From Marsupella aquatica (lineage: Eukaryota > Plantae > Marchantiophyta): a stretch of DNA of 64,000 nucleotides. Both the position numbers and the translations under genes were made by a program. Of the stretch, positions 1 to 64,000 are shown piece after piece. A model generated the notes under the pieces. It saw nothing but the letters and a program-made list of their open reading frames with translations, made no database searches and had not been told where the DNA came from. Within the stretch, counting starts at the first letter, position 1. Each line of letters begins with the position of its first letter. The stretch spans positions 1,674,001 through 1,738,000 of the forward strand of contig OZ316896.1 of assembly GCA_973895155.1 (NCBI GenBank), written 5' to 3'.

Positions 1-557
1 AATCGCTGACGAAACTCTTCGCCCTTCATTCCAAACAATTGTTGCCCGGCCTCATCCCAAACATGATAGCTCCCTTCTTTCACCCGAATGGTGAACATAA
101 ACATAAGCACTCCTTCGCCTAGCGGTTTACACCTATGCCCTACTCGATTTCGGCTAATAGGGGTTCCCATGTCGGTCCCCTCTTGTCTTTTCTGTCGAGC
201 CCTTGTGCCTAAGGCACAGACCTTGCCATCTGCTAGAAAGCCATCGCAACCTTCATAACAGAACTCTACTCCTATCCGGCCACTAATCGCGATGATCGTC
301 GCCTCTCCTAATTCTAGCCTTTCCGCCATTCTAACAGGATGCAATGAACTGCTACCGGTCCTTGCGTGCTGCTCCCTAAATACCCTGGATTAACTTCTGG
401 CTGACGCTTCTAAGACTAAAGGACTATAATTTAACCGGTGTAATGTTACCGTTTACAGCACCCTGCTGCAATGTTTCCACCCTTGTGTTGGCCTGCTTGA
501 GCGCATCTCTCAATGTGTGGGCAAGCTTGAGCCCCTCATGGGCCCCTTCACAAAATC

Positions 558-1570
558 CTATAATTCCGCCAAGTAGACCTCTGGAATGTCATAACCAAGG
601 GGCTCCTCTGGGTTCCCCACCAGAGATTCTAGCCACTCCAATGTGTACTCCTCATCTTGGATGTCCTCCTCAACTTGACTGTCTCCTATTCCTGCTGACA
701 CTGCTCGCACTTTCGTGACTTTCCCCGAGATGGTAGTGGCAATGCTGCGGATTTCCGTGGTAAGGGATGACCCCGCTTCTTCGGGCCCCGGGGAGGTAAT
801 CAATCCTTCTACCCTGGCCAACAAAAATGACCCCATCAAATGCAAAGCTTCTCCTGGTTTCAGACTCTTGGGTTTAGTAGCCAATAGCTTTGTCAATCCG
901 TAATACCACCATCCGTAAGCATGGGCTGGATATTTCCAAATATCCAGAGCAATTATGAAATGCTCCCCGTTCACTACCCCGTATTGCACATTACCGAGGA
1001 CCCGTTGATGAACCTTGGCCAGAAATCCCTTGTGTGCTGCATCCTTGACAGCCGAGAGATGAATGGCCGTGGTGGAGGTAGGATTGTTCACCCAGCATGC
1101 CACCATTGTCAACGTGAGATCCCCGACGATGTGTCGCGGGGTGAATAAGAACTGCTGGTTCTCCAAAAACAAAAGCTTAGCCAATTCGGCATGAGGTACC
1201 AAACGCTGAATACATGCAAAATAAATCCCCTCCGTGCGCAATTCCATTCCAGCCTCCAAGTCCCAACTCTTCCCTGGAGGGATTCTAATCTCTACTCTCA
1301 TGAAGTCGGTGAGCCCGGTGGCCTGGAACATAGCTTTGCAATCCTCCATCACCTGGCAGAGGTCTTGGGATAAATTCGACGAAAAACCTTCCTCATAACC
1401 GGTGCTGGACTTGCTGCCGGTCCAGTGCTCATTGCCGCTCTTCTTTCTTCTCTCTCCTCCTCAATTAGTGTCGCAATGTACTCATGGTAAGCGGCCTTGT
1501 ATCTACAAATGCGAGTCGCGCTGAACTCAGGCTGATCAAGCATCCATGCCCAGGAACAATTCCCAATCAC
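558..1570 (-). pseudogene. Frameshifted ORF pair (73 aa + 264 aa), probably a transposon accessory protein
   Basis: Overlapping minus ORFs 1349-1570 and 558-1352 with globular composition and an acidic tail. Weak pattern resemblance (FQATGLTDFM, HAELAKLLFL) to the core domain of the ORFs at 5477-7792 and 8751-11384. Lies in TE context. Confidence 0.35.
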
Positions 1571-1849
1571 AAAATCCGGTCACCACATTCAAATCCTGGC
1601 CCGAATGGCCCCCGTATCACGATTAAGAACCATCCTCAATTTCCCCAAAAGTCACTCCATGCCCTCGCCGCCAATGCCTGGAAAAAAGTGAGCCACCAAT
1701 CTTCAATAATTAACCATGAGAGAGCTTCAAAAATAATTGCAAGAGCTGGAGAGAGCTTTCGGCAATGAGGGAAGTCACGCACGGCGGAGAAAGGAGAGGA
1801 AAGAAAAACCAAAGGAAAAATAACAAAAAAAAGAACAAAGGGGAACCGA

Positions 1850-2820
1850 GTTCTCCCCTTTATCTCCAGTCCTCATGTCTCTGCGCCTGCCCTGACTCGC
1901 GGCTGCCTGCTACCACCTGGCTACGGCCTCCCGACTACCGGGAGCATTAATGCCCCCCCGGCTGGCCACGGCATCGCCTCGCGGTTGCCTGCCCCAACTC
2001 CATTCTTGCGGGAGAGTTAATACTCCCCCCCGTCACCTTACTCGCCCCTCACCAGCATGCCCGCGGCTTCACCTCGTGGGGCCCCAATGGGGTATTTAAC
2101 CCCTTTTAATCCTTCCCCTTTGGCGCATGATTGCGCGCTCCTTGGCCCTGACAGTGCCTCGTGGCTGCCACCTCGCGGCGCTCCTCCCTATGCAAGGCCT
2201 GCCACCGCAAGTGCCACCTGCCTCCCTCCTGGCTCCATTTCCTTTCGCAGCACGCGGCCCTATGCAAGGCACGCTGTCTCATTACTCCCGGCCTCTCACT
2301 CCCGGTTATGCCTCCCATCTGTGCCTCCCGTCTGTGCTTGGCCCCCTCATGGGAGGGTATAAGGTGACCCCCCTGCCCCGGATTGCAGCGCCCCATTTTG
2401 GGGGATTTAATTCCCCCCGGCAGCCTCACCCTGGCCATGGTAGCGCCTCGCGGGCTCACCGGCTCGCCTCGCGGCTACCTGCTTGCCCTGGCTGCCATTC
2501 GGTACCCTCCCGGGAGGGTATAATGTGATCCTCCCCGCAGCCTCCTTTATCTCCGGCCTGCCGTAGCGCTCCACTACCCTGGCGCCTCCTCCTCAATTAG
2601 CACTCGCGGGGTGCCATTTTGGGGTTTTAAACCCCCCTGTTCTTTCCTTCTAAATCCCCTGCGCCCTGGCAGCCCCTTTTACTCGCGGAGCCCTCCGGGA
2701 TTCCATGTGTCAGCACCTAGGGTTGCCCCTTATGGGCTCCCTGGCAGCATGCTTCCCTATGCAAGGGGGCTCGCCTTCGCCCCGACAGTCTCCCACTGCA
2801 AGCCTTCGCGGTAGCACCTA
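1850..2820. repeat. GC-rich degenerate tandem repeat block, TE non-coding type
   Basis: Recurring modules TTAA(T)-CCCCCC, CCTCGCGG, CCTATGCAAGG (~2187, 2259, 2756) and GGGAGGGTATAA (~2351, 2512). ORFs here are low-complexity shadows. Confidence 0.55.
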
Positions 2821-3118
2821 AGCTTTTAACCAAAAAACAAAGCACCCCCTCATATACCCTTTTACCTTAACTCTTAAAGTTCTTCTCCCTACTCCTTGCT
2901 ATTGGGGTCCCCAAAAATGGCCATAAAATAATGGAGAATCCCCCAAAGCAGAGCCTTCCATCAAATTCTATTTCTAAGGGGCCCAACGTATAAAATACTC
3001 CGGTCCATCATAAGTGACGGAATTAACTTCAAAAATTAAAAAAATGGCGTATTTACAATGGTTATTTACATGGCACAACCTCAGTAAACAATTAAGGAGG
3101 GTTTTCAGTGACGGGAAC

Positions 3119-4163
3119 CCCGTCGACACAAGATAAACTTGTTCCCATGAACCGTGCGGTGATCTTTACGAGGCAGTGGTTGGAAGACATTCTCACAAAA
3201 ATTGATATTTTGCCTTCGGCTTCTGTAGTGATTTTCTCCACGATTCCTCCGTTGCCATTCGCGGCCTGCTTGGAGAGGTCGATGTTGTGTGTGAGAATCA
3301 CCTTTCATCCGATTGCAATGTTTGACAGTGTGTGGAAGGAGGGATCTTGTATCCAAGGCCTGGTGGATTCATCTGAAAGGGCACTGGTGAGTATTGGGAC
3401 GGGCACGATCTCTTGGCGGGGAAAATATCTCTGTAATGCCCGTTTGTTGTAGTTGTCGACTATTTCTCTATGTGTGCATATCATGGTCATCGAGGCGTCA
3501 CTGAAATCATGGGCTTGTTGTTTGGACATGTAACATCGTCTCAGACTCTCATCGATCGATTCTTGGGTAGGGAGGCCTGTGCGGATGTTGTTAAGGAACT
3601 CCATGAACTCCCTGTCTGTGCTCTATTTGAGCACACTGCTGAGGTGAAATTTCCGCATGGTCTCAAAATATGGCAACGATGAGAGTTGGTACAACCTGCA
3701 TATGTTGTTGGTGTGGTGGGTGCAAACCGAAGGCAATTGGCACATGTCTCCGACCAGGATGACCGTCTTATTTTGGAACAGGTCGGATGAGCGGTCCTCG
3801 TCTTGGAGTGTCTCGTGTAGTCTTGTGGAGACGCAATGCAACAATTTGGGTGCAAGCATGCTTGCCTCGTCTATGATGAACACGTCATTGTTCCTCAAGA
3901 TGTGGTATTGGGGACTGGTGATGTGCAGAGGCCTGAGCTCTCCGTGTATTGGAATGCTGAACAAGGAATGCATTGTCACCGCGTCAGCGTGAAGGTTTAT
4001 GGCAGCCGCGCCCGTGGTGGCACACATCTTCACCTTCCTCCCTTTATATGTCTAGTATTTGTTCATGTACAAGATGAAGAAAATCTTGCCCGATCCCGGA
4101 TTTCCAACGATCATGAACAGACCGCTCTTGACATCCTTGAGTGCCTCAAACACTCTGATTTGG
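3119..4163 (-). pseudogene. Pif1-family SF1 helicase portion of RepHel, C-terminally truncated
   Basis: GNPGSGK (Walker A), ATTGAAA, TMHSLFSIP, IIDEASML (Walker B), ILVGDMCQLPSV, FLNNIRTG, ILTHNIDLSKQAANG. Contains stops. The final TxHKSQG-type motifs are missing. Confidence 0.9.
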
Positions 4164-4697
4164 TGTTGCATCCCTAACCTGGGCCTTAAATCCAGTTTAG
4201 TTCCATGGCGCAACCTCGACCACCAGTAGGGGTGAGGGTTCGGGCAAGGAGGTGTGTAGTGGCCCCGATTAGCCCTAAGTCGGGCTAAGTCGATATACTT
4301 ACTGGTATAACATTTACGCAATTTGTACTAGTCATAGGTACCCTTCCAAACTTGATGCTCCGTCTGGTTGTTGTAAATACACAGAACGGGACCGGGTAAG
4401 GGGCATGCCCCTTCCTACACGTCGAGTACAAAATCAAAGGTTACTAGCTCACTACACAGCTCCACTCGTAAGGCAAAATGAGTGCCCCCTCCATCTAGCG
4501 CCAAAAAACCGATCGCCGTATGTCGCGTCCCTAACCTGGGCCTTAAATCTAGTTTAGTTCCATGGCGCAACCTCGACCACCAGTAGGGGTGAGGGTTCGG
4601 GCAAGGAGGTGTGTAGTGGCCCCGATTAGCCCTAAGTCGGGCTAAGTCGATATACTTACTGGTATAACATTTACTCAATTTGTACTAGTCATAGGTA
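4164..4697. repeat. 177-bp direct repeat (4164-4340 and 4521-4697): two copies of the LTR-like terminus
   Basis: Copies differ at about 4 positions (TGTTGCATCC vs TGTCGCGTCC, TCCAG/TCTAG, ACGCA/ACTCA). Each contains the hairpin TTAGCCC-TAAGTC-GGGCTAA. Confidence 0.95.
4487..4503 (-). promoter_or_regulatory. Primer-binding site complementary to the tRNA-Asn 3' end
   Basis: Minus strand reads TGGCGCTAGATGGAGGG, a 16/17 match to the complement of the plant cytosolic tRNA-Asn 3' end as I recall it (CCCTCCTTCTAGCG-CCA). It lies 17 nt past the ...GCGACA end at 4521. Confidence 0.75.
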
Positions 4698-5476
4698 TAT
4701 TTATTTTCCACCGCTGAAATTTTCCCTCAGTTAGTGACTCGGACTAACTCCCGGCTTGGGGCTTTTCAAGCCATCGACGCAACAGAACCTTGTGACATGC
4801 AATGGGTGGCAATCCCTACCATTAGTCCGCACCCGGTACGTCCCTTAAAATGGCACCTTTGCCCAGACAAAGCATACACACAACACCAGTTACTTGCGGA
4901 AACATTAGAGGGAAAAGACTATATTTACTCAGCGAAGCATCAGTTTACATGGTTGACTCGACTTCTAAGGGGGTCAGCAGACCCAACGGCAGTTGATGCC
5001 CAGTCTCTACGAGGCCCCGCCTTGCACTTGCCCAACAAGCTCAACTCTGGCTCTCACTCCTTGGTGCACTCTGACCCTACTCAGGCTGGGACTCCCCGTG
5101 TCTCACCTTTTCTTCTCCTGAGATAACTAAGCCTTCTCCCCCTACCTTAGCGGAAGGGAACCGGAGGATACTACCTTCCGGGGCAATACATACTGACTAA
5201 CTACCCTCTGACTAACTGGCCGTGCCGTACTGACTGGTTGACCATTGACGACAAGAGTGCTAACCGGAATGGCAGCAGCTAAGCCTACTGACAAAATCTA
5301 GTCCGTTGATGGACTCCATCCTACGCTGGCTGCTCCTAACTGATTTGGTCCTAATTCTTCCTACTGCCGCTAATCGGCGCCTAATGATAGCTATTCTATC
5401 GTTACGCTTAACCAAAAGATGCCGCTGACTCAACTGCCTCGCGCGGCGCCTGCTTCCACCCTTCGCTAACCACCCC

Positions 5477-7792
5477 TTACGTGTGTGTTGTGGTCGGACC
5501 AGGGTTTGTCCCCCTGTCGGGGTGAGACCTCGAGCCGCCTTGATCAGAGGTGGGCCCAGGTTTTCCCCGCTCGAGGACAAGCAGGGCAACGTGATCCTGC
5601 AAGGCCTTGTTGTCCCGCACCGCCTCCTCCACCTTGTTTGCAGCTTCATCGGCCTCTGTCTGGAGCCGCGCTACCTCCAGGTTGAGCTGGTTAATGGAGT
5701 CGCGATGGGTCTGGTCCTGCGCCAGCAATTTATCCCATTTGGCGGAGAGACTAGCTACCTGCTGAGCTGCCTATAGGAACTGTTTGTTGAGGTCGGTCAG
5801 GCTGGTAACCCGAGCCAAAGATTCTGAGCGCAATTGAAGCACGGTGTCGTCCAGCTTCTTGAGATCTTCTTGCGCTCCGCTCAACTCCTGTGTTAGTCCG
5901 TCCCTCTGTTCGACGGTGCGGACTAACTCCTCGCGACAGGTAGTGGCCTCCTCCTCGAGGTGCTCTACCAGCATTTGGAGGCGCCCGATCTCATTCCCCT
6001 TCGCCATGAGTTCTTCTTCCAAGCGGCTTACGATTTGTGATTGGTGCTCTAACATGAAGAAGGCTGGTTGAAAGTACGCCGAGACTTGTTGTCCGATGTA
6101 CGTCGCCAGTTCCCTAGACATAGTTTGGCTAAACTTCTGGACCAGGTCGTACGCCATGGTCCCCGGGGCTACTTGGTAGTCCTCCATCCTCTCGGGTACC
6201 GGTGGTTCCTCGGGCGGGGCAACGATCTCCTCCGTAGTCTGCGCTGGGGAGGGGAAGGTTTCTTCAGGTGGTGGAGGGATTGGGGGTGGTTGTACCGCGG
6301 GTAGCGGAGGCTCAACGGAAGGCGGTGGCGGAATTTCAACAGGAGGAGGTGACGGAGTATTAGTCGGGGCTTCCGGCTCGGGGTTTGGCCGAGGGGCGGT
6401 AGTCCGCGCGCTCGGGGTTGCCTCCTCTGGGGCGGGGGTGACATTAGTCAGGGCTGAGGTGGCCATATTCTTTCCTCTGGCCTCTCGCCATGCCTTGTAC
6501 CAACCAAGGATGATGGCGATATGACTTCCCAAGTAAGTCTTCCTCCCAATAGCCATACCACCCTGAGCCCGCTTCAGCTCCCCCGAGAATCTATGGTAAA
6601 AGAATTGGGCCCAGTTCCGCCGTTTGTACTGTTCCACCTGTACGATCGTGCAGAGGGAGATCTCGGATCATGGCTCAATCATGTGTAGGGTAGTCCGTAT
6701 GAAGTTAAGCCGCTCCATGCAGATTAAGTTGGTGCACGACCCCTGTTTGTATCCGTTGTCTGTCTTACCCTTGGGTTTGAAGTGCCGAGGTGTATACTCC
6801 TTATCCCAAATTTGGAGTTCAACCGGCACCGGCCCGGTTGGCAGGCAGAAGATCTCTGCCAACCGATGCTCCGTGAGTGATAAGGTCTACCCTAAAATCT
6901 TAGTGGTCGATGCGTCGGTGTCGAAATTGGAGATGAACTCACAAATCTCCTTTGGCCTGACGGCGCACGGTCTCCATAGCAAGTGAGCGAACGGCTCCAA
7001 CTGATGCTCCTTGAGATAGTCCGCATGTTCGAGTTTCTTGATCGCGATCCAGACTACTTCGGGGACGCGGATCACCTGTAATAAGTTGGACTTCGGGTTA
7101 TCCGGGGGCCGTCGGGTCTGGTTGGCCGGGGGGTTTGCCGGGGCAGGTGCAGGTGCGACGTTGGTTCGCGTTGTTGATTCGGGGGCCGGCGTCGTCCTTG
7201 GCCGCTTACGGGAACGCTGCTCGAGTTGCGGACTAACTCGCTCGGAACCCAAAGGACACTTTGTGTTGATCACTGGTCGGACTTGGGACCGGTTTGGAGG
7301 TACGCCGGTGGTCATCGGCTGAGGTGCTGGTGGTGTTGGGGTGGCCATATCCCAGTCGAAGGCGTTGGAACTTTCCCTGAGGAAAGTAAGATTACGCGCC
7401 GCTTCCCGTTGTCTGCTGATGTCTTCTTGGCGCTTTTCGGCTGCGATCTGCTGGTCTAGGTACCCCGGAATCTTGTCAAACTCCGCTTGAGTAAGCTGCT
7501 GGCTGCCCTTCAGCCTAAAGAACTTTGCTGGGACCTCAAGAATTGCCTCTACTACCGATCTAAGCCCTTCCTCGCTGAGATATAGCTCGGTGATGTAGTC
7601 TCGTAGCTTGTTGTAGTTGGAATCCCTGGTGATGGCTGTCTTCTCACAATTAACCAGTGCTACCTTGGCCACCAGCTTCGCGTATCTTCGTTCGTAAGCG
7701 GCTTTCTCGGGACAAGAGTACCAGTAAGTCTCGGAGAACTTAGCACCTACCTCGCCAAACAAGGTCCAAAATCCCAAGGCTGTAAGGATCAT
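5477..7792 (-). pseudogene. Left-arm ORF (~771 aa): plant transposon accessory-type domain (Transposase_32/PMD-like), Pro-rich linkers, NLS, C-terminal coiled coil
   Basis: Track ORFs 6887-7792, 6668-6862, 5771-6637 and 5477-5728 share one frame, split only by stops at 6887, 6668 and 5771. Motif CEFISNF...LSLTEHRLAEIFCLP. NLS-like RSRKRPR. Confidence 0.8.
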
Positions 7793-8010
7793 ACTAACCT
7801 TGTAGTCCGGTTCATCGAGTCCGCGTTCCCACCCGGCTGGTCCTCATGCTTGTGGAGGCCTTGCTTGTCCTGACTAAATCTTGCCACATTCCACTCTTAT
7901 CCCTCGATAATCTCCTTGTAAAGGTCAGCTTGATTCGAGCAAAAAGGCGAGTGAATGGCAGCGTCCGCGAATTCCAAAAGGTAGAAATGAGCAAATGGCC
8001 CGCAATGCCA

Positions 8011-8027
8011 TCGGCTCCTCTCTTATG
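8011..8027 (-). promoter_or_regulatory. Degenerate TATA-like box of the left arm
   Basis: Minus strand CATAAGAGAGGAGCCGA, homologous to 8634-8650. Confidence 0.45.
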
Positions 8028-8633
8028 GAGGTGCCAGGATGAGCCCGAGCGTGAGAAGGCCAGGCCGTTTTGGTCGTTGATAATGAGCTGAAGTTGGCGC
8101 CTCGGTCCAAGCGTGATTCCTCTAACGGATTTTTACTCTGTCGCCGCCACTGTACCTCGGTCGCGCGTAATAATCCTCCTCCTAAATTTGTAATCATTCG
8201 GTCGACTTAACCTACTCCTAATCTATTTATAATGGCAACCGACGGCTATACGTGCTATTCTACGCTACGGCTACTGTGACGCCGCCGGTACGGCGAGTAA
8301 TGAGCAATTCGGTCTAAACCATGCCTAGCACGCGCGTTAGGGGTATCTTAGGCCGCTATGATTAGCATAACGACAGTATTTAGGTAACCATTATGAGTAG
8401 GAAATCATTAGTCAATAAGGGGAATTTATGTTCGGGCTGGCGGCGCATCGCCATTCGCACGCCCGGGTTACGAGCGTGGAGGGGCCCCTCCCTCGGGTCC
8501 GTATAACAAACTTCGGGAGGCGTCCACTGACACGCGGTGACTCAGATCGGCGGAGTGGCCGGTACACTACAAGCGTGAACGGTTCAGCCTATAGGCAGCG
8601 AGGAGATGTCGGGGGATCGGCAAGCCCTCAAGG

Positions 8634-8650
8634 TATAAAAAGGGAGCCGA
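8634..8650 (+). promoter_or_regulatory. TATA-like box of the right arm
   Basis: TATAAAAAGGGAGCCGA about 100 bp upstream of the ORF, with a mirrored motif in the other arm. Confidence 0.55.
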
Positions 8651-8750
8651 CCCTTTGGAGTGCACCAGTCCATCAGTCCACGTGCCAGCTTCGACCCCAG
8701 CTCTCTCGTTCACTCTAAGTCGCCACTACTATCTCCTCTGAATATCGTAC

Positions 8751-11384
8751 ACGATCCTCTCCAGCTCGGCCATTCGATTCTGGACACAATTCCTATCTAC
8801 CGGAAGGCACTTGGCCGACTCATTGAAACACGCCAACCCGCGCCGATACGAAATCGAACGCGAGTACGAGAGAGCCATCCACCTAGTAGGACGACACCAC
8901 TACATCCTTAACTTTGACTACCCGTCTCAGAGCGAGCTTTACCGACCAGTAGAGGTATCTGGGTACTTCTTCAACGGAGACAAATATATCGGTTTCTGGG
9001 AAGCATTGCTTCGGCTTCCGGACGAGGTCTTCAATATCCCGGGTACAATTGACTTGCAACGACATCACTTCGACCACATCCCTGCTCAGGTTAGGGCTAT
9101 CATCAAAAGCGAGTCCAGCACTACCCGTTCGACAAGGTCGTCCACACTTGCTTCGGAGAACTTCTACCAGCACCTGCAAAGCTTCATGGGAACTAGACCC
9201 GCAACCACCGGCGCCAGCCCAGTGGACCCCATACCCGTACCCGTACCAACGCAGACTCAGGCTCAGGCTCAGCTTCAAGCTCAGCTTCAGTCTCAGCCTC
9301 AGCGTAGCCAACCCCCACCGCCAATCGCCCCGCCAGCAGTACAAGTACGCTCTGTCATCAACGTTGTGGACCTTAGCGACGATGACGAGGCTACCCCACC
9401 CTTGCTCAGGCGGCCCAGAGGAGTAAACACTCAGGGGGCCGACACTACATCGCCCCCTCCCCATGCTCGGACCCAAGGAGCGGCTCCAGCAGACAACACG
9501 GTGACCGTGGCCGCCCCGGGACCAATACTAACGGCGGTAGCACTACCTATGCCCGATCGAGAGGATGGGGAGGTGTCACCTTCCCCGAGCCAGTCACGGG
9601 GGAAGAAGAGGAAGGAACCCGCCACTGCATCTGGGTTACCATTGGCCATGGTAGCAATGCACCGCATGGGGGAAAACGTGCATAAGAACATCCTCCATCC
9701 CAAGCATGCGGTGTACCTGAAGACTCAGGGATTTGAGCACCTCACCGCTCTGCCCTGGAACACTTGCAGGTACTACGAGGAGGACATGACAGAATTCGTC
9801 AAGAATTATGATGACACAAGTCAGCATACTCGGCTGCGGGGAAGGAATATGTCCCTCACGGAAGAACGGCTCAAGATGATCTTCGGATTACCCGAAGGTG
9901 ACCATCGAGTCGAATCACGGGCTCCCAGGGGCAAGGGAGCCAAGTACCAATCCTTGAGTTTTCCCTCAGAAGGGGCAGTGGACAACGGGTTCGTGATGAG
10001 GACCTGCCTCATCCCCGAGATAGCTGAGCGACTGGAGTTCCAGAGGTACGCCCTCCATATGATGGAACCCCGGGGGGAGATCTCCGCCGCGCAGGTTATC
10101 CAGGTCGAGAACTATCGACCTAGGAGGTGGGCGTCGTACTTTGCTAAGAAATTCCATGAAGAGATGGAGCGGCGAAGGAAGATGTTGTACATTGGCGGGA
10201 AGGCGTATTTCGCTAGCCACATCGAGATCATTCTTGAGTGGTACGCTCGGTTTGATCGACGAACCCTTCCCCGTGTCAACGTTACAAAGCTGGTCCCAGC
10301 TAGGTGGGTTTTCCCGACCTTGGAGAGACGGCCCCAACCCGAGGCCCGAAGTCCAGCGGACACGCCAGCTTCACCCACCCCACCTCCACAAGTAGCTGTA
10401 GTCGTAACCGAGGAGGTACCGGATGGGTCGGTTATCGCAACCGTTGATGCGATCTAATAGGCCGGGCTAAGTACAGAAGTCGGTACGGCGGAGGCCTTAC
10501 CCGAGCCCGAGTCTCGCAAAGACCCACCGGTGGCTATTCCGGAGAACCGGACATTGCTGCAGGAGGACACTCCAGCCCCTTCCAACATTACGTCCCCAGG
10601 GCTGGATGTCACTGCCCCGGCCCCCGCGCGTGTTGACGTCTGCCCGTGCCCAACTCCGGACAGGCACAACCTGGACCACCCGGAACTCTTCGTACTGGGT
10701 ACATTTCTGAATGGGCTTTTGGGAGATTTCTCTCATCAAATTGCCCGGGATACCGGGGAGTTCATGGCCCGGAAGGTAGCCTGTTTCTTCAATCAGGAGT
10801 TAGTTGCCGCAGTAAAGGCAGGTCGGGCCCAGTCAGAGGCCCTTCAGAGGATAGAGCGGTACCGGGTGGAGTCCGTATACTTAAAGAATGAAGTTGCGGC
10901 TCAAGAGGCTGAGCTTCTGCAACTACGACCCAAAGTTGCAGCCGCCGATGATTTGTTAGCAAAGGCGCACGCCCTTACCGCCCTAGCCGAGCAGGCCAAA
11001 GCTGGGAACGAGGCCGAGATTGCACGACTCCGGAACCAGATTGACAGTTTGAAGAATCAAACTGTCATCTGGCAGAAGGACCTGGAGGAGGCCGAAGAAC
11101 GGGCCCAGCGGGACACTACGGAGATAGCCACGCTACAGGCCGAAGTGGCACGGCTCCAAACTGAAGCCGAGAAGCAGGACCAGCTGGCGGGCAAGCTGAT
11201 GAGCGACGCCCAGCAGCTGGAGGAGGCATGCTAGGAGGCCGCAGAGGAGACAGATGCGGCAAAGCGAGAGAACGAATCTTTGCTGGACCAGGTCCAGCTC
11301 CTCAAGGCAGACAACGACAGACTTCGTAAGCAGCGGGATGGCCGCTCCCACTCGGGTGGCTCTGGCAAGCGTACCAAGCATTAG
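8751..11384 (+). pseudogene. Right-arm ORF (~877 aa), full-length paralog of the left-arm ORF
   Basis: Track ORFs 8811-10457 and 10530-11234 and the tail to TAG at 11382-11384 share one frame, with stops at 10455, 10458 and 11232. Shares FWTxF, EAxLxxP...FDxIP, DNG, ERLxF...LHMxEP, SHIxIILxWY and EVARLQTEA with the left ORF. Confidence 0.8.
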
Positions 11385-12282
11385 CGGCGGAGTAGGAATA
11401 GAATAGGGTTAGGAGTAGCTAGGTCAGGCTATTGGGACAGGCACCTGCCTTAGTTACAGTAGTACTGCCATGTTGTCCAGCCTGCGTAGATTAGGATCTT
11501 CTAATAAGACACAGCCGTTTTTCGGCCTGAAAGTCAGATTAGTTAGGACCTAAGTCAGCGAATCTTCGGGCGGGAGGACACTCCGTTCCCCGGCCCTTAG
11601 TATTTAGTGCACCCCTCGGTAGAGGCAGGGGGTTTTTAGTCTCAGAGTTGGACATCCGTGGTATGTGCGGGGAGTCCCGACCTCTGGGAGTGAAAGAGTA
11701 CCAAGGGGAGGGGGTAGGACTAAGCTCGCCGGGCGAGTGCGAAGCCGGGCTCCATTGTAGTATACTCTCTCGGCCTTGAACCTGTTCATTCCGGAGCTAT
11801 CGGGTCAACCAAGTGTACACACATGTCCCCTATGTAGTAAAATCCTTTCCCATTATTTCCTTCGTGTAAATCGAGATTGTATGCTTGTGCGCATGTATGT
11901 GTGTGTGAATCTCGTATATAGGTGACAATGCCGGGCCGAACGCACTACCCGAGTCGTGCACGGGGTGCAGCTTGCGGGGATGTGGTTGCGAGCACGGGTT
12001 GAGGAACTGTATCATAGAATCCGAATCAAAGGCGGACAATATGAAGGCCTAGAAGTCCTTAAGCCGGGGTCGATCCTATTATCGACTAAGGTACGTTCCG
12101 GCGGCGGAACATAAACCATACCTAGGAGATGCCCGTATCTAACAGTAGGCGCACTTAGCGCTAGTTTACGTGAATTAGGTGCATTACGCGCTTCCCTCCC
12201 TGCCCGAACCCTCATATTTATGAAGGAGGTGCCCGTTTAAAGCTGAAGCCCGAGTTTAGGCCAAGGCTGATGACGTGATAGC

Positions 12283-12358
12283 TACGGTCCTAACGACCGT
12301 ATAACTTGACCTAATCTATGACCTGGGTTCGGTTAAGTGACACGTCACCCGTGTCACA
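12283..12358. other. Terminal cap with two perfect hairpins
   Basis: TACGGTC-CTAAC-GACCGTA (12283-12301) and GTGACACG-TCACC-CGTGTCAC (12337-12357), the second abutting the terminal CA. Confidence 0.7.
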
Positions 12359-15137
12359 TTTGGTCAAGAGTCAAGTTGACGGTCGGGAGAGTTTTGTCGT
12401 TGAGCACTGGGCCGATTGGTTTCTCTATGATGACAGTGGGGACTACTTGGAATGTGGCCACGTTGTTGAAAATTTGGTGGGGAAGGTTTTCGTTCAGCTC
12501 TTGTAGGAGGTGGGATGTGTGGTGGGTGGAGTAGAGGTGCGATGCGCAATACTCAAGCACCAACTTGTGTATGTCGTCGACGCTGGTTATCAACTTGCGA
12601 TGTATGCACTCGTGCAAGTAGCTCCATGTCTCACTTATGGGCCTGAGGAGAATCTCGCCTTCTGCACGGAATCTCACGACCTTCAGGAGGTAGTTATAGA
12701 AAAAGCTGTTCATCCTGTATACTGGATGATACTCCAAAAATTGCATGAGCCAATCCGTCCGATACACAAAATTGCCTTGCAAATCCCTACTGACGTAGTC
12801 TTTGGTGGTGTTTTTCTTATTGGTTAGGACCTCGTGGTTGGTGAAGTAGTCGTAGAAGGACATTGCAAACATGTCCTCGGGCCTCTATGCGTAGAGTTTG
12901 GTGGGATGCAAACATATCCCCGAGGACTTACGGTAGATAGCGGACCTCAATTTCGAAGGTGGCGAGTCCATGAACGCCACTATCTCCGAGCACTGGATGA
13001 TGCTGATTTTGAGGCACGTCAAGGTCGCCTCCGTGGCGCACACGCTCTGAGATAGGATGGCTCCGCTAACGAGCTTGAGTTGGACTTCAGATAGGTCCTC
13101 GAGTCCTAAAGTACGTGCATCATTTGCATTGAGCTGGAGTGATCCCATGGGCTCACATTTGATGGCGTACTTGAGCAAATAGAATGACCAGGCCGCGTTT
13201 GTGACACGCTGTAGGTTCATGTGTGCACCCTATAACAGCAACACGAGCGAGTGGTATGGCACAACATTTTGGTGGTGGTCGCTTGGCGTGTGGTACCTCC
13301 ATTTCCTCATGGTGGGGTCGATGGCCGCATCTTTGTCGAGGTGAGTTTCTTGAGGGAAACCCAACTTGCAGTACTTGAGGCCGGTTTGGGAGTGCCTTTG
13401 CAAGCACAAGCCCTCCTTGCAGTAGTGAAGTTGTTTCGTCACCACGTTGCGATACAGGGTCTTTTCTTCAAGTCCATTCGGCTCTTCAAATCTGCCGGAT
13501 GTTGAGTCAAATCTGCCAGGGATGAATGTGGCTATTTCATTCGTGACTCGATCAACGTTGCAATCCTTGACCCATAGCACCGTGTGGGCGTGGAGTGATC
13601 CGCGGCCCTACAACTCATACTTGATGACATAGTGGATCATATTTCCGATTATGGCGCATTTTGACAAAATGTAATCCCTGAAAAAACGTTGGATTTATTC
13701 ATGGAAGAGCACGGCGCATCAACAGGACAATATTTCCATGAGAAGGTTGGATTCATCCTCTTCACAACGTTCCCAAGGTCGGCGATCTCAGGCCAATAGG
13801 TGTCACTGAGCTCATCGCAAGTGAGCGTGAGGAAGAAGTGGGGCAATCCCCATTTTCTCACCATGCACTTGAGGTTGTCGAGGTGTCTTTCATGCCACGC
13901 CGGGCTTCCAGGAACGGCCTGCATGATTGTCTTTTTTATCAGCATTTTGTATATTTCCTTCTCGCTAAAGTGGGGGCACTTCTCCTTGATCTGCATGTAT
14001 TCCTTGTCAATTACTATCGTCCTGCTCATGCTTGCTACTTGGCTGGCATGTCACAATTGGTACATGATAAACATGTACGGCTTGTACAAAGTGAATATGC
14101 TGAACAACTATTGTGTTCTCCATTTCATGTAGTCAATCACTTAAGCTAAGTTGTCCTCAATGGAAACCCCTTGAGTGGACAAACAAGAACGGGAACATTG
14201 CATTTTCCAATGTCAATTGCGGATCGTTCGACAATCCTTCCATGTCAGTGTTGACGCTCTCTTCCGAGCACATTCTCTTGCGGTCGTACACAGTGCCGGA
14301 ACGAAAGACCTGGTACTTGCGCTTGCGTGAAGTCAGGATCATGTACTGCACATCTTGGAGGATGTGCAGGTCGGGGTTGAATGGGTCAAAGTTCATGGAT
14401 CTTGTGGTGAGTCCCTTTGCCCTCTTGTCTTTGATGATGTTCTCTACTCCATCGGAACTAGGATGGACAGTCTTAGTGACGGGTCTGGCAGCTCGACCAA
14501 TGAAACGTATCTTCTAAAAAGTTGGTTGGTCATCAAATTGAGTTCCATGACCTCGTATATCTATCGCATGATCTCCTCTCGATTATTGCACTCTAGCGTG
14601 TCAAGATTCCAGGATATGAGCGGGTTGTCAAGGAGGTTTTCCTTTTTGTAGAAGCCAGAGTGGAAGCCATTGTACTTTTGTATGATGCCTAGTCGACAAT
14701 CGATTAGCGAGAGCAATTGCATGTACAACGGCTTCGCAGCTAGGATGTCGATCGCATATTGCGGAGATATGAAGGAGTTTATCTGGATACGGGTGGGGTT
14801 TTGCACGCAAGTCACGCACACGTTGATTGTTCCATCTTGGTTCTCAATGTACTGGTTGACAAATGCGTTGCATATGCCGTACGGCATCATGTTCACCTTT
14901 GGTATGGTGGTGAATGTCTTGTCGAGCCTCGGAGTGTTTCCGTATCGAGCTAGTTCGCACATCCCGCACACCTTCATGCCTTGGATTGTCTTTTAATTCG
15001 CAAACGACTCTCCATTCTTGGAGATAAAATGGGGCTGAGGCCCATCCTTGACATAACGGACTCAATGACTCAGCACAAGTGTTTATTGCACGCCTTCGTG
15101 CGGCATGTCTCTTCTCGGACATTGTACGTCGTGACAT
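12359..15137 (-). pseudogene. Helitron Rep (HUH Y2) portion plus Cys-containing N-terminal region
   Basis: PGSPAWH...GLPHFFLTLTC...WPEI (motif 1), YEL*GRGSLHAHTVLW (motif 2), YLLKYAIKCE (motif 3). Upstream CGMC and CVTC pairs. Several stops and frameshifts. Confidence 0.9.
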
Positions 15138-15301
15138 TTTTGGGGAAACCTATGCAAAGGATTATGAACTCATCAATTTTCTTAGCTAGGGTCCATCCAA
15201 AATTTGCTCAATGAAATCCCAGAAATGAGACTTGCTTATCATGATCTCGTAGTAACCAAGAAGAGTTGGTTACTTGGCTCCAACTCAAGTTAGTAGAGCG
15301 C

Positions 15302-15401
15302 TAAACACTTCTTGAAAGTCATGCCATAAACACTACTCAAAGGACATGCCATAAACACTACTCAAAGGACATGCCATAAACACTACTCGAAGGTCATGCC
15401 A
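15302..15401. repeat. 25-bp tandem repeat, 3 full copies plus partials
   Basis: CATGCCATAAACACTACTCAAAGGA at 15320, 15345 and 15370. Confidence 0.9.
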
Positions 15402-16130
15402 CTCATGAAGCAGGCGGTCGCGCGGCCTGTATCCACCAACACAACACCCAGATTACCGTTAGAACTTGTGACATTCACAAAAATTGGCTTGTCAGGATGT
15501 ACTGTCTTAGAACCTTAGGTAATTTCTCTCGCAACAACACCTTCTCTCCGATAGGCATATCCCCTATAGGGACCTCATCAACTACTAAGGGTTCGGTTAG
15601 AGCAATACTTACATTAATGCCCTTCTACCTTCCATCTCCGCTCGGCTTGCCACCTTGGTGGAACAATCCTTACTTTGATAACCCTTGGCGCCACACGTGA
15701 ATCACTATAAAGTTGTGGAGTTGTGTATGTAGGGTCTCTTGCCCCGTCGGGATACACACCAACTGGTTTTGATAATAAGTGATGAGCTTTTGGGTATCAC
15801 CCCTAAAGCTCATTTACGTTACACATCTCTAAGTGTGCCGCTCTAGGTACTTAGTGGGTGACATGAGCACGAAGACCCTCAACTAGGTTTTCCCAAGTTA
15901 ACGGCAAGGAGGAGTCCTCTTGCGACTTCTTCCAAGACTTGTACCATGTCAAGGCATAGTTCTCCCAGGTATTTTGGTTAGAGCAATACTTACATTAAGG
16001 TATAGTTACCAATCAAGGTATAGTTCTCCCAGGTATGCGAAACCCTATTGCATCATTCACACGATAGGCCCACAAAGATAATACGGTTTAGGTGGTGTTG
16101 GAGACACCCAAGTAAATGGGCGTGGACAAA

Positions 16131-16422
16131 AGCTACCATGTTAGCCGAATCAAGAAATTTGTCCAAGACGATGATCCCACCTGGGATCAAGTCTTGCGTT
16201 TGGACGCTATGCTGGTGGAGGACGCTCAGGAGTTTGAGGTGGAGGCAATTCTATACGTTTGTTACAAACGCAAGTTGGGAAGACAAATCTTAGTCAGAGT
16301 ATTTCGTGAAGTGGGCTGGTTATGACCAGGCCGAGAATAATTGGCAACCGGAAGAAAATTTGGGTAATGTCTCAGAGATCTTTGGAAGCTATCGTAACCG
16401 AAGTGGCCTACCGCCTTTGTGA
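16131..16422 (+). pseudogene. Chromovirus (Ty3/gypsy) integrase C-terminus with chromodomain, frameshifted
   Basis: YHVSRIKKF (end of the GPY/F region), then FEVEAIL...EYFVKWAGYDQAENNWQPEENL after one frameshift. Confidence 0.8.
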
Positions 16423-16503
16423 CTTGGTACATGCAACTATAGAACCTTGTAATCTAATCTAATGAATTATATAGGTTTAATACTCAATATGAAGATATAT
16501 TTG

Positions 16504-16507
<4 letters not shown>

Positions 16508-16534
<27 letters not shown>
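16508..16534. repeat. (TA)n microsatellite
   Basis: About 13 TA units. Confidence 0.95.
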
Positions 16535-16535
<1 letters not shown>

Positions 16536-16603
16536 AAGACTTTTTTCTTCATGTTATTTACAAAGTGAGGATCTTTGTTGCAATTCAAAATTGTAATGAC
16601 AAA

Positions 16604-17660
16604 AAGCAATTCATACATGGCTATGATTTGGAGTTGGTCCGGATTCGAAGCACACTAAACCGTCTTAAAGGACCGCAACAGAGTAAATGCCAAATTAAAT
16701 AACCAAAAATTATATTAGAAAATAGCAAGGAGTTTAGGGTTCAATAATCATGTTAAAAACCACACAAAAAGCAGGAAGAACTTGAAGTCAGGAGACAGCA
16801 AACCTGTATGTAGAAGTGTTGTTTAACTTATTCGGAGCTTCTCTTCTCTAGGTAACTTGAAAACTCACGTTCAACTTCCCGAACATCATTAAGTAAGTCG
16901 GCCGACACACCATGCCCTTTCTGCAAGAAGACTTGTGTGAGTACTAAACAAACGTTCCATTAGATAAAGTGTCCACCTCTAGTAAGTTACACTAACTAGG
17001 CCTCTTACCCAAGATTTCTTGAAAGTAAAGATATGAAGAAAGAAAAAGCTTGCACGGAAACAATATACAAAGTGTGTGACTTAACATTCTTATTAATTAG
17101 TGTAGATTAGGAAAAAGTGTTCACACCATTTAGTAAGTGAACATAATACACAAAATACATAATACTTCATACAAATCTATCATGCGAATTGTAGAATAAT
17201 GAGTTACTCCCCCATAAACTATTACAATAACACCCAGTGAGTCACTCTAATTTTGGTGACACATAATTAGGTAAGCAATTCAGACATGGCTATGTTTTGG
17301 AGTTGGTCCGGATTTGAAGCACACTAAACCGTCTTAAAGGACCGCAACAGAGTAAATGCCAAATTAAATAACCAAAAATTATATTAGAAAATAGCAAGGA
17401 GTCTAGGGTTCAATAATCATGTTAAAAACCACACAAAAAGCAGGAAGAACTTGAAGTCAGGAGACAGCAAACCTGTATGTAGAAGCGTTGTTTAACTTAT
17501 TCGAAGCTTCTCTTCTCTAGGTAACTTGAAAACTCACTTCCAACTTCCCGAACACCATTAAGTAAGTCGCCGACACACCATGCCCTTTCTGCAAGAAGAC
17601 TTGTGTGACTTAACATTCTTATTAATTAGTGTAGATTAGGAAAAAGTGTTCACACCATTC
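16604..17660. repeat. Local direct duplication (16604-17130 vs 17273-17660)
   Basis: Near-identical AAGCAATTCA...TGTGTGA blocks. The second copy lacks ~16941-17079, which lies between two TGTGTGA microhomologies. Confidence 0.9.
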
Positions 17661-18679
17661 AGTTATGACAAGCAAGATTGACAATGACATGGAACCCTAC
17701 TACAAAGCAACAATCTCCTGGATAACTCTACCCAAATGATTCAGCTGTACTTTACCCAAAGGGTGTATTCTGGAGCTCAAATCTCTTATTTTCTCAAGTA
17801 CCTCAGTGCCTTGCCCTTTTCTCTTATTTCAGAGTAAACCCATAACTTAGGCCAAAAACATGGCCCCTCTGATCAACAGTCAAGCCAGCAATAATTGTTA
17901 GGGCTGAGTCAAACTCAACGAAACAGTTGACTCTGAAAAGCCTGTGCATCCTGCAAATGCTTTTTCATGTTGTGAGCTTTGTTCACAAAGGACGCGATTT
18001 GCAATATCTAGGGCTATATTCGTACGTTACTTCGGCAACAGAATTGATAAGACCCTGATCTCGAGCTAAACAGAACCTCAAGGTATCTTCAGAAGACATG
18101 CAGAGCCAGTTCAGTAATACGTGATCACATCAGAACATGGGATCCCCCATATAAGTAGGACGAGCTGACTTCCTCTATCCCGAAATTGCAAAGCGACCAA
18201 AATTCCGCATTTGTATTGCAAAATTTTCAATGAGAATCTGAGTTCCTTTATCAGGCCATGTTCCTTTCCAGAAGAAGGGACACTAGTATCCACCGATTCC
18301 CCAGTATCCCTGAATTCTTAATATGTCCCAAGTGTGCTCTATCCAGACTCGTAAAGGCAGTCGAACGTAGCCGTAAGTCCTAGATACAATCCCCAAAAGT
18401 AATTGGCTTGAAAAACATGTACTGTGTTCATCTTGACCATTACCATCCTTAGTATTACATTATGGTATTTTGATACTAGTTTTGCCCATATCTATTTTGT
18501 TATACACAACTAAACAACAATCCTGGGATGCACTACTACGAATGCCTCAAAGTGCAATCCCCATTCAATTCAACAAATTCTTATAGTGTGCAAACTACAT
18601 TAAGAGTTGTTACGGCTCAAGGATACCCTGAGATTTACCTTTATGGAATTCATTAGACATTTTTATCGACTCAGATACT

Positions 18680-21300
18680 TTGAGGTATGCAGATCTAGAG
18701 CCACTGAATACTATGTTGGAGGAGCTTATCAACGAGTTATGGATTCGTGACTTCGGTCGTTTTGAAATTTTCTACAGCAATTGAATCAGAGGGACGCTCA
18801 AAGTAGTCTGAACAGTGCAATCGAGGCAATCCAAGAAAACATTGGCAAGGGATCGACGCTAATTGACCCACAAAAGGTTGCACCAAAGAACTTGAGAACT
18901 TTGGTATGTACAAACACAAATCTACACTCCCTCAACTCCCATGTAGTAATGCGATTGAAAACACAGCAAGAGGATACTGAATGGCAATTCACCCTTCGCA
19001 CTTAACTGAACCAGCCCTGAAATTCAATCATGGGTAATCGGGTTACTGTCCTTTGCAGTACGAAGAGAAGAAGGACACTTTGAGCAAGCAGATATTGCTT
19101 GATCTTGAAGCTAGCTTTTTGGCTTTGGAGGAGAGTGACCGTGGCATGATGGAGAAGGTATTCTCTTAAAATTGGAGTTGTTCCGGAACATGTCTTTCAG
19201 TTTACATTTTGCTCTATTGGTTGCTAATAGATATCAAGAGCTGCCCATTGAGTTTTTTCAGTTGTATAGTCTAATGATGAAACAGTTGGAGAGCCGACAG
19301 CCATTGGTGAACTTTCATACCGAAGTCGTGTTGAACTTGCTGTGGATAGTCAATGGAGAGAATTCTTTACCCTGGTCCTACTAAATTCCATTCACATTCG
19401 CTCAGTGATAAATCCTTAAATTAAATGTGCGGAACCATTCTGACCCAAACGGAGTAAGCGTAGGTAAGATCGAGTTTACTAGGCTATGCACTGCTCTCAT
19501 GAAATTTAAGGGTGTTGAAGCAGTATCCACGTTACGAGTGGGATCGCTTGATCTGACAACTGTGGATTTATTGCTCCATCTTTGTACTCCAGGATGCCTT
19601 CGTCAAAACATGCTCGAGTATAAAGAACCTACCAGACAAGATGACGTGAGTCAGTATAACACTCTTTAATTTAGGCGGTAATCATTCGGTCAATACTTAG
19701 TGCATCTGGCAATAAATACATTTCCACCTGGTAGAACGAATTCCTATTCTACTGGGCTCATCAAGATATATTTTTTGCCCGAGAAGCACACAGTCCACTT
19801 GAAAATGGACTCTCGAGATGGAAAGGAAATCAAAGAAAGTGAGCGACTAGATTTTCCGTAAAGCTGAAGCGAGAATCAGAAGAGAGACATCAAAATCCTA
19901 GACCCCCGCACCAATATTTAGCTAGAATTTTGGCAGTAACAAATTGGAACTAATTATGAACATCAGATTTTTTGCTACTCCAAAGATTAAGAATAGATGT
20001 CATGCTAGTTCACTCTGATAGAGGCAGTAACAGTATACTTGCCTATCATCTCATTCTCAAAGGTTGAAAATATGAGAATACTTCTATTCGAGTTGAACTG
20101 GCTACGTAAATGCCCACATGTTACTACTATTGAAGTTGAATACTTGCAGGTGGAATCCCTTCCTGCCAAAGCGAGAGCTGGCACTCTACGACTTGCCTTG
20201 GCCGCCATCTCGACCCGTAAACTTGATCTATATCATAAGCACCATTGATTTGTAGCCTGTGGAAGTATGCTCTGAGCGATAGCCAAACATGGTTGGACAG
20301 TATACATGTTACAGTCTAACATCTCAGTCTTAATCCATCTTCTTTCCATCTACATAGCTGCAAGTCCTTCTCTGAAGGCATGTACTTTGAATCTTTTTAG
20401 GAGACTATATATATCTTAGAATAGGAAGAATATGATCTATCCATCTATCTCCACTGGGCGGCTACGTAGCTAAGCTGCTATCTCTCTTCTGAGAATTGGA
20501 CCTCCCTGATGGCCGTTTTACTATATACTCAGAATTGATTGGAGTGGAGTTATTTAGGATAGGTTTCGGGACAACCTCACGGTTTAGAGGCATGTACTGT
20601 TACTTGCTGCATATGATTTTGATAGTCTCATAAGTAACTGATTGCAGGGATCAGTACTGTGAGGTCTGCGCCACTGTCAGCTTGCTTGCTGCTCCTCAAA
20701 AGTGACTGTGGGACACCATGACACCGACAGTCATGATGGACCTCAAACTTGCAGATGACGGCAGACATATCCTACAGTTGCCCTTGTGTACATTCGTTAG
20801 GTCAGCTGTTGCAGCTTTCCTTTGAGGTCAAGATTGTGAGTGGACTCTTAGGTTGGACGCGGAAAGCTCGCGATTATTAGACCAACTCATGCGTTCAGGA
20901 GGATTTACGTGTCGGAAACGGCTTGGATTTCCTACAGCATCTTGTTTGGTGGAAGGAAAGATTGCATTCGAAGTGAGAAAGCTTTTTAGAATAGAAAATA
21001 TTGGATAAACTACTGACTGTCTCTGTCGGGGTGGCTTGTAGAGTGTGGCGATGGATGCGTCACTTTCAAATATGGAGCGCTGGAGGACTTGTGGGGCCTC
21101 GATAGGCTACTTGAATTTCTCACTGGCGGGGCGTTTCATAGTCATTCGGCAGAGTCATTCATTCGTGTCATCGTTGAACTGTTCAGGGTTCCCATTTCTT
21201 ATAGAAGCCAACAGAGGATGGTGGATTTTCTTTCATCGGAAATTTGCCTCCATAGCAAACTCGTAAATTAAGCAAGCTTCATTTGTTGCCTCGTCCTGTT
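18680..21300 (+). pseudogene. Heavily decayed coding remnant of unknown family
   Basis: Series of protein-like, Leu-rich plus-strand fragments (18781, 19172, 19427, 20039, 21089) separated by stops and frameshifts. No diagnostic motif recognised. Confidence 0.3.
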
Positions 21301-23739
21301 GATTTTTGGAGTCTTGCTTGTGACACCGATATTGACCTCTGTCACGACTGCAGAAGGTGGTTCAAGCTAATTGAAGGGCCCCTGTTGAGAAAAGTCTATG
21401 GTCATGGATTCATAAACTAAAATATCGCAACATGCTCAATCGATATGTCATGGTTATGCTAGCTCTAATTGCCAATCCCAGGTCCAAAAATCCAGGTAAT
21501 CCGTGGTTGGTGGACACACAAACAGGTTGAAAGGTTCAAGAAGCACCGGCAGCCTTTGTCTGATGTCAACACGGTAGGATCGAATCTAGCAAGGTCATAA
21601 TCGTTCCACTGAGCCCAGTTTTCTCCATTGTCAAAATCATTGCCGAAAAGTAGTGGAAGTTGAAATCGCTTTGATAGGCTCAAACAGATTGAGTGCTGAA
21701 CGCTGGAGTTGGGACTGGAGATATGGAAACTTTAGGAGAAGGGGGGCCGGGAGGAACGAGAAGTTGAGAACGATAAGAACAATGAGCTCTCAGGCTATGA
21801 AATCCTAAGTCAGGGGGAGATCCAGCAACGCCAGGAAGACATGGTTTCTAGGGTCACCAAGATCCTATCAATCTTGAGGCCTGAAGCTGAGGTGATATAA
21901 GTGATCGTATTTGAAAAAGCCTTTCCTAATGCCCGACAACGACCAATATCTTTCAAGACGCAATTGGGGGAAGAGAGAATGATTCGCAATATGATCTATT
22001 CTCCCACATTTACAGCATTTTAAAGCACTAACTCAAAATGTTACCAACTATGGCAGGTACTCAAAGTTGTACACAATACACATAAGAATTTTAATCTGCA
22101 TAATTCAATAACGTATGACTTGAGGTCAAAACATGGCCACCATACAAAATGAATTGATTGGTAAATGCTGTCTATGCAGACAGAGACAGACAAGTTCTGG
22201 TGTGGGCTATTTCAAACGCTAGAGCGTTGTTTCCTTCCACAACAGACATCGATCCTCCGCGTCAGAGGAGAATCTACATCAAATGTCATCATCCATTCTA
22301 AATACCGGAACTCTAAATCCCATTCCTTCATCGAAATTCAGCTCAGTGACTGGTCATCAGGAAAATACGACGATTGGACACACTTCCTGAGAAGACTCTT
22401 TTTCAGTTTTGGGACGACATCCTTCTATTTCTGCATCTAAAAGCGTTGAAAAACTTATCACCCTTGCCGACCGATTCAAGCAATCCTCGAGCTAGTGGTC
22501 ATTGAAAATAAAGCCAAGTACGCCCATAGCAATGGCACCATCAGACGCTTCCAGACCCTAGGGACAACATTGAGTACCACCGACTCTCCATCTACTTGAT
22601 GCTTCAGCTTTTCCCCCGCAGGCGTACCCGCTTTCGTTTCCATAACATCCTTCTGCCTTTCGATCTTATCTAACAGGGGATCCGACACCAGGTGGTGTCC
22701 AAGAATCTTACAGAAAGGGGATTCGGGCGTTTGTTGCAACGTCTGTACAAATCTATGGAACCTTAATGGACAAATAACGAAAAGAAGTGCAAAAGATTTG
22801 ATGCACCTGTGCAATGGAAGGAAGAGCCAATTAATGGAGCAGGGTTTCTTAGATGGGTTCCTCCTACCTGGAGAATGGAAACTAGAGTCGTTCTCGGTGA
22901 GAGATTTGTAGTTGAGCTTCGGTGATCAGCAAGAGTAGTTGAGGTCGATCAGTCCTAATTGAGCTTCGGTGCTCACCAAAAACATTTGAATATATAACAG
23001 CGACGAAAACTCGGCAGCTTGGACGTGCATAGATCCTCGATTATCTCCTTATCGTTTTTTCTTTCATTCAATCACTGTTTCTGGTTTTGTACCGATTCGG
23101 ATCTCTCGTTTCTTCTTTCAGGATCAGGTGCGAGGCTTTCTCTCGATCTTGTCACTGTCCTTATCGATTCTCTTTGCTTCTCCTTCTTTCTGCTCGATCT
23201 ATTTGTTTCTGATTAAGATGTGCTGCGCCTCTTTTCTGTCCTCGATCAGTTCTCATTTTTGCTTTCTTCATTCGGCTTCTATTTTTTTTTTGTGTGTTTC
23301 TCCAACATTCCTCTTTTGCACTTCAAGAGGCGATTCTAAAAACTCCTTTCGAGCTTTCCTCTTTTCATTTCACTTCATCAAGAGCCTTCCTCCGTTTTGA
23401 AATGTTGATCAAGAGCCTTCCTCCGTTTTGAAATGTTGATGTGCTTCTTTTGTTCCGACGGTTTTGTTTGGGCAGTTACAGGAATACGGTTACTTTTAAT
23501 GTTGAACACTATTTATTTTTATAAAAAAACATTTATAAATTTAAGTAAAGTGATTATGGGTGAATGTTTTTAATCTCGTCCTTTGTATCAATCAGTTTGG
23601 ATGAATTACTTTTAAGTATTCTTACATTATGTTTTGACGGCACTGCGTTCATAAAATTACACAAAAATTGACGTAAACAAGATGGAGAGGAGGTTATTCA
23701 ATGCGCAAACATGACGCAGAGTCGCGGAACTCGATTACC

Positions 23740-25140
23740 TTAGTTAACACTTAGCTCCGGCATCGTTGACTCCGATGCCGAGCTCCCTTATGGTCCAGGC
23801 CCGGATAGGCCATCCGGGGAGAACTTAGCATGGGGAGACTTGCAGGCAATGAGACGTGGCACTAGCGAGGCAGGAGCCAAGCTGGGGACAGTCACACACT
23901 AAGGACTTGGACTAGCTGATAGCTGATAGCTGGTCGGGCCAAGGAGAAATGGGCCGGGCTCAAGGAGGGCCGTCCGGACCTCTGGATGCACTTTGAGTTC
24001 TGAGGGCTTGAGTGTGAGCTGCTCTTGGGCCCAAGACCAATGGAATTGACGCCATGGGCAACGGACACTCGGGGCGCCCGATCCGGGTTGGGCCGGTCGG
24101 GGGCCCCGAGCGGCGATGAGACCTGAGGGCCTAGGCATGAGCATTGGGTTGGCCCGATCACAACGGGCTAAGGCACTCCGCTTGCGGATGCCTAACGAGA
24201 AAGTTATGGGTGTTGCCAGTTGGTGGCGTGTCCATTATCCACGATAGGATCCGGGTTGGGGGCCAAATGTTTAGGGACCAAAGTTGGTCCGGGGGTGGCA
24301 GGTCTCCAGAAGCATATATGAGGGGAGTGGTGTCTCCCTGGGACCAAGGGCGGGCCGAAGTCGTGAGCCGCGGCGATCGCGATATTAAGGGAAACCGTCA
24401 AACGGAAATGGCGATATATTCCCAACGGGAAGTCCGTTGGAGGACTTCTTGGGTGCGGTGGAAAGCTCTTGAGGAGGGCTACGCCCTCTTTAGCTCAGCT
24501 GGGTCTGGGGGTACCTTGGGTTCTCGGGGTTTGCGGGTGTTAACTCGCCCGCTTGCCAAATCTTGTCGAATAGCAGCCAAGCCGCATTCAGTCTCCCAAG
24601 GGAGCTTGCGTTGGGGAGGCAAGGCCAAGTATGTGTGGAGGTTGAGTACCAAGAGTGTCCGGCCCCTAGACCATCAGTGGGGCGAACCGGGAAGTGGGTT
24701 GCTAGAGTCGGGTCCATTTTGGTCCCGGCGTGTTGGGACAAGCTTGGGACAAGCTTTAGGACAAGCTACGTTATTTGGGCCATGAGCATGTCCTGAGGTC
24801 AGGGCGGTCAGTTAGTGATGGATAGGTACGAGGGGGAACCCGGGCCGCGCCCAAGGAAGGAGCTGTTCTGGACGAACAGTGGGCGTGGGTTCTGGTTCCG
24901 GCTTATGGCATCGGGAGGACCTATCGCTGACCTATCCTTGGGCCCTCACTCCGTGTAAAAGTAGTGGACCCCCTGTGATCGGGCCCTTTTCGTGTTTACC
25001 CCTTGTTATTTCCATTTTACCATTAAAAGTTCCCTTATTATCGATAATAATTATAATTATTAGTTCAAAATGAATAAAAACTACCCTTTGAGTGTTCGCA
25101 CGTCCTCCATGTATTAGTTAAGACTGAGGGCCCAGGGTGA
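23740..25140. mobile_element. GC-rich probable retroelement remnant
   Basis: Abrupt GC-rich island in AT-rich flanks with interrupted minus-strand frames. Termini not established. Confidence 0.3.
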
Positions 25141-25768
25141 CCTATTTACCAACGTCTGTTGAGCTTGAGTTAGGATGCTAGACTTGACGAGTTCTAGATC
25201 CGGAAGGGTTATTTACCGAGGTGCTTGGTTGCTTGTGCAGACAGTGAGGACCGTTGAGTAGCGATCGTGTAGGTGAGCAAGTGCGGCTTCGTATGGGAGG
25301 GGCCGCTGGTGGTGCAAGAGACACTAGAGTGCTTGCTCGAGGCATTTTGTGGAGACGTTTGGACACCAAGGGCACTTAGGCGTGAGTGCTGGGATTGGTG
25401 AGGGCACTGAGTGGCAAGGTTCACCACTCACATCTTGTTTCATGCGGATGTTGCTGACATGGCGCACTGTGGAGTCTCGAATTTTGGAAGGGACCTCTAG
25501 TGGGGTCTGTAAAGAGATGATAAACGACAAAGTTTCATTAATCTTGGGGTTCCATAGAAGTTACTTGGTCGTAGGAGCCTATCAGTTCAAACCCAAATGG
25601 AATCGTCATATTTGTTATTCGATCCGATGTTCCTGCCAAGTGGGTTTTGCATAATATTACAGTAGTTCTTAAAGCATACTTAGTCTGATCACGCACCTAA
25701 TTGATATTTATCTATGCCTAAACTAATCAAACCTTAATTATAATATTAAGAAAGATGTTATATTATTA

Positions 25769-26135
25769 CCAACGTCATGCTTGACAAAGATTTCGATTGT
25801 CGCTTGGGTGATTTTGGACTGGCAAGATTGTCTGACCACCACACCACACCACCCATACAGCAGTTCTGGCAGGGACCCTAGGATATATGGCTCCAGAGCT
25901 TTTTTACACTTTGAAAGCCACAGAGAAAACTGATGTGTACAGCTTGGGAGCAATGGTGCTTGAGGTGGCTATAAGTAATAAATCTAATACGTGCAGCAGA
26001 AGGTTGGAACTGATAACATTTTACTTGTAAATTGGGTTGTGGGACCTTTGCGGAAACTACACATTCTTGGACGCCGAGATTTACGACTACAAAATTCATA
26101 TGATCGGGGCAAGATGATCATGTTCTTGAAGATTG
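25769..26135 (+). pseudogene. Fragment of LecRK kinase domain (subdomains VIb-XI)
   Basis: Clear nucleotide copy of 29145-29516 (NVMLDKDF.CRLGDFGLARLSDH...GYMAPELF...MFLKI) with small indels. Confidence 0.92.
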
Positions 26136-26249
26136 TCCTAGCCTGTTGCCTAAGTTCCACGCAACCCATCACCCAGCCGGCCTCAGTTGAGGCAGTATAT
26201 GTCTGTTACAAGCTCTGACTTGATCACAAGGTTTTATTTCACAGATTTT

Positions 26250-26373
26250 TTAGGATCTTTATAAAGTAATGAAATGGAACTCAAAACAAAATAAGTATTA
26301 AATTTTTCTATTTAGGATCTTTATAAAGTAATGAAATGGAACTCAAAACAAAATAAGTATTAACTTTTTCTAT
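26250..26373. repeat. 62-bp tandem duplication
   Basis: TTAGGATCTTTATAAAGTAATGAAATGGAACTCAAAAC... occurs twice. Confidence 0.9.
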
Positions 26374-26699
26374 TATCAGGGTGAGTCAGTCTAGGGATCT
26401 GGTTCAATGCCAAGCTATGTGCGCCAGTCTTTTGTTAATCCACTGCATGAGGCATTCCCACAATTGGCCGTGTGTGCTTTAGTAGTATGTGATAATTTGA
26501 TGCTGAACGGGTGAGAGAGCCCTCTGGAATTGTTAGATGTCCAGGATCCTTCGAATTAATTCAGCAATTTGTGAGAAAATTGCAAAGCTCATCAGCGTGT
26601 GAGTCGGAAATGGATTGAGCCGGCCTGCAAGCTGCTGGTTGTTGCTCTATCAGTCCAACTGACCAAATTTGTAGGGCATAAGAGAATGTAGAGAAGAAA

Positions 26700-26830
26700 A
26701 TTGATTCTCTCCTCGGGAAGTACATCCAATTTCGAATCGCCAATATCCTCTTCATTCTTCCTCGGGACGTAACATCCAATTGATTCTCTCCTCGGGACGT
26801 AACATCCAATTGATTCTCTCCTCGGGACAT
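26700..26830. repeat. 30-bp minisatellite
   Basis: ATTGATTCTCTCCTCGGGACGTAACATCCA-type units, about 4 copies, some degenerate. Confidence 0.85.
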
Positions 26831-27550
26831 AATATCCTGCTACTCCGTGTTCATCGAACAGTTTTGATAAACGTAAATTACTTGTCTTACTAGCCCCAGC
26901 GCATCAGGCAACAACATGCACCTCATGTAGCACGTCGATCTGCTGGCACATTTCACGAAAATGCATTGATGTTCGGTGGATGCTGAAGCATAACTAATAT
27001 TGCTGGGAGGATGCAAGGTTTTAGAGTCGACAAACTAAATAAGCATTAAATACGCTGGAAGTCACCTGAATCTTGCTGAGCTCAGTTCTGGAATACGGCC
27101 ATTGGCACCATTGATATATTTGCCGTCTTCAGGGGCTGTTTGCCTCTAAATAAGCTTTCGGTCAATTTCTTAAGAGTAATGTCGTGCGTGACTTGTAAGT
27201 TGTTTGGGGCCGGTGTTTCACGAGGTTGCTATACCCTAGCCTGCAGCACACTAGAAAAATTTGCGTAAATTGCGTGACTGTACACAAACTGATTCACAGA
27301 AAATCTTACATAGGACTAGTCTAGAGATACAAGTCATTCCAGCTTTGCAACGAGCTTATTGGACCCGCGTTGAGTTGTGTACTGTAGATCAATCAACACG
27401 TCTTGTGCTCTGTATGTTATGTGAATAGAGTGTACCTTGCGCGTTCACTTTGAGCTCTCAATTGTCATTGACTTGCTATGCTGTGACAATCGATCCCGAT
27501 GGATTGATAACAACCGTTTGGTCTGAGTATCCTTAAATATCTGGAGCAGT

Positions 27551-29824
27551 ATGAGTTTTCCCAAGGGCAGGAGCGTTGCTTGTACACTTCCTCGGCATTT
27601 TGAATTCCTCTTCTTCGCCCTCGTGATTTTTAGTTCGTCGGTTGCACTGGGACAGTCCCCTGCCGTCTTTCATTACGGTAACAGCTTCCAGACGAGTGAT
27701 GGCGTGAACATAACCCTTACAGTACCATATGCTCCAAACATTAGGATTAGTGAAATCCACGATGTCAACTTGACGTGTCATGCTGATTTTCATCTCGTTA
27801 ATACCAGTCTTGTGCTGACCAGTCGGGTAGGAATGACTAAGGGCAGTTTTTCAGGGAGGTGCTTCTACAACATGCCCGTCCAGCTTAGTCCTTTCTGCAC
27901 TTCGTTTACTGCGAACTCTTTCAGCACAATGTTTCAAGTCGCGATAAGTTCCCAATTGAATTCGTCTCTGGACCACAGACTAGGTTTCGTCCTGATGGCC
28001 GATAACTCCACGCAGGATGAGGGTTGCTGGGATCTGAATCACACCTTCAATGGGCAGGCCTCGTCGAACGGTCGTTGCTTTGCCGTCGCTGAAATCAAAT
28101 TCTTCCACGATGATCCATACACCTTCTCTGTTGGTGCAGCCCCAAATTTTACCCGCGTTCCATGGAGCGACTATAGTGATGCCGAGTTCCTTTCGTTACG
28201 AGTGTGGATACAATACCACGGTGACGCTAAGATTCTAGAAGTATTTATTACTGGGGGGTTCAAGAGTGGCATGCTAGGAAATTTTCCTCCCAAGCCCACG
28301 CTGCCAATCATTTCCACTGCTGTAGATCTGACCGAACGAGTGAACTCAAATTTCTCTCTATTCGGCCTCTCGACGCTGTTTGTGGGATTTTCGGTGTCCG
28401 GGAATTCCTCTGCGTCTGCGTTGGATCCGAGCAATAGTGACGTTCAGTACATGATCGATGCGTGGACTTTCAATTCCAACGGGTTCGCTCCAGACTTTGA
28501 CTATGTAACGCCGTCAGACCAAGGGTCTGGCAGCATCCACGACCTCAAACCTATTACTGCCGTTATTGCTTTACACTTTGGTTTCCTTCTCGTGTACATC
28601 GTGTATTTACTCTACAAGCAATATTCTCGACTGATTGCACTTGGTAAGAAATACGAGATAGAACACGGCGTACTCGATCGAGGTCCCCAAACGTTCAAGT
28701 ACGCAGCGCTCCATACTGCAACGAAGGGATTCAGCTCGAACCAACTGTTGGAGAGGGGTGGCTTCGGTTCGGTTTACAAAGGTCAATTAGTGCTCAAGGG
28801 CGATAAAAGTCCAATCAGTATAGCAGTGAAACGAATTTCTTCCACCTCAAGCCAAGGTGCTCAAGAGTTCTTGGCCGAGGTGAGGATCATTGGTCAAGCG
28901 CAACACCGAAACCTGGTGAGGTTATTAGGTTGGTGCCACGAAAAGGGCGAACTATTACTTGTTTATGATTACATGCCTAACGGAAGCGTGGACCACCACC
29001 TGTTCAGGGACACAAGTGATGCCGTGGGTGATCCTATCCTGACGTGGTCGAGAAGGTTGAGGATTATGAGCGGCGTAGCGGCAGCCCTCACCTATTTGCA
29101 CGAGGAATGGGAAAAACGCGTTTTCCACAGGGACGTCAAATGCTCCAACGTCATGCTCGACAAAGATTTTAATTGTCGCTTGGGTGATTTTGGACTTGCA
29201 AGGTTGTCTGACCACGACACCGCACCACCCAGTACAGCAGTTCTGGCAGGGATCCGAGGATATATGGCTCCAGAGCTTTTTTACACTCTGAAAGCCACAG
29301 AGAAAACTGATGTGTACAGCTTCGGAACAATGGTGCTCGAGGTAGCCACGGGTAAGAAATCTTTACTATGTGCAGCAGACAGGGCTGGAACGGATCACAT
29401 TTTACTTGTAGATTGGGTGTGGGATCTTTATGGGAATGACACATTGTTGGACGCAGCCGATTGCCGACTACAAAATTCATATGATCGGGGCGAGATGGTC
29501 ATGTTCTTGAAGATTGGGCTTCTGTGCTCCCATCCCGACCCAAACGAAAGACCGTGCATGAGGGAGGTCGTCAATATCTGGAAAGGGTTGAGTCCCTTTC
29601 CACCATTGCCACTCTCGAAACCAGTCCCTTTTCAAACGTTGGCTACGGATGGCCTTGAGTTCCGTTCAGGGTCTACGGGGACGATATACAGCGCACCGAC
29701 GACGCCTTCAATTGAAGATGGCGAGTCAACTTTGGCTGAGAAACCTGATAATGGGCAAGAAAGTGGTGATCCAAGGTCGACGTTGCGTTTGAGGCCACGC
29801 CCTATTGCATCCCTCCCCTACTAA
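27551..29824 (+). CDS. LecRK: L-type lectin receptor-like kinase (757 aa, single exon)
   Basis: Signal-like hydrophobic N-terminus, legume-lectin features (SFSTMF, RVWIQY, FVGFS, WTFNS), TM helix, GPQTFKYAALHTATKGFS, IAVKR, HRNLVRLLGWCHEKGELLLVYDYMPNGS, HRDVK, DFG, APE. Confidence 0.95.
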   Translation: MSFPKGRSVACTLPRHFEFLFFALVIFSSSVALGQSPAVFHYGNSFQTSDGVNITLTVPYAPNIRISEIHDVNLTCHADFHLVNTSLVLTSRVGMTKGSFSGRCFYNMPVQLSPFCTSFTANSFSTMFQVAISSQLNSSLDHRLGFVLMADNSTQDEGCWDLNHTFNGQASSNGRCFAVAEIKFFHDDPYTFSVGAAPNFTRVPWSDYSDAEFLSLRVWIQYHGDAKILEVFITGGFKSGMLGNFPPKPTLPIISTAVDLTERVNSNFSLFGLSTLFVGFSVSGNSSASALDPSNSDVQYMIDAWTFNSNGFAPDFDYVTPSDQGSGSIHDLKPITAVIALHFGFLLVYIVYLLYKQYSRLIALGKKYEIEHGVLDRGPQTFKYAALHTATKGFSSNQLLERGGFGSVYKGQLVLKGDKSPISIAVKRISSTSSQGAQEFLAEVRIIGQAQHRNLVRLLGWCHEKGELLLVYDYMPNGSVDHHLFRDTSDAVGDPILTWSRRLRIMSGVAAALTYLHEEWEKRVFHRDVKCSNVMLDKDFNCRLGDFGLARLSDHDTAPPSTAVLAGIRGYMAPELFYTLKATEKTDVYSFGTMVLEVATGKKSLLCAADRAGTDHILLVDWVWDLYGNDTLLDAADCRLQNSYDRGEMVMFLKIGLLCSHPDPNERPCMREVVNIWKGLSPFPPLPLSKPVPFQTLATDGLEFRSGSTGTIYSAPTTPSIEDGESTLAEKPDNGQESGDPRSTLRLRPRPIASLPY

Positions 29825-31809
29825 TCCTCACAACCTACTAGCCCTCTTAATTAGCTCTTATTAGATATTTCGCGCGTCCATGATCAGTTAGGAGATGGAT
29901 GCTTATTGATCATTTACCATACCGTAGATTCAAGTCAACCATAAGATGATCAATCTGCTCTCGAGCACGTCTCTAATAGATTTGCAAATTTTGAGTGTGT
30001 TGTCGAGTCAATCATAGTCAATCACAGACACATCAAAGGTTCGTGGGCCCTACACATATCCATCTAATGACATCTGGAGAGTGTCCAGAGCTAACTGTGC
30101 TGTTGTTTGATGTAAAAAGAAACTCGACCCAAAACTAGAAAAAGTACCATGTGGATCAATAATGTAGATTGGTCCCTGAAATTAGTTTAGATAGACCGAG
30201 GATACTTTGGGATGTCTCTAATGAATGTGGGCAGAGCTCTGGCAGAGAGCTCTCAAATCAATGCCAGGATGTCTGTTTCTTTCGTTTTTTATGCGGCACA
30301 CCCCAAAGAAATTCATACCAGTATCATTCGATTTGGCCAGGATCTGCTATCATTGATTGAGGGCTCGATGTACATCAATGGGTGTGTGGCTTATAGCCTG
30401 TTTGGATATCACATGATGTTATTGTGCTCAGTTTGTATGGCTACTAGGAGAATTTTAGGGGTTTAGATTTGTCTGAGTGCTGGGGCAGTGAACTTAAGTT
30501 TCCTGTAAAGTCTTGGCTGTATGATTCTAAATTATTCGTTGGTGAGAGTAAGTTCACTACTTTGGTTTAATTACTGTCCTTCCCTGGATCGTCTTTCACG
30601 TTGTATTTGTGTAGTATTCAAGTTTCAGATTGGTTCTAACGTATTTGAAACTGGACGCCAATTCTCTATGTTGTCTGGTTTGATGACTAGTCTGCTAGAC
30701 TGCTTGTGACAGCCAGTCCGTCGCTGTGAATTGAGGTTTTCCTACAGATGCTTCATGCTGACAATTGATGCTTGAGGTTTTGAGTGCTGAGAATTGTTTG
30801 TGTTATGAAAAGGGCGGAAACGCTTCCTTAAGTGACTCAATGCGGACCATTATTGTACTGTAGTGGCAACAAATGATGGATTTCAAGCAGCCATACTCGT
30901 CTTCAACTTAAGGAATTGATCGTTAATTAGAGACTCTCTACTTCTGTAATCGGAAAAACGCACAGCACAAGAGGGAACATGCTAAATGCCCGCCTTAAAA
31001 CTTCGCATTCAATACCATTTCGAAGCTTCATGCACCGAAAAAATTGTTGAGAAGGATTTGTGTTTCACGTTCCCTGGAAAGCTGTCTGTGGATGATTCTG
31101 GTGTTTCTCTGAAAGTTGGTAAATGGAATTGGACGACATCAATGTAGAGGGACTCACTGATTTGGAGAAGCTTTCCACGCTATGCATGAGCTCGACGCTC
31201 GACATATCTGACACATTTTATACAACTGGAGGAGAACAATCAAAATAAGGTCCAAATGGTAATTCTTTTCTACATGGATTGTTACAGGCAGAAACAAATC
31301 TAAGTTTGCCTTTTTTCGCGTTGGCAGGGCCAGGCGGAGGAACGTAGAAAATCAAACAAAAACGCCACACCTGCCTGCACAGAGAAGGTTGGATTTTGAA
31401 GCGTGAAAGAAGATTAGAGGGGCAACGTCTGCTTTATGGATCACGAAGGTTGTCCTGGAAAAGGTGCATGCACTCCTTTGAAGAATAGGCTTCGACAAAA
31501 AGTATAAGAACTTCATGGATGCTGTGCCTCTATCTAAAGTACTTGAGAAAGAAAAAAAAACACGATTTGTTACGAACATTTGATTCTTTTAGTTTGCTGT
31601 CAAATACATTAAAGATCATTGCACAACGATAGAACACCAATAATGAAGAAGTATCATGAAGGTCCAAAAAAGGTCACCCAAATGACCTAAACCCTAATCT
31701 ACCATGTATGAACATTGAATTCTACAATATTTGTTCTGGCCACCAACCAAGAACAACAGGGGTTGCCGGGCTCAATACAACCTCTTCTTCCAACTGTACA
31801 CTGAAAACT

Positions 31810-31904
31810 GGCAACACGCTACTAGGAGAAGACTGTAAAAGCTACCATGAGCGAGAGGCAACACGCTACTAGGAGAAGACTGTAAAAGCTACCATGAGCG
31901 AGAG
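31810..31904. repeat. 48-bp tandem duplication
   Basis: GGCAACACGCTACTAGGAGAAGACTGTAAAAGCTACCATGAGCGAGA occurs twice, just past the stop of the Myb-like gene. Confidence 0.9.
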
Positions 31905-31933
31905 CGGAGTCAGGGATCACTTCAGAGGAGACA

Positions 31934-32875
31934 TCAGCTCAAAATTGTGGACGCTTTCTCCAATCTTCTTTTGGCCACTCTCGCCCTTATTTCATCAAGC
32001 TCTTCCTCCTTCCGCAACCTGATATACTCTTTGTTGAGCTCCCGGTCCCGTTCGTCTACCTCGGTCGCAAACAATTGCAGAAGGAACTGGTCTTTGAGAA
32101 TCTTCGTCTTTTCGAATTTCGCTCGGGCCAGTTCACTTGCTGCTCTTGCTTGAGCCATTCTCCCAGACTCGACCTGCGCCTCCGTTTCTGGAGCCTCCTT
32201 GGCTGCTCCATTACCTTCAAGTAGAGGTGGCTTGGATATGTTATCAAAAGAGGGGGCTCCTCCGTTCCCTTCAAGAAGCGGTTGTTGGGACATATTTGCA
32301 AAAGTGGGCGGCTCCGCTTCATCTTGAATTCCTCTATCAACTTCGCGAATAGGGAACTCCTGGGTCGGTGCAGCACTGGAAGAACTCTCTGCCTCCTCCG
32401 AGCTTCTCCTCCGCTTCCCCGGTTTCTTGCTCGGTTCTCCTACCTTGACCAGTTGTGCTTCTCCTAAGGTGGCCCACTTGGGATGCTCTTTCAGAATCTC
32501 CCAGCAGTGAAGAAACTTGAACTCCTCCTGTTTGGCATTGAGTGGCGCCGTTTGGTAGAGCTCCAATGCCTTCGCAATCACGTCTTTCCTACTCGTACCC
32601 GACTCGTCCAGCGGCTTCACAGAGTCGTAGAAATCACCGAATTTCGACACCTCCCCTTTGATCAGACTCCATTTCGACTCCAAGCTCCTAACCGGCCGAA
32701 CTTCCGATCCAGGAGGCGTGCTCTCGTTGTAGTGGGCAGCGACTCTCTCCCAAAACGCCGCAAGCTTGTGCCCTGTTCCGCCTGCGATTCGATCGTATCC
32801 ATGCCCAATGTGCAGAAACGATCGACAGAGCTGCTCCTCGTCCTGTTTGGAATAGTTTTTCCCCCTTCCAACCAT
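31934..32875 (-). CDS. Harbinger-type Myb/SANT-like protein with NAM-associated domain (313 aa from the first ATG)
   Basis: RGKNYSKQDEEQLCRSFL...FWERV...RSLESKWSLIK trihelix pattern, FKFLHCWEILKEHPKW, NLS KKPGKRRR, C-terminal coiled coil. Confidence 0.85.
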   Translation of the reverse strand: MVGRGKNYSKQDEEQLCRSFLHIGHGYDRIAGGTGHKLAAFWERVAAHYNESTPPGSEVRPVRSLESKWSLIKGEVSKFGDFYDSVKPLDESGTSRKDVIAKALELYQTAPLNAKQEEFKFLHCWEILKEHPKWATLGEAQLVKVGEPSKKPGKRRRSSEEAESSSSAAPTQEFPIREVDRGIQDEAEPPTFANMSQQPLLEGNGGAPSFDNISKPPLLEGNGAAKEAPETEAQVESGRMAQARAASELARAKFEKTKILKDQFLLQLFATEVDERDRELNKEYIRLRKEEELDEIRARVAKRRLEKASTILS

Positions 32876-33145
32876 GGCTTCTGCGCAACAAAATCGACGC
32901 TCCACGGAGGGTGATCGATGGGGGAGCGATGGTGCACCCGCAAGCGCGCACTGTATATCTCAACTCGTGTACCTTGTGCTGTGGGCTATGGCGGGCTCCT
33001 CAAACGGCCGCACTTTGCCGGCCGGAGGCCAACAATCCCGATTTTCCCGCTCCGGTAACAAGCGCGAAATTTACGTTGCTGCGCTGGATATTCCTTTTTG
33101 CATGCTTGGTGCATTCCTTCCAGGATCTATTTACAGTATGCAAGG

Positions 33146-34300
33146 CTTTCATGTTTTTGACACTGCTGTAATGTCAATACACCTTATTATGTCATTACAG
33201 TTCAGTATTTTATCTTACAATTTCATGTTTATGACAGTGCTATAATGTCAACACACCTTACCATGTGACTACAGCTTTCAGTATTTTGTGTTACAATTTC
33301 ATGTTTTTGACAATACACCTTATTATGTCACTACAGTTTTCAGTATTTTATCTTACAATTTTATGTTTCTAACACTGCTATAATGTCAACACACCTTATT
33401 ATGTCCCTACACCTTTCAGTATTTTGTGTTACAATTTCATGTTTTTGGCACTGCTATAGTGTCAACACACCTTATTATGTCACTACACCTTATTATGTCA
33501 GTGCACCTTTCAGTATTTTGCCTTACAATTTTTAAGTACTTTGCCCCTCAAGATGTCTGAATTGTTATGACAATATTCCTTGGAAATGGGTTTTACCATG
33601 AAACCCCACGGGAAATGGGAAACAGACAGCCCAATAGAGGCAAAAAGAGCAGAATCCCAAGAGGCCAAAGACCTTACAACCAGCGATAGAGTTACACATC
33701 ACAGGACCAATCAAGGCCTCTCGCCCACACAACCAAAAACCAACCCGCAACCCCCACTGAGCGGGACATGGAACCGACAGAGCATCCCAGCTTCATCCTC
33801 CAAGTCAACCAATAGGGTCGACTGAAATCACACGGCAACCCCCAACCACCAACCACCAGCTGCGGTGCGTATCAATCCAGCCCTTGGCTTGGAGAAGACA
33901 CGACCGTTTCCTCCCAAAGGGGGCCCGCCGGCTCGCAGCCAAGAGGTGGTCAGCCACCTCAGAAAGCACCAACCCATAATCAAAAATCCTGCCACTCCCA
34001 GGCCTAAACATATGCGCATTTTGGCCGAGCCAGAGTTGCCATAAAACCTGGTAAAGCACAAATAACTTGGCTGCGCTCGCTCTGTCTCTTCCCCTCTAAT
34101 GTCAACACACCTTTTTACCATGTTACACCTTATTATGTCACTACAATTTTCAGTATTTTATCTTACAATTTCATGTTTTTGACGGTGCTATAATGTCAAC
34201 ACACCTTACCATGTGACTACAGCTTTCAGTATTAATTTTGTCTTACAATTTTTAAGTACTTTGCCACTAAAGGTGTTTGAATTGACATGACAACATTGTC
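33146..34300. repeat. ~66-bp AT-rich minisatellite in two blocks (33146-33580, 34095-34300) split by a GC-richer ~0.5-kb insert
   Basis: Repeated TTTCATGTTTTTGACA..GCTATAATGTCAACACACCTTATTATGTCACTACA..TTTCAGTATTTT. Both blocks end in TTTTAAGTACTTTGCC. Confidence 0.9.
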
Positions 34301-34419
34301 ACAGTTTTTGGTGATATGGATGACAAGTTCACAAAAGTAGTGTCCTATTTGTAATACAATAAAATAATGTCAATATTGAAAATTCAAACATTTGTATTTT
34401 AGGATTTACTCTTAGGTCT

Positions 34420-34750
34420 AGAGTAACGGCTGTACCGTAGTTAAGGCTAACCTTAGTTGCAGACTTGGTTAGGTTAGTCATGTTGTGCACACTCTATACC
34501 CATTCAAGCGGTGTTGGCTTGGAGAGTGAGGAACTTAGGCTCATTGTTACGGAGCTAGTTGAGAGATAGGGAGAGCTTGTGTTGTGGATGCTTGGTATGC
34601 ATGGCCGGTCGGCCTAGAATTCAGTAAAGCTCTTGTGTGCTCCCGTGGACGTAGCCTCATGTGGAGGTGAACCACGTATCTCTCTATGTCGACTCTTGTG
34701 CGTTGGATGGTTCATGGGCTTGTCATTGCGATTGTCGTCAATGCTCAACA
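34420..34750 (+). mobile_element. LTR remnant
   Basis: GTGGACGTAGCC...GGTGAACCACGTA motif of the kind common in plant LTRs. Ends ...CAACA. Left boundary and TSD not found. Confidence 0.4.
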
Positions 34751-37386
34751 CTGTAGTGGCAGTGCTTGTTTTAAAAAATCTTTGTCTTATTGAGATTTTA
34801 TGTTATGTTAATTTATTTCAATGTGTCATAACAAGGTGCATGGCTTGTATTGTTTACATTCTAATTATTTTGGCACCTCTCTTAATGCATTTAATCTTGT
34901 TATCCCAGAGCTCTTCTGTCCCAGTGCATATAGATTGTGCATATAGATTTCACTATAGTGCATCCAAGCCCTTTACCAAATATTATGGAATTGCTGCCAT
35001 GGAGAAAGATCTTAGAAATAAGTACACCTCTGGTTTAAGTTATTCTCATACTAAATTTTATTTGCTAGGTTCCTGGTTCTTATTGTCATCGCCTAAGGCA
35101 AGTGATGTTCTGTACCTCTTATTGATTTGAGTGTTATTAGGGCAACCCTAAATCTGTATTTTATGTGCACAATTTTTCAAGACTTGTGCAATCCTACTTT
35201 AATTTCCTCTTCATTATGTGAAAATAATGTAATTTTATGTGCATTTATACATTATGGGAATGTACATTCTTTTATTTTATCCCACTCAATATTATCAAAT
35301 ACCATGCAATAGCCATGTACACATCACTACAAGAGAAAAATAAAACAGGTTCCAGGATGAACATGCTATAATATATGGAAGATTGATTGATAACTACATG
35401 CAATAAATGAAATGCCCACATCAAACATGCTAAGCATAATATGGAAGGATTGATTGATAATTAAGTGTTATAAATGAAATGCCCACATTAAGTATATATC
35501 ATAGTGTCAAATAACACAAAACTCTTGAAAGAGGAACAATATACCCGGGAATTTGAAGGCCCCATGGACCACAAGGAGGTTGGACTTTGCATCCCCCATG
35601 GATCACATTTCCCAAAATTCAAGTGTAATTGTCATAACTTGACAATCATAGATTTAATGTCTTTTGTTTTTGATTTGGGGATATGCTAGTGGAGCAGGTA
35701 AGCTACACTTCCATCAAAGCATAAGTGCACTCCCAATGCAACCTTAGATTATTATAGTCGGTAAGGTTATGACCCAAAAAGTTATCTAAGTGCTACCAAT
35801 TTCATAATCCATAACTGCTTTTTGCTATAAAGATTGGTCATATGCCATGACCGTAAGTCCCTGTAGAGGCTAGTGAAATTTTTTTTAATAACCCTACTAA
35901 AGGCTATGACCATGTTCATGGCCAAAATTTGTCATTACTGACTAGGAAGCTTTGAGACACCCTAATGGGAAGAGCATTTTGAGGACCCTTGAAACTTTTC
36001 TTACTTGACCTCTTATGTGCATTGGGACCCAACGTATAGAGCATTTATGTGGGAAGTGGTGCTTTTTCTCACTTGACCTCACTATACTTTGAAGTGCATA
36101 CTTCTGCAGCATTACTATAGTCCTGGAGAAACATGTTAAAGCTTCTCATAATTCACACTTGAAGCTGTGCAGAGGGCAGATTGCAAGACATATTCTCACT
36201 AAGATCAAAATGTATGCAATGGATTCAAGCTCTATGAGATTTTTTGGTTAATGTGTGTTTGAATGATTTTCCCCACCAAAAACATATTGCTCCAGTGAGT
36301 AAGATGGGTGGTGGAATACCCAAAACAACATGGAGTTCCCATCGGAGGCTTAACTGGTAAAAACATTGAACAAATTGTCTCCAAATCTGCCAGTCAATGA
36401 AAGAAACTACCGCAGGAGTGCCTTTGAAAGAGCACCAGGGTGGTCACATTTCCAAATGTTGGGTCCCAAGCCTTGTTTGATCCACCACACTATGTAATTG
36501 GCATGAAATTCCAGGAAGCTCATTGAACAGGACTGGTGGCCCTCAACGGTGAACGACTCTCTTGATATATCTTTCTCTTAGACTCTTCTCTTCAACTAGA
36601 GTCCCTATCCAATTAAGTTTCTCCTAGTTTTGTATTTTCAAAAGAAATTAAGGGGAAATCTGTGAAACCCCACAGAAAGGGAAGAGTCAGTCACAATAGT
36701 TGAACCCAAGACCTATCAGTCTCTACTCAAGTGAACTACCACAAAGTCATGTCTTTCTGGGTTCTAGTTTTGTATTTCTAAAATGAGCTACACCTAAACT
36801 GTCTATAGTATTAAACTCTGAATGTGTACTTAACTACTAATAAACATTTCATGGTCTGACAATTGGATCTGTGCTATTGCGGGAGACTATTCAATCTCAA
36901 TTTGATGGAGCTGCATGCTGGCTGACTGAGGATGCCCCAAAGATGACCTTTAGTTGAAATGACTTTGTTGTGCCCTAGCAAGTTGTGTGCACTCGGGTGT
37001 GCACTACCCCCTTTGTGCTCCAATGACATACTTGTAGATAAATTGTTCTCTAGCTTACTAGAGATGATGAACTCAACTCAATGGGCAGTATACCTTGGGG
37101 ATCTGTAGATCAAAATCTCATCTTCTTTATCACACTCTATGCATTCTCTTCCTCCATCGCATTTACAAGAACAGGATTCTTGCTAATATTGCTGTTCAAG
37201 GTGGCAAAGTGAGGTCAATGGGCTACAACTAGAGTCTAAGAGGAACAATTTTGAAGCTTGACTGAGCGGAAAAGGACTACAAGAACATCAAAATGTTTCC
37301 AATTTTCATTATTAAGGGCAGTCACTTGCCTATCCAACCGTTTATACGTAACATCGTACTTTCCTTTGCATAAACTATTGGTATCG

Positions 37387-37983
37387 TGTTACGGGGTCAT
37401 GGAGGGACGCTATTTGGAGGATTTCCACACCTAAGGATGAGTATGTTTGATTCGCTTCCAGAAGGGTACTTTTTGATCAAGTCTACCGACTGGCCTCTAC
37501 GTTTTTGATCAAGTCCTGGGGACTGGTCCTATATTCTACAACTAATGGCCACCGGGTAAGTGCTGTCACCACTCCCCCTCACATGGGCAATTGTACAAAC
37601 ATTTTACAATAGGATTTTAACACTAGTGACCAGGGCAACCGCTTTCACAACAAAGCCAACCACATGCACTAGGGGAGGAAAACAGGCAACACAAGAAGTA
37701 ATAAGTGACACGCAAAATTTATGAATTTCAAACCAAATCCATATCTCTTGGTGGTGTACGCAACACATGCAAGGATACCCGGCCTCCTGCCATTTGCCCA
37801 ACTCCTGCCTCCCTGGGACAAGCGGTACGTCCTTCACCTCACTAATCTGGCTGAAATCCCTCCTCTTCCGTGTGCTACTCACAAAGATCTTTCCATACTA
37901 AACTGAGTTCCCCCCGATTCACTACGGGGCTCCCCCTTAAATACTAAAAAAGGACACACCAAAGCACCCCTCGCGGGGTTACA
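37387..37983. mobile_element. Possible solo-LTR remnant
   Basis: TGTTAC...GTTACA ends around a GC-richer block. No matching TSD. Confidence 0.3.
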
Positions 37984-38644
37984 ATGATGGCGGCTACCCT
38001 AGCGGCACCGCTGTTTGGGGGAAAATGTGGTCCTTGAGGAAGCACCGGGCCTATGGCTGCTAGTGTCAAAAGAGAACTTAAGTTAAAATCATGATTACTA
38101 TTCTAGACTGGGTAGCAAACACCACAAGGAATGGTTCTGTGGATGAAAGCACAACGTCGTAACCCTTTTCTCCATACCTACGGACTATTGCCTCCTTGGC
38201 AGCTACCTTGGGTCGAGTTACAAAACAAAAGAAACGGGAGATTCATCGGAGGGAGGTTTGTTGAGATCCATCTCAATACAAGATAAAAATTGTGCAAGCC
38301 CAATCCTGCTCGTAAACTACATAAGGGTATACAAGTGGCTCTATTAAATTTAACACTGCAGTTGCAAATGCTTCTCCAAAGTGAAAAGTCATATGCTGAC
38401 ACATTATTTCTTTTTGGAGTACATGAATTCTAATAAGGAAAGGATTAGGGAGAGGAAGAACATATACTAGTCTGGGCATTATTGTACTATCAAATATTCC
38501 ATCCAACTAATATTTATTCTAATGACAAGATCTAGAATCATTCAACGAAAAGATCATTCATTCAAACAAATATTATGTATTGAGTTAACTCTAAGTATAT
38601 ACATGCAGATGTTTATCTTAATAAGTTTATCTTCTTTTGAATGA

Positions 38645-38930
38645 AAACACTATCTGAAGGTCCAACGCATACAAATTACCACTGACTGAGCTAAGCTTCA
38701 AGCCAACGTGCATGCGTGGGTCTACTTCATAAGGGTTTCACCCAAAAGGAGCATATGATGTTAAGGTATTATTGAGCACTTTGCAACTCTTTAGGACTTA
38801 ATAACCATCTCCTATCAAATGATAACACTTTTTGAAGGTCCAACTCATACAAAATATCTCTGGCCGAGCCAAAGCTCTAAGCAAGCATGTATGAGTGGGT
38901 CTACTTCATAAGGGTTATATTCATAGAGGA
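38645..38930. repeat. Diverged ~180-bp-period tandem duplication
   Basis: TGAAGGTCCAAC.CATACAAA...GTGGGTCTACTTCATAAGGG occurs twice. Confidence 0.75.
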
Positions 38931-40878
38931 GGTCATCAAGTTCAATGGATTCTTAAGGCTTCACAACTTAGTTGATGAAAGATGGGGAGTGAGGGGAGAG
39001 AGCCCATGACACCGCTAAAACCTTACACGAGAAACCTCTAACCTAAAACATGCGGCACACACATGCTTCTAAAACCCTAATCTAACTACGGGACCGACGG
39101 TGCCTTCGACGGTGCCAAACAACAATCCGGAATCCGTAGTCCCGGGGAAGTGAGGAGGCCCTCTCATGATCAAAACCTCAAATATTTCAAACTACTCCCC
39201 TAAGGGGAGCCCTGGACAGCCCTGCTCTTCCTGATCACGGATCCATAAACGGCACTCAAAACGGATCCCGAACAGGCAGTATATGATCGCTTAAATTTTT
39301 ACAGGACACCGTCTCCCTCTGTTTCGTCTGTACAACACCAGAGGGCCCCGACTTTGAAAAAAAAGATCATGGTCTCCGTAGGTGCTGCTACTTCCTCCTC
39401 CCCTTGGAAAGCCGGGACCTCCTGGAGTACGGACGTCCGTACGGCCTCCAAACTCCCATATTCTCAAAAAAACATGATCCACTGTATCTCCTCCATCTTA
39501 GCTCCGTTTTGGCCATGTGACACCTCCTTGGATTCAGCTCGGCAAGCTCTTTTCAACAAGCCATAAACTCCTGATTTTGAGATGGTCAAAAATATGATAT
39601 TCATACAACCAGGGTCCGTACACACATTGAAAGCAAACACAATAGGGAAAGGGTTTAGGGTGTAGGAATGGGTGGGAACCCCACAAGTGAGAATAAAGAA
39701 AAAGGAAAGGAAGAAAGTGTGAGGGCCCTTTCTATGGAGTGCCCCTTCTACGAAGACAATGCGGAAGGGAAAGAGAGCAAAAACCATGTGAGGACCACAC
39801 AAAGGGTGAAGGGGAACATAAGTGTGGGAACCCCTTCCTTATAAGGGCCCTCCCACCATCACTACTCCAAGATTGCCTAGTTTTACCGTTTTACAAGAAT
39901 TGAGGTTTCTCGAGATGTCACTATTTGATACAGACCTAAACTCAACTAGGAAACCCCAGGTTTGCATGTGGCTCATTGAGGGCTTCAAAATGAATTCAAA
40001 CATGACCATTTTTGGAATAGTACTAGCGCAGCAAAGTTTGTTTCAAGTTTCAATGTTTTCTATATTTTGTTCATTATTCTCGTTTTGCGCCTTATGTGGA
40101 GCCTCCGACCAGCCCCCACCCCTCCAAGATGCCCACACCGTGCCTTCAAGTCCTTGGGCTGCCTTGTGGCCTCCTTGTACCCCCTCAATGGTTCCCTTGT
40201 CATCCATCACCGCCCGACACCCCTCTCAACTCTGGCCTCCAGTTGTTGCATCGATTTATTAGAACTAACAAAAATAAAAAATTTGAAAATTCAAACACTT
40301 TTACTACACCTACTTGTCTTTCTACTTATATACGCAATTATAAGTCATCACTAAGTTACTACCGGGTTTGGGGCCTTGTCACAAGGGCTAGGTTCCATAG
40401 CGGGGAGTGGGTACTGATGAGGACCACAAAGTACATAGTTGGGAGCCAATTAGAGCTGACTAGGGGCGAGGTGCACTCCCTCAACATATGGGGGAGTGCA
40501 GTGGGGACTGCCCCCCAAAATCCAAAAATCCAAAAATCAGCCCAAAAAGGCAAATATTATCAGTGCTCCAGCTCTCGCACCGATCATACTTGACATGTGT
40601 AGAATCTCCAAGCATGCAGTACTAAACCGGTGAGCACCGGTGAGCACAACAGCAGAGGGATGGTGAGCAACCACTGTAGTCGTTTGTGAGTAACTAAAAT
40701 GCTATTGCATCTGATGCCTTTCAACTTTTAGTTTAGGCTTCATTCTTGTTCCTGTTAGAAAATGACCGATGGATCTATTTCAAGACCTTCCAATAGTTTC
40801 TGATTCTGTCGATGTTTCAAAGGAACAAAGGTTTTATATTTGGTCAAGAATGACTGAATGAGGAATTGAAGAGTCTAA

Positions 40879-41199
40879 GGGCCAGGTTCCATGGGTCAGG
40901 GGCAGGGAGTACTGTCACTCTCTCTGACACCCCCTGGGGCCCAAATACACCGTATGCCAAGGTGTACACAATATTTTAAATGTATGAGTTTCGATTTAGG
41001 AGCCAATGAGAATGCCCTATACTATTCCTATAAGGGGCAAGGGGAACCCGCTGAAGTTTAACAGGAATTTGAGGGAAAATCATATTCCCTATTATAGTAT
41101 TTGTACACCCCTTAGTCCCTGGAAAAGCTGCAATCTTATTGGCTTAAAAATTCTGACAGTATGGGTATTCCTTACTCCCAGCCCCATGGAACCTAGCCC
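40879..41199. mobile_element. Tourist-like (PIF/Harbinger) MITE, 321 bp
   Basis: TIRs GGGCCAGGTTCCATGGG and CCCATGGAACCTAGCCC (16/17), flanked by TAA at 40876-40878 and 41200-41202. Confidence 0.88.
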
Positions 41200-43139
41200 T
41201 AAAGGTCAACAGGAGCTTCCGCGTGAAGCACAAATAAAATACAAATGTTCATTTTGGAGTATCCTTACTTATGGTAGATCCTAGCTTGAAACCCAGAATT
41301 CTCAGTTGCCTGAAAACATCATTCTGTACCTGGGACTTCACGACTGACACTCTATCCCTTACTTGATTTGCACCATAACGAGGAAACCTAAATTTAAGCT
41401 GCAATATAATGGCCAAGCTGCACACTCCTACCCCTGCTGGAGGAAGTAAAATAAGGCAACCCGGTAGCAGCTGAAGGTATGGAAAGCAAACATTGGGCAG
41501 ACTTGAATGGTCCCATGGCATGATCGATTAACCCTCTGATGAGTTTCGCAGAAAATCCTTATCCATCTGATGAGTTTCGAAGTGGTCAACCATTGCCAGA
41601 GAGAAATCAATTTGATTGATGGTGTCCATTATAACAGTTTCATTAATTATATAATAAATTTCTAGCTTCACACTACAGTATTCAAAGGAAAACTCGGTGT
41701 AGCAGGCAGTACAAAATCTAACCATCCAAATGGCTGCTGGGAAACTTGGCAACTTGGCTACTTTATAAGTTGGGTGGTGTGACCTTTCGGGAGAAATGTC
41801 AGCGACTTTTGGGCATGCAGACTCGCATCTGATTCCCTCAGCATAAAGCAGGTGGTGTACCTAGAATAAAGTGGTGTAGGGTAATCCATAGCCATGGCCC
41901 CCAAAGTTATTTGGACCACCACTCAACTTGGTCCAAAATTTTAGATAAATTAGACACTCTACATCAGCATTTTTTTTGGGCCCACTGATTGCCACGAAGG
42001 ATTGGTAGAGACAGTATTCAATGGGCCCAAATTCTTGTAAAGTTGCCCGCAGCCATTTTAACTCTATACAATCAAGATTTAATCTCCAAGTCATTATAAA
42101 ATAAATTACTTTCACAAATTTTCACCCGGCTGCTTGTAAAGCCACCATTACATTTATTGAATTTCATGTAAAAATGTTTTTGATCTCAAGGGTCTTTGAA
42201 CAAAAGTGGCCCTTTGCTTGGGTGATATGAGGTCAAAGTGTCTTCGAATCTCCTAAAGACACCAAGATCTTTTTCAGTGGCAAAAACTGGCTACTGTAGA
42301 TTCCACCTCACCTAAAAGTAAATTACCAGGTTTCTTGTCTACCATTAGCTAGATTCTCATCTCACCTAGCCAAACACTCCATTTGCTAGAATCTGATGTT
42401 TATTTTTAAATTTAGTGAAATTTAAGGGTCAGAAATTGATCTACTAAAATTAGAAGAGCTATTCTCTTAGCATCTTCTCTTCAGGGTGACATTAGTCACC
42501 CATGCCAAATAGGAAAAACTTAGAAATTAAGTTTCCACTAACATCTTGTAAGGCCCCCTTACATTCACTGAATTCCTTTAAGGTAGTGTGTTTATTTAGT
42601 ATGGTCTTTACCCATTACCCCCATCCATGTGTTGTTTATGATTTATCATTACAAGTTGTACGGTCTCCGTGCAAAGCTGAGCGGAAATGAGTCAGCAAGG
42701 GTCAATGTCATCCCATAATAAATGAACACACGACTTGAAAATATGACCAAATTAAGGCACCCGATCCCCTTTACCGGTGGTTACATGGTCGCCCTAGATC
42801 TCATAAGTTCTGTACTGAACCAAACTTACCGGTGTGTAAGGATTTCTGGAGGCCTCTAGTCATGCCCAGAAAGTTACTCTAGTTACCTTATTTCCAGACA
42901 GTATTTTACATTCATAAGGACTGCCTATGCTGAGGCTCTAGACTAAACCAAATTGCTTGCAAAAGCTTCCCAACTGCAGCAAGTAAGCTCTTCTTCACTT
43001 TCTGGTCACAATTACAGCCTAGTAACCCTCTGCCTAGTCCATCCTTACCCTCCAAGTAATGTGCCATGTCCAACTTCATCCTATAACTTAAGGGGACCAT
43101 ATGCACTCAATCTTATACATTTCAAAGGATGCAATCATA

Positions 43140-43360
43140 GAGTATCTTATTTATTAAGAGTCAACTACAAGCTAGAATTGTGGTATGGGTTTCTAGAGTG
43201 AAATCTCTAGACCTAAACCCATGGCCCACCATGTGGATGAGAAATTTTGTATATTAAATATAATCATTGATACTTTCTATCAAGATTTCTATCTACTTTC
43301 AAAAAATATACTATATGATATGACTTGACTATAATATATGTGCATAGAAATAAGAAGGGT
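43140..43360 (+). repeat. Dispersed AT-rich repeat, inverted relative to 63780-64000
   Basis: Shared ordered motifs ACAAGCTAG, CTAGAGTGAAA.CTCTAGAC, TTCAAAAAATATA, TATGTGCATAGAA. Confidence 0.6.
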
Positions 43361-45057
43361 ATCTTATGTATTGTATGATTACTAAGATGACCTCATACCT
43401 TCTTTCAAATAATGTGAATAGAGAATATATTTTGGGGGCACATTTAGTGTAGGGTAGTTAGGGCTAGTATAAATAATGGCCCTCCACTTTACTTTCGTGA
43501 AAGAGCGAAAAAAAGTCACGAGTGTCGGCTGGAGTCTTGAAAGACACCGTTGACATCCAGTCCCGAATCTTTCCGTTCGCCGCACCCGACGCACAGTGGT
43601 ACCAATCACGACTTCGGCACTGCTGACTGCTCTACTCTTACTCTTTGCTCTGCTCTGCATTCTCCATTTCTCCTTCTCCCATGAACAGTGCTCGAGCGCC
43701 TCGAGCCTCGAGGCGTCGTTGTGGACACGGATCCTCTGGAGCTTTCTGCGTTGAGCACGAGGTGATATGGTAAACACAATTTCATGGGCCGTCCAGTATG
43801 CCCTGCGCTTGCTTAATTTTGCGTTGAGACGGGATGCCAAGGGAAGTGGAAAGGAAGGAAGGGATATGAATCGTAAGGGAGCCGGAATTCCGCAGTTGGG
43901 CGTAATTGTAATGCGGGATATGGTGGATGTAGCCGATGTGCTCCTCCTCGGGGCTGTGCAGCGGAGCGCCATGGATTCGCGGTTGTTGGTCAAAGACGGA
44001 ATGCGTATCTGAAGGATCGGCTGGACCGATAGCTTTAAGAGAAGCGAATTGACAGTTTGACCGGATGATGATGAGAGGTCAGTATTGCCTGCTTATAACT
44101 TGACCTGCTTATAATCGCGGTGATCAGGAATTCGCTCGTGTCTGTGGGATGAATGGAGCGATGATGCCTTGTAGTTTGGGCAGGACTCTGGGTACGAGGC
44201 GGGAGCTTCAAACTTTCGAACAGTGCAGAGCTATTCGAGGGGTAACAACTCGCAATATGGGCTTGAGCCAATTTTCTCTTAGAATCAACAAGGTCCATCT
44301 TCAGAACAGAAATCTCCCAGACTTGTTCTCTCAACTGTTCATGCCCAGATTTCCAACTCCAACGCGTAGGAGGCCCGCAGAGCACCCTTTCCGAGAGCCT
44401 TCTCGAAACCTGGAGCAATCAACACGGATGAAAATGGAATTGGATTCGCACTGGGTAACGTTTGAATGGTAACAAATGAAAGTCCTATGCGATACATAGT
44501 TGAAGCAACCTTCGAGGTGTCCTGCGTAGCTTCGCTTGCGGGGCGGCACAGGGGAATGTTGTGTTTTTTTAACTGGCACGGGAGTCTTAACCAGAATCTT
44601 CCCTTGTACATGTAATAAAGAATTTGATGCTGCCTTCAAGAGCTGTGACGGAGAGACGGTGAGAGTTTAACCCGGGGCATTCGGTAGGTAATGTCAGACT
44701 TCGGAACAAGAGATAATTTGCTCACGAATTCACTGGTGGGCATGATGTTACAGGTTCCGGTGCACTTACCGTCCTCAATGGGTTTGATGGGCTAGAATTG
44801 TCCGCTTAGTTTCTACTGAATCATCCGCTGTTCGATCGATCTTCACTTGATAACAGAAGCACATATAATTTGTTCTCGATGAGCCCGTGACATGGAAGAA
44901 TTGTTGATCATTGAATATCGTTTTGGTCAAGTTGAGGCCTTACTTGACTGCCCAGTGTCTGTGAAGGTCCTGGCCCACTCTAATGACCTTTTCGTTGTCT
45001 GGATTAATCTCAGATTTTAGTGGGATGACTTGGTGAGAGAGAATCACGCTGTAATCG

Positions 45058-47313
45058 ATGAGGTCGACCCATGTCCACCCCAACAGCGTTCCGGATTTTC
45101 TATTACTTGCGGCCACGATCGCCTTCTTGATCCCGTTCGTCGTTGCGAATGGAGTTGTGTATCGCAACAGGAAGCGCAAGTACTTCCAGGCGACTGGGTG
45201 GGAGCACATTCTAGGGACTTCAGTGGCTGGCATCATCTGCATTGGATCGGCATTCATAGAGAATCAACATTTCAGACGAGACCAATTCAAATTCTTCAGC
45301 TTTTGTGCGCTCTGGACCTTCTGGTTTCAGCTCACTCTGGGAATTTGCCTATGGCTCTGTTTTATGGCTCTCCGACTTCATCACTTGTTTATCTTCTGTA
45401 CCACCGGGAAGCCCCCGAGTAGCCTGCGAGTATGGGCCCTTTACCTTCCGGCGATGATGGCCCCAGCCATCATCTTTGGGATTATCGCGTCCGTCTTGCG
45501 GATCAGTCGTCATCCGTGGTACGTATGCAATTCTAGCGCCCATGTTTGCACCCCCTCAACTTTGTACCGAATGATTCTCTCCTGGCACTTCTGAAGTGGG
45601 TGCGTGGAATTCAGCTTCCATGTGTCTGGCTGAACATCAATTCGAAATACGGCAGGTTTTTCGATCTAGGTCGAGATGTGGGGGAATGTCCCTTACAGTA
45701 ATCTGAATTCCAACCCATATTCATTCTTAGGTTCAAAGCCTCCCTCATGCCTAGCGCAGGGCTCGTTCGTAAAAGAAACACGTCCAAATTTCATTTGTAG
45801 TAGCTGAAGTTCGGGATATATTTGTGTTTTTTCAGGCGCAATAGAACAATCCCGAGCTTCTGCCACTCAAATGAGTTTCAAATTAGCCACGCGGAAGCAG
45901 AGATGGCATTTGATTCTTTAATTTTGGCCCGGACGTCTTTGTTTTCCATCGTGCTTTCACTGGTCAATAATGCCCCTTCATTTAAATTGTTTTTCCCTCG
46001 TCGTTTATGAACCCTAAAGTACCGAGACCTCCCTCACGAGATTGCAAGTTTTTCATGTGAAGCTTCTAGGGACACCTCATGTGATTGTTCAATTTATCTA
46101 CATTAAACCTTAACGCTGCAAGAAGAATTGGCAACTGAAAAGTCCATGTCTGCCTAGAAAGATTCTCGTTCTTGTTATATGGAGAACAACGGTACGGTGT
46201 GGTGCATGTGATGATATTTCTAATTTGTTTTTCAAAAAGGGGGGGGGGGGGGGGGGCGGGGGGCGCGATGTTTCTATACGTTCAGCGTGTGCCCCATCAA
46301 TGGTGCATGTGATGATAAGTCACTTGCTTTTTCTAATAATTCTATTCGTCTGCTCCTAAGGCTAAATTTCTTGTTCATGTGTCTCAGTGGTTTTGAAGGC
46401 AGGTGTGTCATAGAGAACAGAAGCTTGAAGCTTACCACGTTTTTCCTTCTTCCTCCACTTTATTTTTCTATCATTGTCGTTCTTCTATATCGACTTCGGA
46501 GGCAGAAGGACTACCTGCTTCGAACACACTGTCAACACACAAAGGATTACGCGATGATGGCATTCGTCGTCTACCTGTTCACAGGGAATACGTACTGGTC
46601 AGAAAGAGAGAACAAGGTGGAGGCCCGATGTTTCTTAACGTTCAGCGTGTGCAGTGTAGTTTTATTTTACTTTTGGGTTTACACTGGATGGCCGGCGTAT
46701 CTCTGCTTGTTCAAACGAGCAGATGAGATGGACAAGTATGAGGAGAGTCTCAGAAGGCATGGAGCTACTTGCCTGCAAAGATATCCCGATTTGCGTGGAG
46801 TGGATGCCTCTGGAAATGTCATTCCTCGGACATTCTCATTGCAGGGAGAAGACGCTATTTTCCACGCAATTGCTGCCGAGCAGGTTAAAAAGGATGCATT
46901 GAAGGTACAAGTCACTGTGTGTTAATTTTTAAATTGTGTTTCTTCGTTTGATACACACTTGCTCAGAAGGAGTTTTAGAAGTAAATTCTTAGGAGGCTCA
47001 TGCTTCTAGTCTCACGTGTTCCTGGCGATGCTTGGTACGAGATATTATTCTCGACATAAGCAGTTTTTGTTCATCAAGCTAAACCTTCCTTTCCAAAGTG
47101 TTTCCTAGAATTGCCCTCTGAGCGATATATCTATGTTGAGTACAGACGAAGAAGGACCAATTGCAGCGTCGTCTGACGCAAATGAGAGCTCAGATTGAGG
47201 AGCTCAAGCATCAGAGAACTGTTGCAATTCCGCCTCGTGTCTCTCAAAGTTTGCCTCCAATAAGGAGCTGTCAGACGGTATACCTCCCACCGCCCCAGAC
47301 CGCAGAGATTTGA
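45058..47313 (+). CDS. Seven-transmembrane protein resembling the RGS1 membrane domain, with a coiled-coil tail and no RGS box (381 aa; exons 45058-45518, 46388-46904, 47146-47313)
   Basis: GT-AG introns with matching phases give a 1146-nt frame. About 7 hydrophobic segments. CALWTFWFQLTLG, KPP...YLP...P and ARCFL...FYF...P resemble plant RGS1 (CYLWAVWIEGPLG, RLPP...FLP...P, recalled from memory). Confidence 0.75.
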
Positions 47314-50300
47314 ATTTTCTTTCTTCATTTTCAGACGAGATATTTCCACGAGATGAATGATTTATCTCAATCCTGTAAATGGACCTGAGAGTATTTAATT
47401 TATGTTATGATTAGAAATTGTAAAAATCAAAATCCAGCGTGTCTAATTTGCTTTGGATTCTCATCTTGGCAGGCTTTACCTGATTCAGGGTCGATTACTC
47501 GCCATCTTAGCCTGCAGCTTTAGGGCAACCATTTCAAGCAGTTTGCTTGAGCAACGTAACTAAGGTGGCCTGATTTTGGTGTACCTCTGTATGTACATCA
47601 TGAGACGGATAATGTGAAGAAGAATGAGGCTGTACAGGAGGGCTGATATATGATACAAACGTCTTTGACATCGAGTCAAGGCTACCTTTGGAGAGTGTGT
47701 TACTAATGTACTTCCAGACTTGTACCTTAGCCTCGTTCAATCGGTACTAGTCCTTGCCAGTCTCTTGACTGATGGGAATCTTGGACTCTTGATTGAGGTA
47801 TCTTGAGTCAGATAGCAGGTTTAGGGCAGATCGGCTGACTTTGCAGTGGGTTTACCTTGGCCGAGGTGCTTGGATTGTGAGCAAATTGTAGGATTGAGTA
47901 GAATAGTGAACTGAGAAGATACGATGTACAAGCTATGCTATTCGAAGGCGCTTAGTTTGACAAGCCACAATGCTCCACGCCCCATTTTCCAGTCACTTGT
48001 GGGACGGCGTATGCTGACAAGTTCTGTACGAGAAGAAGTGGATCAGTTCAATTTGAAGGACAAAGACACGATCTCAAGTACTGCAGCACAGAAGAGAATT
48101 ACCGAGAGTAGACAAGAAAAGGTACACAGATCTTATAATTACTTTTGAAGGACTGAATGTCTGCGAGTCGGTTGATTTGGAAGGTTTGTTAAAATCAACG
48201 TCATGTAGTAGACTCTCAGAGTGGTTTGTTTTCCTTGATTGCGTCGTGTAGTTTCACTAGATTTGTATGCAGCAACCCATCGTTTTGAAACTTATGAAAG
48301 AGACTACATTGTTTGCAGCTTGAAGAAATCAACTTCAAGCCCCTGGCGCACGTGGATCTTCATTTCATCGTCAGCCTCGATTTTATGTACAAATATTTTG
48401 TCACAATTCCTCCTGGTTTTGAGCATTGATGACCGAGTGAATAAAACTGTACATATGATTTTCCATCTCAGCAGATTGCTTTCAAACAAGGTCAGTGAGA
48501 TGATTTCTCTTAATGCAACAGAATGTAGCTTGCACAGCCTCATTGTCATCGAGTACTCCTTAATAGCATCTCTTAACATGTCCTCTCAGAATCTTGTCAG
48601 GTGATCGTTATCTTGAATTTTGATCGACATATGCATTTCACCATTGTCATGCAGCACAGTTTTTCCATCTCTTAGTAACCTTCTGTGATGTCTATTATCT
48701 CCCTGTCCTATATTCATGCTCCTTGATCTGGTTTTAAATCCCTGACGATATTGGTGTCAGATGATGTTGGGGGCTTTGTTGATGGGATAGGTTTGAATTG
48801 AGTCTGGTGTGATCACGACCGAAAGCTCGTTTGATGGCAATCTTGGGCTTGTGGGTTGTTGGATAGGCCTTCTCTAGGCCTAAAGCCTTCTACAAAGTAC
48901 AAAAAATGGTCGGATGATCTAATGAGAGCTTTCTCCTGTTGGATAATTGCATGGGAGATGGTCTATCAATTTACCATGTCTCTTCTTACAGAACAGTTCA
49001 CACACATTTGATTCCTCCATCTTAATCTGTGGACCTCTACTGCACTTGCTTGGTAATTACTCAAATCCATGTTTCCTGCCGAACCTAGAAAGATTTTCTC
49101 CCCTATGGAAGGATTGGAGACTTTCAATGTTTCAACAGAATACAAACCCACGCCAAGATTGTGAAAGGCATATGGAACTCGTCATGGTTTACTATGCGAC
49201 CCTTGGATGCTCAGAAGTGAGAGCTTTACTCCGACTTATGTCGCATCAAGAACACAATATAATGCTCCTGATCCGAGCGTAGCCTGAATCTTGCAACCCT
49301 TCAAAGGAAAGTTGGATGATATGCTGGTGGGGATATATGTACACCTACCCCTCTTGCATGTTCGAAGTAAGAAATCACGATAGAACCTTGACATGCTTGG
49401 CGAGAGAGAGATTTCTACTTCATCATTCCCACCCATGCCTCATCGACAACGCGCATAGATTCTAATCTTTCTTGAAATGCCTGATACATGTGCTGCATGA
49501 CCCATCGAAAAGCTCAACTACCGAGTAAAGACAGAAAAATCTGCAATCGGTTCACTGCAAATCAGTCGCGAGTCACAATGATTAGCCACCGTTCAACATG
49601 AGCGTGCGTCTGACCTGCGGCGACGTCACTCCACTACTAAATCATTCGTGACGCAGTGACCTTAATTTCCACCGATTCCGTCCGTTTCCCAGCGCTTGGT
49701 TTTCGGCTCCCAAGTAACGAGGTTTTTGTGTTCAATTAGATTAGTCAGGCTCTCGCAACCTTCACAATTACAGTACTGTATTCAACGTTGAGTGACTAAT
49801 AAGGTAGACTTCTCGCGAGGTTGGAGCATTTCCATAGTGACATCAGCGGTTACTTAGTCGAGCACTTCGGTCAATCAACTACCTTACTTTGCTGAAACTG
49901 AGTACTTTTCAGTTCGGTATTAATTATTCTGTTGTCCAAACTAAAACTAAAGGAATCATGTTTTATAGATTCTTTCAATTCACACATTCACCTGAGAAAT
50001 CTGTCGGGCAGTGACGGGATACAGAGTACCATTTTCCGACAAATTCTGACTTAGAGCCCCAAATTTACTTCCTGCTTTCATGCAGCACTCAGAATACTAT
50101 ACAATCAACACGAAGAAATTCATTAGCGTTCTCACGAGTCTGTCGTAGAAAGCCTGGACTAGATCGGCAGCTCGATTAAACCCCGAAGTTTCAAGAAGCA
50201 TGCCCCTGGAGCTTCTCCCTCCCGTCCATGTAGACACCCAATCCCTTCCCATATATTTTGTAGCTTCATGGGCGGGCAGCGAGGGGACGTTTGACCTGCG

Positions 50301-50566
50301 CTACTCTCTTGTGAGAAGTTGCACCCACCTCCTGCCTTCGGGCAGGAAAGAAAAAGTGGAAAACGGACGTGGACAGTGGTGATGTCACCGTCGATGTCCA
50401 TTCCCGCGAGTTATTAGAGAGAGACTGCAATGCAGTATGGTAGGCGACCCAACCTCACCTTCTCATAATTCGACGTGAATTCGGCAATTCCGGTACTCAC
50501 GTCGGTGGCCTTCGGGCGAGCCTAATTCCTTTGCTTTCAGCTAATTCAGGCCGAGTTTACTCTTCT

Positions 50567-50808
50567 GGATCGCCACGATTCAAGTTCTATTTGACGTCGG
50601 TGATGTTGCGACGAGCAGCGCTATCCGCTTTGGGGACAGCCAACCAGAGGTCTAGAAATGTAGATGATTGAGGTAAGTTTAGATAATTATGTAATACGAA
50701 CACTGTTCAGGATCGCCATGAGTCGATTTCGATTTGATGTCGGTGATGTTGCGACGAAAATCGTCTCGACCTTATGGACAGCGAAGCAGAGATTTAGAAA
50801 TGTAAATC
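50567..50808. repeat. Diverged tandem duplication (~143-bp period)
   Basis: GGATCGCCA...ATTTGA.GTCGGTGATGTTGCGACGA...TAGAAATGTA occurs twice. Confidence 0.75.
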
Positions 50809-52450
50809 GCTGATGCAAATTTTGAAAGGTCATAATTGATTAAAGCAAACTTGATTGCTTCCTCGACCACCGAGGACTCAAACCAGCGATGGAATTGGTA
50901 AGTTCAATCAGCAGATATTCGAGAAAGACACCTCGGTTGGCGGGAGCATTCGATTTATGGAGGGCACCAAACATTATTCAGCCTCAACGTCCGCCCCCTT
51001 AATTACATGCTGATGCCAATTACACGATAGACCAATAGTGAGCCGAATTCAGTAGAGAGAGACCGAGAATTAGATCGCAAGACTGACAGGCGGCTCGATC
51101 GATTTGATGTCTAAGGGTCAGAAATAAAAATTCCTCGGGTTGTGAAATTGGACCTCTCTATACCTGAATTAAGGTTCCGAGTCTGCATGTGACATTACAA
51201 ATTTACCAACTCAAGGCATGATCGGTGACAACGTGCTCCATTCGTGTCCGGCCCATTTCTCTTTGCCGAGCGTGCAGACGCATCGACGAAAGAAGTCGAG
51301 TGTTCGGTAGATTTCTTGCGTGCGCTTAGCTTCGCGAACTGGATAGTACGTACTTCACATATATCGATCTCGAGGAACCTGATGATTATTGAAGTCACAA
51401 AGAGTGAGATGGACTAAGCTGGCGGTATCACTTATTGGGAGCGGAGATTGAGATCTAATCGGCGATTCGGGAAAGGTTTCGAGCTGGGTTCAGGGGTTGG
51501 CAAACTAGATTCAGCTTTCTGGTTCCATTTTAAGGTATACCACAATTCAAGATAGTCCGGTAGAATCTATTGAAGCTTCTCCGCGAAGCTGAACGCTTAC
51601 AGGCATCTATCCTTTGAAGTCGGGCATCAATCCTTGGAATCCTGCAATCAGGGGTATTATCCTCGCTTCTACTCCATAAATGACCTCGTATGCTGACTGT
51701 TTCGTCCTAGGGCTTGATCAAAACTAGGAAGAACTTGGTCATACCAAAAAAGTTGTCAGTGATTGATATTAAAAGTTACTGTGAAACGATTTGGAGTTTA
51801 CATCGACAATCCATTGACAAGCAACAAATCAATTCATTGTGTCAATCGTTTCTGGTATCTCAACACTAGTCTTCGTTTCTGGTATCTCAACAGACGCGTC
51901 TGAGGTTGAGAATGCATGAGCTCAAGACCTTGGAGGACTTTGCTTCTCGTGGACTCGACTCTAGCACGAGTCGAGCAGTACTGGCTACAGGATTCAAACT
52001 TTGCAAGAATGTATCGCTTGGCCAGTAATTGTCATCCTGCAGATGGTATTTTTCTAACCAAGACTACACCACCAGGCCATGAATAGGAAATTGTCAAGCT
52101 AGTGATTGGGATTGATGCATGTCCAGATAATGTAATTGTCAGCTTTTGACTAGAGTTGGTAGCGAAAACAGTTCAGTATGTATGACTGGTCGCATACCGA
52201 AATGCAAAATAAAGTGGCGTGATTAACGAATCGATTCAACATGACATCAGGCATCCCTCAACAAACGTAGCTCTATGTTTTAACTGCACACGACATGCTT
52301 TATTCAGACTATTTGGATGGTTACAATGCTGCTAAAGTTCACATATCTTTTGTTTCAACCTGAATGATATCGACCAATTTTTTATTCACCACGAGCTGTC
52401 AGTGACGTAATTTAAGTAGTTTTCAACGCAGGGATCGATCTCGAAATATT

Positions 52451-55411
52451 ATGACAGACCTGCAGGAGAATGTTCTCGAGCTCGGCCAGAACGGACACTG
52501 CCACATAGATGGTTCGCCTACGAATCGTGGAGAAAATTCGGCCATTGCTGACAGTGCAGATGTGGATGACGATGGTCGTCGTCGAAGACAAGGAACTGTC
52601 TGGACTGCCGCATCTCATATAATTACAGCCACTGTGGGTTCGGGGGTGCTGGCTCTGGCGTGGAGCGTGGCCCAACTTGGATGGGTCGCAGGTATACTGA
52701 TGCTACTTGGGTTTGCCTTCGTGACATACTTCACAGCAATGCTCTTGGCGGACACTTACCGATACACAGATCCCATCACTGGCACGTCTAGGAGGAATTT
52801 TAACTACATGCAAGCCATCCGCACTAATTTGGGTAAGCAGCATAGCCTCGAGACGCGTGACCCTCATTGTCTGTTACTCGTCCGGGAGAAATAGACAATT
52901 GCTCCAAGCTGTTATACTCTTGGACTGATGGAATGCAGCAGTTCGAGGACGCAGGAAGAGTTTTTGAAAAAAATGAAAAACGCAAACCTTTCAAATCAAG
53001 AGTAGGGTCTAGTAATAAAAGAAAGAAAATGTTCATATCGAGTTTGATTAAATTTAAGTGACTCAGCAAGCGATGAACTTGTTGGATGAAAAACTTTGCT
53101 GTCGTCGAAAAATTAGCTCAAACAAATACCAACCTAGTTTGTTTGGTAGAAATCCTCACAACGCTTAAGAATCCTAACTAAAATGATAATAGTAAATGGC
53201 CCGTTCCATTTGATTTTTTGGTCTCGAAAGCAATTATATAATTTATCTGTAAATGGCCCGTTCTTGTCATGTGAAGGAAGTACTGTAGTTGTGCCAGGTT
53301 CTAAGAGCCTGGGCTGAATGTTGCAGGTAGGAGACAAGTTTTCATGTGCGGACTAGTGCAGTACAGCAATCTTGTGGGAACGACCATTGGTTACACCGTC
53401 ACGTCAGCAATAAGCATGGTGTACGAGATTCCTGAAACCTGTCATACCAGGAGTTGTATCTTTCCTCGCCTTGTTTCATTGATGACAGTCCTTCACATCA
53501 AATTCGGAGAAATTTGTGTCCTCTGACTAACTTCTGCTTGACCTTATTTTGATCCCACAGCAATTCTGACTTGTACACAGTGCAGTGCAGCGGTCAAACT
53601 GCTTTCACAGCCGAGATCATAGGGCCCGATGTTATGCAAGCAACAACCCTTATATGGTAGCCTTTGGAGTTTGCCAACTGATGTTCTCCCAGATTCCAAA
53701 TTTCGAAAACATATGGTGGCTCTCTACAGTGGCCGCAGTCATGGCGTTTCTTTACTCCTCTATTGCATTCGGTCTTGGCATCAGCAAGACCATCGGTTAG
53801 GTTTTCGACTCAGTCTCGTTGTTTTCTGAATCCTGCAATGCGAATGAGTGAAGTACGTTGGCACTAGGACGTCCACGAAGGATACTGTACGAAAGAGTTC
53901 TTTATCACCTCGTAGGAGAAGAAAATCGAATCCATTGTGTGCCCTGAAGATTGGAATAGTTTATGTGCTCTTTACAGTTACTCCACTGAGTCTTCAACGT
54001 ATAGTCTGAAGAAAAGATGAAACAGATTCAAGCAGATTACAGACTATAACTAGGGTCATTCATTTGATATTTTGCAGCCACACTTCACTTGACAAAAATG
54101 ATGATCAATTCCTAATCCGATTCGGGGCTCTCGTGCAGAGGGCGGGCACTCACACGGAACTCTGGAAGGTGTTCATATTGGTGCCGGAAACGGATCCATC
54201 AGTTCTGCCTTAAAGACATGGAAGGTTTTGCAGGCTCTTGGCACGATTTGCTTCGCATATTCGTTCTCCACAGTTCTCCTAGAAATCCAGGTTTGCAGCT
54301 TTTTAACACTCCCAATCCAGCTTTTCCTCCGGCTGAGTATCCAATTTCTTTCATTAAATACCGAGAAACCCATTGCATGGCCTGGAAACATTCTTTTACT
54401 TATGCTTTGAACATTTATCGAGGATTTGAAATTGTGAATCAACTTTTGCGCTGAGTCGTCAATTTAAAGACCCTCTATTTTGAGACTGATATGTGGTATT
54501 TCAGTTTTGTTTGGTTTGCACCCGTTAGTCTGATCGTTTCTACAACATTGCAAAACTAAGGGAGAAACCCGTATCACTGATTACTAGTTTTCATTGATTC
54601 TCTGGTTGATCAGGACACTCTTAGAGGTCCCCCGAAATATCAGGCAGAAAGCAAGACAATGAAGAAGGCAACATTATTAAGCATCACGGTCACGACGCTC
54701 TGTTACACATCCGTGGCTTCAGCAGGCTATCTCGCCTTCGGCAATGATGCTCCCGGAAATATTCTCACAGAGTTTGGATTCTACAACCCCTTCTGGCTGG
54801 TGGATGTTGCTAATATTGCCGTTGTCGTACATCTCGTGGGGGCTTATCAGGTACATGCCATTACTCTCATTTATTTAGACATGAGGATGAGTATTTGAAT
54901 TTGCAGATTTGTGTCTAAGTTCATTTTGGAAACGGGCACTCTGGCCGAATCAAAAGAGTTCCCTTGACATGTACAGATTTTCGCACAACCAGTGTTTGTT
55001 TTGGTTGAGACTGAAGCTAGAGCAAAATGGCCGAACAGCAAATTCATTCACAACGATATCAACTTGAATGTCCGATGCTTTGGATCACTGCCCATCAACT
55101 GGTTCCGGATTTTTTGGAGATCTGGTTTCGTAATCTTCACCACTGTCGCTGCCATACTTTTTCCCTTCTTCACTGACATCACTGGTGTGCTTGGAGCCTT
55201 GAGCTTCTGGCCCTTGACCGTTTACTTTCCCGTGGAGATGTATATCAAGGCGAGAGGAATCGAAGCTTGGAGCAAAAATTGGATAGGATTGCAAATTCTA
55301 AGCGTCACTTGTCTTCTGGTCTCCCTCGGTGCCGGGATTGGATCTTTCGAAGGCATCATAGAGGATCTGAAGGATTACACGCCATTCCATAATAAGCTCC
55401 CAAAACATTAG
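52451..55411 (+). CDS. AAP: Amino acid permease (AAAP family), 504 aa; exons 52451-52832, 53327-53420, 53581-53795, 54139-54290, 54614-54850, 54977-55411
   Basis: DDDGR.RRQGTVWTAASHIITATVGSGVLALAW, RSNCFH, SQIPNF...WWLS, FAYSFS.VLLEIQDTL, GFYNPFWLVD, FWPLTVYFPVEMYI. All introns are GT-AG and the frame sums to 1515 nt. Confidence 0.96.
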
Positions 55412-56931
55412 TTAGACTTCTTTCCCAAACTTAGGACCCCTGTGTGCAATAATCGACAGTCTTCGCAAATAAATGCGACGACGCCATTCATACATCTTCG
55501 ACTTTTATCCGAGGGCTTGTATCTCCCAAAGGTTTAGGCCAAAGGTGGTCGATCAGTCAGAAGCAGTGGATCTTCACCAATGAAAAACTCACGAGAGGAT
55601 TCACGAAGACGATCAAATTTACGTGCCTTGTGGTAGAGACCAAATGGCTGGAACACCAATTCACAATGAATATCTCATGACGAGCCCATACTTCGCAAAC
55701 TAGTGCTGCAGGTTCTCTGGTACCATGTAGGACATTCTGTGGAGAGCTCTAATGGCATTATGACTTATGTCAACTTCCTTTTGTATGAAGTTCCACGATT
55801 CGCCTACCCAACGAAAATAAATGAAACCGATTATTGCTCGGAAGTTCATTCAAACTACGGGCAAAGTGTACGAACTCTCCTGCGTCAGTTACAATAGCTC
55901 TCCTTTAAAGATGATCATCCATCAATCAATCAATCAACTACTACTATAATAAGCAAGCGATCCATCCAAAATCTACTCGATCATCCTTCAATTTACAAAA
56001 TTCAAAAATGAATTTACCAGCCACTACTTTTAGATGTAGTCCAGTGTTTCTGACACCCTTGGATTGACTGAAGTGTGATACCTACCCAATGGATATACTT
56101 GCTTCTCCAACAGATATGTACAAGTTGAGTACTTTCTAGCATACAACTATTACATGTGAAATACATCAGTATGAGAGCTTTTTTGGCTTTCTACTATGGA
56201 GGAAGTGAACTTTCCTTTTTCTTTGGGATTATTTTGTTTTTTCTTCCCTGAATTTTATTCTCATGTTGGAGTGAGAGCAGAAGGAAAGAAAGGGAGGCGC
56301 AAGGGAGGAAGAGAAAGTATCAATTATCTGAGTTTCTAGTACTTCCAGAACACTAGCATTAGAGTTCCATGGATGCACAAGCCAACCACCCCAAAAATTG
56401 GAGACCCAAGATGGTCTCTGGTTGACGACCTGGGTTGTTGGGATTCCTTGGTGGTCTGCTGTACCTGCTGTGGTCCCCAGTCTCTCCCTGTCTTTGTCCC
56501 TCAAGAGGAGAGTCACAACCACATCAGTCATCACTTGCCTGTACTAAGTGTTCGTTGTTGTTGCTCCCATCAGTTGTTTGCAGTGGAATCTTCATAGTCA
56601 GCTGGGCTGATCAGTTGCAAAAGTAACTCAGCAAGGTAGCCAAGTGGGATTTTCCGCTGTACATTTTCATTTGGCCAGGTCAATAAGTGAAAAAGTGACT
56701 CCGCAAGCTCAGCAGAGTGAAATTTTCCAACTTGCAAGGCCATAAAGAGAAAATAATTGACCACCAAATAGATGCTCCCATGGACCTTAGACAGAAACGA
56801 CTACAGTAAACAGAAACCACAGAATCCAGATGGGCTAATTAAGAATATTAGCTGGGACATTGTGAGTAAATGCTGTCCATCTGAGTTGCAAAAATCTAAT
56901 CTTTTATATTAAAATTTCATACAGTCTCGTA

Positions 56932-57060
56932 TATGGTTATTCAGGCTTAAAATTTAAACCACCACAAGCCATAATTATTACTCTTCTTTAGTGTGTGATA
57001 CTTTTACTCCACAGTTTTATGGTTATTCAGGCTCAAAATTTAAACCCCCACAGGCCATAT
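56932..57060. repeat. Short tandem duplication
   Basis: TATGGTTATTCAGGCT.AAAATTTAAACC...GCCATA occurs twice. Confidence 0.75.
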
Positions 57061-58748
57061 TCTTCTCGATATTATTCACCTCTAGTGTGTGAGTCTTTTG
57101 CTCCACAATCTCAGGGAAAAATACTAAACATGTCGAACATGTGGTCCATGGCGCTTTAATTAAAAGCAGATGAGATTTTTTTGTGAATTTTACCTGGAAC
57201 ACAAGTGCAAGGTACATTGTACTTGTGATTCCGGCCCTGAGCGAGGTTACCGTGAGGCGACAAGGAAGTTGGACGGGGACTCGGAGAGACTACAGCTGGT
57301 GGTCGCCTGCTCAAGTGAGACCTCGGACTTCGATGCCTCGGACAACGACTTGTACTGGCGTAATTTATTGCCTTCTTGTAGTGACTCGTGTATCATCACC
57401 TCCATTTCATTACGTTGTACAGCAATCAAGAGAAGCTAGAAATCCACAGGGAATTTGAATTTTTGAAGGAGTATTTCGTTTAGCTTAGAGATTTCGACTA
57501 AATTGAACCTGAAATTTCACGTGCCGGAGAGAAAGGGCGGCATACGCGGGCTCCAAACAACCATAGCTGATAGCTGCTCGAGTTAGACCTCACCCGGTAC
57601 CTGCCTCGCTGATGAAGGCCGAGCCGGCCCATAAATCAGAGAAGAAGCGGCGGTGTACCGAAAAGTCAGGACTGTGAGAAACTCGTGCATCCAGTCCGAG
57701 CGGTTTGCTTAACCAGGAAGAGAGGAGCGGTCCCGTATTAATCGCTGGTTTTCGCATAGATATTATCCTGTCTAGGGAATTCTGGTGAAACAACAGAATT
57801 CAAGGAGTTCGTTTCCAAATAGATCTGATCCTATGTGTGAGTCCTCATGGCGTATTGCAGATTCATGGAATTCGAGCAGTGATTTATTTGGAGTTCGGCC
57901 GCACCGGAGGCAGTGCCGTGGTCATGCACGTGAGCGTATTTCTGTAAATGATTGGAGACAACTTGTCATTCTGAGTTTGGGGAGCTGCTGAGAGAAAAGG
58001 GGGCGGAGACGGATAGGCAGGAACATTCATTTAGTTGGATACATTCGTGCTCTAGCGCTGCATAGCAATCCAGCTGATGAACCTCGAATGCCGCTGACTT
58101 GGAGTTCCGTGAGCAATCGGAATGAGTCGTTCTAGAAAATGGTCGTCAAGTCTCTGAACGCCAATGAGTGGACGGTTGTTCGATACAGTACCCGGATCTA
58201 AGAGAGGGGTCGATCATAAGTGGCAGAGGTTGTGATCCCTGGCTGTTGGGCTCAGACATTAAGTCGATTCAAAATTTGAGACAAAGTTGGATTCCTTCGA
58301 ACTAGTTTTGTCGACAAGTTGAATCCAAATAGATCTCAGCAACTGGCCATCCTGCGAACTTTGGATTCAGATCTCTATCTTTGCCACTAACAATTAAACT
58401 GGTTGTGAAGTAACTAAGACCAGGCACCCACCGAGTAGTTCATTCTGATCGAGAGTTGTCGATGAAGCTCGTGAACTACAAACTACATCAAATGTCTGCA
58501 CACCACGTTAGATCATGGCCTGGGGGATTATTGTTCGAGGTATCAAGTCCTTCCTCAAGTGGCAGCCTCAAGAAAATAATGGTAATACTGATCATCGACG
58601 GAATTTAGAAGTTGCTGACAAAGGGAGCGTTGGCACCAGTGTCCACTCAAGCTCAGCGATTAATTGTTAGCTGGTGGTTTGCCTCGAGGATTAGAGTTCA
58701 GTTCCAGGATCCTCGAAGCAACTTGCGGAGCTATCAGCACTTGACAGG

Positions 58749-60245
58749 ATGAGCCATATTGCGGAGCACTGCTGTAACTCGTACAACTTCTGGGCATATA
58801 TAGCAGCAATTCTGTGTTTGCTACTCTTTGCCGGTTTGATGTCCGGTCTGACCTTAGGCCTAATGTCTTTGAGTTTAACTGATTTGGAGGTTATCAGACT
58901 GTCTGGGAGTCCTAAAGATCGCATAAACGCTGCAAAAATCATCCCAGTCGTGAAGAAACAGCATCTGTTGCTCGTAACTCTTCTTGTGGGCAACGCTATG
59001 GCCATGGAGGCTCTCCCGTTGTTCTTGGACTCTTTGGTGTCGACTTGGATGGCAATCCTTATTTCCGTTACGCTACTCCTGACGTTTGGAGAGATTCTTC
59101 CGCAAGCGATTTGCTCGCAGTACGGGCTGGCGGTAGGCGCAACGATGGCGCCTTTCGTGAAGGTACTATTAGTTGTTATGTTCCCGATTGGCTGGCCGGT
59201 GAGCAAGGTCCTTGACAAGATTCTCGGCACAAAGCACAACAACCTGTTTTGCCGCGCAGAGCTGATCACCCTCGTGAATATGCACAGCAATGAGGCCGGC
59301 AAGGGGGGCGAATTGTCGAGTAGAGAAACTAATCTCATTGCGAGGACCCTGGAGCTTGCAGGCAAGACTGCTGCAGATGCTATGACGCCCCTCAAGTCCG
59401 TCGTTTCCGTCGATGTGCAATCCAGGATTGATGAAGATGTGAGGAAAAGAATCTTCAACAGCGGGCACAGCAGAATTCCGGTCTACTCTGGAAAACAGAA
59501 CAACATCAGCGGCCTCATTCTTGTCAAGAACTTGTTTAATTTCGCCACCAGCCAGTCTGAGTTAGCCAACCTTTCGATCATCGACTTGCCGATTAAGGAA
59601 ACTCAGCGGTTTCCCGTAGGCATGCCTCTTCACAGTGTACTACAGGAATTCTGCCATCACCGAACCCACATGGCTGTAGTCGTGGGCCCGGTCACGGTGC
59701 GTTCTATGGGAGGCCACGCTGAGGATGACCCAGAACAAGAGGGCAAAGCTGGGGCTGAGCAAGAGGATAAAGAGGAAATTGTAGGCATTATTACTCGAGA
59801 GGATGTTCTCGAAGAGCTACTGAAAGAGAGTATGGAACTCGAGAATTCCGACCGTAAAGTTGGAATCGTGGATGATCAGGACTTTGCTGTCAACAGCAAG
59901 ACTTCACTCTCTGAGACTTCACCAAAAGAAGGACCTCATTTTGCGACTGAATTTCGATCCATGGACGTTGCTGAGCTGCCGTCTGTCACCTCTATGCTGT
60001 CAAATGCATCGGCAACACCCGTGCCGTCCAATACTTCACCGCCACCAGGACAGATTAGCCAGCCAGAGTCTGAACGGCAGCCAAACTCGAGAAGCAATGG
60101 CGTCAAGTCGCCTCGCAATGCGCTAATAAGAACTTTGGCTCCTGTATCTGTTCTTCGTGGTCACGAATCCCCCCTTGCTAGGCAAACAGCTGGCTTTGGC
60201 AGAATAATGTCGACAAGACATGGTGCCTCATATAGTATATCATAG
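58749..60245 (+). CDS. DUF21 (CNNM) plus CBS-pair metal-transport protein, intronless, 498 aa
   Basis: FAGLMSGLTLGLMSL, HLLLVTLLVGNAMAMEALP, FGEILPQAIC, GHSRIPVY, HMAVV, VGIIT.EDVLEELL. Confidence 0.95.
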   Translation: MSHIAEHCCNSYNFWAYIAAILCLLLFAGLMSGLTLGLMSLSLTDLEVIRLSGSPKDRINAAKIIPVVKKQHLLLVTLLVGNAMAMEALPLFLDSLVSTWMAILISVTLLLTFGEILPQAICSQYGLAVGATMAPFVKVLLVVMFPIGWPVSKVLDKILGTKHNNLFCRAELITLVNMHSNEAGKGGELSSRETNLIARTLELAGKTAADAMTPLKSVVSVDVQSRIDEDVRKRIFNSGHSRIPVYSGKQNNISGLILVKNLFNFATSQSELANLSIIDLPIKETQRFPVGMPLHSVLQEFCHHRTHMAVVVGPVTVRSMGGHAEDDPEQEGKAGAEQEDKEEIVGIITREDVLEELLKESMELENSDRKVGIVDDQDFAVNSKTSLSETSPKEGPHFATEFRSMDVAELPSVTSMLSNASATPVPSNTSPPPGQISQPESERQPNSRSNGVKSPRNALIRTLAPVSVLRGHESPLARQTAGFGRIMSTRHGASYSIS

Positions 60246-61591
60246 CTCTAAGTAAGCAAACTAACTGTACTATTGTTAGAGAATACCTGAACTGATTCTG
60301 TTCATGACACACTCAGTCCTCGCTGCAATTCTCGCCTCAGGCATTTTTCTAGATTTTGGATGATGTACATACTATAATCTACTACCATATATTCAAGACA
60401 GCCAGTTCTGTATACCTGAATGCAGGAATGTCGGCGAGGATGCATAGCTATACCAAATACTTCAGCTGTGGATTTGTATTTCTATTGGGATTTTCCACTC
60501 AACGAAGGACAAATTCATTTCAGCTAGGATTGGATTTGATTTCCATTGGGAACTTAATTGTACAGTGCATGAGAGAAGAACCAGATGCACATACAATAAA
60601 TTCATAACTATCTGGAGTACGGTGTTAGGAAAACCTTCGAGAAAATCTTTATTGTACAGTATTTCAGTAAGGCATAGTCTCCATTCTGAATTGTTACCTC
60701 TTGAGAAAGAATTTGAGGAGTAAACCTTTCTAATTAAAGTAGCTACTAGTCCGGTTGCAAGTGAAATCTTCTCAAAATACTGCATCATGTGCATAAATTC
60801 TTGAAGCTAGTCGAGTTGCCAGGGAAACCTTTACGATATTACTACTGCACCGTTTGTGTACACTTTCAAAGGGTATGCTGCTGAATGAATTGAGCAAACG
60901 AAAACGTTGAGAACTAATCGGAGGGGGCGAACAACTCCACTCTATGGACTGTACTACTTGAGAATTCCATGATGAAACCAGTTAATGACTCCTAGTACTC
61001 GAAGATGGTTAGAGCCTCTAATCTGGTAGTCGTACAGGACGTGATAGAAATTATTTTCTTCCGTATCCGGACTGCATGATATCCAGCGTACTGCAATTGC
61101 CTTCACCAGTTCATACGGTGATCAACATCCATCACATCATTTTACATTCCCCCACCAGCAGCTGCCCCAACCACTTCTCGCAATAACAAATCGTTCCTTG
61201 CCACAATGAATATCCCTTGCCTGTCATTGTCCTCCTGCTTGCTTGCCTGTAGCCAAACATCAAAATGTGGTAATATACGGTGCGGGATATCATGGTATGG
61301 AGTGATGTGGCGTCATATTTTGATGTGCAGTTATGGTGCCCTCCTGCTTGTCCCCAAAGTGTACAGCTGCGCCAGTTTTCGAGCAACATGATAGCCCCAA
61401 TTATGGCTGCATAGAAGTAGTACAGTCAATCTGCACTAAATCTTCCACTGCACTTCATGACTCTGTCCTGGATACACGGCCCGACTGCGACGACCGTCTG
61501 TACCATCTTGCAGTGATCTTTGATACCAGAGCAATCGCGTTCTCCAAGACGATAAATCCCGGTGGGAACTTCGTCTTCTGTCTGCAGCGCC

Positions 61592-61705
61592 ATATGATGG
61601 AGATTGTGGACGGTTCAGTGCATGCGCCTAGTTTGTGTGGCTCCCAGTCATGATGGAGATTGTGGACTGTGCACTGCATGCGCCTAGGTTGTGTTGCTCC
61701 CAGTG
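61592..61705. repeat. ~57-bp tandem duplication
   Basis: ATGATGGAGATTGTGGAC...TGCATGCGCCTAG.TTGTGT.GCTCCCAGT occurs twice. Confidence 0.85.
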
Positions 61706-62519
61706 CTTTGTAAACTAAACACCGCCTCAGGAATGAGTTGGGAAGTATGATGCTCCCATGGACCTGAGATTGAATTAAACCATGTACTCTGGATAGTCAA
61801 TTAGTTCGAATATTCAATATGAGAAGAATGTGGTTCATATAGATTTCAAAATTCAACAGGAACATTTTGGCGAGCCTCATCAGACCTTCATTGTACAAGA
61901 AAGGGAATATGTCAGGGACCCTTCAATTAATTACAACTGCTAATAAATAATTTCAGTCCCTCCAATTATGTAAAATCTCACTCAAATTAGCTGTCAAACC
62001 TTCCTAAAATGAATAAATAGTTGTATTGCACCTTGTGATACATTTTTTATTTTTCGTTATTTGTTTGTGCGAGACAAGCAACGAAGGAAACTTTATCCTG
62101 CAGCACCTGTAAAACACTTCCATCACTAAAATTTTGCATTCCAGCGTTCTTAAAGTTGTCAATTCGTTCTTTGGTTTCGTGGTGCACAACAGACATTAAA
62201 AATAGACTGTCTTGGGCAGAAAACAAGAATATTCACCTTTCGGAAAATTGGGGTCGCGAATTCAAGAGACATCAAGGTCATCACTTCCTGATCACACGTA
62301 ATTCGTAATTGACATTAACGGCTTTTCATCCCCCACAAAGACGCTTTGCATCGATTCTCAATCCGTTCAAGGCCGTCCCAAGATCCCACTCTACTTGGAT
62401 TGAAGGTGACTGCTCGGTAGTCATCAGTCAATGGCTTACTATCGCTAACTACACGTGGTGGGTGCGCGTCCAATCTGGACACCGCTAATGACAAGGACGA
62501 CGCCGATCGAATGCGATAT

Positions 62520-62665
62520 TCTGCACATCATAGCTTTCTTCCATGTATAGAACATGATGCTGCACATCATAGCTTTCTTCAATGTATAGAACATAGCTTT
62601 CTTCCATGTATAGAACATGATGCTGCACATCATAGCTTTCTTCAATGTATAGAACATGATGCTGA
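62520..62665. repeat. Minisatellite of 39- and 24-bp units
   Basis: CATAGCTTTCTTC.ATGTATAGAA(CATGATGCTGCACAT) repeated 4 times. Confidence 0.9.
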
Positions 62666-63779
62666 TCGCGTCGCCATGGTAAATCCCTCTCTGCCAGTAT
62701 TGGTGTCAATTCGTAGCTGTATTGACAAATTATTTCGCTGGTAAAGTTACCAAAACAAAATAGCAACTTTCGCATAGTTTAATGACTGGCACTTTCTCCC
62801 CCAAGCGAACTCGGTCAAAGACATGACGATTCGTATCTTCGTTTCCCTGAAGAAGCTTCTGAGTAGCCTTCACCCATACAGCTCTTGTTCGCGTACTCAA
62901 AATTATCAGGTGGCTGGACAAACGCTCGTGATCAATTCACTCTAAATGCCGAAGGTTGGCCATCCTGCCATCTTATAATCACCACCAGGAATGCTTTTGC
63001 TAGCATGATCCATGTACTATATGTCATAGCATACCTCCGTTCCTTCATTTTCCATTCTGTGAACGGGTCAGAGGAACAGATTGAACTGAACAACAGTTCG
63101 ACGCACTTCGAGGGTTTTTCAACACCAGGATTGTTCAGGATAGACCTTTGAAGTCAACGAAAGCTGTCAGTAGTGTACCTAACGTTACACTGGCTGTTTA
63201 CCCTGTCAGTGCCTTTTGACTATTATTGTACAGTTGCCCATTGGTCTAGGACATACACAGAGCTCGCTTCGCATTGCAGCGATTCTTGTTGAGCAAGGAA
63301 ATCACGCACCAAAAGGCAAGCTCTGAGGTGAAGTTGCAGTATGGAGTACAGTATTCTTGATTACACGTGGTCCATACAGTATTCTTCGTCAATGGTGGTA
63401 GAGGGGAAACTGAAATTACCTGAGTGCAAATTGATTTCGCTCAATTATTCTCGAATTCTAATGAAAACAAATCTTATGTTAAACATGATGCTTGTGAGCA
63501 AAAGAGAGCAAAACAATTCAATGGGCTTGAAGTGAAAGCATGAAAAAACAAATTTATTAATTGGAAAGACAAAACAATGATTTCTATGTACTACTAGCCT
63601 CGACTACCCGTTCTTTGAATGTGAATAGCGAAGAGGACAATAAAAAAATTATCAAAATATGTTTTCTATTCATATTCTTTGAAGATTAATGAAATGATAA
63701 AAAAAAACCTCATCATTTTAATAGTCATATATAATATATCATTCTCTTTGATGTGCACATCAAGCTTTTTGTATGCACA

Positions 63780-64000
63780 TCTATGTTCTATGCACATATG
63801 TTGTGCTGGGCCATATTACCTATATTTTTTGAATATAAATATTTAAAAATTATCACATAAAATTGGCATGTACATACATCATAGTCATGTCATAAGTTTT
63901 TTCCATGCATATGATGAGAGTTACGTCTAGAGGTTTCACTCTAGACCCTAGCTTGTGAAAAGTAAGCTGCAGTTCGCACTTTATTAGTAAGATGAATAGT
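63780..64000 (-). repeat. Dispersed AT-rich repeat, inverted partner of 43140-43360
   Basis: Reverse complement carries the same ordered motifs. Runs to the window edge. Confidence 0.6.

Follow-up and report, generated by a model that had tools for sequence, protein, structure and literature searches.

Our preferred reading of the Marsupella aquatica locus described here, to which we assign a probability of roughly 0.7, is that two related units of about 4 kb lie nested and facing in opposite directions inside a Helitron, and that they are likely gene-containing LTRs of Ty3 families. A sequence-only reading of the same 64,000-nucleotide stretch of DNA (the window) had described a single 7.8-kb palindromic LTR with two genes; what we found instead is a 4.0-kb insertion, with a duplication of its own, inside a 3.8-kb unit. 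The outcome is more specific than the original claim, namely likely LTR units of ~4 kb that belong to two sister families and that each enclose a long conserved gene. The nesting and deletion seen here are ordinary events. Other copies were followed in contigs of public sequencing runs; the stretch is present in five of six runs, from three studies, of which the best-matching one may derive from the source sample, and X6 (share 0.01) was left out.

The outer limits of the locus are set by the following features.

3130 to 15000 (limits approximate), minus strand: decayed Rep/helicase of the host Helitron, split by the composite element (PIF1, E 6.5e-11; Helitron_like_N, E 7.6e-08)
4159 to 4163: outer target site duplication, copy 1 (CCAAA on the minus strand, TTTGG on the plus strand), backed by the empty-site joint
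12359 to 12363: outer target site duplication, copy 2 (CCAAA on the minus strand, TTTGG on the plus strand)

The composite element runs on the minus strand from 12358 to 4164, between the two copies of CCAAA. Its TG start at 12358, already proposed from the sequence, is the TGTGAC of element B on that strand and is flanked by the duplication. Element B thus carries the 5-bp target site duplication of an LTR retrotransposon, with CCAAA on both sides, as well as TG...CA termini (TGTGAC at the start, GCGACA and GCAACA at the ends). With the composite removed, the helicase reading frame of the host Helitron is continuous across the empty site, and this empty site exists as a contig joint from 4157 to 12358 in three of four runs (one contig in X1, five in X2 and four in X3). 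The host Helitron is itself repeated, with empty-site contigs in X1, X2 and X3 (3130-4163 and 12359-15000).

A separate observation concerns the minus strand of positions 1-3130, where a GC-rich segment starting with TG begins near 3130, the point at which the Helitron helicase frame stops. It contains a 300-codon frame at 558-1460 and another frame at 3-389, which we take to resemble the C-terminal OB fold of RPA70. The segment gave no Pfam match at E≤1 and is possibly another insertion with cargo genes.

Inside the outer duplication, the two units are delimited as follows.

4521 to 8269, minus strand: main part of unit B, a likely 5' LTR, bounded by contig joints and the inner duplication
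8270 to 8274: inner target site duplication GCTAC, copy 1, from a contig joint sharing 5 letters
8275 to 12280, plus strand: unit A, 4,006 bp, TGTGAC...GTGATA, from its termini, GCTAC on both sides and contig joints
12281 to 12285: inner target site duplication GCTAC, copy 2, flanking unit A
12286 to 12358, minus strand: first bases of unit B with the TGTGAC start, from the terminus and contig joints

Leaving out unit A and one copy of the inner duplication, unit B amounts to 3,827 bp, and unit A lies in reverse orientation 78 bp inside it. Copies of B that lack A are represented by a joint from 8269 to 12281 with 5 shared letters, found in one contig each of X1, X2 and X3 (three of four runs), and by a joint from 8274 to 12310 in X2 and X3; neither joint was seen in X5, and the short side of the contigs that cross unit A is 24 letters. 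The window sequence backs these joints, since 8275-12280 starts with TGTGAC, ends with GTGATA and has GCTAC on each side. The joints, together with the GCTAC duplication and termini of its own, identify unit A as an independent insertion: a 4.0-kb unit inserted backwards into the related 3.8-kb unit B.

A 7.8-kb palindromic LTR with two genes, moving as one unit, would have accounted for the mirroring of the arms in DNA and protein and for an outer duplication that encloses both. The mirror symmetry is pronounced (~980 and 850 bp align with a score of 273, against a maximum of 118.5 in 100 shuffles), and the DNA alignment, which was found before the joint was known, starts exactly at 12280 and at 4521. 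Against this, arm A is bounded by a duplication and termini of its own, B continues across the site of A in other copies, and depth is unequal between the arms. Summed depth rises at ~8300 in all four runs; in X1 it is 27,000-128,000 to the left of this point, 88,000-369,000 to the right and 2,000-4,000 in the Helitron, values that are not copy numbers and that we therefore take only as high, unequal repetition of the arms. We consider a 7.8-kb LTR highly improbable. The two units, as we delimit them, are similar at the DNA level over their last ~900 bp; an alignment of the end of unit A with the LTR end of unit B has 176 identities in 315 columns. Over their first 600 bp, A and B are no more alike than shuffled sequences.

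Unit B is followed on the minus strand by the elements expected downstream of a 5' LTR and then by a truncated repeat.

4504 to 4520, minus strand: 17-nt spacer separating the LTR end from the primer binding site (PBS), variable among copies in contigs
4486 to 4503, minus strand: PBS starting with TGG, presumably of tRNA-Asn type, from the sequence and from contigs that bridge to the LTR end
4341 to 4485, minus strand: 5' leader remnant, multi-copy, going on elsewhere in four of four runs
4164 to 4340, minus strand: last 177 bp of the 3' LTR of element B, 173/177 identical to 4521-4697

The succession of a GCGACA end at 4521, 17 nt, the PBS-like site and ~145 bp had been described from the sequence, and all of it is in place, the site at 4503-4486 reading TGGCGCTAGATGGAGGGG. 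This 18-nt site is unique in the window at ≤3 mismatches. We take TGGCGCTAGATGGAGGGG to match 17 of 18 positions of the 3' end of plant tRNA-Asn; no tRNA was found in the window or in three viral loci with a similar motif, and no Rfam match was found within 3500-13000. Among the contigs listed, LTR end, spacer and PBS are bridged in X1, X2 and X3, with variants of the spacer. The spacer had been called atypical for its length; at 17 nt it is long, but it is no one-off, since several contigs bridge it with variants, and we regard the long spacer as a family trait. At 4521, other contigs turn into flanks that are unrelated (agreement 0.53-0.56 in X1, X2 and X4), as would be expected of solo or 3' LTR ends.

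In all four runs, depth at the PBS (4477-4509) exceeds that of the leader next to it severalfold; perhaps other families, that of unit A among them, share this primer site.

The truncated repeat pairs 4164-4340 with 4521-4697 at 97.7% identity (4 mismatches, 2 at CpG), so that the proposed second copy of the last 177 bp is present, and self-BLAST gave this pair as the sole direct repeat of the element. The junction between leader and repeat lies at 4341/4340, 180 bp past the LTR of element B. In other copies, the leader instead leaves the window sequence at 4342/4343 and enters one common sequence (four to five contigs per run in four of four runs, agreement 0.87-0.92), visible for 30 letters past the junction. 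Because the leader runs on into other sequence elsewhere, the deletion is confirmed, in keeping with the earlier proposal that a single event took out the interior together with most of the 3' LTR. Among the contigs listed, the deletion junction is bridged with 0 mismatches by a single contig in X2, at depth 69, and by a single contig in X3, at depth 31; in X3, the leader has a depth of 357-564 and the LTR end 5,900-16,600. A short match of TACC at the junction suggests that the deletion may have proceeded through microhomology. We also considered the 177-bp pair as a TRIM and rejected it, as the repeat starts with TACC, has no duplication of its own and adjoins a leader that in other copies runs on into different sequence.

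A block conserved between B and A (4690-4712 and 12090-12120, respectively) lies about 180 bp from the LTR end and coincides with the deletion junction; it is a candidate promoter or 3'-end signal. The AATAAA of B as it stands here is not shared by all copies.

These boundaries support the earlier view that a long, gene-containing unit resembling a 5' LTR precedes the PBS: in unit B, a TG start, a gene, a CA end and the PBS follow one another. Unit B is likely an LTR because TG stands at the integration site, the CA end precedes the PBS, and this end recurs at the far duplication. No direct or inverted repeat was detected between the first and last 500 bp of unit A or of unit B, which for B indicates one unit rather than a short-LTR element plus interior. 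Terminal repetition was seen for the last 177 bp of element B only, the contigs being short. Unit A bears the signature of a solo LTR, since it is homologous to B in its gene and last ~900 bp and has its duplication directly at its ends; it contains neither a PBS nor an interior, and its end GTGATA is one change from CA. By these sequence features, units A and B are likely both LTRs, and A, which lies in reverse, is probably the solo LTR of an element from a sister family.

Three other origins for the units were weighed. They could be deletion derivatives of short-LTR elements, in which the start of a 5' LTR, an internal extra ORF and a 3' LTR became fused and were later amplified. The extra ORFs of Retand, Ogre and Athila adjoin the 3' LTR internally, as described in PMC6317226, PMC11963269 and PMC7264820, and the likeness of A and B over their last ~900 bp, undetectable over the first 600 bp, would fit. 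Against such an origin, neither unit has a direct repeat between its ends, no PPT followed by TG was noted inside, the same fusion would be needed in two families, the PBS follows the end of B, and depth is high along the whole unit. We consider it very unlikely. The units could also be non-autonomous, Ginger-like DNA transposons with TG...CA ends and an incidental PBS, given that such ends, like the 5-bp duplications, are compatible with any Ty3-type integrase and that VANC, discussed below, is itself a DNA-transposon gene. We rejected this reading and give it hardly any weight: there are no terminal inverted repeats, several contigs show a PBS after the end, and a second occurrence of this end stands just ahead of the outer duplication.

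The third possibility concerns the family and leaves the units as gene-carrying LTRs, here of non-autonomous, LARD-like elements with an interior devoid of gag-pol and moved in trans. No gag-pol, RT, integrase or PPT was seen in this copy, whose interior is deleted and is known in other copies for the 30 letters past the junction. None of our evidence speaks directly against LARD-like elements, which we judge unlikely; they would change the family label and leave the gene-in-LTR claim intact. Scans of metagenomes for a related locus returned 96 and 241 pattern matches, of which 0 were confirmed.

By analogy, the families that contributed the two LTR units are likely high-copy, non-chromovirus Ty3 elements of Athila/Tat type. 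Like the non-chromovirus OTA Ty3 elements for which these features are described (Athila, Ogre, Retand and TatII), the element here has a 5-bp duplication and probably long LTRs; LTRs of up to about 5 kb are given for non-chromovirus Ty3 elements (PMC6317226) and of 1.9-6.5 kb for Ogre (PMC6431247). Asn primers are tabulated for 12% of Athila, 15% of TatII and 4% of Retand elements (PMC6317226 supplement). The PBS of Athila is likewise offset from the LTR, although by a 3-6 bp spacer (10.64898/2026.03.20.713144) as against the 17 nt of element B. Among the domains described for accessory ORFs of non-chromovirus Ty3 elements are PMD, Transposase_28 and Athila, alongside coiled coils of SMC-like type (PMC6317226, PMC11963269, PMC7264820), and further extra ORFs are described in PMC11728184. 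Tat elements are on record in liverworts (PMC10508981, PMC13468544, PMC12885004), where Tat Z2 is described as lacking aRH (PMC13468544), and Ty3 bursts are described in PMC9985172.

The position of the gene sets the locus apart from these elements. In the descriptions of Athila, Ogre, Retand and TatII that we drew on, extra ORFs are internal, whereas the ORF here is enclosed by the TG start and by the CA end that precedes the PBS. Neither unit has the internal layout of Retand, Ogre or Athila, since gene B is upstream of the LTR end and PBS and gene A is inside a unit that has a duplication of its own at its borders. In its workings, the locus would resemble an element of Athila/Tat type whose accessory gene is VANC-like. 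A protein gene within an LTR is found in the retrovirus MMTV, in the form of sag; the units here would share this arrangement, although MMTV is an animal retrovirus and sag a short ORF for an unrelated protein. Cassandra TRIMs, as described, are plant LTRs with functional cargo, but their LTRs are short and the cargo, a 5S rRNA-like sequence, is non-coding. In our survey of the literature, of partial coverage and with subscription journals outside it, we encountered no protein gene inside a plant LTR and no VANC-like protein in a liverwort retrotransposon.

The two genes and the associated features are located as follows.

5477 to 7792, minus strand: gene B, 772 codons, stops at 6889, 6670 and 5773, no frameshift, by translation
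8634 to 8641, plus strand: TATA-like box, a candidate from sequence only, ~110 bp upstream of gene A
8742 to 11384, plus strand: gene A, about 880 codons, stops at 10455, 10458 and 11232, no frameshift, by translation
9648 to 10277, plus strand: core domain of gene A, with a predicted VANC21/DUF1985/PMD-like fold, from a structure model, Foldseek and full structural alignment

Both gene copies are decayed and broken by stop codons. Their proteins are paralogues (24% over 877 columns, E 3e-57), and gene A encodes an N-terminal helical domain, a Pro-rich linker, the core domain, a second linker and a coiled coil. The core is an open frame in this copy, gene A has no ATG at the position where its relatives start, and nearly all other contigs differ from this copy at the first stop. 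Among 1.84 billion proteins, the core domain has 42 relatives at E≤0.001. One of them, 906 aa long and unbroken, has the layout of gene A, from N-terminal domain through Pro-rich linker and core to coiled coil (34% over 545 columns, E 2e-91). An organism name was attached to five of the 20 relative clusters looked up, all Calypogeia fissa, with one further match besides, and at least seven relatives are unnamed gene products in one liverwort annotation. Word-indexed protein searches, a weak method, gave no match at E≤0.001 in two cases and two matches in a third; a search of this kind likewise revealed no long fused form of the gene, which is weak evidence. Seven of nine segregating differences are synonymous, as against two of nine near-fixed ones (Fisher p 0.057; 18 coding sites, 40 of 1,372 rows), a weak hint of selection on the source elements and decay in this copy.

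Several Calypogeia fissa relatives have neighboring accessions on shared contigs (CAM6101869/70 and 79/80, with the order of lengths reversed, and CAM6086213 and 15), perhaps because copies are clustered or nested in that species too.

Sequence-based annotation of the protein was uninformative: neither the window proteins nor 41 relatives have a Pfam match to DUF1985 or PMD, and nothing but coiled coils was reported. The functional prediction comes from structure. The core was modeled from a 30-row alignment with high confidence (pLDDT 94.1, pTM 0.90), and its top Foldseek match is DNA-bound VANC21 (E 0.012, probability 0.99, TM 0.56; next match, E 3.3). In full structural alignment to 48,161 chains, VANC21 alone reaches Z≥5, with a Z of 8.0 at rmsd 4.1 over 196 aligned residues, and the next chain has 2.5. 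A second alignment to VANC21 gave Z 8.1, so that the two span Z 8.0-8.1, rmsd 3.9-4.1 and 191-196 aligned residues. Leads from the ESM Atlas are DUF1985 and PMD clusters (0.84-0.90). A library of viral folds gave no clear match for the core (best E 0.009, TM 0.24), and the N-terminal domain, modeled at pLDDT 75, gave no Foldseek match (best E 2.6). At an identity of 10-11%, a Z of 8.0 counts as middling, and a like fold proves no function; on the modeled structure, the LTR gene is predicted to encode a VANC-like DNA-binding protein.

VANC21, the DUF1985 protein of VANDAL Mutator-like transposons (PDB 9lnj, 9lnk), would share its fold with the modeled core over 196 of 210 residues. It is described as binding a short motif and stripping methylation from its own transposon family (PMC5735166). 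As a transposon accessory gene with a coiled coil it is like the gene here, and VANC oligomers have been predicted (PMC13547354). Differences from VANC21 include the 10-11% identity, the lack of a Pfam match, an LTR-type carrier and the lack of motif arrays in our search, in which the top 6- and 7-mer counts of the non-coding parts did not exceed those of 200 shuffles (one decayed copy per family). The carrier is not of VANDAL type, having 5-bp duplications and a PBS and lacking terminal inverted repeats. Moreover, VANC is described as dicot-specific (PMC13547354), whereas the named relatives here are from a liverwort. PMD-C is reported to be structurally similar to DUF1985 (10.1101/2024.09.27.615353; PMC13547354), and PMD-A to be Gypsy-encoded in the angiosperms surveyed (PMC5418596); the gene here has no PF10536 match. 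The accounts of PMD-A that we drew on (PMC5418596, 10.1101/2024.09.27.615353) do not report a location inside LTRs such as that of the genes here, and they propose an anti-silencing role for PMDs borne by transposable elements.

Given this architecture and the modeled fold, an anti-silencing role for the LTR gene is plausible at slightly less than even odds. The main alternative is a general transcriptional or chromatin role for the element. MAIN/MAIL proteins, which have the same fold, also serve host silencing.

The features described above show that element B integrated into the Helitron with a 5-bp duplication, that its leader became joined to the last 177 bp of its 3' LTR, probably through microhomology at the observed junction, and that sister element A integrated in reverse 78 bp inside the likely 5' LTR of B. 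The last two events may have come in either order. Element A would then have been cut to a solo LTR by LTR-LTR recombination. Judging from its fold, the LTR-borne protein may bind short DNA motifs, oligomerize through the coiled coil and counter silencing in trans on the chromatin of its own family, as VANC does for VANDAL.

It is by the formation of solo LTRs that plants are taken to render LTR elements harmless. A gene located inside the LTR would stand twice in each intact element and survive this process, since recombination to a solo LTR would leave the gene cassette behind; leftover solo LTRs may therefore keep a gene that helps the family to escape silencing. We tentatively speculate, at odds of about one in three, that liverwort Ty3 families carry an anti-silencing gene of VANC/PMD fold inside a 4-kb LTR, making every solo LTR a potential source of a trans-acting reactivator. 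If true, this would be a protein-coding LTR in a plant and would move VANC-type counter-defense back to LTR elements of early land plants. The fold links VANC anti-silencers, Gypsy-borne PMD-A and extra ORFs of unknown function, and the host MAIN/MAIL proteins, and a liverwort family with an open, well-folded predicted core makes the role of Ty3 extra ORFs directly testable. Gene-bearing repeats of 4 kb would escape annotation settings designed for short LTRs and be labeled host genes.

Elsewhere in the window, we noted a frameshifted remnant on the plus strand at 15900-16400, presumably the end of a chromovirus integrase with a chromodomain. At 31934-34300, a 313-codon ORF with a NAM-associated domain (E 1.4e-06), which we assume to be like a Harbinger accessory gene, adjoins a degenerate tandem repeat block. 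Lectin receptor kinase sequence at 25700-29824 is duplicated at a distance of 3.4 kb, and a CNNM-CBS frame of 498 codons runs without interruption through 58749-60245.

What the first reader, a model, noticed from the sequence alone, without database searches (positions are those of the whole stretch)
45058..47313. RGS1-like seven-transmembrane protein with a coiled-coil tail instead of the RGS box
Seen: a clean 3-exon, 381-aa model with about 7 hydrophobic helices, splicing that creates an HPCGFEGRC loop, and a tail KKDALKTKKDQLQRRLTQMRAQIEELK. Known: plant RGS1 is 7TM plus RGS, it is reported absent from Marchantia polymorpha and Physcomitrium, and GABA-B receptors use C-terminal coiled coils to dimerise. 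Inference: motif matches to the RGS1 7TM (C.LW..W....LG, PP....LP....P, C, LY, R....F.....P) suggest a GAP-less receptor-like relative, a candidate unrecognised component of plant G-protein signalling. The homology is judged by eye.
Basis: partly seen in the sequence, partly recalled or inferred. Interest (0 to 1): 0.7.

Follow-up and report, generated by a model that had tools for sequence, protein, structure and literature searches.

The report
GABA-B-like orphan receptor of non-flowering plants
This likely liverwort gene encodes a predicted seven-helix membrane protein with a predicted coiled-coil tail and no RGS domain; it belongs to one of two old plant families distantly related to RGS1, is predicted to fold like animal class C receptors, and likely works as a paired receptor that may feed plant G-protein signalling.

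Summary
The gene is real, but it has four exons (386 aa), not three. A transcript contig from a close relative removes all three introns, and a homologous protein ends at the same stop. The Calypogeia orthologue (68% identical) is predicted to have seven membrane helices and a cytoplasmic coiled coil. Homology to the RGS1 7TM is confirmed (HHalign 98.3%, all seven helices), and there is no RGS box in the family or the window. It is not a liverwort RGS1 that lost its box. It belongs to a conserved family (A: liverworts, lycophytes, ferns, conifers) with a sister plant family (B, e.g. Mp1g05640) that has the same tail. Nesting inside RGS1 is rejected (p-AU 3e-10), and Selaginella and spruce carry it alongside RGS1. 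Its predicted fold best matches class C GPCRs (GABA-B, GPR156, GPR158; Z 19-22). Best reading: an orphan class-C-type receptor that dimerises through its coiled coil, possibly A with B, and may dock the G-protein complex without acting as a GAP. Dimerisation, ligand and G-protein coupling are untested. My searches found no paper on these genes.

The parts
45058..45518 (+). Exon 1 (coding): residues 1-153 plus 2 nt; TM1-TM4
   Evidence: covered by X1 contig
45519..46387 (+). Intron 1, 869 nt, GT..AG, phase 2
   Evidence: joint 'skips 869' in X1
46388..46904 (+). Exon 2: ECL2 cysteine, TM5-TM7, helix 8, linker, start of coiled coil (residues 154-326)
46905..47145 (+). Intron 2, 241 nt, GT..AG, phase 0
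   Evidence: joint 'skips 241' in X1
47146..47277 (+). Exon 3: rest of coiled coil and start of Ser/Thr/Pro-rich tail (residues 327-370)
47278..47472 (+).
   Evidence: X1 skips 198 with 3 letters between; 2-nt deletion at 47291 in X4/X5
47473..47523 (+). Exon 4 coding part: residues 371-386 and stop; motif conserved in liverworts
   Evidence: P0129
45091..46712 (+). Predicted 7TM domain (about residues 12-262, split by intron 1), homologous to the RGS1 7TM, class C GPCR-like fold, conserved C83/C160 pair
46848..47217 (+). Predicted cytoplasmic coiled coil (about residues 308-350, split by intron 2)
44760..45057 (+). Probable 5' UTR (covered by two contigs of the RNA-like run X1; start not determined)
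47524..48000 (+). Probable 3' UTR; the X1 contig continues collinearly past the stop to the end of the stretch laid
   Evidence: end not determined

Best explanation
The gene is a four-exon, spliced member of a conserved plant family whose protein is predicted to have a class C GPCR-type seven-helix bundle and a cytoplasmic coiled coil, has no RGS box, and likely works as an orphan receptor that would dimerise through the coiled coil and would dock the plant G-protein complex without switching it off. Shown here: gene structure, splicing in a relative, conservation, homology to the 7TM of 7TM-RGS proteins, absence of an RGS box, a sister family B with the same tail, and separation from the RGS1 clade (about 0.9 for this identity). 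Predicted: the fold and the coiled coil. Inferred by analogy only: (1) the tail pairs two subunits (about 0.65), most attractively A with B as in GABA-B1/B2 (about 0.35); (2) with an N-terminus of only about 10 residues, any signal is read inside or on top of the helix bundle, as in GPR156-type receptors; (3) the intracellular loops and helix 8 hold the heterotrimer or a kinase/adaptor complex and release or reposition it on signal (about 0.4).
For: Gene and splicing. Conservation: 16 proteins of 346-542 aa at E<=1e-3, 10 with an organism name in their cluster (Calypogeia, two Riccia, Marchantia Mp6g08470, Psilotum, Ceratopteris, two Selaginella, Cryptomeria, Picea). Fold of the Calypogeia orthologue: top VIA rows are GABA-B (Z 22.2, rmsd 4.0, 258 aligned), GPR156 (20.9, 3.6, 242) and GPR158 (19.6, 3.3, 243); best non-class-C natural receptor Z 16.6, best class A 15.7. 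Foldseek top hit GPR158, E 3.3e-4. The AtRGS1 control model has the same GPR158 chain as its best 7TM hit, plus RGS domains. Of 114 proteins scanned (112 of the 150 listed profile hits plus 2 family members), 40 match Pfam 7tm_3 and 6 match RGS at E<=1e-4. A profile of RGS1s, protist relatives and family B (no family A rows) finds GABA-B2 at E 1e-11. C83 and C160 are kept in 55 of 55 aligned rows, R106 and R234 in 13 of 13 family A rows. A and B align over 326 columns including the tail (prob 100) and group at 99/97; both occur in Marchantia, Selaginella and Diphasiastrum. By a crude heptad count the e/g positions are mainly basic in liverwort A tails and lean acidic in Marchantia B. GABA-B heterodimerises through a C-terminal coiled coil (PMC7411975 passages). 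[quoted passage not shown]
Against: No binding, localisation or activity data. Plant G-alpha self-activates and is reported not to need a GPCR (PMC3386157, PMC3718340 passages). The intracellular-loop-3 glutamate kept in 10 of 13 family A rows and in all RGS1 rows is His201 in this protein and Gln in Riccia and Marchantia, and the TM7 lysine of the class C xPKxx motif is absent, so the G-protein face may have drifted. None of the window's exons and none of the 16 family A members reaches Pfam 7tm_3, and neither the family A nor the family B profile finds a class C receptor in PDB by sequence. Charge complementarity is clear only in liverworts; vascular-plant A tails are near neutral. No named flowering-plant member was found although flowering plants keep the G-protein complex. 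A family B gene was not shown in this organism.
Confidence: 0.45

Rival explanations
1. G-protein-independent 7TM sensor or scaffold: same fold and coiled coil, but the tail recruits trafficking or kinase partners and the G-protein link was lost with the RGS box.
For: Loss of the loop-3 glutamate in 3 of 4 liverwort rows and no TM7 lysine; family A sits on a long branch (1.07) and has its own invariant residues; no named flowering-plant member although G proteins persist there; GPCR-like proteins can be wired to other modules (PMC3971589 passage).
Against: R106, R191 and R234 stay nearly invariant as in 7TM-RGS proteins; family B keeps the R...F-N-E-type loop 3 seen in RGS1.
Confidence: 0.3
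2. A true activating GPCR (exchange factor) for the fast-cycling G-alpha of liverworts, like GPR156 or GABA-B2.
For: Best structural matches are Gi-coupled class C receptors; GPR156 lacks a large extracellular region and is constitutively active (PMC11621567, start of abstract); liverwort G-alpha has similar release and hydrolysis rates (PMC3386157 passage).
Against: AtRGS1 has the same fold matches and is a GAP, not an exchange factor (PMC11580166 passages); all tested plant G-alphas self-activate; closest non-plant relatives are 7TM-RGS proteins.
Confidence: 0.1
3. GPR158-like split GAP receptor: the coiled coil recruits an RGS protein in trans, or the protein is a co-subunit of RGS1.
For: GPR158 is the top Foldseek hit and uses a cytoplasmic coiled coil to bind RGS7 (PMC8611064 passages); Selaginella and spruce have both this family and RGS1.
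Against: The family is well conserved in Marchantia, which is reported to have no RGS gene, and was not found by name in flowering plants, which have RGS1.
Confidence: 0.1
4. The liverwort RGS1 orthologue that lost its RGS box and gained a coiled coil.
For: 7TM homology to RGS1; RGS1 reported absent from liverwort and moss; A+B as sister of the whole RGS1 clade is not rejected (p-AU 0.263).
Against: A+B grouped with the two land-plant-type RGS1 rows, inside the RGS1 clade, is rejected (p-AU 3.2e-10); it coexists with RGS1 in Selaginella and Picea; the family A profile scores AtRGS1 23.5 bits and Klebsormidium RGS1 48.9, against 112-132 for three unnamed or protist 7TM-RGS proteins and 146-182 for family B; intron 1 matches none of the 9 AtRGS1 introns mapped.
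Confidence: 0.03

Closest known systems
Plant 7TM-RGS (AtRGS1, Q8H1F2; Klebsormidium KFL_000430070)
   Same: Homologous 7TM over all seven helices; shared TM3/ECL2 cysteines, TM3 glycine, loop-3 arginine and TM7 arginine; same class C-like fold matches; very short N-terminus.
   Different: No RGS box; coiled coil in its place; 12-15% identity over the 7TM; separate clade; intron 1 not shared.
Protist 7TM-RGS and RGS-less relatives (Ancoracysta P0066, Muranothrix-labelled P0069, unnamed P0065, P0070, P0076)
   Same: Best non-plant profile hits (E 2.5e-33 to 1e-22); 20-24% identity over the 7TM; three of the four RGS-bearing rows share the HFxR loop-1 motif with families A (12 of 13) and B (5 of 6).
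   Different: They carry an RGS box or a disordered tail, with weak heptad scores; the tree does not resolve which is the sister.
GABA-B receptor (class C GPCR)
   Same: Best structural match (Z 22.2); 7TM followed by a C-terminal coiled coil; two paralogous subunits exist (A and B here).
   Different: No Venus-flytrap domain; 11-14% identity; no RxR motif in the last 60 residues of the liverwort A or Marchantia B tails; heterodimer and G-protein activation not shown.
GPR156 and GPR158 (orphan class C GPCRs)
   Same: Z 19-21; GPR156 lacks a large ectodomain; GPR158 uses a cytoplasmic coiled coil as a docking site.
   Different: No direct sequence-level match; TM7 lysine absent; GPR158 has an ectodomain and needs RGS7, and Marchantia is reported to lack RGS genes.
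Database entries Mp6g08470 / MARPO_0060s0074 and Mp1g05640 / MARPO_0005s0043
   Same: Mp6g08470 is the likely orthologue (55% over the 7TM); Mp1g05640 is the family B paralogue.
   Different: Annotated as hypothetical; UniRef labels them 'G-protein coupled receptors family 2 profile 2 domain-containing', whereas the fold and profile evidence here points to family 3 / class C.

Membership tests
Plant RGS1 (7TM-RGS) | Homologous N-terminal 7TM domain | tested here: met
   HHalign prob 98.3, E 1.1e-14, 238 columns; 17.5 bits vs best 7.6 of 500 shuffles
Plant RGS1 (7TM-RGS) | C-terminal RGS box | tested here: not met
   No Pfam RGS hit in window exons or 16 family members; RGS-box profile gives at most 1 bit on family A/B and best E 3.0 over 2734 window ORFs; stop confirmed by P0129 and X1
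Plant RGS1 (7TM-RGS) | Falls within the streptophyte RGS1 clade | tested here: not met
   RGS1 100/100 and A+B 99/97 are separate; nesting rejected p-AU 3.2e-10; sister relation not rejected p-AU 0.263
Plant RGS1 (7TM-RGS) | GAP activity on G-alpha | not testable with these tools
   No RGS box, so not expected
Class C GPCR (7tm_3) | Class C 7TM fold | tested here: met
   Predicted model of the orthologue: top 8 VIA rows are class C, Z 19.0-22.2; Foldseek top GPR158; Atlas features 0.91 to 7tm_3 clusters
Class C GPCR (7tm_3) | TM3-ECL2 disulfide cysteines | tested here: met
   C83 and C160 in 55 of 55 rows; bond described for GPR158; the bond itself is inferred
Class C GPCR (7tm_3) | Pfam PF00003 above its cut-off | tested here: inconclusive
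   No hit for window exons or 16 family A members; A-type P0051 33.9 and B-type P0064 53.6 pass the 33.5 cut-off
Class C GPCR (7tm_3) | Ionic lock (TM3 basic, loop-3 acidic, TM7 xPKxx lysine) | tested here: not met
   R106 and P256 present; loop-3 Glu is His201 here (Glu in 10 of 13 A rows); TM7 Lys absent. Mapping to class C numbering is my inference from the GPR158 passage
Class C GPCR (7tm_3) | Large extracellular ligand domain | tested here: not met
   About 10 residues precede TM1, in-frame stop upstream of the ATG; GPR156 also lacks one
Class C GPCR (7tm_3) | Activates a heterotrimeric G protein | not testable with these tools
   Needs biochemistry
GABA-B-type heterodimer | C-terminal coiled coil | tested here: met
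   Helix 308-355 in the model; heptad pattern in 16 A and 6 B tails by a crude score; predicted only
GABA-B-type heterodimer | Two paralogous subunits bind each other | not tested

The most novel reading that the evidence does not exclude
Non-flowering land plants keep an unrecognised GABA-B-like heterodimeric GPCR: an A subunit (this gene, Mp6g08470) and a B subunit (Mp1g05640) zip together by their coiled coils and directly regulate the heterotrimeric G protein, supplying the missing regulator of the RGS-less liverwort G-alpha; flowering plants lost it.
Probability: 0.18. Interest if true: 0.92.

Novelty: new variant of a known kind. Interest (0 to 1): 0.66.

Why it matters
Whether plants have GPCR-type receptors, and what regulates G-alpha in lineages without RGS1, are long-standing open questions. 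Earlier candidate searches centred on flowering plants (my recollection), where this family was not found by name. Here are two conserved class-C-fold 7TM genes with matching coiled coils in Marchantia, a model with G-protein mutants and easy knockouts, so the question becomes directly testable. It also shows that the RGS1-type 7TM had at least two more lineages in land plants. If the proteins turn out to be G-protein-independent, the result is still a new receptor-like family, of lesser interest.

Tried and rejected
No whole genome is held, so RGS1, family B and G-protein subunits could not be sought in this organism. Single exons gave no significant Pfam or PDB sequence hit; family A and B profiles gave only weak coiled-coil or helical matches in PDB. 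Pairwise BLAST of the Calypogeia protein against AtRGS1 is marginal (26.6 bits); only profiles show the homology. A word-based search from Klebsormidium RGS1 returned only itself. The VIA search of the AtRGS1 control model could not be queued; Foldseek was used, so Z-scores cannot be compared between the two. No listed run is on record as RNA; X1 is a guess, though its contigs are spliced here and in the neighbouring permease gene. Other splice sites were enumerated and dropped on homology and X1 evidence. The 55-row careful tree did not finish (quick tree shown); the 32-row tree left out 23 rows (5 family A, 1 family B, 17 others, including most long branches). Earlier scan notes: nothing. 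Literature: identifier searches for Mp6g08470, Mapoly0060s0074, MARPO_0060s0074, SELMODRAFT_449405, A9NX33, KP509_04G006600, Mp1g05640, Mapoly0005s0043, MARPO_0005s0043 gave 0 papers; topic searches listed none on this family. Two relevant papers, asked for by recalled DOI (a 2022 survey of plant G-protein components and a 2014 'do plants contain GPCRs' study), are not held; no supplements were read, and these could mention the family.

Full report
1. The gene. Its end is wrong. A contig of run X1, about 92-95% identical over the exons, skips 869, 241 and a net 195 nt and runs on collinearly past the stop. Homologue P0129 ends at the same residue. A 2-nt deletion at 47291 in runs X4 and X5 is harmless only if that position is intronic. 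The organism is likely a leafy liverwort, since the nearest named protein is from Calypogeia fissa (68% over the full length); this is inference, no genome is held.

2. The family. A profile search returned 16 proteins, 10 with an organism name in their cluster: liverworts, Psilotum, Ceratopteris, Selaginella (expanded), Cryptomeria and Picea; Diphasiastrum was added later. I call this family A. No named member is from a moss, hornwort or flowering plant, but 6 of the 16 and several fragments are unnamed, so absence there is suggested, not shown. Unspliced ORFs of distant members diverge at the positions of introns 1 and 2, which suggests these introns are old.

3. Relatives. The family A profile against 1.84 billion representatives gave 299 hits at E<=1e-3, of which 150 were listed. 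The next tier is a second plant family, B (Marchantia Mp1g05640, Selaginella, Diphasiastrum, unnamed P0060 and P0064), then 7TM-RGS proteins from protist-labelled or unnamed records (Ancoracysta E 9e-32, Muranothrix-labelled 3e-27) and many RGS-less 7TM proteins. Of 114 proteins scanned, 40 match Pfam 7tm_3 and 6 match RGS at E<=1e-4. Klebsormidium RGS1 appears only at E 4e-8. I fetched AtRGS1 (L030; its C-tail equals the peptide printed in PMC11580166) and a second RGS1 (L007). Family A and RGS1 align over all seven helices (prob 98.3); shuffled and reversed controls score far lower. An RGS-box profile finds nothing in families A and B or in 2734 window ORFs.

4. Position in the tree. In a 32-row 7TM tree A (100/100), B (97/95), A+B (99/97) and RGS1 (100/100) are each supported; the deep branches are not (the 55-row quick tree agrees). 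Forcing A+B next to the two land-plant-type RGS1 rows is rejected (p-AU 3.2e-10); A+B as sister to all RGS1 is not (0.263). Intron 1 maps near AtRGS1 codon 148, phase 2, and matches none of 9 mapped AtRGS1 introns (nearest codon 142, phase 1). Selaginella and Picea have 7TM-RGS (PMC3386157, passages) and family A. So this is a parallel lineage that split from RGS1 before Klebsormidium diverged (inference from the tree), not a stand-in made when liverworts lost RGS1.

5. Structure. The spliced window protein was not folded; the Calypogeia orthologue was. It gives seven helices, a helix-8-like segment, a low-confidence linker and a 48-residue helix. Its top eight VIA matches are class C receptors, led by GABA-B (Z 22.2), GPR156 and GPR158; Foldseek and the language-model Atlas agree (for family B). 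The AtRGS1 control matches the same class C chains plus RGS domains, in line with PMC11580166 (passages), and a profile of RGS1, protist and family B rows finds GABA-B2 by sequence (E 1e-11). 'RGS1-like' and 'class C-like' are therefore one statement. The class C lock is incomplete: the two cysteines, R106 and P256 are kept, the loop-3 glutamate is His201 here, and the TM7 lysine is missing (numbering mapped by me from PMC8611064 passages).

6. How it most likely works. The ectodomain is absent and the extracellular face is conserved (HFxR in 12 of 13 A and 5 of 6 B rows, invariant C83, L85, W86, W89), so I infer that a signal is read at the helix bundle. Both plant families end in a coiled coil at the same place, both occur in the three named genomes where B was found, and in liverworts the A tail is basic and the Marchantia B tail acidic. 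By analogy with GABA-B (PMC7411975, passages) I favour a dimer, with A-B pairing as the most attractive form. With no RGS box it cannot be an RGS-type GAP by itself; I infer a docking or release role for the heterotrimer, at about 0.4, because plant G-alpha needs no exchange factor and the lock has drifted. Rivals: G-protein-independent sensor (0.3), true activating GPCR (0.1), GPR158-like trans-RGS recruiter (0.1), truncated RGS1 (0.03). Nothing on binding or activity was tested.

7. Novelty. The parts are known: 7TM-RGS-type 7TM domains are widespread in eukaryotes (PMC3971589, passages) and databases auto-label some of these proteins as GPCR-like. The combination in land plants, two RGS-less coiled-coil families, was not found in print by three identifier searches and six topic searches of an open-access library; two key papers were not held and no supplements were read. 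Also seen as passages without mention of the family in what was shown: PMC12017998, PMC3718340, PMC11700963, PMC12252195, PMC8584482; PMC11621567 only as listing and start of abstract. Verdict: new variant of a known kind, interest 0.66.

Noticed in passing
window 46200-46317 (intron 1): A 101-nt segment between 17-nt direct repeats holds a long G run and a 34-nt, 88% identical copy of exon 2 sequence (46619-46652); a contig of run X4 lacks it. Looks like a small templated insertion.
   Followed up: partly
window 45025-45036: Three-codon upstream ORF 21 nt before the start codon; the loose end of an X1 contig shows the same ATG and stop with one codon changed. Several other upstream ATGs lie in 44742-44983.
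   Followed up: partly
run X1 contig over window 45022-48000: The spliced contig is 4846 nt; about 3.1 kb beyond 48000 did not lay on 47420-64000: long divergent 3' UTR or a fused neighbouring transcript.
   Followed up: partly
window 27527-29824 (+): Intronless legume-lectin receptor-like kinase ORF (Pfam Lectin_legB and kinase).
   Followed up: no
window 52406-55416 (+): Amino-acid permease (Aa_trans), spliced in X1.
   Followed up: no
window 58695-60245 (+): Intronless CNNM/CBS-domain ORF.
   Followed up: no
window 31934-32959 (-): ORF with a NAM-associated domain, possibly transposon-derived (recalled association with Harbinger elements).
   Followed up: no
window 558-14992: Helitron fragments (PIF1 helicase 3623-4051, Helitron_like_N 13649-14050, both minus strand) around long GC-rich ORFs, of which those scanned (558-1460, 6887-7843, 8742-10457) have no Pfam match.
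   Followed up: no
proteins P0065, P0137, P0044: Distant relatives with unusual fusions: 7TM-RGS-LRR (P0065) and 7TM-CD36 (P0137); a Selaginella model with two tandem copies of the family A gene (P0044).
   Followed up: no
proteins P0071, P0079, P0081, P0083, P0089, P0095, P0096, P0098, P0115: A supported clade (98) of 443-584 aa 7TM proteins with no Pfam RGS hit but tails that resemble a degenerate RGS start by eye; origin unnamed.
   Followed up: no
L007 148-1986 (-); protein P0173: Two further streptophyte-type RGS1 proteins with long tails from unnamed records.
   Followed up: partly
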